A stretch of 64,000 nucleotides of DNA from assembly GCA_040954595.2 (NCBI GenBank), contig CM082588.2:3784156-3848155 (forward strand). Reading direction: 5' to 3'. The notes beneath the pieces were generated by a model that saw only the letters and a list, made by a program, of their open reading frames with translations, was not told the origin of the DNA and did not search any database. The position numbers were made by a program, and so were the translations under genes. This DNA is from Balanoglossus misakiensis. Its lineage: Eukaryota; Animalia; Hemichordata. Shown here piece after piece: positions 1 to 64,000 of the stretch (positions are counted from its first letter, which is position 1; every line of letters starts with the position of its first letter).

Positions 1-550
1 TGCTAGCAGAGCAAATCTGGCATATATAAATGAATAAATATGACATTGATTTCACCGTTCTACACCAGTGTTTGGTTGGAAGATTATTGCAAGTGTAAAA
101 CGACCTTACTTGGAATACTGCTGATAAATAGTGTCCTCAAGAGATTAGAAATTGTATTTTGAATTATGCAACCACTTATTTAGGAATGAAGTCACCAGCG
201 TTTAGTGGAAGTAAATGCAACGTGTGTAGTTGACGTACTGACTGCGTGTTTGGAAACGGACGGTGGAACGGATAATTCGATCATGGCGCCATATTCCCGC
301 GTGATTGTCACATCAGAGTCAAACAAATGAGTGATGGTTGATTCGATTGGGAAGAAATTATGATCTCTGGGGAGAAAAAGCGTTATTTACGACGAAGAAT
401 TAAGATCAAGAGAGGGTCATATGAACTGCCCGACGGCAAGGTTTACTCTTTAAACTGCCGTTAGACGTGCCAGACGTCAGGGCATGTTGTCTGTCATTTT
501 TAGCTCCCGCGTGAACACTGGAGCAAATGTTATACCGATGTATATCTCAG

Positions 551-622
551 TGTTTGTTTGTTTGTCTGTCTGTCTGTATGTACGCATGTCTGTCCGCGTA
601 TGCTTGTGTGTTTGTGCGTGTG
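551..622. repeat. Compound low-complexity repeat (TGTT/TGTC/TG)
   Basis: tgtttgtttgtttgtctgtctgtctgtatg...tgtgtgtttgtgcgtgtg. Confidence 0.6.
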
Positions 623-3600
623 TTATCGATATATGAATATCAGAGATACCAGGAAAAGTCCCAGGAAATTGAACGCAAACAAAAGCAATGAACAAATAGA
701 TCAAATTATCGTGGTCAAATAAGAAAATTGCTATTTTTGATAATTAATTTTTCATGTTCCCTCATACATTTGTACATGTATCATTTCCACAGATGCATTG
801 AGAATTCAGGGCGGAGGGGGCAGAAGTAGTAGAGAATGATTATATCGCTAGAGGGCACGTACCAGCCCCTTGTTATCACTGGTATGGAACAAAATCGTCT
901 CCATGCATGTCGTGGTGGGTTAAAACTGATTTCTTGCCCTTTGTTATTCTTCTCAGAATTTCTCTATTATCCGAAGTCGAAACGTCGCCAGAGCGAATCG
1001 CTCATCTTGTCACTGGATCAGCTACGTTATTAAAGACGTCAGAGATTGCTGCGAGATATTAAATATGTATTTCAATGATTTCAATACGGCTGCGACAGGA
1101 TAATCACGGTTGGAACTCAGTTTATGTGGGAAATCCCATATGGGGCATTTCAAATTAAAAGCGGTCTCCAGTTCTTGCATCATGTGTCCCGGTGAACCAT
1201 GGAGATAACAAACGTCAAGAAAACAAAAGAGTTGTCGATGAAGGGCGGGTGGGATCAGGACGTGCCTGGGTACTAGTCGGTTATACGAAAGGACATCAAG
1301 ATTTCATCTCGGCGACGTGCGACATTATTCCGAGCACGATAAGATCGTTTACTTTCGCGGCGTCTTTTGCCTGTAAGTCAGGTGGTCGATTATACAACGC
1401 CAGTAAATGAAACGATGTGTGGTTTAATTTTACACTCGGTGATGTCGCAGCTGTTTGTAGTTAGTTGGGTTAGAAAGGCATGCGTCATAATATGAACGGG
1501 GGGGGGGTGGACTCTGCCGTGGGTTATTGTACAAGGGTTGATTTGGCGAGCATCAGCCCATCCAGGCTTTGGTATGAACGTTCCCTTAAATACAGCCTGT
1601 GTCCTGTCTTAGGAAGTGGAATAAACGCGCAAAACGTGTAATCTATATACCGAATCCCGCTGATAGGTTGGACAGAACCCTGTCGGGCCAATATCGGTGA
1701 CAGAACACGGAGTGACGCAAATCCCACTCTTGCCCCGCGGCATTCAAGTACATTTCCTTGTCGCCCCAAAATGAAACGCATTTATTTCCCCTAAATGAAT
1801 CTATAAAACATGACTATTTTGCCTGGAGACCGTCTAACACAAGGATTAGGCTGTAATGGTGTTATACCAACGTGATAATACGAAATACTTTTTGTGTTTT
1901 ATTATTTACGCTTTTCTGTCTTATTGGGAATAACCAATATTGTCAGATATTTTTTTGCCAGACTTATGTTTTGCTATATTTAGAAATACAGAAAGCGCCC
2001 CACCTAATTAGCTTTGCTCCCTCCTCTTTCATGAACTTCCAGAGTTAGTAACCCCCCCCCCCCTTTCCATTATGTCGTTAATGGCTATGACGGTCGAAGG
2101 AAGACCCCGGAGTTCAACGGATCTGGAGCTGATCCTCCTAACAGACTCACGCCCCGAGGAAATCGAGGTGCAACTTATGATGAACACGCCAGACTACTGG
2201 TAAATCGATAACTGATTTTCTGCCAGTCGCATGAGTAGCGCGTAAACAAGTTGTCATCACTGGGCGAAACTGTCTCCTGTAGGCCTGTTATGGGATAGTA
2301 AAACCAATTATTCTGCTAACGAGTTATTCTCCGCGGATTGAAAGCAATCGGGTACAGCCGAGACCCAATGCAAATAACCAAATCGCAGTCTATTACCTGT
2401 CCCACAAATACGTAAATTACTCTTTGTATCGTATGAAAAGTCTCAGTATACAGACAACTACGTTTCTCGCCTTTCTGACTCTATGTTGCTACACACAGCA
2501 ACTGCGGTGCGCCCTTGAAAGGGCCAAGTTCCGCGGAGACTACACATATCAATCATTTTTGGCAGAGTTCGACGTTTAGCGCAGCGACCGACCGACCGGC
2601 TGGCTGGCTGGCTATCTGCTGATTGATGTTTCTCATTCCTGGAATCACTTATTGGATTCTTAAGATCAACCCCCGCAGGCGTAAATCAATACAGGGGGAC
2701 AAAACTGTGTATTATGTGGGAACTGATCGGGGTGTGTGCACATGTAATTGCGGCAGAAAATATTTGCCTTTGCCAGCTTGGTGAAAATTAGACACATTCC
2801 ACGTGGCAGGAAATTAACACAAACGTCATGACTTCGCGAACAGAAAACAATATACATGTAGGTGATAATTTCGCCTATTTGTTTTAATTAGAATAACATT
2901 TGCTGATCAATGGGTTTGTTCACAATTAAATGTGCATTTTGATATTTGAGGCCTTTTCCTTACAAGTAAAACCAGTGAGTCGAGCGCGACGTGAATGACT
3001 TAGAGACACGCATGGAATATACAACAAGTTGATATAAAATTAAATAACATCAAATACAACCAATAAACTTGTCTGATCTCAGGAAATGTCATTTGGATTT
3101 TCGAACAAGGTCGTAAAGGCCGCTGTAATGAAAATTCGATGGCACTGAATTGTCACATCGACTGAAAATATTGTAGTGTTTACAAATTGGATCCCGCTGC
3201 CAAAATAATAATTACCACACAAAATGTGCGAAATGCTTGTAACGGCACTTTTGAGTTCGATCACAGGAAATCGTTTCTTATGGGCCTTCTATACTTGATA
3301 TGTATGAGGCGAAGGACTTGTACACCGTGGACGATAAAAACTAAACCTCAAAATGACCTCCGATGTCTCCCTATATTTCACAGGATGACGTTTTGGTTCA
3401 TCGGTCCCTCGTCTCTGATTGGCTGCACAATACGAGAAACCGCATAGGAATGGGTTTGCCAGCAAGTCAGAGGTCAGCTGGCTTGCGAATGTGTTATATG
3501 AGAAGTTCCTGGCCAACTTTCGAAAGTACACATAACCGACAGGGAACGTAATTGCCACTTGTCTGAGAGTCGTTCGACTTCCCTGACGGGAGCATAATAA

Positions 3601-5787
3601 CTGCGCTTAGGCTTCAAAGTGAAGGTATATCGTTCCAGGCGTCTAAAATTTAACACGTTTCAAGATTGCTCAAAGTAAGCGGCACGCTTCAGAAGCGCTC
3701 CTCGGCTTAAGGAACAAGTGAGAATTGATTGCTTTTTGTTCCGGTGGGTGTTTTTGTCAATGGCTTGGATGAAAAGAGGCGGGCATTTCACACAACACGT
3801 CGGACCCTTGATACCACGAATATGCACACGATAAAGACCGCCGACAAAAATTAAAACTACCGCCTAATGAAAAATACCCAAACCTCACCGGCTCTGATTT
3901 ACAATCAGCGCGAACAAGCCTTCGAGACTGTTACCAGTTCAGTCACTGATTGATTGCCTTAATTGTCCGTTAATTAAAATCTACCGATGCCATCACGACC
4001 AACGTTTTCAGAAACAAAATGCAATCAATAACATATATTACTATTTAATGACAAAGTATAAATTGACTGAGGCTGTGCTTATTCAGTAACGTCAGTATCA
4101 ATCTCGCCGATACGCAGAATCACGTGGAGAGAGGTGGGGGGGGGGGAGAGGGAGGGAAGAAGGTGACAAGAGAGACATGGTAAATGACTGGAATCCTGAC
4201 AAACAGCTTGTTACACCTGGGCCGACAGAAATACTTCTCTATGAGAAAGAGACAAAGAAACGAACTGTCATTGTAAGACGCAGATGCTCAGGTCACAATC
4301 GATTTCTGATGTCGAGCAAATATTCATATTTGGGGGTCAGAACTCAACGACGAGAATCACTGAACCCTCCGGCAGTCCAATTTAACTCAAAACACTGCCC
4401 AAAGCCCCGTTCCAATTACTCGCCGGGGTTGTAACCAATTTATCAACCATTCTGACCATTTTCTGACCCCGCGTGTTCGTTAATTTTTCTACACAGAAAA
4501 CTTTTTTTTGTTCTCGTTATTTTGAATATTAAACAATCCGCTGCCAAGAACGGTTTTCATTCACCAATCAGAACGCTCAATACTTTGACCAATGACAGCC
4601 ACGGGTAGAATGGCGTACATCTGATCTTTTCAATGAGCGCAGCAACAGAACTTGCAAAGTGTACAAGAATAGAGTATCGGTTGCAATATATATTCTCATT
4701 CCCTAGCCAGAACCCTCACTCCATCATGTCGCGCGTGCGTCTTTTATTGCTAGCCTGAGTGGACAGGCAACTAATTACTAAACCCTGATGGTTGTACATG
4801 GAAACACTGTTCAATCTAAAGCCGCCTTAATTGACTTCAGAGCACTTAATTAAAAATAACGCCCGTGACAGCAGTAAACTGTGAACACGTAATATCTGTG
4901 ATTAAATCCAAATATCCATAACTGTTTGCAGTTTTCGTTAACACGCATGGAAAGAAAATCGATGAATTGAAGGTAATTGAAGATTTATACATTATAATTA
5001 TTAAAAGAAATGTTTGCATATTAGGTAATAATTGCATTGATTGTGATCAAGGTTAAACTAGTAATTGTCCATACTTAATATGTAGTGTTTGGTACAGAAC
5101 ATTTGAAATTTATTATAGGATTTCAATAGTGGAAAATTTCATCTCTTAATAGTGCCGGCCCTCAGTTCAAGATAAGCATTATTATTTACAGGTAATGCAT
5201 GTGTGTAATGGGTCAATTGATGGAAGTGCGTTGCTACGCATTGCGCAATTATTGCTCGTGTAATCTGGAAAAGCAATTGAAACCGGCATACTCGGACATC
5301 GGTATTAAAGGGCGATTTCCCCTCGCGTAATTGTTTTTTTTCTCTGACCTCCTTCGGGTACGTTTGAGACGGTGCGGTGTGATTAGAGAAAACGCTCCCA
5401 CGAGAGAGCTATCTGGGCGGGATGTGACTAGAATCACCGGTTTCTTCGGAAAACAGTTTTTCTCTCATCACCTGGTATTAACACTGGCCGTTTTTCAATT
5501 GGCCGTTTTGTAATTGCCCGTATGATTAGCATGTGGTGTATTACGCCAAACTTTCGCTATTTTCGCTTGGTCACTCGACAACAGAACACCTGCAGTCTAT
5601 TCACGATTGTTATATAACCCACTTTGATATTCTGGACCAGATGTGATTCCTCAACTGACTGGGGACACCAACCTCGATTTAGACAAATATCCGCGCCCCG
5701 TTTCAGAAAATGCAAGCTATTTGATTTTATATACAGCGTAACAGTAGCTATATTAACGTAATGTATTTGGTTCTAGAGTTACGTTCA

Positions 5788-7145
<1,358 letters not shown>

Positions 7146-9440
7146 CTGGAAGAAAATAAAGAAAATGTACATGTATAAACCAGGGAGAAAAATAAGAGTA
7201 ACAGCGTCGTGAGAAAACTATCCAATTAAGTTGGTAACTAACCATTATATTGAGTACCATCGCGAACTTGACATAGCCAGTCTTGGTGATGTAGTACCCA
7301 ATGCTGTGCATGGTGTCATGCGCAATGCTAATTCACGACGCAACATAAAACTGTCACCACGTGAATAGTAAATCACCCATCTTTGGATAATTTGCGTCGG
7401 CCGATTAATGGAATTAAATCCAACGTCAACGAAACGGTGAATCGCAGCGGGCCCCAGACAATTTCAAATCACGTTGGGTGTGGTGGGGTGGGGGTGTGGT
7501 TGAATTATAGCCTTTGGCCACCATCTCAGTTTGACTTTTCTTTTAAAATATGCAGAAAAATAGACCCATTCAACGCACCAGCGCGTCGCGCATGTACAAC
7601 CAGCAGCGGCGCTCGAGTGATGGGGCACAGTCCCTGTGATAGAGGGACTATGGATGGGGTAACAAGACACGCAAGGTCAAATTAATCGAATCATCGGATT
7701 TATTAACGACCCGGCGACAGCGAGTTATGTTGTAACTTATGATACTTCTCGTAATCTCGGGGGTCAAAGGTCAAGCAAAGATGATTTACACTCCATATGG
7801 TTCAACGACGGTGATAATGCAATGTTTCTGATTTGATCAAGCGGTTTCATTGAGTGTGTTGACAGCTAATAAAAATACCCCCATGTCGTATTATTTTACA
7901 ATCAGATACAAATCACCAATTTCGTTTTCACGTATGATTTATTATAATTGCATCCGCCACATTTTATCATCTTATAAATATCACGTACTGAATGCATCTC
8001 GGATATTTGATATTTGATTTCCTTCAGGGGTCAGGGGTCAAAGAAGGGGGTCCCATCATCACTATCGCTTGATGACAGTACATGTGACAAGGTACATTTG
8101 TCACATACTTGCCTGATGATGGGTGGCTCCAAAGAGGACCTTGGCATTTGCATTTGCAAACTCTAAAGTACAGGTGCCCCTCGTGAAGTTGAAGCAAAAC
8201 GACTGGCTGTCAGTGTTGATGAAGCGAAGGTCGATACGTGGTGATGCTAACGTGTACATGTACCTGGATGCGTTTGTCGAAATTCACATTCAACAGAGAC
8301 CGTATGAGAGCGTTAGCTGTGAACATGAAACGGTTTAGTAATGTCTGATTATGACCGGTGAGGCTGACATTATTACGAAGCACCGACAAATCCACGTGCT
8401 GTAATGAGTCACAGCTGGGTGTTTTCTAAAAGAATGAACTTCTGTTTTTCTAAGCTCCTTAATCGTGTTCGCCCGTCATAACGTGTCCCTCGCGCCCACA
8501 TTCAACGCAAGGCATGTCAAAAAACACGACAAAGGATTTTGTGTGTGAGCAGAATGCATTAAGTTTGTAGTGAAATCTTTGGTGCGTGTCATTTGAGCAG
8601 ACGACAAGGGACCTGGCATTAAATAACAAAAGTCCTCACATCAGGCCGAGGCTTATTCGTGTGAACGATTCAAGCCACATCTAAAACATGGCACACCCAG
8701 CTCTTTCCTTGGTCTAGAATAGGTGCAGAGTTTAGCAAAAATGTGGGTTTTGTGCCGTTTAACACGATTGGCCATGTGTTGTTTGTCCTGTGTCACATCA
8801 GAATTATCCTTTCCTACAAATTGCCTCGCCCTAAAACAGTCGCTTCCGTGAGGGTTAACCTTTCCGAGAACCGTTTTTTGAATGTTAAATATTCATAAAC
8901 TTATAGTGCTTTTCCCATGTAATGAAATTTTCACGATAACCCGAGGTTGTTTCACGAGAGAAACTTCTGAATTTTCTATCGCGATCAGAAAGCGAGATTT
9001 CAGTTGCCCGATGTAGACACAAGACGCTATCTTTTATCAGATAAACGACTGGGAACGTAATACGGAAGAACAGTTTTGTATCAAACATCCCTTTCAGCGG
9101 GGCAAGGTGACTTCAACTGTTAACCTGCAGAAACTCAATGTCGTATGTGCTGAGGTTCCCCTGCGCGTGTCGTCGTCAAAACACCTTCTACTGGTGATGT
9201 GATTGCAGCAAGCTTCTCAGGAGACACACGCTACCGGGTGAATCCCTGACAAGGGGTAATCGAAACTGTTGTTATGAAAGCAACTGGGGACTGCAATATC
9301 ATAGAAAGGTTTCCTTCCACGAAGATGTCTGCCAGCGATGGATTTGAGAGTGTGTCGATGTATCAGGTAATGCCGCCACTGCAACTACTTGTCTGGCGTG
9401 CAGATATTCAAAACTGCGAATGAGGTTTTGCCGAGTGTGT

Positions 9441-9600
9441 GAATGATTGAATGAATGAATGATTGAATGAATGAATGAAGGAACGAACGAACGAACGAAC
9501 GAATGAATGAATGAATGAATGAATGAATGAATGAATGAATGAATGAATGAATGAATGAATGAAAACATTGATTGATTGATTGATTGGTTGGTTGGTTGGT
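9441..9600. repeat. Compound tetranucleotide microsatellite (GAAT)n/(GAAC)n/(GATT)n/(GGTT)n
   Basis: Directly visible tandem arrays. Confidence 0.95.
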
Positions 9601-12600
9601 TAACTGACTGATTATCGATCGATTATAAATGATCGGCCTATCCGTCGTTACGAAACATGCAACGCCTTTGAGGTTTAAGAGTTCATCAAGTTTTGAAATA
9701 TATACACACCACACTATGGTGGAAAACATCTAAACCTGACTCAATATGGCCGCCACAACTAAACTGTTTCAGCCATGTAAAGGTATTGGAATAAACCGAG
9801 GCGTACATAAAAGCCTACAAAGCATAAATAAATAACGAACTTAGTGCATTTAATTCCTTTATCCCATCCCCTCAGCGGTAGTTTCCGCACTGACGTAGTT
9901 TGCAACTTGGAAATTGAAAGTTCTAATCGTTCGTTGACGCTTTTCTCCAGGGTAAAAGGCAAGACGATAAATGTCAGGAGCAAGCAAATTAATGAAAAAC
10001 AAGAAACGTTTCGGTGGGGAGTATTTTAAGTGAACCGACATTTGGAATGTTTTTTTCAGCGACTTTTTTACCAAATATTTCTTAGAATTTCATGATCTAA
10101 AGTATCTCGAATTCAGTAAAGCACCGAGGGCTCGCATTCTCTTCGAAACTGCTTCTATGCTGTATTCATTATCTGCCGAGTTTCTAATAAACCCGTCCAT
10201 CGTTAGTTATCGAAGTCTGAGAGTCTCTTGGTAAATTGTATAACATCATTAATCTAACACTCATGAAAATGATACCGGCACAGGACTTGGGGCCCGACGA
10301 GACAGACAATTATCAATGCAAATTGATCAATGAAACTTAGAATCTCGTACAGCAGATGTAATACATCTTTTTTGTCTTTTAGTCAGAACATGTTATTAAT
10401 CTTTTATGCCAAGGGGCTGATTGCTTTTATTTTGAACAAGATATCGAGCTACCGAGCTAAATCTGCTATTTATTAACCTGCGTCTCGTCTGTAAATCATG
10501 AAAATGGCTTGTAAGATGTATTAATTTTGACTACCCAAGATCAGGTCGAGGAAATGTAATTGATTTTTTGCTAAATTGTAATTGATTTTACGCGCTCTGC
10601 AGCTATAGCTGTAACGGTTTGCAGATGGTAAAACGGCGGCCACGTTTGCTTTTTTGGACAACTTCAACCACAGTATTCATGTTTCCCGATTAAAAGAAAA
10701 ACATTATCACGTCGATTTGCTTTCTTTGGCACGGAAACGCATAATAAATCGCTCACCGCTAGCTGGATGTTACACAGCGCATCAGTGCTTTCCGGAACAT
10801 CTCCGACATGTCCGTGTTTGATCACGTCCGACTCGGCAGGCTTCTCAGCGGCGCGACAAGCGGCCGAGACGTGACGGACGTACAAGACACGTTGACTAAG
10901 TTTAAATTAACAGGACTCGAATATTTAACAGAATGAGGCGCGTAAATAGGACACGTGTGCTGCGCATCGCAATCAAGCGATTATAACATCCCCAATCGGT
11001 TACCAATTTTCACTGTGCACAAAGCAAGACTTCTTTTCCGTGAGACACTTTATCGCGTTTTCTATGGGCGTTTTTTATCTGACTTTTCGGCAGTGCACTG
11101 CTTTTATTTATGACGCAGAGATAACAAATTAATGTCTGGGCTATCTCTCAGCCCGATAGCGTTCATAAATCAGGGAAAATTTACAGCCCGAATAGATGCA
11201 AGTAATCAGTGTTTGTGTAGCGAATTTGGGACGCCTGGCTAAAATATGGCTGATCAGAAAACACGTTTAAATGAATCTCTCGAATCATTTATTTCCTGCG
11301 ATTTCTTCCATATCCTGCAATCAGGAAATATGGAGACGACACAGCTTCGTGTATATCGGGGCGTGGAGGTAGCGCCCGTCAAATATAGCAGCTAGATTCT
11401 GACCTCGATTACAGTTAATGGGCTGTATTAACCAGAATGATTATTATTGCAAAGCAGGTGATTATTAGAAATCTGGCGTCTTCGGAGATATAAAATTCTC
11501 TCTATAATTTTATAGAGAAGATTTGCCCGATATCGCCATGGTTTTTGTGCATGCTTCGCAAATGACCATGGCCGACCCCACTTATTCTCCATATAGCACC
11601 TTCTACGGAATGATGATGAATCGTCACGTGATCGTGATTTACCATCTGTCGATTGGCTTACTGGTCAGGTAGATGTATTTAATTAAAATCCTGAAAATTC
11701 AGTTTAAGGGGATATGGACTCCTTGAGACATCGGCACACGGATTACTGTACGTGGATACCCACAACCGATTATATGCAGGCCACGTACTGCATTTCCCCG
11801 CACTTTTCAAAAGTAGTTAATCTACTCCGTTCAGAAATGCATCGACCATGATGTCGGAATACGTTAATATGACACGTTTATGTTACATTTCAATTATAGC
11901 ACACAACCCTCATTGCACAAGACTTATTGGCATTGACAAACTTCCAATTTACGGGAGACAGTGGAACAAGCAATGCACGATTAATCACCGTACTATAGCA
12001 CTCTCAAAGAACCGGGAATGTTATTTTCTTTCCTTTTCCGAGGACTTGCCAATTGTGCTATTGTGTAACAGTCAACTGACATGTGGTTGGCCAATTTGCA
12101 TATCAAACAAGCTATCATCGATATTAACAGTCCCTTTATATATTTACAGTCAATTCACTGTGATATATAAAGAGGCATTCAAAATCGGGCATTCCTTCAC
12201 TTATTTTGTGTTACCCCAGCACTACTTTATTAGAGAAACGTTATTAAGAAATCACACGCTCTGAAATAACTTTCAGAGGCCCATACAGTGATGTTGAGTT
12301 CGATGCATGAGAACATTTACGCCCTACATTAATTTGCAGAACCGACAAAGTGAAGCACTGGGGATGTTGGTCGTCAATTTTGCAGTTGTATAAAAGTGAC
12401 ACCCGCCCCTCTGGGAAGACAGTACATGTACTTTAAACTGAACTGTCTTTCGACGCGCACTGAATGCCGGGTACTATACATATGTAACTCCCCGTTCGGG
12501 TTTGTTTAGGGATTTATATCCATCTACATGTAGATCTGAATTATATGAATGAGGAGCCCAGTCACGTTTCTGTATGAACCCTACAGAGTACTTGGTGATG

Positions 12601-15131
12601 GAATTCATTGATTTGAACACCTTCCCATGCAGTGAGCGTTGGAGAGACGCATTTCATTTCACTAGAATAAAATTAACGGAAGGCGCACCCACTTAACGTT
12701 GCATAACTGGACAGATCAAGAAAACACGCAATGTTCCATCAACCGCTTTGAAATTCATAGCTTCTCTCTGACAAACCCAATCACGTCGGTTGTATCCATT
12801 TAAATCATTCACTTTGTTAGTCAAACATCGCAACAAGCTCGTAAATCTCAATTTCCGCGAAAGCGTAATAGAACAATTGTGTCAATGTTTTTCTTTACGA
12901 ACAATGTCTTCATTAAAATGGTAACAGAAACATTTCCCGTCTCGTTCCAAACCCTTCTAGCAATATCCATTATTTCAGTCCTAGATAAATTTCCATGACA
13001 ACACATATGAAATTAAATCGTTTTCAGAAAATAAAAGTAAAAACTGTTTTGCTAATGAGCAAAATCTGATATTTTCCGGCAGCTCTATTCGTTATGTCGT
13101 CATCTTTTTTCCATCATTTGACCGTAGCTACAAACGACCCCTTTCTCCAAAATGACATAATTTTAAAATCTCTTACGAACAATACTTTCACCGTCTGAAA
13201 CATTTAATTATAGAACCATTAGCGACTCGTATCAATTGCACAACCGAAGTATACAATATAGCTAATCCACTTTCATCTCAACGTTTCAATACATTATGAG
13301 ACAGACATTTTTCGGCGAAATAAATAAATTATGCATTAGACAGAAAAATCAGACACGGCTGATCTAGGAGATAACAACAATAATAATTTGACAATACATG
13401 GAGTTTATCTCTCGGATAAGGTGATATTAACAACTCCTAGTACAATTTATGAACATTATGGTAAAAATGAGTTTTTCTACCCTACGATAAATTGATTTCA
13501 GCGGAGGGGAGAAATTACCCCTAATTATTTCACTTTATGGCAAGCAACTTTCCAGGTTCTGTCACGTGTGGTCGTTTGCCGATTAGACGCGGTGATTGTG
13601 TATCTGATTTAAATCTCTAGCAATCCTAGTTGATGATTGTGCAAGATTTATCTTTATACTTGCCTCGCAGTAAAGGGCGTTGTATGATCAGTTTTGAGGG
13701 CCGTGTGTCTGAGTCTATGCAGGGTGGGATTTTGTGTATACGCATCATTACTGTCAGCACTCCCTGATTAGATTTCGGTCGAGCATCTCAATAACGTCAC
13801 GACCTTCTCTCTTTTCTTTGCGTACTGTGCCCCGTTTCATGAAGGCCACACAGCAGGTTTATCTCTGCACTGCGCAGAATCCGAGAAGAAGCATCGTTTC
13901 GTGGGACACTGAGACTGACCGTTCTAGTTACCTCGCTAATGACAATATCAACGAACCGGGGGAAAAAAGGCCCGTATGACATTTCCATATGAGTGCAGTT
14001 TTGATATTTGATGACTTGGAACGGATAAGACAGACAGAGAAAGAATCTTATCGGACTTGAAATCAGAAATGGATATTTTTTTCTAATAACTAGGTATTGT
14101 GGGTTGGATGCAGGGAACACATTACCGCTGCTTAGATCATGTCGTGATAAGGAAAAGTGGAAATTTATAAATTCAGAAACGATGAGACGAATTCTGCGAA
14201 TGGTGGTATTTGGGAATGAAAATTGAGACACGTGATTCCGCATGAGCGTGCCCTTCCCAACCTTAGTGTTCAGACTGAACGTTTTGTTTGCGATACGATC
14301 CAAGATGGCCGCCAGATGGCCCGTATGACGCACACAAGCAACGGCAAACTGCGTTTTATTGTTATGAACAATATGTCAAGGCGAATGTTCGCGTGACTCT
14401 GCTAACATAAACCCAAGAATACTTTCTGAAGGTCAAAGATATATGTTGGGCAAAACACACAGATATCTGCGAAAGATATGTTTTTTTCAAAGGAGCTGAT
14501 TGACGAAGCCTTGACTTCCATCTGTGACCAGGAGGAGGCAAAGAGAGTCTGATTATAGCTCCTCCTGGTTTGACAAAGTAATAGATGCAGTTCGTGCACA
14601 AGTGCACATCGTACATGCAGTCTTCTACAAGCTCGCAATTTGCCAGAAGTCCCGCAGATGCGCTGTTTGAGAAATCTGGAAACTGCAGACTATTTACACC
14701 CCGGTTGAACAGAGAACAGGAATTAACCATGTATCATTGTCAGATATCGCATCTCAGATAAGTTCCCAGAAATGACACATTGGGCAAAGCCCCCTAATGT
14801 GCTTTTTACAAGCGTCAAAACTGCGGGCGATCTATGTTGAAGCCGATCGGGCGATACGGCAGCAAAGCGATCGGCAACGCTGATACACACTCGCGGCGGT
14901 GTAACACTACGCTGGCGTGCCGGCCCCATCATTTTTCATTTTGACTTAAAACTAGTATTTATTTAGGTCTTTCGAACCCAGATTTCTTTTCAAATGCGCT
15001 CCAATATATCATACTAGTGAAACTAGTATGAAATACGGGAGCACTTTAAAAGTATTATGTAAAATATAGTGTTAATACGCTCTCAAAATCTATTTGTCAA
15101 TATACAGCAATGCGTATGAGACTCTGAGTGG

Positions 15132-15136
<5 letters not shown>

Positions 15137-15215
<79 letters not shown>

Positions 15216-15320
15216 CAGAGAGACAGAGAGACAGACAGACAGACAGCAACGCAGAGAGACAGAGACTGGACAAAGAAAGAAACAGCAATCAGAGAGAGGC
15301 CATCAGAGAGACAGACGCAG
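15137..15320. repeat. (GA)n microsatellite with degenerate GACA/GAGA tail
   Basis: Perfect GA run from about 15137 to 15214, followed by degenerate units. Confidence 0.95.
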
Positions 15321-15884
15321 AGCCGAGTGAAATTATGCTTAATGTGAATACAGTGACACATTCATAACAATCGCGTCCAAAATTAAAATGAAATTTTATC
15401 TGAAAGTAATACATTTATTAAATATGACTTGGCCATCTGTTTCCTGGATCTCAGTGGGAATTTAATGGTAATAGGACAATGTGTACGTATGGGTTGCTCT
15501 AATCCTGCTGGATGCCCTACATTGCTGTCGCTCAAGGTTGGATGACATGCTTTTTATTTCTTTGTGAGCGAGGCTTTTCTTGCGAGGAAATGAGTAGACA
15601 TACAGTGGCACTCTTTTCTGTCGAAGATCACGATGTCAAATACAAGCCAACAATAAGAAACTGTTATTTCAAGTTTGTCTTCATGAAGTGTTAGTCTGTT
15701 TGAATGGCGTCTATGAATGACAGCGAGCGTGATGCGAATAATTATGTTTTTGTTATCTGATGAGAACTTATCCCTTTCATCGCCTTTCTGAAAAGATTTT
15801 TTTTTCTCGCGTTTTAATGAAAGAATGCACATTAACGTCATAATGAAGCGCATATCAGTTGAAGGCACGTCTTCAGATGACCCT

Positions 15885-15949
15885 TGTACTGTACTGTACT
15901 GTACTGTACTGTACTGTACTGTACTGTACTGTACTGTACTGTACTGTAC
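15885..15949. repeat. (GTACT)n pentanucleotide microsatellite, about 13 copies
   Basis: Directly visible. Confidence 0.95.
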
Positions 15950-16395
15950 GTATTTCCGCAAAAAAACAGAGAATATTTGTCAATATTTTGGAGTGAACGT
16001 GCACACTTTTGAGTGTGAAACTTTTTGAAATATAATCATCCTATATAACGACAACCTTTGAGTTTGATTCATATCTCAGGATTTTGAAGAAAAATGTGTA
16101 TTTCTGACAATCCGTGGGTTTTGTCATATTAATGGCAACGCATTGTAATCCCTTGATCAATCTCCGATTTATCTGGGGAAAAAATAATTCACTACTAATC
16201 TCTTGACCAATGTCCGATTTATCTGACAAGATAATGTACTAATCCGTATACACAAACGCAATCCAGCTGATACATGGGTGTAAATGATGTCTTAAACTGT
16301 ACAGACTGCACACAATGCACTTGACATGACCGACATATGTTCATCGATAATGTAGCAACATGTTTGAACAAGACGACAACGACAGCGGTAGTTGG

Positions 16396-16458
16396 GTGGT
16401 GGTGGTGGTGATGGTTGTGGCGGTGGTGGTGGTGGTGATGATGATGATGATGGCGGTG
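16396..16458. repeat. (GGT)n/(GAT)n trinucleotide repeat
   Basis: ggtggtggtggtggtgatg...gatgatgatgatg. Confidence 0.85.
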
Positions 16459-19017
16459 GCAGTGTTGGTAGTCGAACCTGATTCTATGTGTGTGTCAACG
16501 TACGCTGCAAGGCCAAGTGCAAGTAGATCTGCACAGCAAATTGCGCGTGATCAAATGTGACTATTTCGTCACTTCCTGTTTTTTGTCGCCCGGACAAAAA
16601 TGTTTCCTTGTGTGCGTTTCCGTTTGAAATAGTGGAAAAGCCAGTTTTCAAGGTTTTTAAGGCTCATGGTGGAGATTTTTGCAGATTGACGTTTTAATAG
16701 GAACTTAAAAAGCGTCCAGAAAAATAAACACGTCGAAACAACAATGGCGCAGACGATAGAGCGTAGCATTAGTCTTTTGCGGGGAAAATTCATTAAGTAC
16801 CAATTCCATAAGCCGCATTTTAATAAAAGACGCACAGTTTGCATGCAGGACATACGGGGTGCACAGTGACGTGACGTCGGACTGAACCGTGCAAATGGAA
16901 CAAAGATTGCTTTCAGATGGTGCAGCGGGTTGCCACCGCCATGTTAGACACGAGTAAGCGTATCATTAAATGCCGAATTGAGTGAGTCTTTTGTATGGCA
17001 GAAATCACCGGGTAAGACAAAAGCGGACCGGCCGCGAATGACGTCACTACTCTTGTGGGAGTCGCTTGATATCGGTGATTGAATCAGATCGAATCGTGTC
17101 ATACAGTTGTGACCCAGGTAATATTTTTCTCTCGAAAGAAGGAGATAATTTTGTTCAAGTTAATATCCAAGTTTTTACCTCAAAGATTTCATGCGTGGTC
17201 CATTACAATGGAAAGGTGAGATCTGGCCAACCACGGCTTTTGACTGGATAGTCACGAGAAAGGGGCGCCACCACATGGTCATGAGAAAACCGTGATAAGC
17301 CCTTTTGAGCATCTTTATGCATACGTACTCAATAAATTTCATGCAAGTAGGCCTACCCCTAGATTTACACAAACGAAAAAAACACGCACCATCGATTTTC
17401 GCGACTGGAACACGCATTACGCAGTTGTTTTCCCCTCAAATTAGTATGAAATAAGGCTTCGCCGATTTAATTAGAAATTGCGCGTCACTGATTAAATTTT
17501 CTTTCACAATTGAATTTAGGCGACATTTACTTCATGTTGACATAGGACGACATTCGTCACAGATAATAAAACAATCGACTGTATAAATATACATGTATAT
17601 ATATATATCTTAAAATCTTAAAGACAAGATTAAGATTTGATGAATCATTCTCTTGACGATTGTTACAGAAATGTAGCGTGAAACTCCGCGTAGCGGCCAA
17701 ATCTCGGTCCTACCTGCTTATTCACATTATATATTCTGGTAATTTACTGGCGGTTATCAGCAGCTTTCATATTCTGCCAAAGTGTCTCGCCACTTACCGC
17801 AAAATGTGGACCTGATTTCTCCCGAGCGCGCACACACCTCTGCAAGCTGCCGGTTAGAGACGACACTTTCGTGTAGAGCCCGAACACATCCGAGGTAAGT
17901 AGCTGCGACCGAGTAGGAAGTGTTGCGGTGTCAAACGATGAGCGATATCAAATGCAGACAACGAACGAGCGTTGACATTTCTGAGTGGAGGTGTTTCTTC
18001 GTGCCGTAACAGTCACGCGAGACAACCAGGCGCCTGACGAGCTTCGGAAATGTTAGAATGTGAATCTGAAATGGCTGTTGTCAGGAACTGCATCTGACGG
18101 CGATTCTCGCTGTTTCATTCGGCAAACATAATACCCACCCACCTGGAAGGGAATACTACAAAGAAGTGATTATACCCCGAGTTGGAGTATAAATCGCTTG
18201 ATTTCCCGGGGGTACTACTCCTAGCCGACTGTTGTTAGATACGTATGGGCCCCATATTTTTTAACCAAAAGTTCAAATTTAGAAACGATTGCTCAAGGAA
18301 ATTATCAAAATACTTTATACCATTGAGTGACTTATCTATTGCTAATCCCGCGCAATTGAATAAGTGCGCATGAGTTTGAGATTTATAATTTGACTCAAGG
18401 GGAATTCTTCTTACTTTAAAGTAAGTCGATTGCTTTATATCTGTGTCGCTGATTAAGTTATGACCAGCCAAGAACTTGAATAAGATTGAATAAAAAAATA
18501 CGATAAAACCCAGTCGCCTTGGGGTTAGCCTATTTCTACCATCGTTGGCATGGTAACAATTCTACAAAAAATCATTTTGTGCTGGCGATGACCGTGGGGA
18601 AAAGGGCAACGGCCGCGTCGCTATCCCGTTTTGGAAAACAGCTACCAAACCAGACTTTTATTTTATTTTTTGGGAGGGGGGGGGGGCACAGACACTGGCA
18701 GATTTGGTAAGGCAATGTGTTTTTATCGCACCCAGAATTGGTTTCATTCGCAGAGAGTACTATAGTTTCATTTACAAAGTCGAGCGCTCGAAATGCGGTA
18801 ACTGGATCTAAGTCAATGACACCTGTGCAGTGAGTCGCGGTAGTTTGAAAATCAAAGGATCGTGGCTTCAGGCGCTAGCGTGGCCGTGGTGGTGTTTCCT
18901 TGAGTAAGACACTTTACTTCTCATACTCCCTCCCACAGGAGAAATAGGTTATAGGGTCATGGCTTTCGCTATGTGGAGGTGATTTCTATCGGCGGCCACC
19001 ATATCCTCTGTTGAGGA

Positions 19018-19054
19018 TGAGTGAGTGAGTGAATGAATGAATGAATGAATGAAT
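19018..19054. repeat. (GAGT)n/(GAAT)n microsatellite
   Basis: Directly visible. Confidence 0.8.
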
Positions 19055-22000
19055 ATCGCACGACAGAAAGTGGGTGCGGATGCTTGGTGTGCCACGTGAC
19101 GTTAGCCCTAATGTCATACACAACTGGCGTACACGTTGACATCTTTTAATCTCGATAATGGTCTTATATCTTGCTAACAGTGCACAGAGTACCAGGAATC
19201 TAATTTGTAGGTTGGATGATAGGTCAAAATCGCGAAATTTTTACAAGCTTTCGCCATTTCATTTTCCCTCCAGATATATACGTGAATGCCGGAGCAAATC
19301 GAACCCTGGATTCAATTATGGATCGACATGAGAACAGAATTACGAGTCGAAAATTAAATAAATCGACCGTGAACGAAAAAAGGCATTCTGGGATGTGGCA
19401 TGAAGGCATCAATATCGATCTAGGGCAAACGAGATCAAATCAGCAAAAACAGATTGGAATTTAGGGGACGAGTATATTGTTGGTATGATTGGGAAACGAT
19501 ACGCGGTAATGCACGATATCAAGACTGACGGTACATACGTGACGGACGAACTCACGAGAAAAGCCACATCTCACGAAATCAGACAGTACTTACGGAAAGC
19601 AGGGATGGCGTATGTTGCGCGCATGCGCCCCGTCGCATCGTATACGTTACACCTGGGTCTGGCCTATAACTCAAACGTAATTGGCAACTAATTGCCCCTT
19701 GATCTGATATCAGACCGCCTGCATATACATTCCTATATTAACTACAACAAATATATCATATGGACGCACGCCCAACAATGTATCCATAACGGTGTACATG
19801 TATAGACATTGCACCACGCACCTAGTTAACCGTTAATCACACCTACCGAAAAAAGCAATATGGTTCCTACCGTGAGTGAGTATTACACCAGCAATTGAAT
19901 AAACCCTTGGGACTTTCACAGATACATCTGCCGTTTGCCGTCTGGTGGTTGATTTGAGTTTAACCGGCCGCAAGCAGCACACGTGCGTATAAGCCGCCCC
20001 CGGGAATCAGGGTAGCTCGCACCCGGAGAGTTGGTAGGGACTCGCGGTGTTCCAATCTGTCGGTCTACCACTTTGATGTTCTGCAAGATTATCAGAGGAC
20101 AAACATTTGGTGACGATAGACATAAGGGCATACAGGGGACACTGAAGATAATTCGCTCGTACAAAATGTATGTGGTGGAGAACGAAAATTCGCTTGTATG
20201 AAGGGCATATCCAAGCAAAATCTGCAGGACAGGTTTTTTCTTCAGTCATGTTTGAACAAACATATGTCATGCAGGATTCCCACTTTTGAAAAAGTAACGA
20301 ATTAATTTCTGAACGTCCAATGTTCTATGGATTGAGTATGATGTGAAAATTGTTGCTATTTTCTGACCCTTCTTGAAAACTAAGAAACGAAGCCGCCACG
20401 GGCAAGCGGCGATTGGTTCAAAGAGAGGTCAAAAAGTCAAGAACAACTATAGTCTCATTCCGTTAACAGGTAGAGGAACTACCCAGAGGTGGTGTGTGGT
20501 TATCACATGACATTCCTAACGTGTTCAAGAAAATACAACAGAACTAGACAGGTGGCATTGAACAGACCGCATGCGCAAACTGTAAAGTCAACTCTCATAT
20601 TGAATTGTTTGTCTTCGTAACAAGGGAAGACATCTGTTGGAGCGTGGATACCATTATGTGTTTCAGAAACATCCATCCATCTCCTACTTTATTCAATAAG
20701 TGTAACATAAGCCTATCGATCTAATCTATTATTTCGAGGAAAAGCCATTCGACGATGCGTTTTCCATGAATGCTTAGGCGCGTTCTATTTTTTTTTTTTT
20801 TTGTGGGGCAGGTTCCGCTTACTAACCTCTCTTCTCGGGGTTTGACCCGAGGTCCATATATTCTTTCTTCCACGGTTTTGACTTTGTTTATGCTTTGTTG
20901 GTTTTTGTGCTGTGCTGTGATGTGCCGCAGATTTGTGTTTGTCCTAAATCCTAATGGCTACGTATAAATGTAAGATTTGACCTACGATTGCAATGATTGT
21001 ATCTCTCATCTTAGTCCAAGACAGCGCAGACACGTGACATTTTCCCGTAACTATATCAACGTGACTTAGACCTAAGCACATCACTGACATTTTTCATTCA
21101 GATATATCATAAATTTTTAAATTGTTTTGACTTTTGTGTCGTTTATTTATTCATAGCCAACTCGAGTGTTGACGTCTTCCATGCGCTTGTTCCGATGATC
21201 AGCGCATGTCTGTTTACAGACCTTGTCGCTGTGACAACTCGAGTGTTTTTGTGTTATTTAGTTTATGGGCCGGATCCATTTACGGATATGAACTTATTGA
21301 ATCTCATGTTGTGCTGTCTATTAAAGAAAAACAGTTGAGAAAGGCAACGGAAGATGGAAAAATCTGAAACGGGCTAATTTGTGCATTCATCCGCTGAACG
21401 ATTACTGGCGTAAACGAGGCTGATTTCAGATTGCTTGCTGGATAATCAGATAGCTTGGAGGACAGCTGTCAACGTTTATGGTCGAACGAATGACCGACCA
21501 ATTGAGCAAACGATTCAACGAATTATCGAAACATCGAAAACATAACACCATAACATAACATCATTCACGAAGCTGGAAAATCACCGGTCTGGCCGGCCAA
21601 CTCTTCTGAGATAAGTGCAAGTACTATGTCTCAATATTACATTTTCACGTCAACCAGACACTTTCCCGTGAATAGTTTGTTGGTTGGAATCTTTCCTCAA
21701 GTTAGTTTCCTCTTCAAACTTTCCAGCAACTTGAGCAAAGCTGCGCACTACAGATTTCGCAGTGTTTATCCATTCGACAGCACCTATATATGTATAAAGG
21801 ACGAGGGGGTGACCGGGCATTGTAACTCGGGCGATTAGCAAAATATCTTCCGATGCGCGTGGCTTGAATCGGAGCAGGGTATTGCAACGGAAATGCGTTC
21901 TGCCTCATTTGCCAGCACGGTGTCTTTGATAGGGAACTCGCAGGCATTAGGTACCTCGAACACCTGCACGCTATAATGACGCGCTGACGCGGCAGCTTTC

Positions 22001-22135
22001 AAGTTTCAGGCACTAGTAACGTTCGGTTGGTTCTATCAAGGACCATGACCAAATTAAGGGGATGACGGTTGGGCAGGAAGAAAGATGCTAATCGGCAACC
22101 GTGCGACAAATACGCTTGTAACATGATATGCGGAC

Positions 22136-22139
<4 letters not shown>

Positions 22140-22181
<42 letters not shown>
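22140..22181. repeat. (GA)n microsatellite
   Basis: Directly visible. Confidence 0.9.
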
Positions 22182-22187
<6 letters not shown>

Positions 22188-25100
22188 GGGCGGGGTACCT
22201 GCTGTTAGATTAGCATAATCAGCGAAACAGGGAAAAGGACAAGCGAACTGATTTGTGTGCATTTGCTTCGTCGTGTTTCCAACAGCATGTATTGGGCAGA
22301 AACGATTTCATGTTCATTCGACTGATCGCCTCGTCTCAGATTCTATTGTTAGTAATCCTCACCCTCGTCCAATTTTGTTAAGATAGATGGCAGTAGGATA
22401 AACGACGCCATTAACGAAACCAAGGAAGGTTGACAATACTAGAGTCTAGTTCCAAAAGCCAGTATTGATTACCCTAGCTATAAAATAATCACAAACTTGG
22501 GACATTTCATCGTTTCTGTGGTTAGCTTCCTGGTAAATTTGAAGAGAATAACCGCACTAAGTAAATTTTAAAGACGTCGCGGGCATACTAGATATCCACC
22601 TGAATAAAAATTTTCATTTTTTTAAATTATATTTATAAATTGTTAAAAATATCGATTTTAACGTTAAAGGGCTGATGGCTGTATGTCTGGCATTAAGTCT
22701 ACTCTGCGCTCTTGTTGATTTGATTAATTGGGATTCAATTGTTTAGTGGAGCGGATAATTAAAATGACATGCATCATGTGCCTTTGCAAGCAATTAATTA
22801 AAGGTAAATAAAACTTTACTAAGATTACAGGGAAAACTTCGTCGAACGAAGTAAGAGGAGGAATAAGACACATTGCCTGTAGGCACTGGTTTATGCAATG
22901 ATCTCGTCTGCAGACTGTAATTTGCTGGAGGTGAATTAGGTGCAGGGATCGGTTGATCCATAAAGAACTGCAATTCGAACGATTGCCACAGACGGCATGG
23001 GGTTAAATAGATAGACGAAGAGGAGAAGGAGCAATTCGAACAAAGTAAAACCATCCTCACGACAAACCATTTTCCCAACCCATGTAATCTTGTTCTGTTT
23101 CCGCGCTAATAGAAAAGGGGGACGGACACAAGCTTATTTTTGAAGGAGCAAGAGAAGAAAAGATGATCTGACGTTTATGTTTCAAATCCCTTAGCGATAA
23201 AATTGAAAGTCTGTTTAGTCAGATGATTTTTCTTTTCCCGTCGATTTTATGACTGCTGTAATGACAATTAGACTACTCGCAGCTGGCGCCGTTGAGTTCA
23301 ACAAAATGCAAATATAGAACTTCAAAGATGAAATAAAAAAGAATAGAGAGCCTCGTGACTTTCCGATTCTAAGGTCCAATTTTGATTAAGTATGGTTGAC
23401 GACTTTAAGACATTATCATTACATTGAAATCACGGCACCGTCTTACAACAGCAATGGGCACATTAAATCATACAATACGGGCAGACAGTCAAACAGGCGC
23501 CGGTGACGCTGCCGTCCCCTGCCCCCGGGGCGCAGAGCGTTTTCGAAAGAGTAATATAGAATTGAGTATCCTTACCGCAACGGATGCAATAGATGATTTC
23601 TTTTTGCTCATAGCGAGATTTTTAAATTACCGTAGCAACGGGTTGCTAGCCAAGTAATACAAGTCGTATCTTAAAGTTTTAGATTGTACAGGATTGACGA
23701 TCAGGAGAAAGCAACAACACAACCGCCGACGTTATAGTAATGCTACGTTCGGAGTCAAAGCAAATTGAACTAAGCGCAGAGAGACAGAGAGGTAGTGTCA
23801 CAAGCACTAGCAATCAGATGGTATCGAAGATTGGCCGAGACTAGACATCATCACAATTACTCGACTCGCGTCTAGCAAACTTCATCTTGCCAAAATCCTT
23901 TTATGTTCTCCTTATCCACAGCCGCGATGTCACGAACGTTTGAGATTATGACTTTCTTATATACATAACAAACCCCGTGTCTAAAGGTCGACTCCGCCCA
24001 ACGAAAACCGACCGATTACAGACTTATTTATTGCCAAATCACGACCAGCGCGTCGATCATATCACCCAGCTTGCCGGCGAGGAAGGGAGACGCAATGCCT
24101 TCTTGAGAAATTGGGTGTTCACGACCCAAGACAAATTCTAGACGCTTGACATTTCCTAAGCCCTACATCCAATCGACATTTGCACAAAAAGCACACTTGC
24201 CAGTGCACGACGAGATGTGCCATCGAGAATCAATCACACACCAACCTTGGCTCGAAATACCCGGCGGCGGGAGAAGGAGAGAGAGAGAGAGAGAGAGAAA
24301 ACAAAACCTGCGCAGTTTCTTTGCTCTCTCACGTTTCTGCAGCACGCAGCACCCATGAACTCCATTAGCACAAAACATGGTGACGTGAATCACAACGCCA
24401 TCGGGCAACAGAGAGAAATAAAGCAGCACAAACTCTTGCGGCTATAGAAAGAGAGAGAGGTCATCATTTCCGAATGAACTAGAGAGAGACGGCGGTGTAT
24501 TCTATTTGTACTGTAGGCCTCGTGCCTATATCTAGTTCTGCGCAATGCTGGCTGCTTTTTACCTTGCCTGATTAATTCTCCGCTGCAGCCATGTCGTCCC
24601 CGTGGACAGCTACATACATCTGCACCGAAGCAAAATTACTCCAAGTGTTCTTGCAAAGTGCCGTATCTATGAACTATTGCATGCATGATGACTTTTTCGC
24701 TAACGGGGGGCACATTCTATGTTTTTCACCATCCGGCCGACTTTTTTAAAGTCAGAGGTGAATCACAGAAGTCAGACCGCCGTGGGGCGCTTGTCTATAC
24801 GCATTTTGATGGCAACATTTTCTTACTAAACTAATAGAACTTCCTTGATTTATGTAAATTGGCTATCAACGAAGACGATTTTTTGGTCATAGTAAGATCT
24901 TCTTGCAAAGTGCCGTATCAATGAAGTTTTATATGCATGACTTCATCACCAACGGAGCCATGACGGTTCTTGAACAAAAAAGTTTGCGATTTTTCATATA
25001 TTCTCTGCATGTTTTTGTATATTCTTCGCGCGCATGCATTTCCATCGGCCAGACGGTGCCACCGTCTTCATATGACATTCAAAATCGCCGTCTGTCGCAT

Positions 25101-27724
25101 AGCCGACATCTTTCCGTGGGCTGTTTACTGTGGGAAATTGCGCCCGGTATATGCGGCTCGCCATGTTGACGTCGTTTCGTCAATGTGGCGGACATTTTCT
25201 TTGTATCATGTTTGCAAAAAGACAGGAACTTCGCGCCCAGCCAGACATCTAACACCTTTCTATATGCCCAAAAGTCGTCTGGGACTCCTAGTCGTCACTA
25301 TCTCGAGGTTCTAAATTGAAGAGCGGGCGTAAGTACACGAACCGATACAGTCTGAGTATCGCAACCGCAAGATAAAATTTCTAGTTGTTAACTCTTCTCG
25401 TGATTAACCAGGTTGGGTTTCGTAGGCACACATACAACATACTTCGTCGTGTTTGTTTGCGTGTTTGCTGAATGTTTACTCTTAAGGGTCTCGTTACCTG
25501 CAAGCTGTTGGAATATTTACTTGATCGGTTGACCTTAGCGTCATTACGGAAACGCTGGGTCTTGCAAATAATGATTCAATATTTATTTTATCATCCCTTG
25601 TCATTTGTAGATTTAATTCTGTCCACACAGATGAAAACACTACAAAACAACTGTGGCGACACCTGGATGGCCGGTGAGGGTTTTCCCCACGTGAAAAGAC
25701 GTTAACGACAACACCCCGGAAACGTTCTTTCGTTGCCACGAGTAAATCACGTGGGCGGGAGCACATGCTGTACATGATAACGAGTCAGGAATGAATAATT
25801 GAAGTGGTGATTTTCCCCCAAGGCGGGTAACAACTAAACGGAATCGAAGAGAACGAAAATAGTATCACAAATTTCACTGTTCCATGAATTATTAAACCAG
25901 CACTTCTTCGTAATTTACACGAGTCTCGGATGTTTAAGTGTATTACTTTTTATTGTATAAACAAACTTGATGTCACTCAGCAGAATATTCTCCATTGCAA
26001 ATTTAAAGGTAAATCAGGTCTGCTAACGCATGTAAAATCCGGGATGTATTCAATTTGATAAAAAGGAATTTATTTCACTTTAATTTTATACGGTGCATTC
26101 GCTAGATGGCGTTCGCTGATGCTTGTTAATAAATATTGATGGAGTGTCGAAATGGACTAATGAGCTCTTGTGAGCAATTTTCTTCGACGAGAATTTTTTT
26201 CGCTCAACCAGTAACGTTCATCTCGCGGTCCCTGTAGGACGAGTACGTCTCGTTTTCCGTTTTGATATGCGGCAAGTGGCCAGGTGATAGCTATATTTTA
26301 ATCACGTCACAACATACTCGTTGTCCACAGCTTTGAAAATTTGCAAGCGCCGACACGAGCTGACACGCTGATGTGCAAAAACGTTTTCGAATTAAGCCTA
26401 TATTTGTCTTCTTGTATGGACGTATGTAAATTGGAGGTGACCGTATACCTTTAAGATAATTCGGGAACTCTGTCAGCAATGAATTCCACAATAACACAGT
26501 TGAAGGCTAAGCCGTTCGGGGGACAGAAATCAAAGAATACCAGAAAGATGGTTTGAGGTCGGCGTGTTCAAAGTGCACAGCCGCCTGTCCTTGTGTGACG
26601 TCACAATGCTCACCATGACCGATGCACACCCGCGGAGCGTTTCCGCGTTTGTTTCACGCACCGAGAAAGAGTCCCGAAAACACTGCGTGTCGAGAAGTTG
26701 AATCACGCACAGACCTTTTGAATCGACGCACAGTTAAGTTTCTATGTGTGGTATGTCACGTACAAGGCATTTCACTTCGCTTCGGGAATAACAACGTCGG
26801 CTTACATCTCTGTGACGTTATAAAAGCAGTCGCCCTGACCTATATAGATCCAATGCTTGTTGTTTTATCACAAAAAAGATACATATCTGCTGTGCAAGGC
26901 CTTGTCAGTATTTTAGTGTGCTTACTACTCTGACAGCCTCTATCATCTGATCAACCGTTTAGAGACGCTGGCGAGGTCTCAAAAAGAGAAATATGGCCTA
27001 TATGGACGATTTTTAAACCGGGTATAGTAGGATCTCTCCTCGAAAGCGCATGCAAGAGGATTTTCCCCGTGGATTACAGCAGTCGATCGCAACAAGAGGA
27101 CTCTTCAGTCCCACATATCAAACACTAGGCGAGTCACGCGCCTACAACTACTGCTGTCCCAAAACAACGGAAGAAAACGAAGAATCTCTAGCTCCAACAA
27201 GGTGTCCATTCCCCAAAAGGGGATAGAACTTCCTCGGAGCCTGGCCAAGACACGACAACCATTCGCATAAGACAAGAACGGAATCTGTGACAAAGTGAAT
27301 AAGAAGATCAAGACAGATTACCATGTATCATCCATAATTCAACCCCTAAGTGCTTTCACAAAACATGCGAAGGCGCATTTCATTTTCTGTGGACTGTTTC
27401 AGCCATCCGTACGTATACCGAAAGCCAGAATTAAGGTCTTACATCCGCGCAGCAGCCAGGCGATCGATCAATGTCTATTAATCGACTGGCCATATTCCCA
27501 AAATAGACAAATAAAAGGCAAAAATAGATTGAAGTGGGTACTTTTCACCTTAAGACTAATCCTGCTTTCTGCTCCCAAAATCGAATAATCTATACCGTTA
27601 ACGAACCAATTACTGCGCTTTCGTGGATATATCTTTTCCATGTACCGACATGGAGACATAGTGTAACATGATAAGTGTGGATGGTATCATAGTTAAACAT
27701 CTTTGCAGGTTATTACATCAACTA

Positions 27725-27753
27725 CTAAAACCATAGACTGTCTATGCTAAAAC
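27725..27753. mobile_element. Possible DNA-transposon footprint: 15-bp palindrome between 7-bp direct repeats
   Basis: CTAAAAC-CATAGAC-T-GTCTATG-CTAAAAC. Confidence 0.45.
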
Positions 27754-30700
27754 TATACAACTTGACAAATGCAAGACAGCCTCCCAGACTTCCTTAGAGG
27801 GCGTTGTTCATTTATCTTCATACAATGCAACTAAGCACTAAGCATTCTTCACACAATGAGCTGGATTAGTAATCAGACAAGTTATTTGAACATCGTTCAG
27901 TCAAACCACCAATGACTGTTCATGTAAGATACAAATGTACATAAACAGGTTCGTTCAACGTAACATTTTACCCTTCTTGTGCGTCATTATGTCGTCATAA
28001 GTGATATTGAATGAGCGCCATTGTGATGCGCTATTGCCATGGAAACGTCGCCACGAGTTTCATGTCTACAGACTGAGCAGTCTTTTTTATATTGACTTCT
28101 CCATAATATCTGACTTTTTGTTTAAAAAACAAGTAATGCAAAAAAGGAAATATACCATAATTTCTCAAGAAATGCCAACGTTGAAACGGTCACTGCAGAG
28201 GATGAAATGATCGATGCGTGATACATCTTGATCCAATACTTCAATTATATACAAATTTAGTGTTTATGTGTCGAGACAGAAGTGTATGAAAAATGTATTT
28301 CTCGCATTCTGATAGCTCACGACGGAAATGGATAACTCAATACCTTGTTAGAATCCCTCGACAGCCAGTACATCGTTCATCGTTATTTACGACCAGTCGT
28401 TGACAGGAACCCGGGTTTATATTGCCGTTGCCGAGATTAAATGCGCGGACACGGAGTACGCGGAAATTGAATTTGGGATCGGAAGAGTCGGTGGTAATTG
28501 TTTGTTGCGCCAATTCATTCAAGATGATTGAATTTTGATTTGCTTCAACCAGAAAGTCGTGAGCGTAAATGATGTGTTCTCCGTGCCGATGGGTAGACAG
28601 AAAAAGAGTGCAATGTTACGTTTTTACATGCAGGAAGTTACGTTCTCACTGTGTGATTTAAATATTTGGTTATAGTTAAAAATGTTTACGCATCTAAGTA
28701 CTTTAGAATGATTTTAGAGCTTAAGGTGTAGAGCTGTAAGCATACATCTGGAGATGTATAACGACGCGAATAATTCACGAAGAAAAAAAAAACTATTTCA
28801 GGCGGTGATAGCTGTATCGAAAAAAGGTGTTGGAAAATTACCCCCACGTGGCTCTTCAAAGAAGCCGTGTCTTTCTAATCACAACTCTGCAGAGACAGTC
28901 CCGCGACGTCGTTATGCCTACAGAATGTACGAAAGTACAATGCTTATTTTGATTACCCAATAACGCCGTTAACAGAGCGTAAATCTGCGCGCGGAGGAGT
29001 CCTGCCCAGCTCGTCAGATGGTGAAAGAGTGTTTACACTCATTTTCTAGCTGTGTAAGCTTCCACTGCGTGAGTGATTATGGACGAGCTGTTGATAGTGC
29101 TCTGCACGCAATTGAATCCCCGCCCACGTATAACAATCATTCTGGAGTGTTGGGCGTAAAATTTTACGTTAGTGTGTACAATAAATCAACCATTAGGAGG
29201 GCAGCTGCTAACGCTCTGTAATAGACCAACAGGGTCAGATAAAAGTTGACCACCACGCGTACCCATGAGTGTACGTTGTAATCTCGCGCAAGGATAGACT
29301 AACAGAATCCAAGACCATCGTGAAAGGTACACTGGTACGAATGTTATTATCGTATGTATACCGTTATCGGATACTTCATACACTTCAGAGTTGCTCAGTG
29401 TCGGTTTACATGGTGGACCGATAAAATCAGAGATACAAGTATCATCCTAATGATACACTCACGCAGATGATGGTGAAATGCCGGCGGCGCTGATCATCCG
29501 ACGAGCCGGATAATCCCTTGTACATCATTAAAAACGGCTTCGGGAATTTTTTTTGCGAGAGGGTAAAACCAATCAGATTAAAGTTTTTTTCAGTATAACT
29601 GTTAATGTACACGGTATGGTATAGATGTAATGACGTGTGTACAGGGAATAAGAACTGAAGCATTCTTGTGCAGATTGACCGAATCGTACACAATATGTCG
29701 CGATATCATCTGCTTACACATGTAATAATATATGCGTTTTACAATGGCGCATTTCAATATTGAATGATTATGATTCCACTGAGAGGCAGTTATCGTTTTC
29801 ACTTCGCATTCAAGCGATTCAGTATAATGCATGATTCGGACGAATTTGCTAAATGAAAGTAATCAATATGATTTGGAAATGTATGCTGTTGATAACCGTG
29901 CAAGCTTGATTTACTAGAGGAGCGTTATAAAAATTCAAGAATTGTATTACATGTCTTCCTTATGGCAATGTTTCCTTTTTTCTATTGATTTAACAAAATC
30001 AATCTTCACCATCTTCAAACTTTTAAATTGTTTTCGCGGGTTTACATTAAAGCTAAACTAAAGTAATGGGTCTACATTAAATATCAAAGTTGACTGGGTA
30101 GCTGACTGGTTATTTTCTGAAGAAGGTGTTTTTTCTACTTTTTTCCTGCATCTGGTAATATGTTTCCCCGAATGATAATGTTCATTGTTGGCCCTGGTTT
30201 GATTTTACAATAACATACTCCGCAATATTTTTGTGCGACGGAAATTCCTGGAAATTTATTGTAATGGCACAATTATTGTATTCGCGTGTTGTTATCTACA
30301 TATCCATATTCGACTCTCCGCGTGTGCACAGTGGATTATTGATAATTCTGGTGGCATTTCAAGCAGGGCTGCGCCACTTTTGAAATGAACAGTGGAGTGA
30401 CTGTAGGTGTAAATAGGCTGTGTGTTCGACAAAAAACCGATATCAGAGAAAGGGTGACCTTTTAGAAGAATTGAGAAATTGCAGCTTGGATCACACCGCA
30501 CAGTTTCTGAATGTCTGCAACATAAACGCGGTTTGAACACGCACAGGCGTCGTAGTTATGGGTTCTGCGCACATTGAGCGCTTGTGGCAAGGAAAACAAG
30601 GAGGCTCCCGGGTAAAATTATCAAGATTCTTGTTATTTTGGTACGTGGCTTTATTATTACGAGATCCATAGTGATAAAGCTGTATAGCTCAAACTCGGCT

Positions 30701-33700
30701 CAGAGGCACATTTTGCAGACACTGTTACAACGTAAAACACCAGAATATTATTTGAGACAAATCAATGGAAAGTTTGGTAATTGTCCGATGGCTTACTATA
30801 ATATACGTGATAAAATAGGTCTTTTAAAGGCCAATATGCATTGATTTGTAGTCTAGTCATCGGACATTTAACAACTGTCTCCTAGAATGCCTGGGCCACG
30901 AGAGAAATTTCTAGTCTTTCGGTAGACTTCTTATCGTTTTGCCGAAACAGAATTTCATTAAGTTTTTTTCGTAATATGATATATGTTTCACATTAAGTTG
31001 TACTGTTTCTAACTGCTGGGCAATATCTATTGCAATCATTTTTGTACAAATCGTCTAATTTACGAATATGCCATAGCATCTTATACGATCATTTAGTTTA
31101 CTAGACGTCTTCCAGGTTTTCGGAGACGATAATTGTGCAAATGATCACGTGCTTCCGACGAGCCTCTCGGTCATTTGTTATGATGAATTTTCCCATCATT
31201 ACATAAGATATTAGTCCCAAGCCTTTCGTGATCGCTCTAGCAAGAAAGAAGCCTTATGAAACTACGTCAGAACATGTATTAAGGCGGACGGGTATAGGAT
31301 AACAGCGCACTGGTGGGGTTTTGAGATCCCCGGATGTCAGCTCAATCACCACATAAGGGGGAATCCCGCGATAAAAAACAGAGAGGGGGAGTCAAAGCCC
31401 TGGAGGATTTCGTATTGCTCACATCTCCAACCCCCTTCTCGTTAATACATGAACTCTCCCTAGCAGTCATGTTATTGCTTTATTGGGTCGTCAGCTTCCA
31501 TCTAATATTTACGCCTGTTCATTGTAGGTACAAAATAGACACCGTATAAGTGCAACCAATCTCGCTAAGTACTTCCGAATGAATTATTCAGACTCAAAAA
31601 CAGCTCCGGCTTAGTCAGCACAAGTCTCATAAATGACAGCCAGATGAAATAATTGCAGACTTTTTGTGTTTCTCTGATGCCTTGATGTTCTTGAAGATTA
31701 ACGCAGATCGCGTAACGACGGCCTCTTATGTTCAACCTCACTCATTATCTGTCGCAATCCCTGACTTTGATTGCTGTTCGCTGTCCAAGAAAACAAACCA
31801 CGATCATTTGCTTTTCTTGATTGAAGTCGAATACACAAATCGTCTACTTATAAGTCGTCTGTGTCACGTGCGTATGAGATTGAAACTGATTTTTTTCTAG
31901 TAGATATGCCATTTGCAAAGCTATATTATGACCAATGCGTCATTAGATAATTTGAGACATTACTTTTTCATTATAACCGAATCCCAAGATTGTTTCTAGG
32001 CTATGAACGCCATGAAAAAAACATATTAGTAAAAAGCTCTCCCTGGACATAAATTAGACTCCACCTCTGCAAAAACCACTTGTTCCTGGCGATATATATA
32101 TTATTTACAGCAAGGGTTGAAAAGCATGGCCACATCGTTATGGTTCGGGCTTTTTAATCAGCATCTCCACCTCGAGTGTTATTTTGAAATACACGTATTG
32201 TAACGAATATTATTCAGCCCCCGTGTTTTTTGCGTTCGGAAGATCGTCATGTCGAAGACAGAGGCCCGCCCGCCCGCCAAGCTGTTTATCACTGGAGATG
32301 AAAGTCTCCAGTCCACGCTTCCGCAAAAGATTCGCCTTGGAACGTTTCCTCTCTTTTTATGTCTGAAAATGGCAACCGCGATTGAGCATGCGCGCAGCGT
32401 GATTCTGGCGTGCAAAATAGTATTTTGACATTTGCGCTGAATAAGATCCAGTTGAAGACCTCGGCAGGTAAAAAATGCCGTTCTTTGAACTAGCGAAGAG
32501 AGCAATTTGCTGGCAAGCTACGTTAGAAATTACCCCTTCCCCCTATCGCTACACCTTCACACCTCTTTCGAATGTACCGAAGAGAAACACACACGCAACT
32601 TAGGAATACATTGCAACATTTATGAACTTATAGTAAACAACCACATACCTGAGAGCCAAAAATAAATTGTTTCCACGAACTCGTCTGTCCAACGACGGTC
32701 TTGCCAGTTGACGTCAAAGAAATACGCTCCCGGTCAGAAAGTCTCAGCGAGGCAGCTGGAAAGACGAAGGATTGATTTGAATTAATGACGGATGTTAGCT
32801 GTTGTCATACGAAGTTACATTCAGGTATATGAGAAAATATGCATTCGTCATTAATGAAAGAAAGCCTTACATTAAAATGATCAAAGTTTACCCTGCTTGG
32901 TCGAGAGGTGGTTTGTCTGAAGCGATGAAGAATCTGTGTGACGTCAGTAGGTCAACGTTACAGTCCGGTTATAAATACAACATGGTTGCACGAAGAAAGA
33001 TGGCGTGTTCTACAATGCACACAGGTATCACACAGTTTGTAGTTTGGTTAAATGGCAACGACGACCATCCTCACACCCCCGAATCACACTGGACAACGCA
33101 GAAAATCCTCCAATACCTTACAGGGCCAGTCAGTCAAGTCCACGGTCGACATAGAGCAGCAATTTCCCAGTTTCAAGTGAGAGCGGCGTGTTCCTCTCAA
33201 GTCTCATGCACTATCCCATGTGTACTCCGAGAGCACGTGATTATTTACCAGTGAACACCTGGCTGAATAATATTATAATGACCACCTCCACCTGTTTGTG
33301 TGTGTGTGGTCAAAGATATTGAAACGCACGGCCAGTGATATGCAAAAACAAATGATGACACTCTCGAACCAAGCTTTGAAACGGTTGTCATTTTAATGTG
33401 AACGCTGTATATAGAGATGTCGGAACACAAAAACTGTCCAACTCCAGTGTTGCAGTGTAACAGTAAATATATACCTTACAGTAATCACTCGGACCCTATG
33501 GGTTTAAAAAAGCGTGCTTTGTTAACGAGTTATCGTATACTTTAATGAGCGAGAATAAAGTTAAATTACGCAATTCTCTACCTGCCGAATGAACGTGTGT
33601 TCCGAATTCTGATCATTAAAGTCAATTTTATGTTTTCATGGGTGCTATCCATGTCTCATTTCTTGATTTTACTTTTAAAGAGGGTCACCTCCAACTTCCT

Positions 33701-36700
33701 TCATCACGAATCTATGTCTGTCTGTCTCTCTCCCTCCCCCCTTCTCTCTCCCCCTCTCTCTCTCTCTCTCGCAAAAAACAGTGTCTGAAAAACCCAGACT
33801 GTGCCATTTCTTCCTCATAAGGAGTAAAGATATCGCTTCAATCAAACAAACAGGCATAAGTGACTCCCTTAGAATTGTTTTCCCATTGTGCGTTTGCCGG
33901 GCCGACGTATAGGTACTTTTTAGCTTGTTGTAACAACATCCACGGTAAATTGTACTTACACAAGTGATCGTTCAAATACCAAATAAGCCACTACAATTTA
34001 CGATTACGGGGAAATTGCTTCCATGTACTTCCAACAGTAAAACACAACGTAATATACGCGACTGAAAGTACACGGTCATCCGCCAAACCGCTCATGCAGG
34101 TTTTTGTTTAAATCTCTGCAGCAATCATTAAAAGCACACTATAGAAGGTCACATAAACTTTTTGAAATGTACTTTGGGTTCAAACCGCCAGTGCTGGGTA
34201 AATAAAAAAGACTACTCGCGATGAATCACCGTGTTCCAAGGTTGTAAATACGAATGCCGGTAAATGGAAGAAAGGCAAGAACGCATAACCCCACTCCTTT
34301 CAGTGTTGTTGACATAATTTGCGGCGAGACATTTTGCCTAAGTGCGGAGCCACCGTCGTTCTATGGCCAGTGACAGACTGTCATTTTTCCGCAGACCTCA
34401 AAGTTGTCCGATAAGTATTGCTTCACACTGTATAATAACTTATTGAGAGCCACAGCCCCTTTGAAATGAGTGCACCCATTAATAGAAGAAATCTAAGCTA
34501 AGATTGATTGGTTCAATGATCTTCAGTGGTTAAATCTCAAGGACTTTAATTGACTCCCTCGTCAGAACACGGCATCTATATTCGCGTAAATACACCGATT
34601 GTCTGTAGCAATATTCATATATCAGTCGTCATAGCAACGGCAAACAAATCCACAAAATGACAAGTTTGTCCTAAGTGAAACACATAGGAGCTTCGATAGC
34701 CGCATATCAAACTGTATGTTAAGAGTTGAGACCAGAATTGCCTCAAATTTGCTATATTATTAAAACTGAATATGGCCGCCAAACCATGATTTTGTCAATT
34801 CTATCAGGAAGCACTGCTTTCAGCCGACTTCATTACACTCATCTCCTATCTTTAAGGATGATTTGACTGAAAAGAAGATCACACTCTGAATTGCTTAAAA
34901 TAGCTAGCTTGCGCGCCACGTGGCAAAGTTTCTCTCTCTCTCTCTCTCTCAAATTTAAGACCGAAAATATATCCCACTTGAAATTGAAGATGACTGCAAC
35001 GCAAAACTATTGGAAATTCACCATTAACGTCAGGAAGCTCCGATACAGCAATGATTGACGGATTAAATTTCAGCGTTTTCTGATGAGAATCTGTACAGTC
35101 GACCCGAAATCTCCTGGGAGTTTTTTGTTTCTTTCCAAGAAGACGTTTGATTTTAATGAAGTTTGGAAGATTGGGGACGCAGCTTGTAGTTACCGGACTA
35201 AATTTTAACTTCTTCGTCATGAAACAAAATATTGAGCGATCGCCTCTATTAATGGGCAGTAACTATGGCAACCAAAACATAAAGACCTATTTCGCCAGGC
35301 AATCAGCATTCAAACTCTTTCTAATGACATCCAGTGTCTTTAAATTAGTGAAGTAATCACCGTTTATTACATAAATGGATTCTCATATTATTGTTTCGAT
35401 GTGGATTTACTGAAACCCTGGTATTTGTCCTCGAATCCAATCATACATATTAGAGAAACATACAAAATAATCAAAAGTATACACGACAATCGTGGCCAGT
35501 TCTAAGCACCAATATAAATGACACGACTCTTGCCACAGACAGAAATATGGATGATGAAGAGAAATCAGAAAAATATAAAGAATTCCCAAAGTGTTTAGCT
35601 GTTGTGATTCCACTGTGTGATTCTTCACGTTGAATGAAAGAAAAATAATCTGCTATACCATAGGTCTTGGTGACATTTTCTGCAAGGCACTTGAAGCAGC
35701 GTGGGAAACTTTCGTGATTCCAGTCATCATTATGTGCTGACTGTCAGACGCCCTAGTTGGTCTCTTTCACACAGGAGAACACAAATCACTCCGCGGGTGG
35801 TAAACGGTCGCGTCTTTGCTCATGATTGGCCATATTAGGAAACCTTGCATATCACGGATGACTTTTTTAGGATTATTTCGATCAGAAAGTTACAAAGTGT
35901 ATAACGACACCATAATTTATGTAGTACAGACGCACGGATCCCGAGTCAGACCAAGAATTAGTTAATTGATTTAACGCCTTAGTTAAATATAACTGTCGTT
36001 AGAACTGGGTAAATAGCCATTGAAATACAGGTCGTAAAGAGATTATCTCACACAGTAGCTAGGGAAACAGAAAATAAAAGATAAGCATTGAAATCCTCCG
36101 TGAAAGAACCACACACAAGGGATTTTGTGATTGTGTTTATGTTAATAATATGTACATTGTATTCAACAGAGAGTGGTTACGGAAGCATGCCTGGTAAACA
36201 TTGGACTGGTAGCTGTTATAGTCCGTTGGTTAGGCGATTCAATGCCACTCGGCAAAGAGAGGGGAGGGGGAGGGACGAGCGAGATTCTTTTTATGACACT
36301 TTGAGTGTAAATTGGTTTCTTTTCATGGTATTTTTAGCGCTCGGGTTCTTTCAAAGTCTGGAGAGTTGAAGACTAGACATGTACGCTGCGATGGAAATTT
36401 AAGTGTAATTCACTGAAAAGTGTTAACGCATGGTGAGCTACGGGGCCAAATGCCTCTACTAGTTTGAGTGAAAAACCCACACGCTACCTGCTGTTGAGAT
36501 TCGGCACTTAAGGCCGTGAGCGCTGTCAAGAGTCGTTTCTGTTTACGCATAATGACAGTGCCTGTCAAAGCCAGTCTTACTCAAACTCCTGCTAAATTGG
36601 GCTCTGTTTTCTACGTACTCACAATCGAACAACACTGATCAACAGACTGGCATCACAAAGGCGAGACGAGAGCAGCTCGAGAAAAAAAAACGTGTTTGGA

Positions 36701-39700
36701 AATCACACGTGAAAACACACTGAAAGGTGTTATAATTACACAATTAGCGGGTGATCATTCCGCGGTGCTTGCTGTCGCTCACCTGTCGTGCGGACCAGGG
36801 CTATAAAAAACTTACATGGCCATATAAATCCACTCTCAACCGACACAACACAGGAATGGAACATCGAGTAGACATTGCGATGTAAACAGGTGTCATGCAC
36901 TACAGTCGTCGCGTAAAACACGATACAGCAGTACAGGAGTTTTGACACAGAAACCCATGCAGCACTATCTGCATTCTGTGGTGTAAAATCGATCAGGAAA
37001 ATTCAAAATGGTAAACAACGAACGTATATGTGCACTGAGTCTGCGTTTTAAAGCATTGTTCGATTTAAGCAGCAGCTACTGTTCAGGCACCACTATGTTG
37101 TACCGTAGTATTTACGCCACGCACAGAGGCTATTTCCTATCAGCCATTCCCAACTAAAACTTCCTCGACGTTTCCTCTGAGTGTGCAAATTAGTCACTGA
37201 TCTCTTAATAACTGTCAACGCCGAAAGTTTATCAGCTACGTTGGTATATCCCTCACACGCCATAAACTGTAAGTACATGTACATGTATAAACAGCAAAGG
37301 TGCAGAGAAACGAGTTCTCAATATAAGAGTTGAAGGCGACACACTTACCGAAACACACGGCAGGGTGACAGACAACTGTCTGGCCTAGACTCAGAAGCAT
37401 AAATATAGAGCGTCACCAGACGCAGTAATTACCGGCCTGGGAAACTGCACCCATGGGAGAATTAGTGGCCCACACGTCAACAGTTCCATTCAAATTATGA
37501 GGAACAAGACAACCGCGTAGTAATTAACGCAATCGAACAAGACTCAAGAGGACGTGGCTTTGAATTAAAATCTATTAGAACTCTGAATCCCTGGGACATT
37601 ATCATGACAAAGGACAGACAGCAGCAGTTTTCTCACAAAGATTGGCCAAGAGCGTTGAATAACTTTCCGTTGGGCGAAATTATGTAAACGCACACACAAG
37701 CAACCAACCATGAGTTAAATAACAAATCTCATCATACAGATGAGGTTTGCACATTATTATTCACCCATTCCCTGTCATCTGTCAGGTATGAGAACAAACG
37801 AATAAACTAAAAGTTGTAAGACGCGCCTAATAGTTGTCAACCGAGAATGATATACATGTATATACTACTCACGTGCGAGCCACTGACTGTTTTACGAGCT
37901 GCCGACCGCGCAACTTACACCTGAACCTTCACCTCTTGAACAGCTGAAATTGTGACTGGCGGCACGTCGTGGCGTCAAACAAGGAAAAGGTAGTAAAACT
38001 AACCAATTTCTGTTTGGCAATGTGACGCCTCTACTCGAATTTACAACTAATTAAAGTGGTGTCAAAAGCTGTGTTTTTTTAAAAGTAAACGTTGCTTCGA
38101 TTCTCGGGTTAAAGATACTGGCCCCATCATGATGGCAATGTGCGTCCTCAAGGGATTTGAATACGAGCACTTGTCTTTTTGTGGATGGGTCGTGTTTTTT
38201 CTTTAAATCATTACTTTAGAGAATCGATTAAATCTATAGCAAACTAAAATCTTTGTCGGTTTTAGAAGAAAGGGGGATTCTGTGACGACAAAAACAAGCC
38301 GTAATACAGATTGGTGTACACGTCAAATCGTAACCAGATTACGGCTTGTATAATCGCCAAATTAGTCCGACCTTCCCAGTTAAGTCCTGCCAAATTCTGG
38401 CGTGACATTTCATTTTGCCGACAAACGAGCCGATTTACCGTTCATGGCCTTCTCGGCGAATCACTGTGACGGATTCATGCGCCGTTGATCTGCAGCTCTC
38501 GATGCCGGAAGCGGCGGATTGTGACAAAGGGAAGAAAGTACCACGGCGCGAGTAGGAATGGAAATTACCACTATTTGACTTGAAAGGTCCTCCTTCAAGT
38601 GTATTTTCCAAGAGCACTTGATTGCTGGTCTCGTTCATCGCTCGTAAAATAGTTCATTGCACGCAAGGGCATCGCTGAGTTGCATCCGGTTAATAGCAGC
38701 AGGCTGTCTCCTTCTCAACTATGGTTTTATCTGACGTATTTCGGGGCTTCATATATCATATACACGCACAATGAATTTTTAACTCGTTATTCGTGTAAGG
38801 TCAACTAGTGATTGACCGTACCCAATCCATATGCGTCGCCGCTGTCACAATTATAGAAACATTTGGCCAGTCCCAAATAAATTAAAGAAAACACGAATAT
38901 TTTAATTGGCCACCTTCAACAGTAAGCGTGTATTGCACTCGTTATAGTGTACTCGCATTCCCTGCACACGGGGGGTAACCACACCCCAACTGGTTGGGAG
39001 TTTTGTACAGAGTAAGATTACTGTTATTTCAGGTTTTGTACTGTGTATACAGACACGAAAACGAGGATTTTTGTATCCGGGACTCAGTTTTTTCTGTCGT
39101 TGGGTTGAGTGACCTAACATGTACACTTCTGTACAATCCCCATGCTTTTAATTTAGATTTTAGGTTGATTGGAAGCTATAGCCTAAATTAAAGATCGCTG
39201 CTACTTCCGACAGAAAACGAAAGAGAAAATTTCGGCGAGGCCAATCGACGTTCACCTGTAGCAGATATTCATGAACGCCGTGTCGAATCATTTTATTTCT
39301 TTGAGTCGCTTTTAAAAGTAGAGTCGATCACAAATGATTTCTTGGCAAGGACGCAAATTTTCAATTACACGAAACAAAAAGAAGGCTTCGCCCCGGAGCC
39401 AATCAGCTACAGAAGAAGGACATATCGAGTTTAATTTATGCACAGCTGGTTTCTAGGTGAGTGTTAAATGGAGATGGACCGCTCTTTGCTGCAAATATCA
39501 CGGCTATTATGTAAGCGAATACTTGAGAGAAGAAATTGCACCAGGCTGATTAAATTAGACGATTTTAATAAACTGTACAGCTCCTTCTCAAAGCTAAGCA
39601 AGTGGCGAGTGACTATCACATGCCACGTTTACTGACACGTGTTGACGCTATGTTATCATTTCAACGATGGGACACCACAGTATAGTTTTGGACGGGGCAA

Positions 39701-42700
39701 TTCTCTTCCTGGCCTAAAAAGGACCAGACTACAGCTTTTCAAAAGTAATTCGTAGTACCGTTTGATTTCAACTTTTGGTTTTGTCTAGTCTTATGCAATA
39801 CTGCAAATCTGATCCATTTCATGTTGAAATGTGTGACCTGTCTACAGCGTTCGGGTGGGAAATGACGCAGAGTCGTTGGTGCGCATCGTCGCAGAGACAA
39901 AAATTCCTTCTTACTCGCATACAGATACACAGAAAATCCGCGAACAAACTCAAAAAATCTCACGCCCACGCGAACACATATATCACTCACGTTGCTAAGA
40001 CTTATTCCATGTATAATACGCACCTATAAATCGTTAATGTGTAGCCACTCTGTTCCGGATGAATAGATGCGAGACGCTTTGTGTTCACTAAACTCATCGA
40101 TACCATCGAGTAAGAGCGCACGCTTATGTTTCACGTGTCATGCGCGGTAAGTGGCTGTGTACCTTTGATGACGTAAAACCGCGGTCTCTTTCAGTCTTTG
40201 AACGTTAACGAGCGCCACACTCAAGCACGCAATTGACGTTTAAAAGGCATTTGTGTCAATTGAAAGTTTTTAATGCGATGTTTTCCCTTAAACCGGAATA
40301 CACTCTTTCCTGCTGTCAATAAAACCGTTACATTGGTATAAATCGTGATGTATTTCTGAGATATCGAGGTCCGTATTGAATAATGGCAAAAAATCAGTAG
40401 CTTTTTTTCTCGTGACAAATGACCAATATTTAAATTTTGTAACTTATAATGGTGACTTGTTTACAAGTTTAACTATAGTTATCATTGAATTACCTTCTCA
40501 CCCTAATTATATTCAGCCTTCATTAGTTCATCTAAAAATAAGTGTATTACGTCACATTAGGTGTCATCGGGTTCTTTAGTGTATTCTTCTGCTATATGCA
40601 CGTTTTTGACCCACGTGTTTGGTCACTGCATCTAGCCGCCAATCTAATACGTAAAATGTCGGTTCGCGACCAATTTCAAAGAGTGGTTCTATAAATAAGT
40701 ACTCAAGGTTCTTACAAAGCTCCACTACGAATGTGTCTTTTCGACCGGAGTATTATGACTTCTGCTGCTTTACGTTTGAAAGTAGGTCTGCACGTCACAG
40801 TATGTTAAAATGTCGTCATAATTTTTTGTGTGAAAATCTATACGTTGCGAAAATCAATCAGAATAATATGGCATATGGGATTTCGTTCTATGTGGAAATA
40901 ACAGCTGTGAGCTAACACAGGCGGTGACAAAATAAATGGAAGCTTGCCAAAGACGTCCAGAGGCAGACGCTGTTTTCTGACTCACCATATTGTACTAAGG
41001 CGTCTCTACAACAGACCTTTAAAATAGTTGTTTGGAGGCCGTCACCTGAAAATTATTCCACCATTCAAACGTATGTTTCAATGTTGTTGTTTTTCTCCTA
41101 TATATTCATAGCGTCAATGTGAGTGAATTTTCGCTATTCTTCTAGTGGGCAGAGATATAATGTGCCATTCTATGACTACAAAGACGCCCCTAAAAGTCAC
41201 GGAATTCCCTTGTATTTGCCACTTAAATCCATTCAGCGATTACATTCAAATGTTCTAACCACAACTGTTTGAATCAATGCAACCGATTGAAATTCAAATA
41301 CACTGTAAAAACCGTGGATTAATATTCTTTCATCATCAAAACGGCAGCTAACCATTCAGGTCGATGCAAAGGCACAAAGTCAAGCGGAAAAGAAACTCCA
41401 TTGACAAAATTGAATTCCTCCGAACGACAAAGGAGATGCTAACCATTAAAGGTGTTGCGGCAAATGCATTCCCTCAGTAGTTATAAATAAAATCTTAAGT
41501 CTCTCAAGGGCATAGGTTCTATCGATTATTGTGATGGAGGCCTATATTCTTACATGTAACTAGCTAGATGATGACGTTGCAAGGAATGTGTTCAATTTCT
41601 ACTCACTTAAGGTGGCCTATCACCGAAGCATCACACTTGAGCTGCAATCAACTTGGGGCTTACAGAAAAATCTTATTGGTTTAGATTCGTTAGATTAAAA
41701 CAAGTAAGACGTCACATGAAACAAGGATTGTGTTGCTTCACTGAATCGACAGATTCAGACAAGCGTCTCCCATCCTATCATATGTATGTATTATATATGT
41801 GCTTGTACGTAGTTGCCTCTCTCAGTATATATATTCACATTAATAGCAACGTGTATATTCAGGTCACGGCAAACTCTAATTGGGAGAATGAGATTAATAA
41901 CGAATTTGCACCGATCAAATTACAATAAACAAAGTTGATTAGCTAATGGCCAAAACATTGGTGCTGCAAAAGTCCAAGACGGGGATATTTTACTCAAAGG
42001 AAGCAATATTTAACACCGCTCTGTGAGTGTGCGTAGCTCCGACGCACCGGATTCTTACTGGCGAGCCTCCTTAAATAGCGTTACTCATTTACGATATTAC
42101 TCTTGAACGTTCAAAGTCACGTCGGAGGCATTTGTGTTTGCAATAATGGAGTGCATCGTCTGCGCTTCCATGGAAACGCCGTGGAGCAATGTATGCACGG
42201 GCTCTATCACTTAGTACCGAACCATCTAATGTGTCAAAAAATGGGGCGGTGCAGAGTTCCTTGCACTTTTTTCTCTGCGGCTTCGAAAGGGATGTGCAAG
42301 ATCGTTGCTTTTATGACCGTCTTTAAGGAGATAACATAAACGAGACGTTTGTCTTCCTGTCTCCAGATTGTAAAATAGACTATTTTTTGTGGTCTTATTG
42401 GGTCAGCAGCTGTCGTTTTCGTGATTCGTTCAATCTTTCGGAGGGTTCTGTACATCAACTTCTTATTCTACTCAATCTACTATGCTACAGCTAACCATGA
42501 CCGTGAGCTAAGTTAAATTCAATTTTCAACAGTATCGATATGATTTGTACGACACTCTAGTCTGTACGCTTACAAATGTGGACAAACCAGCTGGCGTAGA
42601 AACACATTGATGTTTCCGTGTTCACTCCAATAACCGCAGATAGATTAATCGAATCATCGCAAAGTGGCGTACATTTTGTATATATAAAGTGGCATACACG

Positions 42701-43205
42701 TACCTGCCCAGTGTCTCGTTTCCGTTCGTGTCAGAAAGCATCAACTTGAACACGCACGGCTTTTCCGTCTCGTCAGCGCTGTGCTTCAGTCCGACGTGAT
42801 GCTGGTGTGCAGGATGGAAACGACGATTCTAGGTACCAGTGGCTGGCTTGAGAATTATCCAGAGAAAACGAGCCCTGAATGAGGCGGAGGGCGCTGTCCT
42901 ACAAGAATCGAAATGGCAGAATCAGTGGTATGATAACTAATGAACAGCAGAAATAAAATTAAAGTTATGTCACAACGTCAAATTGGCCAGCAATGCCTTC
43001 TTTTGACCTGCAGGCTATGTGATTTACAACAAGGACGATAATACAACAACGGACGTGTTGATCGTCATGATGCTAATCACGTGTTGGTGGTGTGTGGCCA
43101 TTACTTCCCGTCATGCTTTTCGATTTACCCGCAGGTGTCCCGAAGGCAACTCATTCTTTTATTGACAAAGCAAATATCTTCGATTATGTTTTTCGCCGTT
43201 TTCAT

Positions 43206-43272
43206 AGAGAGGGAGAGAGACAGAGACAGAGAGAGGCAGAGGCAGAGACACACAGAGAGAGAGACAGGCAGA
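43206..43272. repeat. Degenerate GA/GACA-rich repeat
   Basis: agagagggagagagacagagacagagagaggcagaggcagagacacacagagagagagacaggcaga. Confidence 0.75.
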
Positions 43273-44975
43273 CGGAAAGAATCGACGGTTGTACTGATTT
43301 TAAATGAATTAAACTGAAAACATGAGATATCAATCAGTTTAGAAGAGAAAACACCACTGACAATAACTGTTTGAATAATGTGTGCAGTTTGAAAGCCTTG
43401 CTATCGTAGGTTGGAATGAAAACATTTCCTGTTTCACGAGATAAGCTTACCTGATAGGATGAAACTCTCCCTGGGGGCCAATTTCCTGTTTTCTCGGGCC
43501 TTGGCTTAGTTTGAGTGACTCTTCTCTTTGTCAAGGACGATACCCGCTGTAATTCAAATAAGTAACACGAGTACGAGGGGATTACACTTCAACTATGTAA
43601 AAAATTGAACAAAGCACATGGTGAGTCATATGTTCGCACGATAGCTCGGACGCAGCTGGTCTTGACGCACTCAGCGTGACATCGCCAACTCGCACGCAAG
43701 GGCGAGAGGGAGAAGTCAATGCTTCGTACCAGCCTCCACCGCCAACACATACTGTTGACGGCTTTTCAAATTAATACTTTGATTGACTGCTAATCCAAGA
43801 GTGTACACACAAAGTTGGTCGCGGCGCCGGGTAATGTACTGTACTTGACGCGACCTACATAAACACACACCCATTATAATGTATGTCCTGGTGACCGCAA
43901 AGTTGTAATTAAGTCTTAACGTGGACAGATGTTTTGCCGATATTTAAATTTCTGAAACATTTTCAATACCAGTGTCAACATGACCAATAAATATGCCACG
44001 TTTAATCTCAAAGTGACAACTATGGAAGAGATATATTCATGGATTTGGCTCGGTCCAGAGAAAAACAGAAATCAGATTAGGCTAGGCTGGAGACAAAACA
44101 TCGAAGTTTCTCACCTTGACGTCACAAAACGAAGTTATAGCTGGCGAGCGTTCACATCTCATCGCAGAAGACGTTGTATAAGGAAATTCCGAAGTTAGGG
44201 ACTTGCACTCTACGCTAAGCTTATAAAGTAGCCTAAGCTTCGAATACTCAAGAACAGGTTTTGCGGGCCTGCCAAAAGAAGGTTTCACATAATTCAATAA
44301 TGTCGCCACGCTGCACTGGAGTGATCTCGCCATGACCCCAAGAGGACAACACCTGTTTTCGCTGGTCCAAACTATTAGGCCTGAGTGAGGGACTGGTCAG
44401 TTGGGGTGGATTCTATTTTGTGGATATCAAAAAGTGGCTGCCCCCTCATGTTAAGAGCCAAGACGAATTTGATATAAAGTTTATATAAAAAATGTGATTG
44501 CATTATAATTAAATGTTTCTTTTTTTATTTTACCAAGTGCATGCTTCGTATTCGAAGCAGTGCATGATGATTTCAAGTTCTTGCCAGTCGACCACAAAAC
44601 CTCAAGCTACAGTACCATACTGTAGCAAAAAGGAACGTACGTACCTATTTCTAGACCAAGCTTTTTCAGAAGCTGACTAATAAGCAAGTTGGTGCGGCTG
44701 TAAGTGTTGAAATGAGTCCGAAACTAACCGAAAAACAAATAGATATCAGCGACGATGAAAATAGAACTGGAGGGAATCCCGCGCAGCCTCGCTTTCGGTG
44801 ACGACCGAGGGCATCCCCCGTTTTACGTCACTTCCGCCACATGTGTAAGTTACATCAGGGTCGCTGTGATCGCACGTCCACTGCTGTACTCACGGGATTT
44901 CTTGTTGAAATGTGAACGATCATTGACATTTTGGCGAGGTGAGATACTATTTTCGGGATTTTGGAAGCCAGGAGA

Positions 44976-47027
44976 ATGAGTTCGAAGTACTTACCGCGAT
45001 TGTGGACCAGATATCGCCCCAGTTTTTGCGGGCGTTTGTGTGGCTTCGATACAACACAATTGACCGCTGGTTCTGTGTCATACAGCGTTTGTGTACAGCA
45101 AAGGACTGATCGTGCAGCCTTGTTAGAAAGGTACGGTAAAAGCCGTTTGACGTGTCATTATCATTTTGCCAAAGAGGGACATGCTCTTCAAGGAGACACG
45201 GCACGGCCACTCCACCACCGGTACTCAACTCTGTGCGATGACCCCGTTGTATTCAAGGTCAAAGACCGACCGTCGATTTCTGCCACTCGCCGACGACCGA
45301 TCAGTTTCTTCGGCTTCGGATCGTCCGAGCAGAACGCCTGGCAGAAGGCGGTCTCGGAAGCCGAGAAGCTGGTCGGCTACCCGACGTCGTTCATGAGCCT
45401 TCGGTGTCTACTCAGCGACGAGCTGTCAAACGTGGCGATACAGGTCAGAAAGCTGGTCGGCACTAGGCATCCACTTCTGAAGACGGCAAGGTATGGTATG
45501 CCCATACACTCACGGTTGTCATTGGAGTACAGTTGCTTGTGATCTTGACTTGAGCTACTAGTACGCTACTCCAGCTAGTTACCATGGCACTATAATGCCA
45601 ATGTAATGGTGGCCACTTCTCTATTCACATGTTGAAAATTTCCAAGAGCATATACCAATAATAATATCATTATCTAATTTTGCAGGACATTTGTTTATGA
45701 TGGCAGAAACAATATGCAGACTCGTGGCCTGATTGTGCTGCTGATATCCAAAGCTGCAGGGCCAACCTCTGCAGCATCCACGTTAGGTGACGGTGTAGAA
45801 CCGAGCATCGTCAGTGGCATTTACGCCAGGTAAGCATTGAGAGTTACAAACAGTTTGTCTTAGAGTACCGGTGTCTCAGCCAGTATAACACTACCTTTTG
45901 TGTGTTTCCACGTCTCTGGCAGCCAAAGAGCTCTAGCGGAGATCACCGAAATGATCCACACGGCGTATTTAGTTCACAAGGGCGTGGTCAACCTGCGGGA
46001 CCTCACACCGGCAGACGGGCCGGAGAAAGACATGGAGTTTGGCAACAAGATGGCCGTGCTGAGTGGGGACTTCCTGCTGGCAAATGCTTCCACTGGACTC
46101 GCCGAGCTGCGTAATACTAAGGTAAGGGAATCTCATGGGAATTTTGAAAATCATAAATTCATGGGGAGAGGAACACATATTCTGTCATTTTCATTTTGTT
46201 TCATTTAGGTTGTTGAGATTGTTTCGAGCGCCATCAGAGACATGATGGAGGCAGAGTTCACTGGCTATTCCAACAGACAGACAGACTCCCCCGACAGGAA
46301 GATGGCTGTCTCTGATTGGTTGGAGTGGGCATTCCTGTCATCGGGCAGTCTAATTGCCAAGAGTTGTCAGGCGGCTCTCAGTCTGGCAAGTCACTCGGAC
46401 GAAATGCAGCAACATGCTTATGACTACGGCAAGAATATGTCCCTAGCACAGCAGGTGAGTTGTCATGTGCTCATATCAGTGTATTTGTGATAGACAGCCT
46501 CGTATTTAATACTCATCTTCAGCATCCACTATCAGAGATAGTTGTTCGCCATGACAGTCTTTTTGCTTTGTCTTGTTCAGTTATTCGCAGAATTATCCCA
46601 GTTTACCAATGGACCGTCGGCAGCACAGATAAATCTCAACTCTGTGCCAGTTTTGATGTTCCTTCAGTCCAAAGACGAGAATCACAATCTGGAGAGATAC
46701 AAGAAGAATGGTAAAATGGACTACAAAAGGGTATGCATGGTTATCATTATAAGTACAACTTTTCCCATCATTTCTAATGAAGGTAATTAAATAACCTAGC
46801 CGACTAGTCCAGCTGGCTCTCTACTTAATTGCTTTCATTTACTTTTAATTATCTTGCTTTTTTCTTTTCAGCTTCACACGGACATATCATCCAGCGATGC
46901 TATACACAGAGCCAGGTTGCTGTGTCACGAGTACGGACAGAAAGCATTGGAGGCCCTCAAGCCGTTCCCAGACAACGATGCCAGCAGAGCGCTTCAGAAT
47001 ATCATTCATGCGATCACTCGCAGATGA
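44976..47027 (+). CDS. PDSS2: All-trans-polyprenyl (decaprenyl) diphosphate synthase subunit 2; 6 coding exons, about 469 aa
   Basis: Exons 44976-45490, 45686-45829, 45923-46121, 46209-46454, 46581-46730 and 46872-47027, all GT-AG and phase-compatible, with TGA at 47025-47027. Motifs [90 protein letters not shown] and ASRALQNII. The first DDxxD motif is degenerate (LVHKGVVN), as in PDSS2 rather than PDSS1. Confidence 0.96.
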
Positions 47028-47241
47028 CCCCGTCATTCAGACTCTGTTGTTCATATTTTATAGACATTATTCTTAGTCCTGCTTTACAGAATCTGAAAAC
47101 AGGCTTCTAGGCTGCATGACATGATAAATTCCTTGGGGACTGATAGTGTGAATTAAAGTTTATTAGATTCGCATTCGATGCTTGTACAAATGTACTGGTG
47201 TAATTCCTACTATTTAATTTGCATGATGATCTAGCATATTT

Positions 47242-47247
47242 AATAAA
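47242..47247 (+). terminator. Candidate PDSS2 polyadenylation signal
   Basis: First canonical AATAAA after the stop codon; others at 47343 and 47753. Confidence 0.4.
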
Positions 47248-47837
47248 ATGACCAAATCTTTAACAAACAGTATGTCTGTTGTAATTTTAGTATGAAATAT
47301 GAATTTCATGTAATCCCGATAATGTAGTGTTAACGTCTTGCAAATAAAGAATTGCAGAATCATTTACAATTTGTAGCATGTGATATGCAGAATATTCCAG
47401 AGACCCTAGATATACTACTAATATGCATGGTACATATAGTTTACATAAGGCTAATACAGAAATCGAGGATATGTGTTGTAGCAACGATGTCTGATAATAT
47501 AATCACGATATGTGGAAACATTGCCAGGCTATGTAGACCGGAAAATAACGCCTATATAATGGGCATGGAAAGTCTGGCAACTCTGGATGATAAAGTCTGG
47601 ATATAAAGAAGCTATATGGAATAATAATACTGTGGCTGTTACACTTCAAATGCCTTCAGCGCACAAGTTCCCATACATTCAGGGAAACGTCTTTTCCCAG
47701 TAAACGTTTGCTGATGACAAGTTTAGTATTTCTAAAATTCCCAACATATCCGAATAAAAACTGAAACACTATGACCTTCCACTGGTTAAATGTTCCTATC
47801 AGGTTTACATGAATTTATACTTATTATTACAATTCGA

Positions 47838-49868
47838 TCACATTTGCAAGTCGGCATACACAACATCCGTATCTTCCGAAACAATTTTCGGTTTGCGAGG
47901 TGACGATGACGTCAGATCCAAGTCAGCATACAGAAGTCCCTCTACATTCTTTACTTCTTTGACGTCATCGTTTGGAGGAGCGGAATCATCAATGGCAGTT
48001 AAGGGCGCATCCAAAACTTTGTCGGGGTGGGTTTCTTCGGGCTCCCCTGGAGGGCTGTACAAATCTTCCTCGCGTTGTTCATCAACATCATTTTGGCGTC
48101 TGTTCACGTTGGTGGGTTTTGGAGGAGGGCGTGGTTTCTTTACTACTGTGTACTCAACACCGACCAGGTTCTCCCTTTCCACGTCATCGTGCTTGTTGTC
48201 GTTGTTTGGAGTGACAGGATTGTCCTTGCTAAGTTGGGAAGTGTCCGATGTTCCAACAGAACTGGTTACTTCCGTCTGCGGAGGACTGTGTGAGTCATCG
48301 GGACCCCTGTCACTTTTTGGCTTGGGGAAAGGACGTGGCTTCTTGATCTCTGCGTACCCGACATCGATCAATTTATCCTCACCTCCCTCATCCATGACTT
48401 CACCGTCGTATATATTGCCGCCGGCTTCAGTAGCTTTCATTCCATTGTCTACCACTCGCATGCCCTCGATGGTACCCTGAATTTGCTCGCTGACCGTGTC
48501 GTATTCAACGCGCGTCTCAGGAGAGCCACGTGCGCCGCTGTTACCGTCTTTTTCGTTGGGTGCATTTTCTTCGAGTTGCACCTGCGTTGATGTGAAGGCG
48601 TGGTCGGGATTTTCCGCCAGTTTGCTGTTGCTTCTTCTGTGTTTAATGATACACACAATCGCCAAGACTACGATTAAAACTAATAGAAGTCCACCTCCTG
48701 CACTCGCACCAACGATTATGACGTCTACCCCAACTTGTGTGTCCAGTTTTGGTTGTTTTGAAGTTGCCTGTGACTGAGGCTGTGTCGCTATGGACGACAC
48801 AGGCGACCTATTAGTATTACCTGTCGTCGTTGGGGGAGCTATACTAACTGCCAAAAGAGACGAGATCTTCGTTGCACCGACGTCATTGGTAGCTTCACAT
48901 TCCACCAATGCATTGCGATCTTCATATCTTATAGATAGTATTGTCAGTGTTGAAATATTATCTGAAGCTTCAATGCGAAACATTTCTTGAGTGTCGTCAA
49001 TCAAATTAGTTCCAAAGTACCACTGAACAGAAGTGATCTCTGGGTTTGCATTCCATTGACAAGTAAATGTCCTGACTTCGCTTTCACTTCCTGGTTCAGT
49101 TCCAACCTGTTGGAGTGTCAGCTTGGGTTTGTATTGAATGTCAAATGGACCAATTTCACAGGTTTTGTCCTGCAAGTGGAAGGGACCCAAACGTCGTGAT
49201 GTACATGTTAATTTGATTCCCTGTTCAGTGAAGGTCGGTGACCAGATATAAAATAAATTCAACATGGAAATACTTCGCGATAAAGTGGTGTTCAGTTCGC
49301 GACCTGTGTCATTTTGTACAGACCAACTCAAGGTGACTTCCGGGTTTCCTTTCTCACAAAGGCAGCCCAAACTAACATCCTCACCTTCACGCACAGTTGT
49401 ATCGATATACGTGCAAAATGGGTGTGTAGGAGGAGGGTCTTTACGGACAGTCAAATATGCGTCGTCGGATCGTAGTATTTCTGTTCCAGGTTCACCATTG
49501 GTTACATCGTTCACGTAGCATGCGTAAACGCCACTGTCTGGTCCAGCATAGTCGTGTTGTACGTTCAGTATACGCAAGTTTAGATCCAAGGAATTTTGAG
49601 CCGTCGGTATTAAGTGAACACTATAGTCTGAATCAACACCCAGGTGTGATGGCAAGTTCTGAATCATGCTTGACTGCGCTGATATTTCCACTCCATTTTT
49701 TCTCCAATGGTGTCGATAACTATGACTGTTGTTAGCGATGGCACAATACAGAGTAATAATCTCGTTTTCCTCCGCGGTGGTGTTCATTGGTGTTTCTGTG
49801 AACACGAGTTGACAACTCACAATCTGCCAGGAAAGTCCAATAACACAAACCAAGTAAAGCATATCCAT
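47838..49868 (-). CDS. IgR-A: type-I TM IgSF receptor with uninterrupted CDS (signal peptide, V + C2 + C2/I Ig domains, S/T stalk, TM) and a long ITIM-rich tail, about 676 aa
   Basis: ATG at 49868 gives signal peptide MDMLYLVCVIGLSWQIVSC. Ig hallmarks TLYC...W...DSGVYAC, SLGC...LSW...LTC and FTC...QWY...VEC. TM VIIVGASAGGGLLLVLIVVLAIVCII followed by KHRR. Tail motifs VEYDTV, VGYAEI, VEYTVV, LLYADL, VVYADL. Confidence 0.92.
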   Translation of the reverse strand: MDMLYLVCVIGLSWQIVSCQLVFTETPMNTTAEENEIITLYCAIANNSHSYRHHWRKNGVEISAQSSMIQNLPSHLGVDSDYSVHLIPTAQNSLDLNLRILNVQHDYAGPDSGVYACYVNDVTNGEPGTEILRSDDAYLTVRKDPPPTHPFCTYIDTTVREGEDVSLGCLCEKGNPEVTLSWSVQNDTGRELNTTLSRSISMLNLFYIWSPTFTEQGIKLTCTSRRLGPFHLQDKTCEIGPFDIQYKPKLTLQQVGTEPGSESEVRTFTCQWNANPEITSVQWYFGTNLIDDTQEMFRIEASDNISTLTILSIRYEDRNALVECEATNDVGATKISSLLAVSIAPPTTTGNTNRSPVSSIATQPQSQATSKQPKLDTQVGVDVIIVGASAGGGLLLVLIVVLAIVCIIKHRRSNSKLAENPDHAFTSTQVQLEENAPNEKDGNSGARGSPETRVEYDTVSEQIQGTIEGMRVVDNGMKATEAGGNIYDGEVMDEGGEDKLIDVGYAEIKKPRPFPKPKSDRGPDDSHSPPQTEVTSSVGTSDTSQLSKDNPVTPNNDNKHDDVERENLVGVEYTVVKKPRPPPKPTNVNRRQNDVDEQREEDLYSPPGEPEETHPDKVLDAPLTAIDDSAPPNDDVKEVKNVEGLLYADLDLTSSSPRKPKIVSEDTDVVYADLQM

Positions 49869-49965
49869 GACTCCAACTTGATCGACCAACGAAAAAGTAC
49901 CGTTCGTCCACTCTAAGTCTAGTCTCCAAAAGAGCAATGTTAACGCCTTCGCCTCGGTGCAAATC

Positions 49966-49984
49966 GTTTCCTCAATCCGGGTTA
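49966..49984 (-). promoter_or_regulatory. Conserved upstream element of IgR-A (two ETS-like cores)
   Basis: Plus-strand GTTTCCTCAATCCGGGTTA; near-identical copies upstream of IgR-B and IgR-E. Confidence 0.55.
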
Positions 49985-50132
49985 TGTTACACTTTTACTG
50001 TTAAACAGGTATGCTATCTCTTTGATATGCAAATTGATGTTTAAATGGTGGAGTTAGGTGCACCGGTGAACCGGGCTTCGTGCTGTAGAAATAAAAGCGG
50101 AAATACATAGTGTTTTACTCCTCAATAGATCT

Positions 50133-51686
50133 CTACTTTATTAGACTCTCATAGGTGGCCACATTTTCTCCATGGCAACTGTCTCCACGCACAAGCACAG
50201 CATACCCTTCCTCGTTAACGATATCCAATTCTCCATCCCCGCTGTTGCTAGCTTGCTTGACGGTTTCATATGTAGGGCTATTCTTTTCTGCCATCTCAAG
50301 GCTGGTTTTATTCTTTGACCCAGTGTTGGCGTGTATTTCTTTGACATTACTGACAACATAGTCCTTTGAACGAGGATCTTCGCTCTGGGTGTAGTTAGCT
50401 AGGTATCGGATACGACGACAAGCTTTGTAGAGGAAGAATGCAAGAATTACCGCGGTGGCAAATGTCAGAGCAAACAAACCACCCAAAACAGCCACGACTG
50501 AATTGTCACTGTCAGTCTTGTTGTACAGTTTGGCAGATGCTGTGTTAAGATACACTAAAGATGTTGTTTCCACTGTCACAATGCTTGTTTGCAACGATAA
50601 ACCGTTGCTTGTCTGCGTCACAGTCTCTCTCTTGGATGTTGGGAATGGAGTCAAAACACTCAACAAGGACGAGATCTTCGTTGTACCGACGTCATTGGTA
50701 GCTTCACATTCTACCACTGCATTGCGATCTTCATATCTTATAGATGTTATTGTCAGTGTTGAAATATTATCTGAAGCATCAATGCGAAACCTTTCTTGAG
50801 TGTCGTCAATCAAATTATTTCCAAAGTACCACTGAACAGAAGTGATCTCTGGGTTTGCATTCCATTGACAAGTAAATGTCCTGACTTCGCTGTCACTTCC
50901 TGGTTCATCCCCAACCTGTTGGAGTGTCAGCTTGGGTTTGTATTGAATATCAAACGGACCAATTTCACAGGTTTTGTCCTGCAAGTAGAAGGGACTTGAA
51001 CGTCGTGATGTACAGGTGAATTTGATTCCCTGTTCGGCAGTGTAGTTCGGTGACCACATATAAGACAAATTCAACATGGACGTACTTCGCGATAAAGTGG
51101 TGTTCAGTTCGCGGTCTGTGTCACTCTGTACAGACCAACTCAGGGTGACCTCGGGGTTTCCTTTCTCGCTGGTGCAACTCAAGCTAACTTCTTCGCCTTC
51201 ACTCACTGTTGAATCGATATAAGTGCAAAATGGGTGTGTAGGAGGAGGATCTTTACGAACAGTCAAATATGCGTCGTCGGATCGAAGTATCTCCGTACCA
51301 GGTTCACCATTGGTTACATCGTTCACGTAGCATGCATAAACGCCACTGTCTGGTCCAGCATAGTCGTGTTGTACATTCAGTATTCGTAGGTTTAGATCCA
51401 AACTAATTTGAGCCGTTGGTATAAGGTGAATACTGTAGTCAGAATCAACACCAAGATGTGCTGGCAAGTTCTGAATAATGCTTGACTGCGCTGATATTTC
51501 CACTCCATTTTTACTCCAGTGGTGTCGATAAGTATGACTGTTGTTAGCGATGGCACAATACAGAGTAACAATATCGTTTTCCTCAGCGGTGGTGTTCATT
51601 GGTGTTGTGGTGAACACAGGTTGACTACTTACAATCTGCAAAGACAGTTCCAGAATGCAACATGCAAGTAAGCCGAACGCTTCCAT
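50133..51686 (-). CDS. IgR-B: type-I TM IgSF receptor with uninterrupted CDS; ectodomain paralogous to IgR-A; short tail with hemITAM-like NEEGYAVL and terminal YESL; about 517 aa (alternative ATG at 51728)
   Basis: Signal peptide MEAFGLLACCILELSLQIVSS; three Ig domains about 89% identical to IgR-A by manual count; TM VVAVLGGLFALTFATAVILAFFLY; stop TAG at 50133-50135. Confidence 0.92.
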   Translation of the reverse strand: MEAFGLLACCILELSLQIVSSQPVFTTTPMNTTAEENDIVTLYCAIANNSHTYRHHWSKNGVEISAQSSIIQNLPAHLGVDSDYSIHLIPTAQISLDLNLRILNVQHDYAGPDSGVYACYVNDVTNGEPGTEILRSDDAYLTVRKDPPPTHPFCTYIDSTVSEGEEVSLSCTSEKGNPEVTLSWSVQSDTDRELNTTLSRSTSMLNLSYMWSPNYTAEQGIKFTCTSRRSSPFYLQDKTCEIGPFDIQYKPKLTLQQVGDEPGSDSEVRTFTCQWNANPEITSVQWYFGNNLIDDTQERFRIDASDNISTLTITSIRYEDRNAVVECEATNDVGTTKISSLLSVLTPFPTSKRETVTQTSNGLSLQTSIVTVETTSLVYLNTASAKLYNKTDSDNSVVAVLGGLFALTFATAVILAFFLYKACRRIRYLANYTQSEDPRSKDYVVSNVKEIHANTGSKNKTSLEMAEKNSPTYETVKQASNSGDGELDIVNEEGYAVLVRGDSCHGENVATYESLIK

Positions 51687-51776
51687 TATTGAACAGTTTC
51701 TCTTTGCTAAAGCGATAGGTATAATCATTCATAGACAGCAGAGTACTGTCTATATGGTGTAACTCAGTGTTGTGTT

Positions 51777-51794
51777 GTTTCCTTGATCCGGGTA
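51777..51794 (-). promoter_or_regulatory. Conserved upstream element of IgR-B
   Basis: Plus-strand GTTTCCTTGATCCGGGTA, 91 nt upstream of ATG 51686. Confidence 0.55.
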
Positions 51795-53108
51795 TGTTCA
51801 ACCATACTGTACTACATCAATATATAATTGATATGCTAATACACTGGTCCCATTAGAAAGAAACTGCTCTTCGCCAAAAAGCACCCAGAACAACACACAT
51901 GTACTTAGAATGGCATCATGAACGGGTTGTTGCCATACTTTTGAGGGTACAGCAGTCATCTTTCGTGACTTAATTTCACATCTTGGGGTCGATATATTCA
52001 GTTTGCAGAATGTGTATACATGTACCAGTTTTTGGTTTCAGATGTGGAGGTTGGTCAGTTTATGTCGCATTGGTCTACATGCAATAATGTGAAAGGGAGC
52101 GGTCATTGTGGCTTAAGTGGTCAAGTCATGATGAATCTATTGTAAACAAGTTAAGTATGTTTCTGAAAATAACTTTGTGGCCCATTGAAATTACTGTCTG
52201 TACAGCCGTATTCAAATAAAGACGAGGGTCAAATCAGGTCAACTTCTCTTTGTTGGCAGAATGCACTGAAACCTTTCAGTGTATGAGTTATTGTTCGGCG
52301 TTTTGTCTTAACAAAAAAGATAAATTTAAAAAATAACTTCGGATCATCAGAGAGTCCAATTAACAGGTTAAATTGTGTGAGTCTTAAAGTTTAAATAGGA
52401 GAATCTCGTCCTGAGATTTAACTTCTCTGTCGCTGCTACTTATAAATGCATTTCGTATTCAGTACACAGATCACGTATGGAAAAGTTGATGTAAAGAGGA
52501 CTTACCCTCGTGGCCGCCTATTTTTCATTGTAACACAACGACCTCTCGAACACACATACACACAAGGCCTTAAGAAACCACTTAAGTCGAAATGGGGGGT
52601 TTGAATCAAAAGTCAGTTGCTCACGGAAGAAAAAAAACGCCAGGGGTGTTTTTTAAATGTTTACAGCGTGACTCAAGCTTCTAAGTGAGTTTCTCTTCTA
52701 TATCACCCGTGGATTGTTCAACACACGCAGTCGTGTGTATCGATGAATAAACTTTATTGACATCTCCAGATATAGTTATAAATGCAAAAAATATTCAACA
52801 CAAAAATATTACATACAAATACCTAAAATTCATTGATATACACTTAACAACGATGCATTTTTCTAAGATGCACTATTCTAAGTACGTATGCTGTGACATC
52901 ACAAAACTTACTGAATTTGTAAAGTTCCAAATAAATACTGGTATGCAATTTTGTACTTATCGCTTTGCTGTTTGAAGTTCTGAATAAATATGCAATTTCG
53001 CAGTTTCCTTTTTGCTGTAAGAGAATTCTCTTCCCCTCTCTCTGCCCCTTTCCCTCCCCTATCTGTCTGTCTGTCACTTAAATGTGGTGAGCTCTGCATT
53101 TTCGTTCA

Positions 53109-55142
53109 CTAAAAAGAGTTTTCATCTTCCAGTGTTATTATCGTGTTGTCCTCGCAAGACTGCGCGTCTTCCTGCGCGGTGACTTGGTCCGTTTCCATGA
53201 CATCCATGAGAATATCATCACACTTGGAAGGCAGTGGGGGTGGCGGCGCATCTGCGCTCTCTTCCTCCCCTCCGACGTTATCATTGACTGTCCCGGTCTG
53301 GCTGTGATCTGTGTCGCCTGCAGGTTTTGGTTTCTCCCGTTTCAGGGATCTGTCTGGCTGGGCATACAGATCGGCAGTTTCCGTGTCGGTGTTTGTCGTG
53401 TTTTCTGCGCTTTCCTCGATTTGCGAAATTGATGGATCGACGCCATCTTGTGCCGACATTTCCGTCATCTCTTCGCCGTCGACGGCGAAGTACGGGTTCT
53501 CGTATCCCGCTTCCTTCAGTCGCAATCGGAGATTCTCAAGAGACTCCTCCTGCGGGGAATACTCGTCTGCGTTTTTCTGTCGCCGTTTGCGATTGTTTGC
53601 CATCAGGAGGATGGCGAAGATAATCGTGAAGGCGATCAAGGCCAACAGACCGATCACTACGGCGACTATGATCACCCACAATTCAGTCCCCGTCGAGGTT
53701 GGTTGTCTGTCAAAGCCCCGGCCGACAGTCGGCGATTCTTTTCTGGTTGTGGCCGTTCGGGTGGTTGGCACCTCTGGTTGTGGTGATGATCTGAGATTAC
53801 TGCGAGAAGTTGCTGTGTCTGATACCATCACAGTGCTCAGTTGCTGGGTCTGTGTGCTTGGTTTGATTGGCGACTTTGTAGTTCGATGACTAGTAGTAAT
53901 AGTGTCCCGTGTTGTACGGCCACTTGTTGGAGTGCTCCTGTGCGTTGTAAAGGCAGCTGCGGTGGTACTTATTCGATTATCCCCGGTCGTTTGTTGCGAT
54001 GTGCGTTCTGATGTCTCTTCGGGTGGGCTTGTGGATGTCACTGCTCCGGTACTACTTTCATGTGTCGGCGCGATGGTTGACGAACTGGAATCCGTCACGT
54101 ATCTCCCAACTGTCAACTGTATCGCTTTGAACCAATAGTAAACACTGTTGGGAAATTCTACACCACATTTGTACAGTCCACTATCATCAGGTTTAACGTA
54201 ATCGAATATAATGTTATAATCGTTGGGAAAATTACTTAACTCGACGGCAATAGGCAATTCATCACCATGTGCATCATGGTATTTCACAAATTCATTCCAT
54301 GCGAAGCTTTGAGTGTCTTTATGCCATACCAGGTTCTGACCAGGTTGTAGCTCTGTCACCTCACACCGTAATTCGTAGGTCTCATTTTCAACAGCATATT
54401 CATGAATCGTTTCGATATCGGCACTTTCTACGACTGTCAGCCATGCAGGCCGCGACCACTCGATGTCACCAAACTCGGAGTCTACCCCACACCTGTATAT
54501 ACCTGTGTCTTGGACTGTGACGTTCGAGATACTAATGTTGTATTCGCCTTGCGTGTAGTCACCCATAAAACTAACACGACCAGGAAAGTTGTTCATGTCC
54601 TCGACAGTGTCGTTGAAAGTAAATATCTCCGAGTCCTTACTCCAGCGGAGATTTGGGTTGGAACCTATGATATTGATGCCACATGACAGTAACGCCGTTC
54701 CCCCTTCATACATTCCTGAACTACTTGGATGAAGGATAATATGTTCCGATACAGTGAGTGTGGCTCCACCAGACCAGACGAGCTCACCGGTGTCGTATCG
54801 AACACCACACCTATAAACACCACTGTCTTGAACTTGAACGTTGGGGAACTGAATACTAGTATTGTACCGCCCTCGTTGGCGGTTCATGTCGACAGTAAAC
54901 GGGGAAACACTCGGGTTATGAACACGGAGCTCATCGATTGAAATGATCAGGTCGTCTTTCTTCCACAGCAAGGATTGGTCAGCCATGAGTCCATCTACAC
55001 TACAAACAAGTGTCACAATTTCGTTCACAGATACATGGATATTGCTGGGTTCCTCGATAAAAGTCACTGACTGTACATAGGAGAGGCAAACCACCACCAA
55101 CAGAATAAGCAGACAGCGTTTATTTCCACCTTGGGAAAGCAT
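53109..55142 (-). CDS. IgR-C: type-I TM IgSF protein with uninterrupted CDS; three V/I-set Ig domains, long mucin-like S/T stalk, acidic tail; 677 aa
   Basis: Signal peptide; three repeats of C...W.KD...D(S/T)G.Y.CGV (DSGVYRC, DTGIYRC, DSGLYKC); TM LWVIIVAVVIGLLALIAFTIIFAILLMA then NNRKRR; tail GYENPYF, DLYAQP, PPPPLP. Confidence 0.92.
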   Translation of the reverse strand: MLSQGGNKRCLLILLVVVCLSYVQSVTFIEEPSNIHVSVNEIVTLVCSVDGLMADQSLLWKKDDLIISIDELRVHNPSVSPFTVDMNRQRGRYNTSIQFPNVQVQDSGVYRCGVRYDTGELVWSGGATLTVSEHIILHPSSSGMYEGGTALLSCGINIIGSNPNLRWSKDSEIFTFNDTVEDMNNFPGRVSFMGDYTQGEYNISISNVTVQDTGIYRCGVDSEFGDIEWSRPAWLTVVESADIETIHEYAVENETYELRCEVTELQPGQNLVWHKDTQSFAWNEFVKYHDAHGDELPIAVELSNFPNDYNIIFDYVKPDDSGLYKCGVEFPNSVYYWFKAIQLTVGRYVTDSSSSTIAPTHESSTGAVTSTSPPEETSERTSQQTTGDNRISTTAAAFTTHRSTPTSGRTTRDTITTSHRTTKSPIKPSTQTQQLSTVMVSDTATSRSNLRSSPQPEVPTTRTATTRKESPTVGRGFDRQPTSTGTELWVIIVAVVIGLLALIAFTIIFAILLMANNRKRRQKNADEYSPQEESLENLRLRLKEAGYENPYFAVDGEEMTEMSAQDGVDPSISQIEESAENTTNTDTETADLYAQPDRSLKREKPKPAGDTDHSQTGTVNDNVGGEEESADAPPPPLPSKCDDILMDVMETDQVTAQEDAQSCEDNTIITLEDENSF

Positions 55143-56464
55143 GATGATCGGCGAATCAATGTCGACACGAAGACTTGTTTCTGGAACTGAATAATCCCTG
55201 GCACGGCGGCGACTTCTTAATCTGTGTGCGCGGGTGTGGTAACATCTGAATGCTGCATGACTGACTGTGTTTTGGCAGGGCGATACTTGTATTCAATTCT
55301 CCCCGAAGAGGGCAAATAATAGCCACGCCTGAATCACCGCCACTGAGATGACTGCTGTCTTTGTGCTCGGGTACTCACGTGAACAATAGCCAACGAAGGT
55401 AACCGATGAGTTGGAATTTTCATAATCGCGAGGCCAAGCCCCTTGCCTATTACGAAAGCAAGCGGCGGTAAACACCGTCATTTATCATCATCATCGTCAG
55501 TGAAAGTGTCCCGGGCAAGTCGGGTCTTGACAGCTTGCAACGAGAAGAGGGCAAAGCAGCGGTCGTTGAAATCCCCACAAGTGTTTACTGCTCTATTGTG
55601 ACCGCGTAGCACGTTGAAAGACTTATTAAAAGGTCATTCTCGACTGTGTATAGGGCTGGCATTGGTCGAGGCTTGTGAAGGGTGGGGTAAACGCCCTCAA
55701 CCCCCGCGTATGACGAGATGGGCGTGTCTGCGGTCAAATGTATGATTCACTGGAGAGGATAACTGAACGCCCAGTGAAACATTTTGGTTAATATTTGGGT
55801 GCAAAGCGGTGGCTGTAAACAAAATAAGGTGGATAAAACAGTAAAAATGTTGACTCTAGGTTGAAAACGCCATCACATGTTGTGGCTTGTGCCTACAGAG
55901 CTTGAAGTTAAGTGCTCATTTGATGTGCCGGATCTTTTCGGTGATCCCTCTCCCGGTTCACAGAGTTCAAAGTTCATTCTGGTTGAGATCCTCAGATGTG
56001 AACCTATCTTTCATCGCCCTTTCTCCAAACAATGTTCACGAAGTACGAAGTAAATGGGGACACGGATTCAACCACCTGTGAATGTGTCCGCCCAGGTTTT
56101 TTTTTATTTGAACACACGCATATTTAAAATGTGCGTTTGGGTATTGAATGACACACAAAGACGATTCTCAAGATCAGTCGTACATGTCGGTTGACCTGAC
56201 GAAAGATGACCTAAATACGGCCGAGTAGATGATCACAAACTGAGTACAAATAGAAAACCTAGTGGCCAAGTATTACCAAAATTATCGAATACTAATTTTA
56301 TTAGTACACAATCACCCCAGTAAACTATTATACACACAGTCGATATTGCCTTATATGTTACCCGCAAAAATGATGCCAAAATAAATGTACAGACATACTA
56401 CTAGACTTGTTTGATTGAATGTGCAATTAAAATAAATTCACATTAATAATTATGCGCCTGATAT

Positions 56465-57982
56465 TCACTTCTTCCCAGTGGTAAGTTTGGTGTAGACTTC
56501 ATTACTTGGCCCTGTCAGACTTTCATATTGGCCGTCTGGTGCTCCGCCGGCTGTCTCCGGCCTGACCTGGACACGGTTGTTGTCTTGGCTGGTTTCTGTA
56601 GGACGGGCTGAAGGGATAGCGTCGGAGGAGGTTCCATTTGTCTCAGCTTCTAACTGAAAATAAACAGGTGTATTTTCTTGGCTGGTGTCGTTTCCAGTTC
56701 GAGGGGCCGACGGGGCACCGTTGTGCTGGCTTTCGTTTGAGTCCGGAATGATTTCAATGTAAGAGCGCGTAGTTTCTGATCTGGCCGCCCTGTCGGTCGT
56801 CGGGTTGGGCGGAGGTGTTCCCGGCTCGGGGCGGATGTAGTTATACTCGTCTTCGCTTTTGGGCTCAGGTCTTGCGTACGAGTACGTCAAGACATTGCTG
56901 AACTGTTCTCCGGTCGCCTCTCTACTCTGACCCTTTCCATCTTTTAATTTCAGCCCCTTGCACTTGATGATGACAGCTCCGACGAGAACGGTGACCAGGG
57001 AGCCGAGAAGGAGACCGCCGACGAGAGAACCGATGACTGACCACGGGGGTTTGTTGGCGGTCTGACGAGCAAAGGTGCCGTGTACGGTGGAGTTTCGCGT
57101 CGAAGTATATGCACTTGAACGCGGAACAGTAGCCGTGTTCGTAGTCAGAGATCCTTCAGTTGAAAGAGAAGTCGTTGGATTCTCTGCGATGACGTAAAAG
57201 GGCCCTACAGAGCACGAGCGATCCGCTTGAAGCCCCGGATGTTGCAAAGTGCAGGTGAACTGAAAATTCAACAGACGAGCCGATGTCGGAGTCCACTCAT
57301 ACGAATCTACTCGCAACCCGTCTCCCCGTGTATAAGAATACGATTGGAGAATTACCCGTTGGTCGCTGCGACGCCAGTTCAAATTCACGGCGGGAAAACC
57401 GGGGTCTGATGTACAGAGCAAACGAACGGTCTCTCCGAGTGTGAATTTAACGGGTGTGTTCGTCGTATCGACATAACGACCATCCAAATGAACCATCGAA
57501 CACTCTGGATAAATATTTCGAGGAACCGCATATACGGTAACCGTGGCATCCGAAGACATTCCCACTAATGGACTCGCCTGTTGTTGATTAGTTAGAGTCC
57601 TGTAGACTGCGCAGGTGTATTGGCCACCGTCCATTTCTGCCGTTCCTGTGGTAATACCAAATACGAGTAAACCATAGGTATTTTCTGCGCCGGTTGAGGT
57701 CACCAAGTATCTCTCGTCGGTGCCCCCGACATTTTGTCGCATCTGGTAATTATCACTCACGATGACGCCATTTTTCAACCAGGACACATACTCGTCAGTA
57801 GCGAGGGTGCCAGCTAACTTGCAGGCCAAGTAAAAAGATCTGGCCGAACCCCCGTATTGGACAAAAACTTCCTGGTCGCTGGGTTCGACTGCGAATAACC
57901 CGTTGGTGTTTCCGACCAACACGCACAGGCAAACCAACAGCCGCAACCACACCGGACAATTGCCAAGTCTTTCAGCGGCCAT
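56465..57982 (-). CDS. IgR-D: type-I TM IgSF receptor with uninterrupted CDS (V + C2 domains) and a canonical C-terminal ITAM, about 505 aa
   Basis: ATG at 57982 gives MAAERLGNCPVWLRLLVCLCVLVGNTNG; Ig cores YLAC..SWLKNG..DGGQYTC and LLC..LNW..FTC; TM WSVIGSLVGGLLLGSLVTVLVGAVII; tail ends DGQYESLTGPSNEVYTKL. Confidence 0.92.
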   Translation of the reverse strand: MAAERLGNCPVWLRLLVCLCVLVGNTNGLFAVEPSDQEVFVQYGGSARSFYLACKLAGTLATDEYVSWLKNGVIVSDNYQMRQNVGGTDERYLVTSTGAENTYGLLVFGITTGTAEMDGGQYTCAVYRTLTNQQQASPLVGMSSDATVTVYAVPRNIYPECSMVHLDGRYVDTTNTPVKFTLGETVRLLCTSDPGFPAVNLNWRRSDQRVILQSYSYTRGDGLRVDSYEWTPTSARLLNFQFTCTLQHPGLQADRSCSVGPFYVIAENPTTSLSTEGSLTTNTATVPRSSAYTSTRNSTVHGTFARQTANKPPWSVIGSLVGGLLLGSLVTVLVGAVIIKCKGLKLKDGKGQSREATGEQFSNVLTYSYARPEPKSEDEYNYIRPEPGTPPPNPTTDRAARSETTRSYIEIIPDSNESQHNGAPSAPRTGNDTSQENTPVYFQLEAETNGTSSDAIPSARPTETSQDNNRVQVRPETAGGAPDGQYESLTGPSNEVYTKLTTGKK

Positions 57983-59089
57983 TGTGACGTCTGTCTTCAA
58001 TGAATGTTTGCCGTTACCTTCGCTTCCCCTTGTTGTCTCTGCTGGGAGGGCGACGGACAACTTTATCAAAAGGAAAGAAAACAAACATTTTAAAACCTGA
58101 TCCGACACACGGTTAACCCATTAAAGCCGACTTCTACCATTTTTTTCTAACTGCCTTGCATATACATACAGCGAATGTGTACTTACCATTGACGTTGCCT
58201 TCTACGTGCCAAATAGTGTTGGCATGCGTCGCGGTAACCTTTGACCCGGTAACGCAGAGCCCAAGACGAAGGTCGCGTAGCAACCATGCAAGAAAATCAA
58301 AAGTAGCCTAGTTGAACAGTTATTCAAACAAACTCGTTGGGTTCTTCGCGCACTTAAAATTCACGACGCATTTCTTTCTGAGGAATTCACCCCCAAACCA
58401 CTTGGCATGAAAACCCGTACAATGGGCTGGATGTATTGTTGAAATTGGGAACACATTTGACTAAGAATAGGTTTATAAACTAAAAAAAGCATCACGTGTC
58501 CCGAGTGAATGCACCTGACAAAGAGAGAGCCTAAATAGGAAGGACAGAGGACCCGGCATTTAGCCAAGAGGACACCATTACCAAAGTGTTCATTGGAGAT
58601 TCTTTACAACAGACATTTTAGTGAAGTCACTCTCCCGGCTTGATTGGCTAACAGTATGTCAGCCAAAATAGAAGTGCTCTTAGTACATTTTGCCAACAAA
58701 TGGATATTTCTTACCTTTTACTTGTGGCGTTTTAGCGCTGGTCGCGTTACTCAATATTAGACGACATGTCACACGGCCTGTCAGTTGTCCGGCTTTAGGC
58801 TATCTGTTTATTTATTTATTTCACCACCATGAAAAGAGTGACAACGACAGAGAAATGATAAAAAATACAATTGGGCACGGTGTGGATCATTATCATGGTG
58901 CTGATTTACCGTCTGCCCTCGAAAAACAACACACGCTTCCATTCTCGACACATTTTGTTAATTTTATCGGGATATAACCACACACGCTTATAAATGGTCA
59001 CGTACTGATGAGATCAACATCACCTCGTGCGTGTGTGTATATGAATGGTTTCTAAACGATCTGTTCCAACGAACCCCAAGGTGATACCT

Positions 59090-61216
59090 TTACATCCTTA
59101 ATTCGGCGTAAACGACGTCATCATCTTCGATTCTTGGCTTCGTGGTGTGACGTCCTGGTGTCACATTTGACAGATCCAGGTCAGCGTATGTCAAGCCTTC
59201 AACGTTTCTAGATCGACGGTCGTCACCTCCGTCCGCGTTCTGTCGCTGTCCCGGGGACTCGAGCACATCGTCGTACACTGGGTTTCCCGGAGATGGCTGT
59301 GTCCTCCGCTGTGGGTCTGTGTCACGGCCTCCGTGCTCCGATTGGCCACTGACGCTTCTTCGACTCGCCGGAAGATCGGTAACGTTTTCATAAGTGGCTC
59401 CTGCCCGATTGTCGACGGTCACGCCACGGGCTCCAATACGATTGGGCTTAGGCTTGACGTCTGGTTGCTTGTTCCCGCTCTCGACTCTTGTGTGACCTGG
59501 CCTGTTTGCGTCATCTTCGGGAGAATTGTCCGAATTGGCCTCGTGGTCTTTACCGTCACTAATGGCCAGTTCCAACGTTTCGGTTGACGGTTCCACAAAG
59601 TTCCTGCCCTTCTCTGAGACATGCTGGCTTTTTATATTGCTCGCCACATCCACATTTTCAGTGGCGTTGCTGTTCGGGTCTTTTTTACGCGTTACCTTTG
59701 CCTTGAGCTGGATGTCTATTGAAGCTGCATTGACCGAGTTTTCAGACGCATTCCTGTAAGCGACGTTGACCACCGCATACGTCTCGGCAACATCGCTGGC
59801 GTCCCGGCCAATTTCGCCTTTCTCGCCGTCTTTGACATCGCGCTGCTGCGTTGATTTTGTTGACTCGGTGCTCTGTCGGCGTTTTTTTACCACGACTACG
59901 ACGATTACTACAACCCCACCGGCCAACAGGATCAAACCACCCGCTACCACACCGGCGATAACCCCGGTGTCCAGGCGTTGATCAACCGCCGGAGCCAAGT
60001 CTCCTTGGATTGGAGCGGTGGTCGTGCCATAGACATCGGTTGTACTTTCCGTTGTGTCCAAGTCGCCTGCTGCTGTTGTTGTCGCACGTGTACTTCTTTG
60101 TATCTCCGTGGTAACCGGTGGGATGTCAACAACAAAACTGACATTGGCACTGCCAGTCCCTATGCCATTGGTCATTTCACATCTTACCTGATGAAGGCCA
60201 TTTTCCTGGTTACCGAAACCAGAACTCCGCAGTGAAAGATTCTGTAAGCTGAACCGACCATCCCCGGGGGTCACTGCCTCGTCATCGTAAAACCACTGGA
60301 TTTGTGTGACGTCAGGGTTCGAATCTGGAATACAGGTAATGGTGATGACGTCTTCCGAAGACGTCAAGAATTCCCTCGTCGCGTTTGCCTCTACCGTCGG
60401 TGCGTACTGGATGTCAAAACCTCCCACGCTGCAAGTTCTGTCCGACGTCATTCCGGGATGTGATAGGGTGCAGGTGAAATTTACACCTGGGTCATCGAAT
60501 CTAGACGGTGTCCACGCATATGTAATGAACAGCAAACCGTCGCCAGTGGCCCCGGATTGGTCCCTTTGCAAGGGGTCGTCGACATCATTCCGACTCCAGT
60601 ACATGGTGACAGTAGGGTAACCGGGGTCTGAGAAACATGTCAGGGTATACGTGCCTCCTTCACGAACTGCGATCGGTATCGACGTCGCCAGGCCGAAACC
60701 GAGCGAATCTGACGCCGTGCACATGGGGAACTCTGGCCGAGGAACTTCGTAGATAGTCACAGTGGCAACTCGCGACGTTTCAACCACGTAATCACCTACT
60801 GTTGTTATTGCGCATTTGAAAGGACCAACGTCGGTGTATGCAGTGTCCCTCGTTACGCCATACACTACCAGAGAGTAGCCAACGCTATTACCGAGATAGT
60901 TTACATCAGTCAGAAAGTACCTGTCCCTATCGACGATATACTCACTTATGGAACGAAAGTTCTTATTATCGGCAAAGATGATGTTATTCTTGTACCACGA
61001 TATCTTCTGATCCGTGTCCAACGTCGATACGATGCAGTACAAACTGAAAGACCTAGTTTGTCCTGGTTCAATGGTGACCGTCTGGTCTTGTGGTTCAAAT
61101 ACAAAAAGCTGCTCGGCGAGCGAGGTGTCCGGCCAACTTGCCAACAGGAACGCCCCGACGACTAAAATTGCTCTGGTCTTGCGTGAAGAACTCGTGTGCC
61201 CCATCGAGACCTCCAT
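59090..61216 (-). CDS. IgR-E: type-I TM IgSF receptor with uninterrupted CDS (V + C2 + C2/I), long tail with two C-terminal ITIMs, 708 aa
   Basis: Signal peptide AILVVGAFLLASWPDTSLA; three Ig domains; TM VIAGVVAGGLILLAGGVVVIVVVVV then KKRR; tail YENV, YDDV, LTYADL, VVYAEL. Confidence 0.92.
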   Translation of the reverse strand: MEVSMGHTSSSRKTRAILVVGAFLLASWPDTSLAEQLFVFEPQDQTVTIEPGQTRSFSLYCIVSTLDTDQKISWYKNNIIFADNKNFRSISEYIVDRDRYFLTDVNYLGNSVGYSLVVYGVTRDTAYTDVGPFKCAITTVGDYVVETSRVATVTIYEVPRPEFPMCTASDSLGFGLATSIPIAVREGGTYTLTCFSDPGYPTVTMYWSRNDVDDPLQRDQSGATGDGLLFITYAWTPSRFDDPGVNFTCTLSHPGMTSDRTCSVGGFDIQYAPTVEANATREFLTSSEDVITITCIPDSNPDVTQIQWFYDDEAVTPGDGRFSLQNLSLRSSGFGNQENGLHQVRCEMTNGIGTGSANVSFVVDIPPVTTEIQRSTRATTTAAGDLDTTESTTDVYGTTTAPIQGDLAPAVDQRLDTGVIAGVVAGGLILLAGGVVVIVVVVVKKRRQSTESTKSTQQRDVKDGEKGEIGRDASDVAETYAVVNVAYRNASENSVNAASIDIQLKAKVTRKKDPNSNATENVDVASNIKSQHVSEKGRNFVEPSTETLELAISDGKDHEANSDNSPEDDANRPGHTRVESGNKQPDVKPKPNRIGARGVTVDNRAGATYENVTDLPASRRSVSGQSEHGGRDTDPQRRTQPSPGNPVYDDVLESPGQRQNADGGDDRRSRNVEGLTYADLDLSNVTPGRHTTKPRIEDDDVVYAELRM

Positions 61217-61306
61217 TCGTATTCCTTACAGTTAGAATTAGTAGTGAATGGTCAGGGCGATGACATTTCCTACGTGACGTTGACGCCCTTTTCGTGCAGG
61301 TATGTC

Positions 61307-61324
61307 GTTTCCTGGATCCGGGTA
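61307..61324 (-). promoter_or_regulatory. Conserved upstream element of IgR-E
   Basis: Plus-strand GTTTCCTGGATCCGGGTA, 91 nt upstream of ATG 61216. Confidence 0.55.
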
Positions 61325-62432
61325 CTTTCACTTATTCACTTCTCTGTTCATTGTTGTGTAAATCACTTGACATTGGACGATTAATTTACATATGAATGGA
61401 TACCAGAATGGGAATCGAAGGGGAAACCCCCGATAACAATAACGTAAATGAGCATAGCATTGACCGTAATAGTCATTTCGAAGACGTTCGAGTAATTCGA
61501 AATTGGTATCTCGATAACGCCCATGTGACTAGGCTAATCAAACGCCTTTCAGTTCCCGTTATCTCATTAAGACGCAATAATTCAACAACTGTATTGCTTA
61601 CTATCAATGGCCACGACGGATGTCACCAGTGAATAAAATACTTTTATTTCAAGAAAGTGGATAATATACATCACTCTCACGATGGTTATTTTCAATGGAA
61701 ACAACAGGCATTTCATGCAAATCAATCACCACGGTAACATGTACATGATATCATACTTATATTTACACACACCACTGAGAATGAAAGTTACACTTCTCAT
61801 GTTTCGTTTTTGACAACAGTATTAACATAAAAAGGTACACAATTTACAAATAAATCTGGATCTGAAATAAACAAGATCGGACGGAATAAACAACACTCGA
61901 ACTGGCCAAGACACGTGTGAGAATGAAATGGACACGACTGGGCCATGATCAGGTAGTATAGTGCGCCACCAATGGCAGAAATACCAACTTCTTTCATGAA
62001 GAGTATAACATCACATTCCTTGAACTATTTTCCTGTTCGTATCTAGGACAAACTCTGCTGCACTTAGTTTATCGTGGCGCAACATGAGTCAGTCCTTGTG
62101 TTCCAATTTTTTCTCTGAATGGATTTAAACTGCCTGCACATCGCATGGCAGGCAAAGTATGTGCATTAATGCCAATCTGACATTATCCATACAAACAGAT
62201 GCAACTCTGGTCCCACATAACACTACCCAGTTCGGTTGAGCGATGTGAGGTATTTGGTTTCCAAGGCACCCCGTGCCTTGCAGGGGGTAATTATTGCCAA
62301 TTATTGCTTGGAATGTCGTCCACCCTACATCGCGGAAAAGGCTCTTTGTGATTGGGTAACACAGGCACCTGAACAAGGGACATCATGGATAAAAAAATCA
62401 ATCAGAGAAGGGCTTCTTCAAAGGCACTGTCA

Positions 62433-64000
62433 TCATGTTGTTACATTGGCTGAGTCGTGTGAAGGGTTGACCCACAGCGTGCTCAAACATTTTGCCTCCT
62501 GCAAAACAAGAAAACAATAAAAAATCCATGATGAATGGCCACGAAAAATAGTGACGCAATGGGACAACGATGTCTTCTCTTGTAATGTTTCATGTCCTCC
62601 CCAGGAAGTCCTCAGAGATTACTTGGGAGGAAAATATTATCGTTGATATTTGCACAAACAGTGGTCTCTAAACTACTAACCTTAATGACGCAATCATCCA
62701 AGATTGACTTCATTGTCAGTGGTAACGGCTTAGGGGGTGGGTGTGGCGAAGTCTCATGTTCTGAGCTTTCACTCTGTTCTGCTGACTTTATTCTCCTGTG
62801 AATGAAAAAAAATAAACGGTTTATATTCACAAAATAAAACAAGTTGCTCACAGAAGAAAAGCACAGCAGTGTCTGTCTACCTTTGGGGCTTTTTCACACT
62901 TGGATGTGGCGCTCACCTTTTGCCAGAAGACCCCCTGCTGTGTCTGCTGCCGCTCTTCGATGACGTCATACTTTTCTTGCTGCTGACGGTGCTGTAGACC
63001 GACCTGTGTTCCGAGAGTTCGTCTATTGCGGACAAGGGTGCCGATGGGTTGGCCGACCCGACTGTGCTCGGCAAAGCCAGGTAGCCGGTGGATTTGTCCT
63101 CCTCCAGAGGGGGTAAGTTGAGTTCTGGGGGTCCAGCTGCCCTTGGGGGTGAGGGTAGTACTGGATATTTTTGCTTTGGTTCATGGGAGACCATGCTTAT
63201 CTGAAGGGGGAGAAAGAATAAAAATGAAAATTCTATCGTGTTGGGGTATACTGTACCAGAATACAATAAATAGCATTTTTAGGTGTTTGGACAGAAACCT
63301 GATGTGCGACAGAAGTTTTGTACTTACAAGTTCTCCAATATTTGGTCCTTCTGTCATCCAAGCGAAATCTTCTTTCTTATCAAGAATTCTGAAAAATGAG
63401 AGAACAGAAACCCATAAAGAACAAATCTTGCTGAGTAGATTACATCACTAAGTAATATGATTACACCAACACTGTGGGGTTTGGCCTTTCTAGGTGACAA
63501 CATACCTGTGTGTAGCTGCCTGGTGGGCCAGCGCGTACTCGTACATTGTCCGGAGACGTCGCCTCTCGAAGTCTCGGATCCTGGCCCTCAACCGCATCTC
63601 TTCGTTCAACCGGATCATCTCGGGGTCTTCCTTCTTCGGCGCCAGGTCTAACGTGAACGTCGCTAGTTGCGGAAGCTCAATCTGGGATGCACAAAAAATA
63701 CACAGGGCGGAAATGCCAAAATTCATTGATGTGCAGTTGCAAGTGTGTCACATGCAATAAAGTGACATTCAAATGTGAAGCACAGAAAAAAGTCAAGAAG
63801 CCAAAATGCACACAGACGAGTTTCCAATACAACTGTACACAGAAGTGGTCACCAACACAGGTTGGACTGTATTCTGAAATATGCACTGACATACCTTGGG
63901 AAATCTTTGATCCACAGCCAGTGCCTTTGGGTGGATGGATGTTCTCCGTCCCTTCACAGGCGTTGCTAAGTAACTGGAAGGACCTTGCTGAGCCTGGATG
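62433..64000 (-). CDS. 3' coding exons of an unidentified multi-exon gene (5' part beyond the right edge)
   Basis: Phase-compatible GT-AG exons: >64000-63895, 63681-63506, 63388-63328, 63200-62917, 62795-62681 and 62498-62433 (TGA). They give ...IHPKALAVDQRFPK-IELPQLATFTLDLAPKKEDPEMIRLNEEMRLRARIRDFERRRLRTMYEYALAHQAATHR-ILDKKEDFAWMTEGPNIGEL-ISMVSHEPK...PLPLTMKSILDDCVIK-EAKCLSTLWVNPSHDSANVTT*. Candidate AATAAA on the minus strand at 61648-61643. Confidence 0.8.

Follow-up and report, generated by a model that had tools for sequence, protein, structure and literature searches.

Paired receptors, in which matched ectodomains are joined to opposite signalling tails, are a hallmark of vertebrates. 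SIRPs have a V-C1-C1 ectodomain, and SIRP-beta combines a transmembrane (TM) lysine with DAP12. Siglecs have an essential F-strand arginine and an atypical V-domain disulfide, and the N domain of CEACAMs lacks the Ig disulfide. The adhesion molecules of the nectin/CADM and Kirre/Neph families have a C-terminal PDZ-binding end and are expected to show one-to-one orthology; Kirre has five Ig domains. In adhesion receptors, tandem YxxL motifs that bind SHP2 can signal positively, as in PZR and at nephrin-type YDxV sites.

The dog CEACAM1/CEACAM28 and human CEACAM1/CEACAM3 pairs are adjacent Ig receptors whose ligand-binding domain is kept alike by gene conversion and subject to purifying selection; one tail bears an ITIM, its counterpart an intrinsic ITAM-type motif, and an uncharged TM suffices (PMC2110893). 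For Siglec-5/Siglec-14, partial conversion confined to the outer domains is described, and the activating member varies in structure from haplotype to haplotype (PMC4042635). Among invertebrates, clustered ITAM/ITIM Ig genes, Alr of Hydractinia (bioRxiv 2022.03.04.482883) and FcoR of Botryllus (PMC12582321), are described as multi-exon allorecognition genes of colonial animals with ITAM/hemITAM or ITIM tails that differ between alleles. Our literature searches found no such clusters in hemichordates, whose immunocyte sources are stated to be unidentified in a study that annotates a poly(I:C)-responsive cluster of Saccoglossus as CADM1 (PMC10210618). One text supplement of that study contained no match tying this cluster to the acorn-worm receptor family described below.

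Gene architecture and ectodomain fold

The window analysed is a 64,000-nt stretch of DNA. Its minus strand contains, within 13.4 kb (47,838-61,216), five uninterrupted ATG-to-stop open reading frames encoding type-I Ig receptors, A to E, every one of them a single-exon, intron-free gene:

59090..61216, minus strand: gene E, 708 aa, single exon; signal peptide, V-C2-I, stalk, TM, tail
56465..57982, minus strand: gene D, 505 aa, single exon; V-C2, stalk, TM, tail
53109..55142, minus strand: gene C, 677 aa, single exon; three V-set domains, long Ser/Thr stalk, TM, tail
50133..51728, minus strand: gene B, 531 aa, single exon; V-C2-I, stalk, TM, short tail
47838..49868, minus strand: gene A, 676 aa, single exon; V-C2-I, stalk, TM, tail

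An earlier note on this DNA had described five same-strand type-I TM Ig receptors with uncharged TMs in a probable non-vertebrate deuterostome. The reading frames, the Pfam Ig matches and the single hydrophobic TM of each protein bear this out, the TM core of A to E is devoid of charged residues that could bind an adaptor, and the host is an acorn worm, the adjoining mGluR gene being closest to those of Ptychodera/Saccoglossus. The absence of introns from all five goes beyond what that note had recorded. The Pfam search, which that note had proposed, matched Ig families in all five proteins (D lies below the curated cut-off for Ig_3 and above that for 'ig'). Domains 2-3 of A, B and E match C2-set_2 and I-set, and C1-set is matched in none. 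Cryptic introns were considered and rejected, since no acceptor-like site occurs in any of the frames and the X3 contigs cover E, D and C continuously without joints, although X3 is spliced at the introns of a neighbouring gene. X3 is taken as RNA solely because its contigs skip the GT-AG introns of that gene, and of the five receptor coding regions it covers those of E, D and C, leaving A and B uncovered. A 214-nt X3 contig of depth 3, too thin to count, has the 3' end of the second allele.

The ectodomain of A was modelled from a 65-sequence alignment (pLDDT 92.5), which replaced an earlier 4-sequence model (pLDDT 58), and comprises three Ig folds and no Fn3. Its fold matches are tied within about one Z unit (Rst 17.9, Necl-4 17.8, DIP-theta 16.9, SIRP-gamma 16.8), with Rst, Necl-4 and nectin-1 spanning Z 16.6-17.9, and the best match of the profile search is nectin-3 (E 2.4e-10). 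A weak PDB match to a sea-urchin 'UrIg2' (E 0.007) was discarded, as it disappeared with the profile; we found no paper on UrIg2.

The ectodomain is nectin/Kirre-like and not that of a SIRP, Siglec or CEACAM. It shares the V-C2-I architecture and its best structural scores with nectin/CADM and Kirre/Neph/Rst/SYG, but identity is only ∼20%, and the receptors described here are expanded and polymorphic and end in ITIM/ITAM motifs instead of PDZ-binding ends (C-termini YADLQM, YESLIK, LTTGKK, YAELRM and EDENSF, none PDZ-type). SIRP-alpha/beta are similar in having three Ig domains, tandem ITIMs ∼25 residues apart and V-domain polymorphism; here, however, domains 2-3 score as C2/I rather than C1 and the TMs are uncharged. 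The F strands (YACYV in A and B, YTCAV in D, FKCAI in E) lack the Siglec arginine, and V-domain cysteines, forming an ordinary B-F pair unlike that of Siglecs, are present in all five proteins, in contrast to the CEACAM N domain. With CEACAMs there is thus no homology beyond the Ig fold, and the genes here are intron-free. Siglec-14, moreover, signals through DAP12. Alr domains 2-3 have no paired cysteines and an Fn3-like fold (bioRxiv 2022.03.04.482883), whereas the cysteines are present here.

These matches give some weight to a non-immune reading, in which the five would serve adhesion or guidance, like Kirre, nephrin, nectin or PZR, and act in epithelium, glomerulus or neurons, with tyrosines recruiting SHP2, Nck or Grb2 as positive scaffolds; the ITIM/ITAM labels would then describe motifs without any on/off immune logic. 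Adhesion molecules give the best matches in both structure and sequence, but a PDZ-type C-terminus is missing and there are three Ig domains against the five of Kirre. We consider this reading improbable, also in view of the evidence on tails, relatives and alleles given below.

Ectodomain pairing and tail motifs

A and B are 92.5, 82.7 and 90.6% identical in their successive Ig domains, whereas stalk, TM and tail are unalignable. The homology tract has 90.5% nucleotide identity over 981 nt, is confined to the Ig domains and has sharp edges:

50668..51648, minus strand: A/B homology tract, B side
48859..49836, minus strand: A/B homology tract, A side

Within it, dN is 0.05-0.08 against a dS of 0.31 (V), 0.36 (C2) and 0.07 (I); dS reaches 0.99 in the signal peptide and is at or near saturation in stalk, TM and tail. 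The dN/dS ratio of ∼0.2 in V and C2 indicates purifying selection. Patchy dS combined with purifying selection is a pattern as after gene conversion, to judge from the two gene sequences, and resembles the ectodomain conversion pattern described for CEACAM1/28 (PMC2110893) and Siglec-5/14 (PMC4042635). D and E share only 37 and 42% identity per domain and D lacks the third Ig domain, so the strict pair is A/B only. Of the two ectodomain pairs proposed in the earlier note, A/B therefore stands, while D/E is a set of old ITAM/ITIM paralogues and no matched pair.

Tail motifs were compared with 20,000 shuffles of each tail. The tail of A contains five ITIMs, a number reached in none of the shuffles. 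E has two (P 0.015; P 0.004 under a strict definition). D has one canonical ITAM, DxxYESL-x7-YTKL (P 0.004; P 0.0015 with the acidic residue). B has one [DE][DE]xYxxL (P 0.011), short of the three acidic residues of a strict hemITAM, and its scanned tail contains zero ITIMs and zero canonical ITAMs:

47919-47936 and 47847-47864, minus strand: A cassette, the last two of five ITIM-type motifs, Tyr 24 apart
59177-59194 and 59099-59116, minus strand: E C-terminal tandem ITIMs, Tyr 26 apart
56483-56536, minus strand: D terminal ITAM, canonical consensus
50142-50213, minus strand: B hemITAM-like EEGYAVL with terminal YESL 13 residues on (YxxL-x13-YxxL)

The putative activating motif of B is the weakest of the four motif-bearing tails. 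The tail of C has YENPY, YxxP and poly-Pro but neither ITIM nor ITAM, and nothing above chance (one YxxL/I/V, P 0.40). The tail motifs given in the earlier note are borne out, with ITIMs in A and E, an ITAM in D and a hemITAM-like motif in B. The predicted on/off polarity rests on consensus matches. The tails also contain YDxV (in A and E), YxN and YxxP sites, in keeping with the scaffold role that an adhesion reading would assign to them.

Because their ectodomains are near-identical and their tyrosine-motif tails differ, A and B are likely an inhibitory/activating pair. They differ from CEACAMs in the non-canonical motif of B. Each polarity would have its own single-exon gene, the ectodomains being matched, unlike FcoR, for which a separate Fester partner chain and a change of motifs through splicing are described (PMC12582321).

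Relatives in other acorn worms

The family was recovered by profile search; word-based protein searches missed the acorn-worm kin. With A, the only word match was frog KIRREL1 at 24%, a point in favour of adhesion receptors, and the last 69 residues of E matched none of 56 candidates. The orthologue of E is Ptychodera flava XP_070550467.1 (52%), a model without the ITIM end. A cassette NVEGLxYA[DE]L...[VI]xYA[DE][LVI], with tyrosines 24-28 apart, unites A and E with proteins of P. flava, Saccoglossus and Glandiceps. Of 155 matched proteins, 5 contain the first motif of this cassette, and all five are from acorn worms. The ITAM of D recurs with equal spacing and terminal position in P. flava XP_070550477.1 (a model without TM), a member of the matching Ptychodera cluster, on a scaffold of the same length as that of the E orthologue. 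The ITIM/ITAM tails noticed earlier are therefore conserved in relatives, the ITIM cassette in three other acorn worms and the ITAM of D in P. flava.

A second P. flava duo, XP_070567944.1/XP_070567943.1, is 90% identical. One member retains both ITAMs intact and lacks the ITIM cassette; its partner carries the cassette, and the second Tyr is gone from each of its ITAMs. That XP_070567944.1 lacks the cassette may reflect a faulty gene model, and the duo could be two alleles. No close relatives of A/B were found among the 150 best matches. The tree, built by a quick method, retained 90 of 123 candidate rows, those with short profile cover (among them P0127, P0137, P0166, P0234 and the frog outgroup) being dropped, and we accordingly claim neither root nor order of events.

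The nearest kin of the five are lineage-specific acorn-worm proteins, auto-named CADM/KIRREL/nectin-like in public genomes, and not the one-to-one orthologues of adhesion molecules that the earlier note had held to speak against an immune role. Such lineage-specific tandem expansion, the ectodomain-confined conversion and the reciprocal ITAM/ITIM duo of P. flava are unlike conserved wiring molecules.

Allelic variation, proposed mechanism and upstream element

Ectodomain polymorphism, suggested earlier as a check, is strong between two haplotypes of one sample. The V-domain contigs of the second haplotype differ at 32/294 and 40/325 letters (11-12%). Heterozygosity extends across the whole sample (810 differences in 20 kb of X1, and 9 in one 152-nt housekeeping exon), which puts the V-domain divergence at two to three times, rather than ten times, the local level. 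Among the differences listed (40 of 218, selected by program), codons 53-81 of A have 9 replacement and 2 silent codons, compared with 5 and 12 in neighbouring polyprenyl-synthetase exons and 3 and 6 in the tail of A. The replacements map to strands C, C' and C'' of the ectodomain model, the F-G loop differs, and two adjacent replacements common to both second-haplotype V contigs are absent from first-haplotype A and B. C differs by ∼11% across its ectodomain, with an unalignable block of 92 nt. The alternative contigs, which are unphased, derive from a single sample that may be the source of the window itself. In B, the membrane-proximal half is replaced:

50066..50915, minus strand: B segment starting at codon 272 and running through domain 3, stalk, TM and tail to the 3' end, replaced by 1,145 other letters in the second haplotype

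A deletion of B by A/B fusion, of the SIGLEC14-null type, was rejected on this ground: the Siglec-5/14 haplotype is a gene fusion, whereas here the proximal half is exchanged.

Half of B thus differs between haplotypes, its motifs are the weakest, and no AATAAA occurs within 700 nt 3' of it, as might be expected if the tandem duplicates were homogenised by ordinary gene conversion and B were a drifting copy whose pairing has no selected function. However, B has an intact frame of 531 codons and every Ig cysteine, dN/dS is ∼0.2 in V and C2, the upstream element is retained, and the visible codons of the second allele, read by eye, are open; we regard drift as very improbable.

The replacement-rich alleles and the swapped half of B again argue against adhesion molecules. 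The substitutions on C-C'-C'' and the different F-G loop fit polymorphic self/non-self receptors (allorecognition or tissue identity), in which, on the model of Hydractinia Alr, V domains would bind their own allelic product on other cells and the ITIM/ITAM balance would read the match. The nectin/Kirre-like V-C2-I fold is typical of cell-cell adhesion, and ITAM/ITIM tails occur in the Alr and FcoR families (bioRxiv 2022.03.04.482883; PMC12582321). This reading overlaps the immune one in signalling and differs in ligand and in the driver of polymorphism. Nevertheless we judge it unlikely: exploitation of A would better account for a partner such as B, converted and decoy-like, and the variation seen is that of two haplotypes. 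Acorn worms are solitary, and we know of no fusion/rejection system in them.

We favour, with fair confidence, a nectin/Kirre-like intron-free family in which A/B is a likely inhibitory/activating immune pair and E/D an older similar set. A ligand would bind the GFCC'C'' face of the V domain, and a Src-family kinase would then phosphorylate the tails. In A and E, the tandem ITIMs would engage both SH2 domains of an SHP phosphatase and so damp the cell. D, through its ITAM, and B, through its hemITAM-like tail, would recruit Syk/Shark themselves, with no DAP12/FcR-gamma adaptor in between. With the specificity of B kept in line with that of A by gene conversion, a microbe or non-self cell bound by the inhibitory receptor would trigger the activating one as well. 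Independent evolution of the system is an inference from the nectin/Kirre-like ectodomain. More tentatively, and short of an even chance, the locus may be a haplotype-organised paired-receptor complex of its own, with conversion within haplotypes, signalling halves swapped between alleles and one co-regulating ETS element.

New here are the 16-nt ETS-like element common to A, B and E, the V divergence and B replacement of the second haplotype, and the second P. flava ITAM/ITIM duo. A hemichordate case fills a gap between echinoderms and chordates. If the haplotype-organised reading is true, then, taken with similar clusters in echinoderms, paired ITIM/ITAM logic would lie at the base of deuterostomes or have arisen repeatedly, a question of ancestry or convergence that the genes make directly testable, and the receptors would be the first surface markers for hemichordate immune cells. 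The genes are short, consist of one exon and go under erroneous CADM/KIRREL-like names in public genomes, so they are easy to amplify and test.

The upstream matches bear ETS, kappaB and IRF names that we take from their consensus, as putative sites:

61307..61322, minus strand: ETS-like element CCCGGATnnAGGAAAC, 105 nt upstream of the ATG of E
51777..51792, minus strand: ETS-like element, 63 nt before the first ATG of B
49966..49981, minus strand: ETS-like element upstream of A, in the 264-nt gap between the B stop and the A ATG
61421-61431: kappaB-like match just upstream of the ETS-like element of E, consensus only
61324-61333: IRF-like match just upstream of the ETS-like element of E, consensus only

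KappaB-like and IRF-like matches are common in the window (7 and 7-12), and those before E carry little weight. The ETS-like element occurs three times in 64 kb, each copy preceding A, B or E (expected 0.0003). As a shared stretch of upstream DNA it hints at co-expression of the three genes, which an ETS factor might co-regulate in a single cell type, with phagocytes or a barrier epithelium as the likeliest candidates. Its CCCGGAT core resembles an epithelial ETS preference, a likeness that would also suit adhesion receptors.

The receptor cluster and its genomic surroundings

Six-frame translation identified five long ORFs on the minus strand between positions 47,838 and 61,216, which correspond to the Ig receptor genes A to E. 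Each of them is intron-free and encodes a full-length type-I membrane protein, signal peptide and stop codon included. The genes are transcribed in the order E, D, C, B, A, with successive gaps of 1,107, 1,322, 1,380 and 264 nt. The domain order is V-C2-I in A, B and E, V-C2 in D, and V-V-V followed by a long Ser/Thr stalk in C. No charged residue was found in the transmembrane core of any of the five proteins. Thus, two proposals of the earlier note, five same-strand type-I Ig receptors and uncharged transmembrane segments, are borne out. The cluster is flanked by ordinary spliced genes on both sides, and one further exon was recognized in the window:

44943-47200, plus strand: spliced polyprenyl synthetase gene (Pfam), below the cluster
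61625-64000, minus strand: 3' exons of a multi-exon gene, above the cluster
5788-6576, minus strand: group I metabotropic glutamate receptor (mGluR) gene, first coding exon

The polyprenyl synthetase gene is presumably PDSS2; both of its alleles are carried by X3, one of three coded sequencing runs. The multi-exon gene ends ~400 nt ahead of the ATG of E, and one tested exon of it has no Pfam match. No recognizable long ORF was found in ~38 kb upstream of the mGluR exon. This exon is 84% identical to that of Ptychodera flava, 87% to Saccoglossus (over a shorter cover) and 80% to Glandiceps, whereas its identity to fishes is 61-73%, which marks the source as an acorn worm and agrees with the probable non-vertebrate deuterostome proposed before.

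The element CCCGGATnnAGGAAAC occurs in three copies in 64 kb (both strands), with 0.0003 expected from base composition. The copies precede the start codons of E (by 105 nt), B (63 nt) and A (112 nt), and the remaining upstream DNA of these genes is not alignable. The element, which we take to resemble two ETS cores, is absent ahead of C and D (both strands, 64-kb window). Its distribution hints at shared control of A, B and E through a putative ETS-like site.

Right after the stop of B, at 50083-50105 on the minus strand, there is a strong acceptor-like pyrimidine tract with a CAG, and no AATAAA follows B; overlapping or read-through transcripts of B and A may occur. The tract is not seen in the second haplotype, the non-reference version of the cluster. 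In gene C (53109-55142, minus strand), the G strands of the three tandem V domains are J-like (WSGGATLTV), and the weak matches of this gene include TCR chains and the polymeric Ig receptor.

Ectodomain likeness and predicted tails

Only a 981-nt stretch is alike in the A and B genes, at 90.5% nucleotide identity; it begins with the V domain and finishes with the I domain. For the V, C2 and I domains, synonymous divergence amounts to 0.31, 0.36 and 0.07; it is 0.99 for the signal peptide and at least 1.5 for the stalk, transmembrane segment and tail. The dN is 0.05-0.08. Judged from these divergences, A and B are an old duplication, the ectodomains of which have been re-matched in patches and held under purifying selection. 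Ectodomain re-matching of this type is described for CEACAM1/28 (PMC2110893) and Siglec-5/14 (PMC4042635). Neutral homogenization would account for the same local likeness of A and B; given the purifying selection, we lend it very little credence.

The D and E ectodomains are only 37-42% identical per domain, with saturated silent sites. These genes have common ancestry and opposite tails, and one shared ligand cannot be assumed. The earlier note had described both A/B and D/E as ectodomain-related pairs; A/B is a strict pair, whereas D/E is an older ITAM/ITIM set.

Tail motif counts were set against 20,000 shuffles of each tail. The A tail contains five ITIMs, a count reached in none of the 20,000 shuffles, the E tail two ITIMs (P 0.015), the D tail one canonical ITAM (P 0.004), and the B tail one two-acid hemITAM-like motif (P 0.011) with a second YxxL 13 residues on; nothing in the C tail rises above chance. 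The ITAM of Fc-gamma-RIIA has a spacer of 12, thus by analogy the B tail may be a long-spaced ITAM. By the definition of PMC12582321 its motif is hemITAM-like and not canonical. The opposite tail motifs noted earlier stand for A and E versus D; that of B is non-canonical. Between A and E, the last 87 residues are 44% identical, as opposed to only 24-34% in the ectodomain, which marks the ITIM end as the conserved part. We conclude that the cluster is real, intact and beyond chance.

Fold and relatives in acorn worms

The A ectodomain model matched Rst D1-D2 (Z 17.9, rmsd 3.1, 200 aligned), Necl-4 (Z 17.8, rmsd 6.9, 272 aligned), DIP-theta (Z 16.9), SIRP-gamma (Z 16.8) and nectin-1 (Z 16.6), at 15-22% identity; the best solved relative of the sequence profile is nectin-3. 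Going by the model, the A ectodomain is derived from adhesion-molecule stock. Its assignment to Siglec, SIRP, CEACAM or Alr was rejected, in each case by the defining tests of the family.

A profile of E, A, B and D (C left out) was searched against 1.84 billion representatives and gave 1,087 matches at E 0.001. Of the 30 matches examined, chosen for their rank or motif, acorn worms account for 20 and echinoderms for 6, and one clusters with a sea cucumber protein. The relatives carry automatic CADM-, KIRREL- or nectin-like names. Non-immune adhesion with positive SHP2/Nck signaling would be in line with these names and with the fold; it appears quite improbable.

P. flava possesses an ortholog of E (52%) and an ITAM-ending relative (DEHYQSL-x7-YTGL versus DGQYESL-x7-YTKL in D). 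Judged by scaffold length, these two and a third member are together on one 771-kb scaffold; eight further members are on a contig that equals the P. flava mGluR1 contig in length, which would suggest synteny. In P. flava, Saccoglossus and Glandiceps, the ITIM cassette, the C-terminal tandem ITIM pair of A and E, is also present, and its tyrosine spacing is 25-28. Two P. flava V-V-C2-I receptors, XP_070567944.1 and XP_070567943.1, are 90% identical. The former has two intact ITAMs and ends ahead of the ITIM cassette, whereas in the latter both ITAMs have lost their second tyrosine and the cassette is present; if the gene models are right, they would be a young pair separated only by tail polarity. 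In a quick-method tree of 90 rows, E joins its P. flava ortholog (99), D and E fall within acorn-worm sequences (85-90), and A/B are set apart on a long branch. P0122, P0123 and P0125, 'hemicentin-1-like' proteins of Saccoglossus and Glandiceps, repeat the C2-I unit of the cluster receptors in long arrays of up to 17 stretches.

Among invertebrates, clusters of Ig genes that carry ITAMs and ITIMs are described in Hydractinia (bioRxiv 2022.03.04.482883) and Botryllus (PMC12582321, PMC12065747); for oyster and ascidian, reviews mention single ITAM receptors (PMC11999971, PMC5465252, PMC2248247). No description of such receptors in hemichordates was found in the literature searched, most subscription journals being outside it. 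According to PMC10210618, the sources of hemichordate immunocytes are unidentified, and a CADM1-annotated cluster rises after poly(I:C). We regard the receptor cluster of the window as a new version of the paired-receptor design, found in an acorn worm and free of introns.

Expression, allelic variation and proposed mechanism

The locus is present in three runs (X1, X2, X3) of one sample, possibly the window's own source. X3 contigs skip introns of the neighboring gene at GT-AG edges (four joints versus none in X1/X2), and thus X3 was read as RNA. In X3, contigs without joints cover E (58,935-61,333), the end of D and parts of C, supporting E, C and D transcripts as real and unspliced.

In X1/X2, the second haplotype occurs at about half depth. 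It differs from E in 14 of 703 letters and from the 3' end of C in 14 of 891; in the C ectodomain 62 of 559 and 24 of 226 letters differ, and a 92-nt block is unalignable. Two non-reference V-domain contigs differ from A in 32 of 294 and 40 of 325 letters, which equals the A-B distance. The background level of heterozygosity is itself high, at 810 differences in 20 kb. Among the allele differences listed (40 of 218), A codons 53-81 have nine replacement and two silent codons, compared with 5 and 12 in neighboring housekeeping exons and 3 and 6 in the A tail, where all three changes within ITIMs are silent. Codons 53-81 map to strands C, C' and C'' of the AlphaFold model (pLDDT 92.5), and one contig loose end, read by eye, has a different F-G loop; CEACAM ligands and pathogens bind this same face (PMC2110893). 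Two adjacent replacements are common to both non-reference V contigs and absent from reference A and B, which would fit conversion inside the second haplotype if these unphased contigs are its A and B.

A contig of 1,373 nt with anchors on both flanks has 1,145 other letters where B has the 850 nt that extend from codon 272 through its 3' end, and X2 loose ends fall at both edges of the replacement. Therefore, the second allele of B has a different third domain, stalk, transmembrane segment and tail.

We consider it fairly probable that these receptors are clustered by ligand and act through SHP-recruiting A/E versus Syk/Shark-recruiting D/B, with B matched to A by conversion and turnover driven by microbes. 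Ligand binding by the V domains would cluster the receptors; the phosphorylated tandem ITIMs of A/E would recruit SHP and restrain the cell, whereas the ITAM of D and the tail of B would engage Syk/Shark without an adaptor. Conversion would hold B matched to A, so that an exploiter of A sets off B as well, and microbial selection would turn over the binding face and the proximal half of B. Allele-specific self-recognition could draw on the same replacements in the binding face; considered together with the A/B matching, it seems unlikely.

In the second allele of A, the indels at 48454-48829 are all in frame and fall in the stalk and tail (+9, -9, -12, net -54 nt). One X2 contig links 52472 and 61009, with a short side of 25 letters, and this link is probably a short repeat.

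Follow-up and report, generated by a model that had tools for sequence, protein, structure and literature searches.

Two adjoining Ig receptor genes of the acorn worm Balanoglossus misakiensis with near-identical ectodomains and unrelated tails

Paired receptors with homogenised ectodomains are already documented in mammals and frogs. Ig receptors with ITIM or ITAM motifs are also known from invertebrates, namely from a tunicate, a cnidarian, oyster and amphioxus, and no homogenised pair is described there in the accessible parts of these sources. In a stretch of 64,000 nt from the hemichordate Balanoglossus misakiensis (hereafter the window), an earlier note pointed to two Ig receptor genes, A and B, with near-identical ectodomains on unrelated stalks, transmembrane segments (TM) and tails. 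This raises the question whether they are a real pair, what keeps their ectodomains alike and whether they signal in opposite directions. We lean, with modest confidence, towards the reading that A and B are real neighbours which likely form an inhibitory/activating pair, the ectodomains being likely kept alike by repeated patchy conversion.

Layout of the cluster and extent of the similarity

The window contains a five-gene Ig receptor cluster including A, B, C, D and E, all listed on the minus strand (Table 1). A and B are intronless three-Ig receptors, each a single open reading frame (676 and 517 amino acids, respectively), with 264 nt between them. They are real tandem genes for single-pass Ig receptors. 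The TM of A (residues 388-408) is followed by a tail of 268 amino acids, the uncharged TM of B (residues 397-417) by a tail of 100 amino acids without ITIM. The tail of C has neither ITIM nor ITAM. E and D were considered as a second homogenised pair and ruled out by their identity of 36%.

Table 1. Coordinates of the features within the window.
Feature	Positions	Strand	Description
Gene A	47838..49868	-	signal peptide, V-C2-I ectodomain, S/T/P-rich stalk, TM, tail
A mature ectodomain, common to B	48852..49811	-	
A domains	D1 49443-49811, D2 49134-49442, D3 48852-49133	-	
A terminal dual ITIM-type motif	47847..47936	-	LLYADL ... VVYADL
A further ITIM-pattern matches	48141..48509	-	VEYTVV, VGYAEI, VEYDTV
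A upstream box	49968..49980	-	CCGGATnnAGGAA; ~100 nt 5' of ATG
Gene B	50133..51686	-	signal peptide, V-C2-I ectodomain, stalk, TM, tail
B mature ectodomain	50661..51623	-	AlphaFold2 three-Ig rod, pLDDT 92
B candidate activating module	50142..50216	-	NEEGYAVL 50193-50216, 13 residues, YESL 50142-50153
B upstream box	51779..51791	-	
Stretch replaced on second haplotype	50066..50915	.	850 nt replaced by 1,145 unlike letters
Gene C	53109..55142	-	677 aa, three V-set domains, long stalk, TM, tail
Gene D	56465..57982	-	505 aa, two Ig domains, TM, canonical ITAM
Gene E	59090..61216	-	708 aa, V-C2-I, A-homologous tail
E dual ITIM	59099-59194	-	same as that of A
E upstream box	61309-61321		

By blastn, positions 48859-49836 align with 50668-51648 at 90.5% identity over 981 columns with one gap, close to the 48859-49830 and 50668-51640 claimed earlier. 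In the A/B DNA alignment 892 of 988 ectodomain columns are identical, and the mature proteins have 285 of 320 residues in common; the 35 substitutions and one indel over 320 aligned residues agree with the previous manual count of about 36 differences over about 322 residues. The likeness stops at TKISSLL, as abruptly as had been described, and the DNA beyond it is at shuffle level (stalk 46%, z 0.9; tail 47%, z -0.3); at the sequence level the stalks and tails are unrelated. The 5' side is not abrupt: compared with shuffles, both the signal-peptide DNA (21/38 identical, z 3.4) and an upstream box (50/81 identical, z 6.1) are alike. The box of A contains what we take to be ETS-like cores.

Four copies, two haplotypes and patchy divergence

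Copy count and haplotypes were derived from short-read contigs of one sample (run X1), in which both A and B are present, unlike tails included. The depth over D1-D2 sums to about 127, corresponding to four copies of 27-38. Four distinct ectodomain copies are present in this one diploid, two per haplotype, and the pair is therefore no assembly artefact. That two alleles were set down in tandem is hardly credible, even though the coverage of B's tail (28.2) amounts to one haplotype only and no contig among those listed bridges both A and B. Besides the four copies, a 743-nt contig that shows 0 differences runs from the region upstream of A through B's tail into the end of B's D3, a 1,373-nt contig places an ectodomain upstream of A on the second haplotype too, and A's stalk occurs as two alleles. 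The indels of A allele 2 (-54 and -21 nt) are in frame. The artefact or collapsed-haplotype reading, named in the earlier note as what would refute the pair, is thus largely refuted by the four copies and the joining contigs.

The stretch replaced on the second haplotype comprises most of B's D3, the stalk, the TM, the tail and the 3' flank. Reference B has a D3 near that of A; the upstream gene of the second haplotype has nothing 80% alike there, and B's tail motif seems to be missing from it or strongly altered. No joint placing the unlike letters elsewhere was found within 46.5-62.5 kb. A fusion deletion of the SIGLEC14/5 type on this haplotype was ruled out by the four ectodomain copies.

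Over the whole ectodomain, A and B differ by a dS of 0.23 (dN/dS 0.27), unevenly distributed: dS is 0.065 in D3 versus 0.28-0.35 elsewhere, with 4 synonymous differences at about 65 sites in D3 against 40 at 159 in D1+D2 (Fisher p=0.00075). At 49669 and 49673 both non-reference copies carry letters absent from reference A and B, while other sites give a B-like two-and-two split, and no single tree fits all; this haplotype-shared signal consists of two sites 4 nt apart and comes from 38 of the ectodomain rows listed (40 of 193). The longest run of identity between A and B measures 73 nt and does not reach significance (p 0.059). Ectodomain-only homogenisation by gene conversion, as proposed in the earlier note, is supported by the more diverged upstream box, the patchy synonymous divergence and variants common by haplotype rather than by locus. 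Alternatively, a single recent partial duplication might have joined the ectodomain of A to a stalk and tail unrelated to its own, with neither ongoing conversion nor selected pairing, which would suit the abrupt 3' end and the failure of homologue searches to find an orthologous pair. We regard this as very unlikely, given an upstream box and signal peptide that are homologous yet far more diverged, the fourfold dS contrast between domains, the incompatible site patterns among the four copies and the two ectodomains on both haplotypes.

The two tails and their putative outputs

All five ITIM matches named previously are found in A's tail and none in B's. By the loose pattern there are five (shuffle p ~5e-5), by the strict one four. 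The arrangement NVEGLxYA[DE]L...YA[DE][LIV] recurs in A, E, Ptychodera P0194 and P0281 and Saccoglossus P0149 (5/25 rows tested), so that the two terminal motifs are, as far as alignment tells, kept across acorn-worm families; conservation of VEYTVV, VGYAEI and VEYDTV was not seen in relatives. The assignment of A's tail as inhibitory-type is supported.

In B's tail, NEEGYAVL and a YESL 13 residues on were confirmed in position and spacing. Their comparison to a hemITAM holds as a resemblance only, since the definition asks for three acidic residues (-2, -3, -4) before a single YxxL (PMC3576117) and B, with N-E-E-G before the tyrosine, has acids at -2 and -3 only, plus a second YxxL, unlike CLEC-2 and Dectin-1. 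With a spacer of 13 it also falls outside the canonical ITAM, Yxx[L/I]-x6-9-Yxx[L/I], which is found in D (YESL-x7-YTKL at 56483-56527, p 0.003) and twice, again with spacer 7, in Ptychodera P0159. Shuffle tests gave p 0.001 for [DE][DE]GYxx[LI], a strict pattern picked after the motif had been seen (a looser acidic-YxxL pattern gave p 0.058), and p 0.017 for YxxL-x13-YxxL. Among 98 tails of relatives, none has [DE][DE]xYxx[LI] and five have any YxxL-x6-13-YxxL. B's tail is faintly like those of D and E (p 0.005 each, among 10 pairs). Amphioxus Syk is reported to suppress NF-kB (PMC13344425). The case for activation by B is therefore weaker than had been claimed: the motif is not triacidic, its spacer exceeds 6-9, it is kept in none of the relatives found, unlike DNA stands in its place on the second haplotype, and Syk can be inhibitory in amphioxus (PMC13344425). 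Of the opposite outputs postulated earlier, A's stands, with an inhibitory-type tail and conserved terminal motifs, and B's is not established.

Nevertheless, a brake-type motif in A and a possible accelerator motif in B on nearly the same ectodomain make an opposing pair likely. A would be a long-standing member of the family. When D1 binds a self ligand, or a microbe that exploits it, the dual ITIM would in phosphorylated form recruit an SHP/SHIP-type phosphatase. B would be an older paralogue, having the same upstream box and a tail faintly like those of D and E, with an ectodomain that sequence from the A lineage has overwritten, D3 being the latest part. On binding the same ligand, its YAVL and YESL may be phosphorylated and engage a Syk-type tandem-SH2 kinase, leading to uptake or activation; B would be the fast-turnover partner, different between haplotypes. 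As the canonical ITAM of D and the Ptychodera proteins P0281 and P0159 indicate, opposing motifs have been made elsewhere in the family.

B could instead be a non-signalling or endocytic decoy that uses A's binding face and YxxL/V sorting signals for ligand removal or competition. It matches the definition of neither an ITAM nor a hemITAM, its tail is unconserved and replaced on the second haplotype, and its terminal YESL fits the endocytic YxxL/M/V/I/F class, as far as the available part of the source describes it (PMC5112662). We hold this to be somewhat unlikely, as tails of relatives seldom combine two YxxL with an acidic lead-in (see the counts above) and canonical ITAMs occur in D and P0159.

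Fold, relatives and known receptor pairs

Homologue searches yielded no orthologue of the A/B ectodomain, one of them giving a single match at 30%. A wider search gave 683 matches at E<=0.001, of which the best 150 are only 22-36% identical; a profile search for an orthologous pair returned 6 generic Ig proteins and a PDB sequence search weak generic Ig matches only. Relatives are auto-annotated as CADM-like or Kirrel-like. The B model agrees with the CADM/nectin/Kirrel fold, a three-Ig rod with an N-terminal V-type domain, and is closest to D1-D2 of Rst/SYG-1/Neph1 (Z 17.9, rmsd 3.2, 199 aligned), then Necl-4 and nectin-1. These best structural matches (Z 16-18) are only about 20% identical and have different tails.

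The predicted likeness to adhesion molecules suggests that A and B might serve adhesion or allorecognition, by mutual or self trans binding through a preserved homophilic face, with tails in unrelated, non-opposing pathways. One second-haplotype copy has five replacements in D1 (residues 61-68), which map to the C'-C'' strands of the model and would be consistent with this; the homodimer prediction for B D1 scored 0.00 and is uninformative for or against pairing. As the conserved dual ITIM and the neighbouring ITAMs point to tyrosine-motif signalling, we consider a pure adhesion role unlikely. The two readings are not mutually exclusive: CEACAM1 is both an adhesion molecule and a signalling receptor.

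Contigs of a further run (X3) show a GT..AG joint in a neighbouring prenyltransferase gene, so X3 is likely RNA. They lie on C, D and E and none on A or B, an absence that carries no weight on expression.

In Ptychodera flava, P0281 and P0159 (XP_070567943 / XP_070567944; database gene models only, on the same contig as mGluR1) form a pair of the same family with opposite motifs, 599/664 residues (~90%) being identical: P0281 has the dual ITIM and P0159 is truncated with two ITAMs. Unlike A/B, they have four Ig domains, and they came about through truncation and differing tyrosines within a single homologous tail. In our family tree, which includes no vertebrate rows, they sit in another clade and appear as a pair independent of A/B.

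A Siglec V domain has a sialic-acid-binding F-strand Arg and extra cysteines. In D1, the F strand GVYACYVND has no Arg and there are only the two canonical Cys, and we saw no sequence link to Siglec V domains. The likeness to Siglec-5/14 drawn by the earlier note thus extends to the logic and not to the Kirrel/CADM/nectin-like rod or the uncharged TM of B; Siglec-14 signals via DAP12 (PMC4042635). In the sections available to us, Siglec-5/Siglec-14 (PMC4042635) and the 'merohomogenization' of KLRC/PIR (PMC3210942) resemble A/B in partial ectodomain conversion between neighbours and in an activating partner that differs among haplotypes. SIGLEC14/5 loses one ectodomain (PMC4042635), whereas our second haplotype swaps B's back half and keeps two. 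From what is accessible of PMC5112662, CEACAM1/CEACAM3 and the Xenopus Ceacam pairs are likewise linked Ig genes with an ITIM versus an ITAM-like tail, binding domains 80-93% alike and tracts with few synonymous changes; A/B differ in being invertebrate and intronless (tract ends are not exon ends), in the whole three-domain ectodomain being common, in a latest tract in membrane-proximal D3 and in having no known ligand. Botryllus FcoR (PMC12582321, PMC12065747) and Hydractinia Alr (10.1101/2022.03.04.482883) are clustered Ig receptors of invertebrates whose tails bear ITIM, ITAM or hemITAM motifs; the motif changes between FcoR3/4 alleles, and the two-acid 'hemITAM-like' PDDVYAIL and ADDVYAIL reported there resemble B's motif. 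Unlike A/B they are diverse (FcoR mean identity 32%) and switch by allele or splicing, and the excerpts of these descriptions describe no adjoining genes in which unrelated tails follow a homogenised ectodomain. Within the open-access literature, no hemichordate paper on such pairs was found. New here are the second-haplotype replacement of B's back half, the ITAM of D and the independent Ptychodera pair.

Tentatively, the cluster may be a generator of opposing pairs. An ancient ITIM receptor would then repeatedly acquire an activating twin by differing routes (ectodomain overwrite for A/B, truncation plus gain of ITAMs in Ptychodera), and the activating slot would be a cassette swapped between haplotypes under balancing selection. 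If true, pathogen-driven paired-receptor dynamics would predate or parallel those of vertebrates, in a non-chordate deuterostome. Because the genes lack introns and one animal carries four sequence variants, the locus would be easy to clone and assay. A hemichordate example also allows a test of whether the decoy logic is an old trait of deuterostomes or emerges in any lineage with ITIM/Syk signalling.

Two genes with nearly the same ectodomain

The neighbouring genes A and B are 90.5% identical in DNA between 48859-49836 (A) and 50668-51648 (B), and over 320 residues their mature ectodomains show 35 substitutions and a single indel, where the earlier note had claimed about 36 amino-acid differences over about 322 residues. 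The abrupt stop after TKISSLL, the ectodomain end, was likewise borne out, since the DNA beyond it is no more alike than shuffled sequence (stalk z 0.9, tail z -0.3); the cytoplasmic tails give no alignment (p 0.92). The motifs named earlier (ITIM-type in A, NEEGYAVL and YESL in B) all lie where claimed. AlphaFold2 predicts the ectodomain as a confident three-Ig rod (pLDDT 92, pTM 0.80). Its closest folds are Rst/SYG-1 D1-D2, Necl-4, NEGR1, DIPs, SIRPalpha and nectin-1, which tie (Z 16.5-17.9; sequence identity near 20%). The Siglec V domain has a sialic-acid-binding arginine; it was looked for in the A/B ectodomain and is absent, and assignment to the Siglecs was rejected. Reference A carries an extra Cys at residue 171 (window 49358) in D2, beside the canonical Cys, where B has Ser.

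An assembly artefact or collapsed haplotypes were checked for with read contigs from X1 and X2, two DNA runs of one sample that is possibly the source sample, so that they are not independent biology. Summed contig depth over D1-D2 in X1, about 127, resolves into four contigs at 27-38 each, which implies that both haplotypes carry two genes each. A 743-nt contig leads with 0 differences from the A upstream region through the B tail to 30-37 letters inside the shared D3. The stalk/TM region of A occurs as two alleles; over about 290 nt the second differs at 28 places, and it has lost 54 and 21 nt, both in frame. Contigs leave 31 letters unbridged at the A stalk-to-D3 junction, and none of those listed covers both genes. 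With four ectodomain copies seen, A/B is not an artefact and the feature is real.

A 1,373-nt X1 contig (depth 35) matches upstream of A as far as 50065, continues through 1,145 unlike letters and enters the ectodomain at the D2/D3 boundary. X2 has a loose end of 196 letters at 50065, and depth in bins of the B tail is single-haplotype. Together, these findings place an ectodomain at B's position on the other chromosome. Its D3, stalk, TM and tail are different or much diverged: the 1,145 letters have no match at 80%, and the reference has 850 nt in their place. Because this D3 differs, the reference B D3 is nearer its paralogue than its allele. In one second-haplotype copy, D1 residues 53-81 contain seven replacements (window 49628-49712; X1 and X2), five of them within residues 61-68 in the C'-C'' strands; two D1 replacements of this copy alter charge. 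The five grouped replacements hint at selection on the binding face, short of a significant test.

Probable duplication and gene conversion

Upstream, A and B share a diverged box (50/81 columns, z 6.1), present in E as well, and their signal peptides are likewise shared but diverged (21/38, z 3.4) beside a 90% ectodomain, which fits an old whole-gene duplication homogenised later. An exact box, CCGGATnnAGGAA, which we take to be ETS-like, was sought upstream of all five cluster genes and is absent in C and D; it has 4 matches at 1 mismatch against 0.77 expected. Directly upstream of it in A lies ATTTGCAT, presumably octamer-like.

Between A and B, dS is 0.28 in D1, 0.35 in D2 and 0.065 in D3, a domain contrast present at synonymous sites (Fisher p 0.00075) and not at non-synonymous ones (p 0.61). 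The overall dN/dS of 0.27 implies that selection, too, preserves the protein. In the 38 ectodomain variant rows examined (from 40 of 193 rows, plus four from another listing), two neighbouring sites have a letter common to both second-haplotype copies and absent in both reference genes, and nine split two-and-two with B's letter; which copy is which was inferred from depth values. Such sites are incompatible with any one tree. The longest identical A/B run was not significant (p 0.059). Within the individual, the earlier claim of gene conversion is thus supported by the old diverged box, the D3 dS contrast and the incompatible sites, and resembles vertebrate conversion as described in PMC3210942. 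Among the matches listed, orthologue searches with the ectodomain gave none above about 36% identity, and A+B form a branch with a long stem (1.66; support 100/100; 25 rows, C left out).

Tails and signalling motifs

The five loose ITIM matches in the A tail were confirmed, four being strict, in excess of shuffles. This tail is homologous to that of E (0/1000 shuffles), and its terminal pair NVEGLxYA[DE]L...YA[DE][LIV] also occurs in Ptychodera P0194 and P0281 and Saccoglossus P0149, with a looser form in Glandiceps P0204. Its retention across acorn-worm families whose tails are otherwise unalignable argues for function. By analogy with vertebrate ITIMs and amphioxus BbLcLRR (PMC8211107), the A tail may recruit phosphatases.

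B has neither an ITIM in its tail nor a charged TM residue. NEEGYAVL and YESL form YxxL-x13-YxxL; FcgRIIA has a spacer of 12 residues. B's 13 exceeds the consensus of 6-9 given in 10.1101/2022.03.04.482883. NEEGYAVL had been likened to a hemITAM, a comparison that fails by definition: acids are required at -2, -3 and -4 (PMC3576117), and B has them at -2 and -3 only. It is similar to the Botryllus motifs called "hemITAM-like" by their authors (PMC12582321). Against shuffles, the strict acidic pattern, chosen post hoc, has p 0.001, YxxL-x13-YxxL has p 0.017 and a loose acidic pattern p 0.058; the acidic lead-in recurs in 0/98 relative tails, and the B tail is faintly like those of D and E (p 0.005 each among 10 pairs). 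An activating function of B is plausible; amphioxus Syk is able to suppress NF-kB, according to PMC13344425.

The cluster, its relatives and paired receptors

Genes A to E are five long minus-strand single-ORF genes, each with Ig domains, flanked by a polyprenyl-synthetase gene on one side and, on the other, by a spliced gene whose last exons lie upstream of E. One piece of that spliced gene gave no Pfam match. The tail of C has NPxF-like and YxxP sites, and C shows no close kinship with the other four. The mGluR first exon is 84% identical in Ptychodera flava (96% covered), 87% in Saccoglossus and 81% in Glandiceps, and 62-73% in fish, so the animal is probably an acorn worm. In Ptychodera and Glandiceps, Ig relatives sit on contigs whose length equals that of the contig with mGluR1, which suggests that the linkage is conserved.

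Features of the locus and their window positions
Feature	Position	Strand	Remarks
mGluR first exon	5785-6576	-	metabotropic glutamate receptor
Polyprenyl synthetase exons	44961-47110	+	
Gene C	53109-55142	-	three V-set domains, long Ser/Thr stalk
Gene D	56465-57982	-	C-terminal canonical ITAM DGQYESL-x7-YTKL, p 0.003
Exact box CCGGATnnAGGAA	49968, 51779, 61309	-	about 95 nt upstream of A, B, E
Spliced gene, last exons	62400-64000	-	

Judged by its sequence, D is the cluster's strongest candidate for activation; it shares 36% identity with E, which bears ITIMs. The Ptychodera proteins P0281 and P0159 (XP_070567943/4) are identical at 599/664 positions (about 90%): P0281 retains the dual ITIM, before which P0159 ends, with two canonical ITAMs whose second tyrosine pattern P0281 lacks. 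They belong to another clade than A/B and thus form an independent pair, yet as database gene models they could be alleles of one gene. No further pair with shared ectodomain and swapped tail was conspicuous among 163 Ig proteins (one per 50% cluster).

Vertebrate pairs and tunicate and cnidarian families are known (PMC12065747, PMC11999971, PMC13358205). Searches of hemichordate/acorn worm, amphioxus and sea urchin ITIM/ITAM/Ig literature, covering listings of mostly open-access papers, found none on this family or such a pair. The partner polymorphism of A/B resembles that of Siglec-5/14 (PMC4042635). We lean slightly towards A and B as an opposing receptor pair in the manner of CEACAM1/3 (PMC5112662). 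By anatomy and evolution A/B are paired-receptor-like, and candidate members of that class.

What the first reader, a model, noticed from the sequence alone, without database searches (positions are those of the whole stretch)
56483..56536. Textbook ITAM at the C-terminus of IgR-D, paired with ITIM-bearing IgR-E
DGQ-YESL-TGPSNEV-YTKL matches (D/E)xxYxxL-x7-YxxL exactly. The tail has further tyrosine motifs (EDEYNYI, SYIEI, VYFQL). The D ectodomain aligns best with neighbouring E (EP.DQ.V, RSF.L.C, SW.KN, ATVT.Y.VPR..P.C, C.SDPG.P.V...W.R.D, GDGL....Y.WTP, FTCTL.HPG...DR.CSVG.F), and E ends in LTYADL and VVYAEL. This makes a second, much older pair; D lacks the third Ig domain.
Basis: partly seen in the sequence, partly recalled or inferred. 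Interest (0 to 1): 0.75.

Follow-up and report, generated by a model that had tools for sequence, protein, structure and literature searches.

The report
Acorn worm on/off immune receptor cluster
An acorn worm gene encodes a cell-surface immunoglobulin-type receptor ending in a textbook activating motif (ITAM) that recurs in a related gene of another acorn worm, and it sits among relatives ending in twin brake motifs (ITIMs), so the cluster likely works as an on/off signalling set like those of vertebrate immune cells, though not as a closely matched pair.

Summary
The ITAM is real: 56483-56536 (minus strand) reads DGQYESLTGPSNEVYTKL, five residues before the stop of an intact, intronless Ig receptor (D); shuffled tails give it 46 times in 100,000. 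The host is an acorn worm (neighbouring mGluR1 84% to Ptychodera flava). A P. flava family member carries a homologous C-terminal ITAM (same spacer, 6 of 18 non-motif residues identical), apparently beside the orthologue of E, and another carries the twin-ITIM tail of E and A. So both tail types are conserved between species. The 'D-E pair' is only partly supported: D and E are nearest within the window and split before the two species did, but they share only 42-43% of their Ig domains, show no gene conversion, and trees do not resolve D's sister. Best reading: a lineage-specific cluster of activating and inhibitory receptors on a Kirre/Neph-like ectodomain, with tails re-attached to different ectodomains. 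Syk binding, ligand, cell type and immune role are untested. ITAM/ITIM Ig receptors are known from Hydractinia, oyster, amphioxus and Botryllus; my searches found none described in hemichordates. The scan noted another ITIM/ITAM pair elsewhere in this genome.

The parts
56465..57982 (-). Gene D coding sequence, one open frame (505 aa from the Met at 57982): signal, V-type Ig, C2-type Ig, stalk, TM, ITAM tail
   Evidence: no indel in the coding part in the second haplotype's contigs (table 4)
56483..56536 (-). ITAM of D, DxxYxxL-x7-YxxL, five residues from the C-terminus
   Evidence: homologous motif in P. flava P0129
56468..56965 (-). Cytoplasmic tail of D: 8 tyrosines, three further YxxI/L motifs, a juxtamembrane Cys, no ITIM
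56966..57037 (-). Transmembrane segment of D, uncharged, with GxxxG-type spacing
   Evidence: hydropathy
57044..57187 (-). S/T-rich stalk of D where relatives have a third (I-set) Ig domain
57188..57526 (-). D domain 2, CD80-like C2-type Ig
57527..57901 (-). D domain 1, V-type Ig
56297..56302 (-). AATAAA polyadenylation-like signal 163 bases past D's stop
59090..61225 (-). Gene E open frame: V-C2-I Ig, stalk, TM, long tail with twin ITIMs; orthologue of P. flava XP_070550467.1
59099..59194 (-). Twin ITIMs of E (LTYADL, VVYAEL; tyrosines 26 residues apart)
   Evidence: same module in A and in P. flava P0210
53109..55292 (-). Gene C open frame: three V-type Ig domains, stalk, TM, tail with neither ITAM nor ITIM
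50133..51728 (-). Gene B open frame: V-C2-I, TM, short tail ending YAVL-x13-YESL (spacer too long for an ITAM)
47838..49994 (-). Gene A open frame: V-C2-I 83-92% identical to B, tail homologous to E's, five ITIM matches including the terminal pair

Best explanation
D is a single-pass Ig receptor with a conserved C-terminal ITAM, encoded in a cluster with twin-ITIM relatives (E, A), and it likely signals as an activating receptor that the ITIM members likely counterbalance. Inferred mechanism: ligand binding at the V domain clusters D; a Src-family kinase phosphorylates the two ITAM tyrosines; the tandem SH2 domains of the single invertebrate Syk (or Shark) dock on them and drive engulfment or an effector response, probably in phagocytes; E and A, once phosphorylated, would recruit SHP/SHIP phosphatases. 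The balance is likely set by the cluster as a whole, not by a matched D-E pair sharing one ligand. Shown: motifs, frames, topology, fold, conservation of both tail types in P. flava. Inferred: phosphorylation, kinase and phosphatase binding, sign of the signal, cell type, immune role.
For: Motif exact and rare by chance. Of the 150 listed profile hits (of 847 at E<=0.001), D's last 60 residues match best the C-terminus of P. flava P0129 (score 52; mean 23.2, sd 4.5), which holds a strict ITAM with the same 7-residue spacer and 6 of 18 non-motif identities (P 0.0017) (tail z 4.9, 3 of 1000 shuffles). The last 60 residues of A and E match best P. flava P0210 (80 and 75; means about 24), which has the same twin-ITIM module. 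P0129 and E's orthologue P0123 share a contig length of 771,148 and close accession numbers, so they are likely neighbours as D and E are. The ITAM is in the receptor's own tail and the TM is uncharged. Precedent: oyster CgIgR binds CgSyk and promotes phagocytosis (PMC6994640, passages); Hydractinia Alr tails carry ITAMs and ITIMs; Syk is listed for sea urchin and amphioxus (PMC13344425 section 5); acorn worms have coelomic phagocytes (PMC10210618, passage).
Against: No binding, expression-site or functional data. Syk was not shown in this genome (none held) nor named for a hemichordate in the passages read. P0129's database model has no transmembrane segment, so it may be a faulty or chimeric model, and its V domain groups with P0143, not with D. 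The ectodomain's best structural matches are adhesion proteins (Rst, SYG-1, Neph1), not immune receptors. Amphioxus SYK suppresses NF-kB (PMC13344425 abstract), so ITAM need not mean activation. Sparing of the ITAM in the second haplotype is not significant (0 of 23 against 5 of 57 codons changed, p 0.31).
Confidence: 0.55

Rival explanations
1. The cluster encodes Kirre/Neph/nectin-like adhesion or cell-recognition proteins whose tyrosine motifs steer the cytoskeleton or clearance of cell debris in nerve, epidermis or the filtration organ, not defence against microbes.
For: AlphaFold model of D's ectodomain (pLDDT 93) matches Rst, SYG-1 and Neph1 D1-D2 best (Foldseek E 6e-14; Z 15.8, rmsd 4.8, 199 aligned; 14.9; 14.7). 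Database names of the relatives are 'kin of IRRE-like', 'cell adhesion molecule', 'nectin-3-like'. V-domain differences between haplotypes are mostly silent (2 changed codons, 5 silent), unlike a pathogen-chased surface.
Against: Identity to those structures is only 19-23%; sequence search of the PDB ranks CD276 and nectin-3 first. D has two Ig domains and ends in an ITAM; true Kirre/Neph proteins have five Ig domains and a PDZ-binding end (recalled). Lineage-specific tandem expansion, fast divergence (E is 52.6% to its orthologue against 84% for mGluR1) and opposing tails fit immune receptor clusters.
Confidence: 0.2
2. D and E are a strict paired receptor: E is an inhibitory receptor for a self ligand that microbes exploit, and D is its activating decoy for the same ligand.
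For: Adjacent, same strand, opposite tails, best mutual match in the window; same V-domain clade 94/96; AU test does not reject D+E+E-orthologue (p 0.38); a distant activating member with 32% V-domain identity exists in the CD200R family (PMC3664923, passage).
Against: 42-43% identity, saturated synonymous sites and no DNA-level match between D and E, whereas paired receptors typically keep 80-93% through gene conversion. The conversion-like signature is in A/B (90.5% over 981 bases, Ig region only). D's sister is unresolved.
Confidence: 0.12
3. The ITAM binds Syk but dampens rather than activates signalling in this animal.
For: Amphioxus SYK inhibits MyD88-dependent NF-kB activation (PMC13344425, abstract and passages).
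Against: That inhibition runs through a hemi-ITAM on MyD88, not a receptor ITAM; oyster ITAM-Syk signalling is activating; dedicated ITIM receptors lie beside D.
Confidence: 0.08
4. The motif is a chance match in a tyrosine-rich disordered tail, or D is a dead copy.
Against: P 0.0005 by shuffling; homologous motif in P. flava; frame open over 505 codons and no stop or indel among the 33 coding differences analysed from a second haplotype.
Confidence: 0.03

Closest known systems
Ptychodera flava XP_070550477.1 (P0129), XP_070550467.1 (P0123), XP_070568247.1 (P0210): automatic database models
   Same: Same V-C2(-I) family; P0129 ends in a homologous ITAM, P0123 is E's orthologue (52.6% over 506 aa), P0210 ends in the twin-ITIM module of A and E.
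   Different: Named only as adhesion-molecule-like; P0129's model lacks a TM and has four Ig domains; P0123's model stops before any terminal ITIMs; P0210 has a distant ectodomain.
Hydractinia Alr family (10.1101/2022.03.04.482883; passages read)
   Same: Clustered single-pass IgSF genes; 14 Alr tails with ITAMs and 2 with ITIMs; Syk and Shark proposed as readers.
   Different: Alr domains are atypical V/I-set plus an Fn3-like fold and serve allorecognition in a colonial cnidarian; no Alr relationship was seen here, and D's domains have the canonical cysteines.
Oyster CgIgR (PMC6994640; passages read)
   Same: Ig receptor with an ITAM in its own tail; Syk binding and phagocytosis shown there.
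   Different: Five Ig domains; no ITIM partner cluster in the passages read; no homology to D tested.
Vertebrate paired receptors (CEACAM1/3, SIRP, CD200R, Siglec; PMC5112662 and PMC3664923, passages)
   Same: One cluster, opposite tails, V-type N-terminal domain; CEACAM3 also carries its ITAM-like motif in its own tail.
   Different: Those pairs keep about 80-93% ectodomain identity by gene conversion; D/E have 42-43%. The genes here have a single coding exon.
Kirre/Neph/SYG-1/Rst D1-D2 (PDB 4of8, 4of3, 4ofd)
   Same: Best structural match of D's two domains.
   Different: 19-23% identity; D has two Ig domains and an ITAM tail.
Botryllus FcoR (PMC12582321, passages) and amphioxus ITAM-R (PMC13344425, passages)
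   Same: Invertebrate deuterostome receptors with ITIM, hemITAM or ITAM tails.
   Different: FcoRs carry hemITAMs and work as co-receptors of fester genes; the amphioxus ITAM-R is described as TCR-like; no homology to D tested.

Membership tests
ITAM-bearing receptor | Yxx[I/L]x6-9Yxx[L/I] in a cytoplasmic tail (consensus as) | tested here: met
   YESL-x7-YTKL, preceded by Asp at -3, after the TM
ITAM-bearing receptor | Motif conserved in relatives | tested here: met
   P. flava P0129, same spacer and C-terminal position; orthology to D not shown and that model lacks a TM
ITAM-bearing receptor | Dual phosphorylation and binding of Syk/ZAP-70/Shark tandem SH2 | not testable with these tools
   needs binding assays
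ITAM-bearing receptor | Syk or Shark encoded by the host | not testable with these tools
   no genome held; Syk listed for sea urchin and amphioxus; invertebrates said to have one Syk-like gene plus SHARK (PMC10253181, passage)
Paired receptors (strict) | Opposite signalling tails in related genes of one cluster | tested here: met
   D ITAM; E and A twin ITIMs
Paired receptors (strict) | Highly similar ectodomains (about 80-93%), often kept by gene conversion | tested here: not met
   D/E 42-43%, dS saturated, no blastn match; met by A/B (83-92%), but B has no canonical ITAM
Paired receptors (strict) | The two genes are each other's closest paralogues | tested here: inconclusive
   closest in the window; with P. 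flava genes D's sister is unresolved
Paired receptors (strict) | Co-expression in immune cells and a shared ligand | not testable with these tools
   no tissue data
Kirre/Neph (IRM) adhesion proteins | D1-D2 fold of V-type plus CD80-like C2 domain | tested here: met
   Z 15.8, rmsd 4.8, 199 aligned to Rst
Kirre/Neph (IRM) adhesion proteins | Five Ig domains and a C-terminal PDZ-binding motif (recalled) | tested here: not met
   D has two Ig domains and ends TTGKK
Hydractinia Alr family | Atypical Ig domains lacking the paired cysteines, plus an Fn3-like fold | tested here: not met
   Cys and Trp of both domains conserved; no Fn3-like region between C2 and TM

The most novel reading that the evidence does not exclude
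Acorn worms built their own activating/inhibitory immune receptor system from a Kirre/Neph-type adhesion ectodomain, in single-exon genes, with two old tail modules (an ITAM and a twin ITIM) that are kept across species and re-attached to different ectodomains without exon shuffling. It would be the first ITAM/ITIM immunoreceptor cluster described for hemichordates and a direct test of whether Syk/SHP switching on Ig receptors predates chordates in the deuterostome line.
Probability: 0.3. Interest if true: 0.72.

Novelty: new member of a known kind. Interest (0 to 1): 0.5.

Why it matters
ITAM/ITIM Ig receptor clusters are documented in a cnidarian, a mollusc, a tunicate and vertebrates; hemichordate immunity is described as little known (PMC10210618, passage) and three searches found no paper on hemichordate ITAM receptors (library limits apply). 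This cluster fills that branch with concrete, short, intronless genes whose tails can be tested at once in chimeras. It also shows tails outlasting their ectodomains: the same twin-ITIM tail sits on three dissimilar ectodomains (A, E, P0210) and the same ITAM tail on two (D, P0129), which bears on how unrelated receptor families keep arising on one conserved signalling core.

Tried and rejected
No whole genome held, so Syk/Shark/SHP and further paralogues could not be sought. Word-index search with D: none of 7,993 candidates passed; with a six-sequence alignment: 1 of 7,994, a fish nephrin; both are insensitive here. None of 8 exact look-ups of the window's proteins was in the collection. Sequencing runs: no RNA holder listed. 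Complex prediction of a D ectodomain homodimer: no answer, score 0.00, neither for nor against. PDB sequence search with D's last 26 residues: 0 matches. Atlas with P0129: generic Ig clusters at 0.88-0.90 only. My first motif scan of the 150 hits required a TM and so missed P0129; the rescan without it found strict ITAMs near the C-terminus in 3 of 150: P0129 and two distant unnamed proteins, P0223 and P0269, whose motifs differ in spacer or position. AU rejection of 'D+E alone' (p 0.0002) is trivial, because E has an orthologue in the set. A possible 5' non-coding intron of D (GTAAGT at 58186) was not supported: no joint, and an X3 contig reads into it. B as a second ITAM receptor: rejected on spacing (13 residues); B-D tail likeness is weak (22 of 5,000 shuffles, one of ten tail pairs). 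Block duplication of an E-D unit to give A-B: gene order (E, D, C, B, A) does not fit simply. Barclay and Hatherley 2008 was not held. Searches of earlier findings near this place, by words and by sequence returned nothing.

Full report
Observation. Window 56483-56536 on the minus strand translates to DGQYESLTGPSNEVYTKL, then TTGKK and a stop. It ends the tail of gene D, an open frame of 505 codons from the Met at 57982 with a signal-like start, a V-type and a CD80-like C2-type Ig domain, a 48-residue S/T-rich stalk and one uncharged transmembrane segment. The motif fits the published ITAM consensus Yxx[I/L]x6-9Yxx[L/I] (10.1101/2022.03.04.482883, passages). Shuffling D's tail 100,000 times gave the strict motif 46 times, 7 times in the last 30 residues.

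Setting. D is one of five intronless, same-strand Ig receptor frames (5' to 3': E, D, C, B, A; 47838-61225) next to a polyprenyl-synthase (PDSS2-like) gene. The mGluR exon at 5.8-6.6 kb is 84% identical to Ptychodera flava over 98% of the query, 87% to Saccoglossus and 81% to Glandiceps over about 80-90%, against 60-73% for most vertebrate hits; the host is therefore an enteropneust, and none of 8 exact look-ups was in the collection. A and E share a homologous tail (z 10.5) ending in twin ITIMs although their ectodomains are only 24-40% alike; A and B share 83-92% of their Ig domains but not their tails, with a DNA match of 90.5% over 981 bases confined to the Ig region. B ends in YAVL-x13-YESL, too widely spaced for an ITAM; C has neither motif.

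Relatives. A profile of the V+C2 region of D, E, B and A found 847 proteins at E<=0.001, of which 150 were listed. Of 20 looked up, the closest single-unit hits are P. flava models. P0123 (XP_070550467.1) is E's orthologue: 52.6% over 506 residues including the start of the tail, 100/99 in the trees; its model stops before any terminal ITIM. P0129 (XP_070550477.1) ends in a strict ITAM with the same 7-residue spacer, six residues from the C-terminus. Against the C-termini of all 150 hits, D's last 60 residues score best with P0129 (52; mean 23.2, sd 4.5), and 6 of 18 positions outside the motif-defining residues are identical (P 0.0017 on tail composition; ITAMs share preferences, so this overstates a little). 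P0123, P0143 and P0129 share a contig length of 771,148 and close accession numbers, so they are likely neighbours (inference). P0210 (XP_070568247.1) carries the twin-ITIM module of A and E (scores 80 and 75; means about 24) on a distant ectodomain, on a 44.3-Mb contig of the same length as that of P. flava mGluR1. Caveat: P0129's model has no transmembrane segment and may be faulty or chimeric; P. flava DNA could not be read here.

Is D paired with E? Trees used 19 of the 150 hits plus four window genes, 10 hits plus four, and separate V (16 rows, with C's three domains) and C2 (13 rows) sets. D, E, P0123, P0125, P0129 and P0143 group together apart from A/B at 90/77 (76/91). In the V tree D joins E, P0123 and P0125 at 94/96 while P0129 joins P0143; the C2 tree is unresolved. 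AU tests reject neither D+E+P0123 (p 0.38) nor D+P0129+P0143 (p 0.11). D and E split before this species and P. flava did, and their synonymous sites are saturated, so 'much older' is right. But paired receptors are described as keeping 80-93% of the ligand-binding domain through gene conversion (PMC5112662, passages) or about 90% (PMC3664923, passages; one CD200R relative has 32%). D/E have 42-43% and no DNA match. The pattern is better read as two conserved tail types distributed over several ectodomains.

Second haplotype. Contigs of three coded runs of one sample differ from the window by a few percent. One search showed 40 of 80 difference rows; I analysed 35 (five upstream of the Met left out). 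The 33 coding differences in 30 codons include no stop, and no indel is listed in D's coding region. In the one contig whose 12 differences are all listed, the ITAM-to-stop stretch has 0 of 23 codons changed in residue (one silent change) against 5 of 57 just upstream; p 0.31, not significant. Run X3, recorded as DNA by guess, joins across two GT..AG gaps in the neighbouring PDSS2-like gene that X1 and X2 do not show, so it may hold spliced RNA; one of its contigs covers D's ITAM and 3' end (56138-56705). This is a weak hint only, since X3 also covers non-coding stretches.

Fold. The AlphaFold2 model of D's ectodomain (30-row alignment, pLDDT 93.4) is two Ig domains. Best matches are Rst, SYG-1 and Neph1 D1-D2 (Foldseek E 6e-14 to 7e-11; Z 15.8/rmsd 4.8/199 aligned, 14.9, 14.7), ahead of nectin-3, butyrophilins and antibody V domains (Z about 13). 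Sequence search of the PDB ranks CD276 and nectin-3 first. The ectodomain thus resembles adhesion and B7-type V-C2 proteins; fold gives no function.

Mechanism. Most likely (0.55): clustering of D lets a Src-family kinase phosphorylate the ITAM, Syk or Shark docks by tandem SH2 and triggers engulfment or an effector response, while E and A recruit SHP/SHIP; the twin ITIMs lie 24-26 residues apart, a spacing I recall as typical of tandem-SH2 phosphatase ligands. All these steps are inferred from vertebrate pathways and from oyster CgIgR-Syk (PMC6994640, passages). Syk is listed for sea urchin and amphioxus (PMC13344425, section 5); PMC5978004 (passages and the text of one supplement) ties Syk to Bcl10-bearing lineages but its species figure is a picture I could not read, so hemichordate Syk was not confirmed. 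Rivals: adhesion or debris clearance outside immunity (0.2), strict decoy pair (0.12), inhibitory ITAM as suggested by amphioxus SYK suppressing NF-kB (abstract and passages; 0.08), chance or dead copy (0.03).

Known and new. ITAM and ITIM tails on clustered Ig receptors are reported for Hydractinia Alr, ITIM/hemITAM for Botryllus FcoR (PMC12582321, passages), an ITIM LRR receptor and an ITAM-R for amphioxus (PMC8211107 passages). Searches for hemichordate+ITAM+ITIM+immunoglobulin (1 unrelated paper), Ptychodera+immune+ITAM (0) and Saccoglossus+ITAM (3, none on such receptors by title and passages) found no description in acorn worms; subscription papers are mostly outside the library. PMC2413239 (passages) notes that pairing in invertebrates has no clear continuity with vertebrates.

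Verdict. Observation confirmed; interpretation partly supported. A new member of a known kind, in a branch where I found none described, with cross-species conservation of both tail types and an easy experimental path. Interest 0.5.

Noticed in passing
window 47838-51728 (-): Genes A and B share 90.5% DNA identity over 981 bases confined to the three Ig domains, with unrelated tails (twin-ITIM against YAVL-x13-YESL); dS is 0.31-0.37 in V and C2 but 0.09 in the third domain, hinting at a later partial conversion. This is the closer fit to a strict paired receptor.
   Followed up: partly
window 47838-61225 (-): All five receptor frames run from signal to tail without an intron, in a genome whose neighbouring genes are spliced; origin by retroposition and tandem copying is possible but untested.
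   Followed up: no
window 53109-55292 (-): Gene C has three tandem V-type domains, a long S/T stalk and a tail with YENPY and a poly-proline stretch but no ITAM or ITIM; no close relative among the 150 hits.
   Followed up: partly
window 5785-6621 (-): First coding exon of a group I metabotropic glutamate receptor (mGluR1-like), used to place the host among acorn worms.
   Followed up: yes
window 44943-47024 (+): Spliced polyprenyl-synthase gene (PDSS2-like by my reading; PF00348 on two exons); two of its introns are joined in run X3.
   Followed up: partly
window 62913-63747 (-): Two exon-like frames of an unidentified gene upstream of E (a charged coiled-coil-like stretch and a Ser-rich end); no Pfam match above cut-off.
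   Followed up: partly
P0121, P0122 (Glandiceps, Saccoglossus 'hemicentin-1-like'): Long proteins made of 10-17 near-identical repeats that match this family's C2(+I) unit.
   Followed up: no
P0223, P0269 (unnamed Logan/ENA proteins): Distant V-C2-TM proteins with strict ITAM matches in short tails; taxon unknown, possibly further invertebrate ITAM receptors.
   Followed up: no
P0123, P0125, P0129, P0135, P0143 (P. flava models): Several database models of this family look truncated (no TM or shortened tail), so the family's signalling tails are probably under-annotated.
   Followed up: partly
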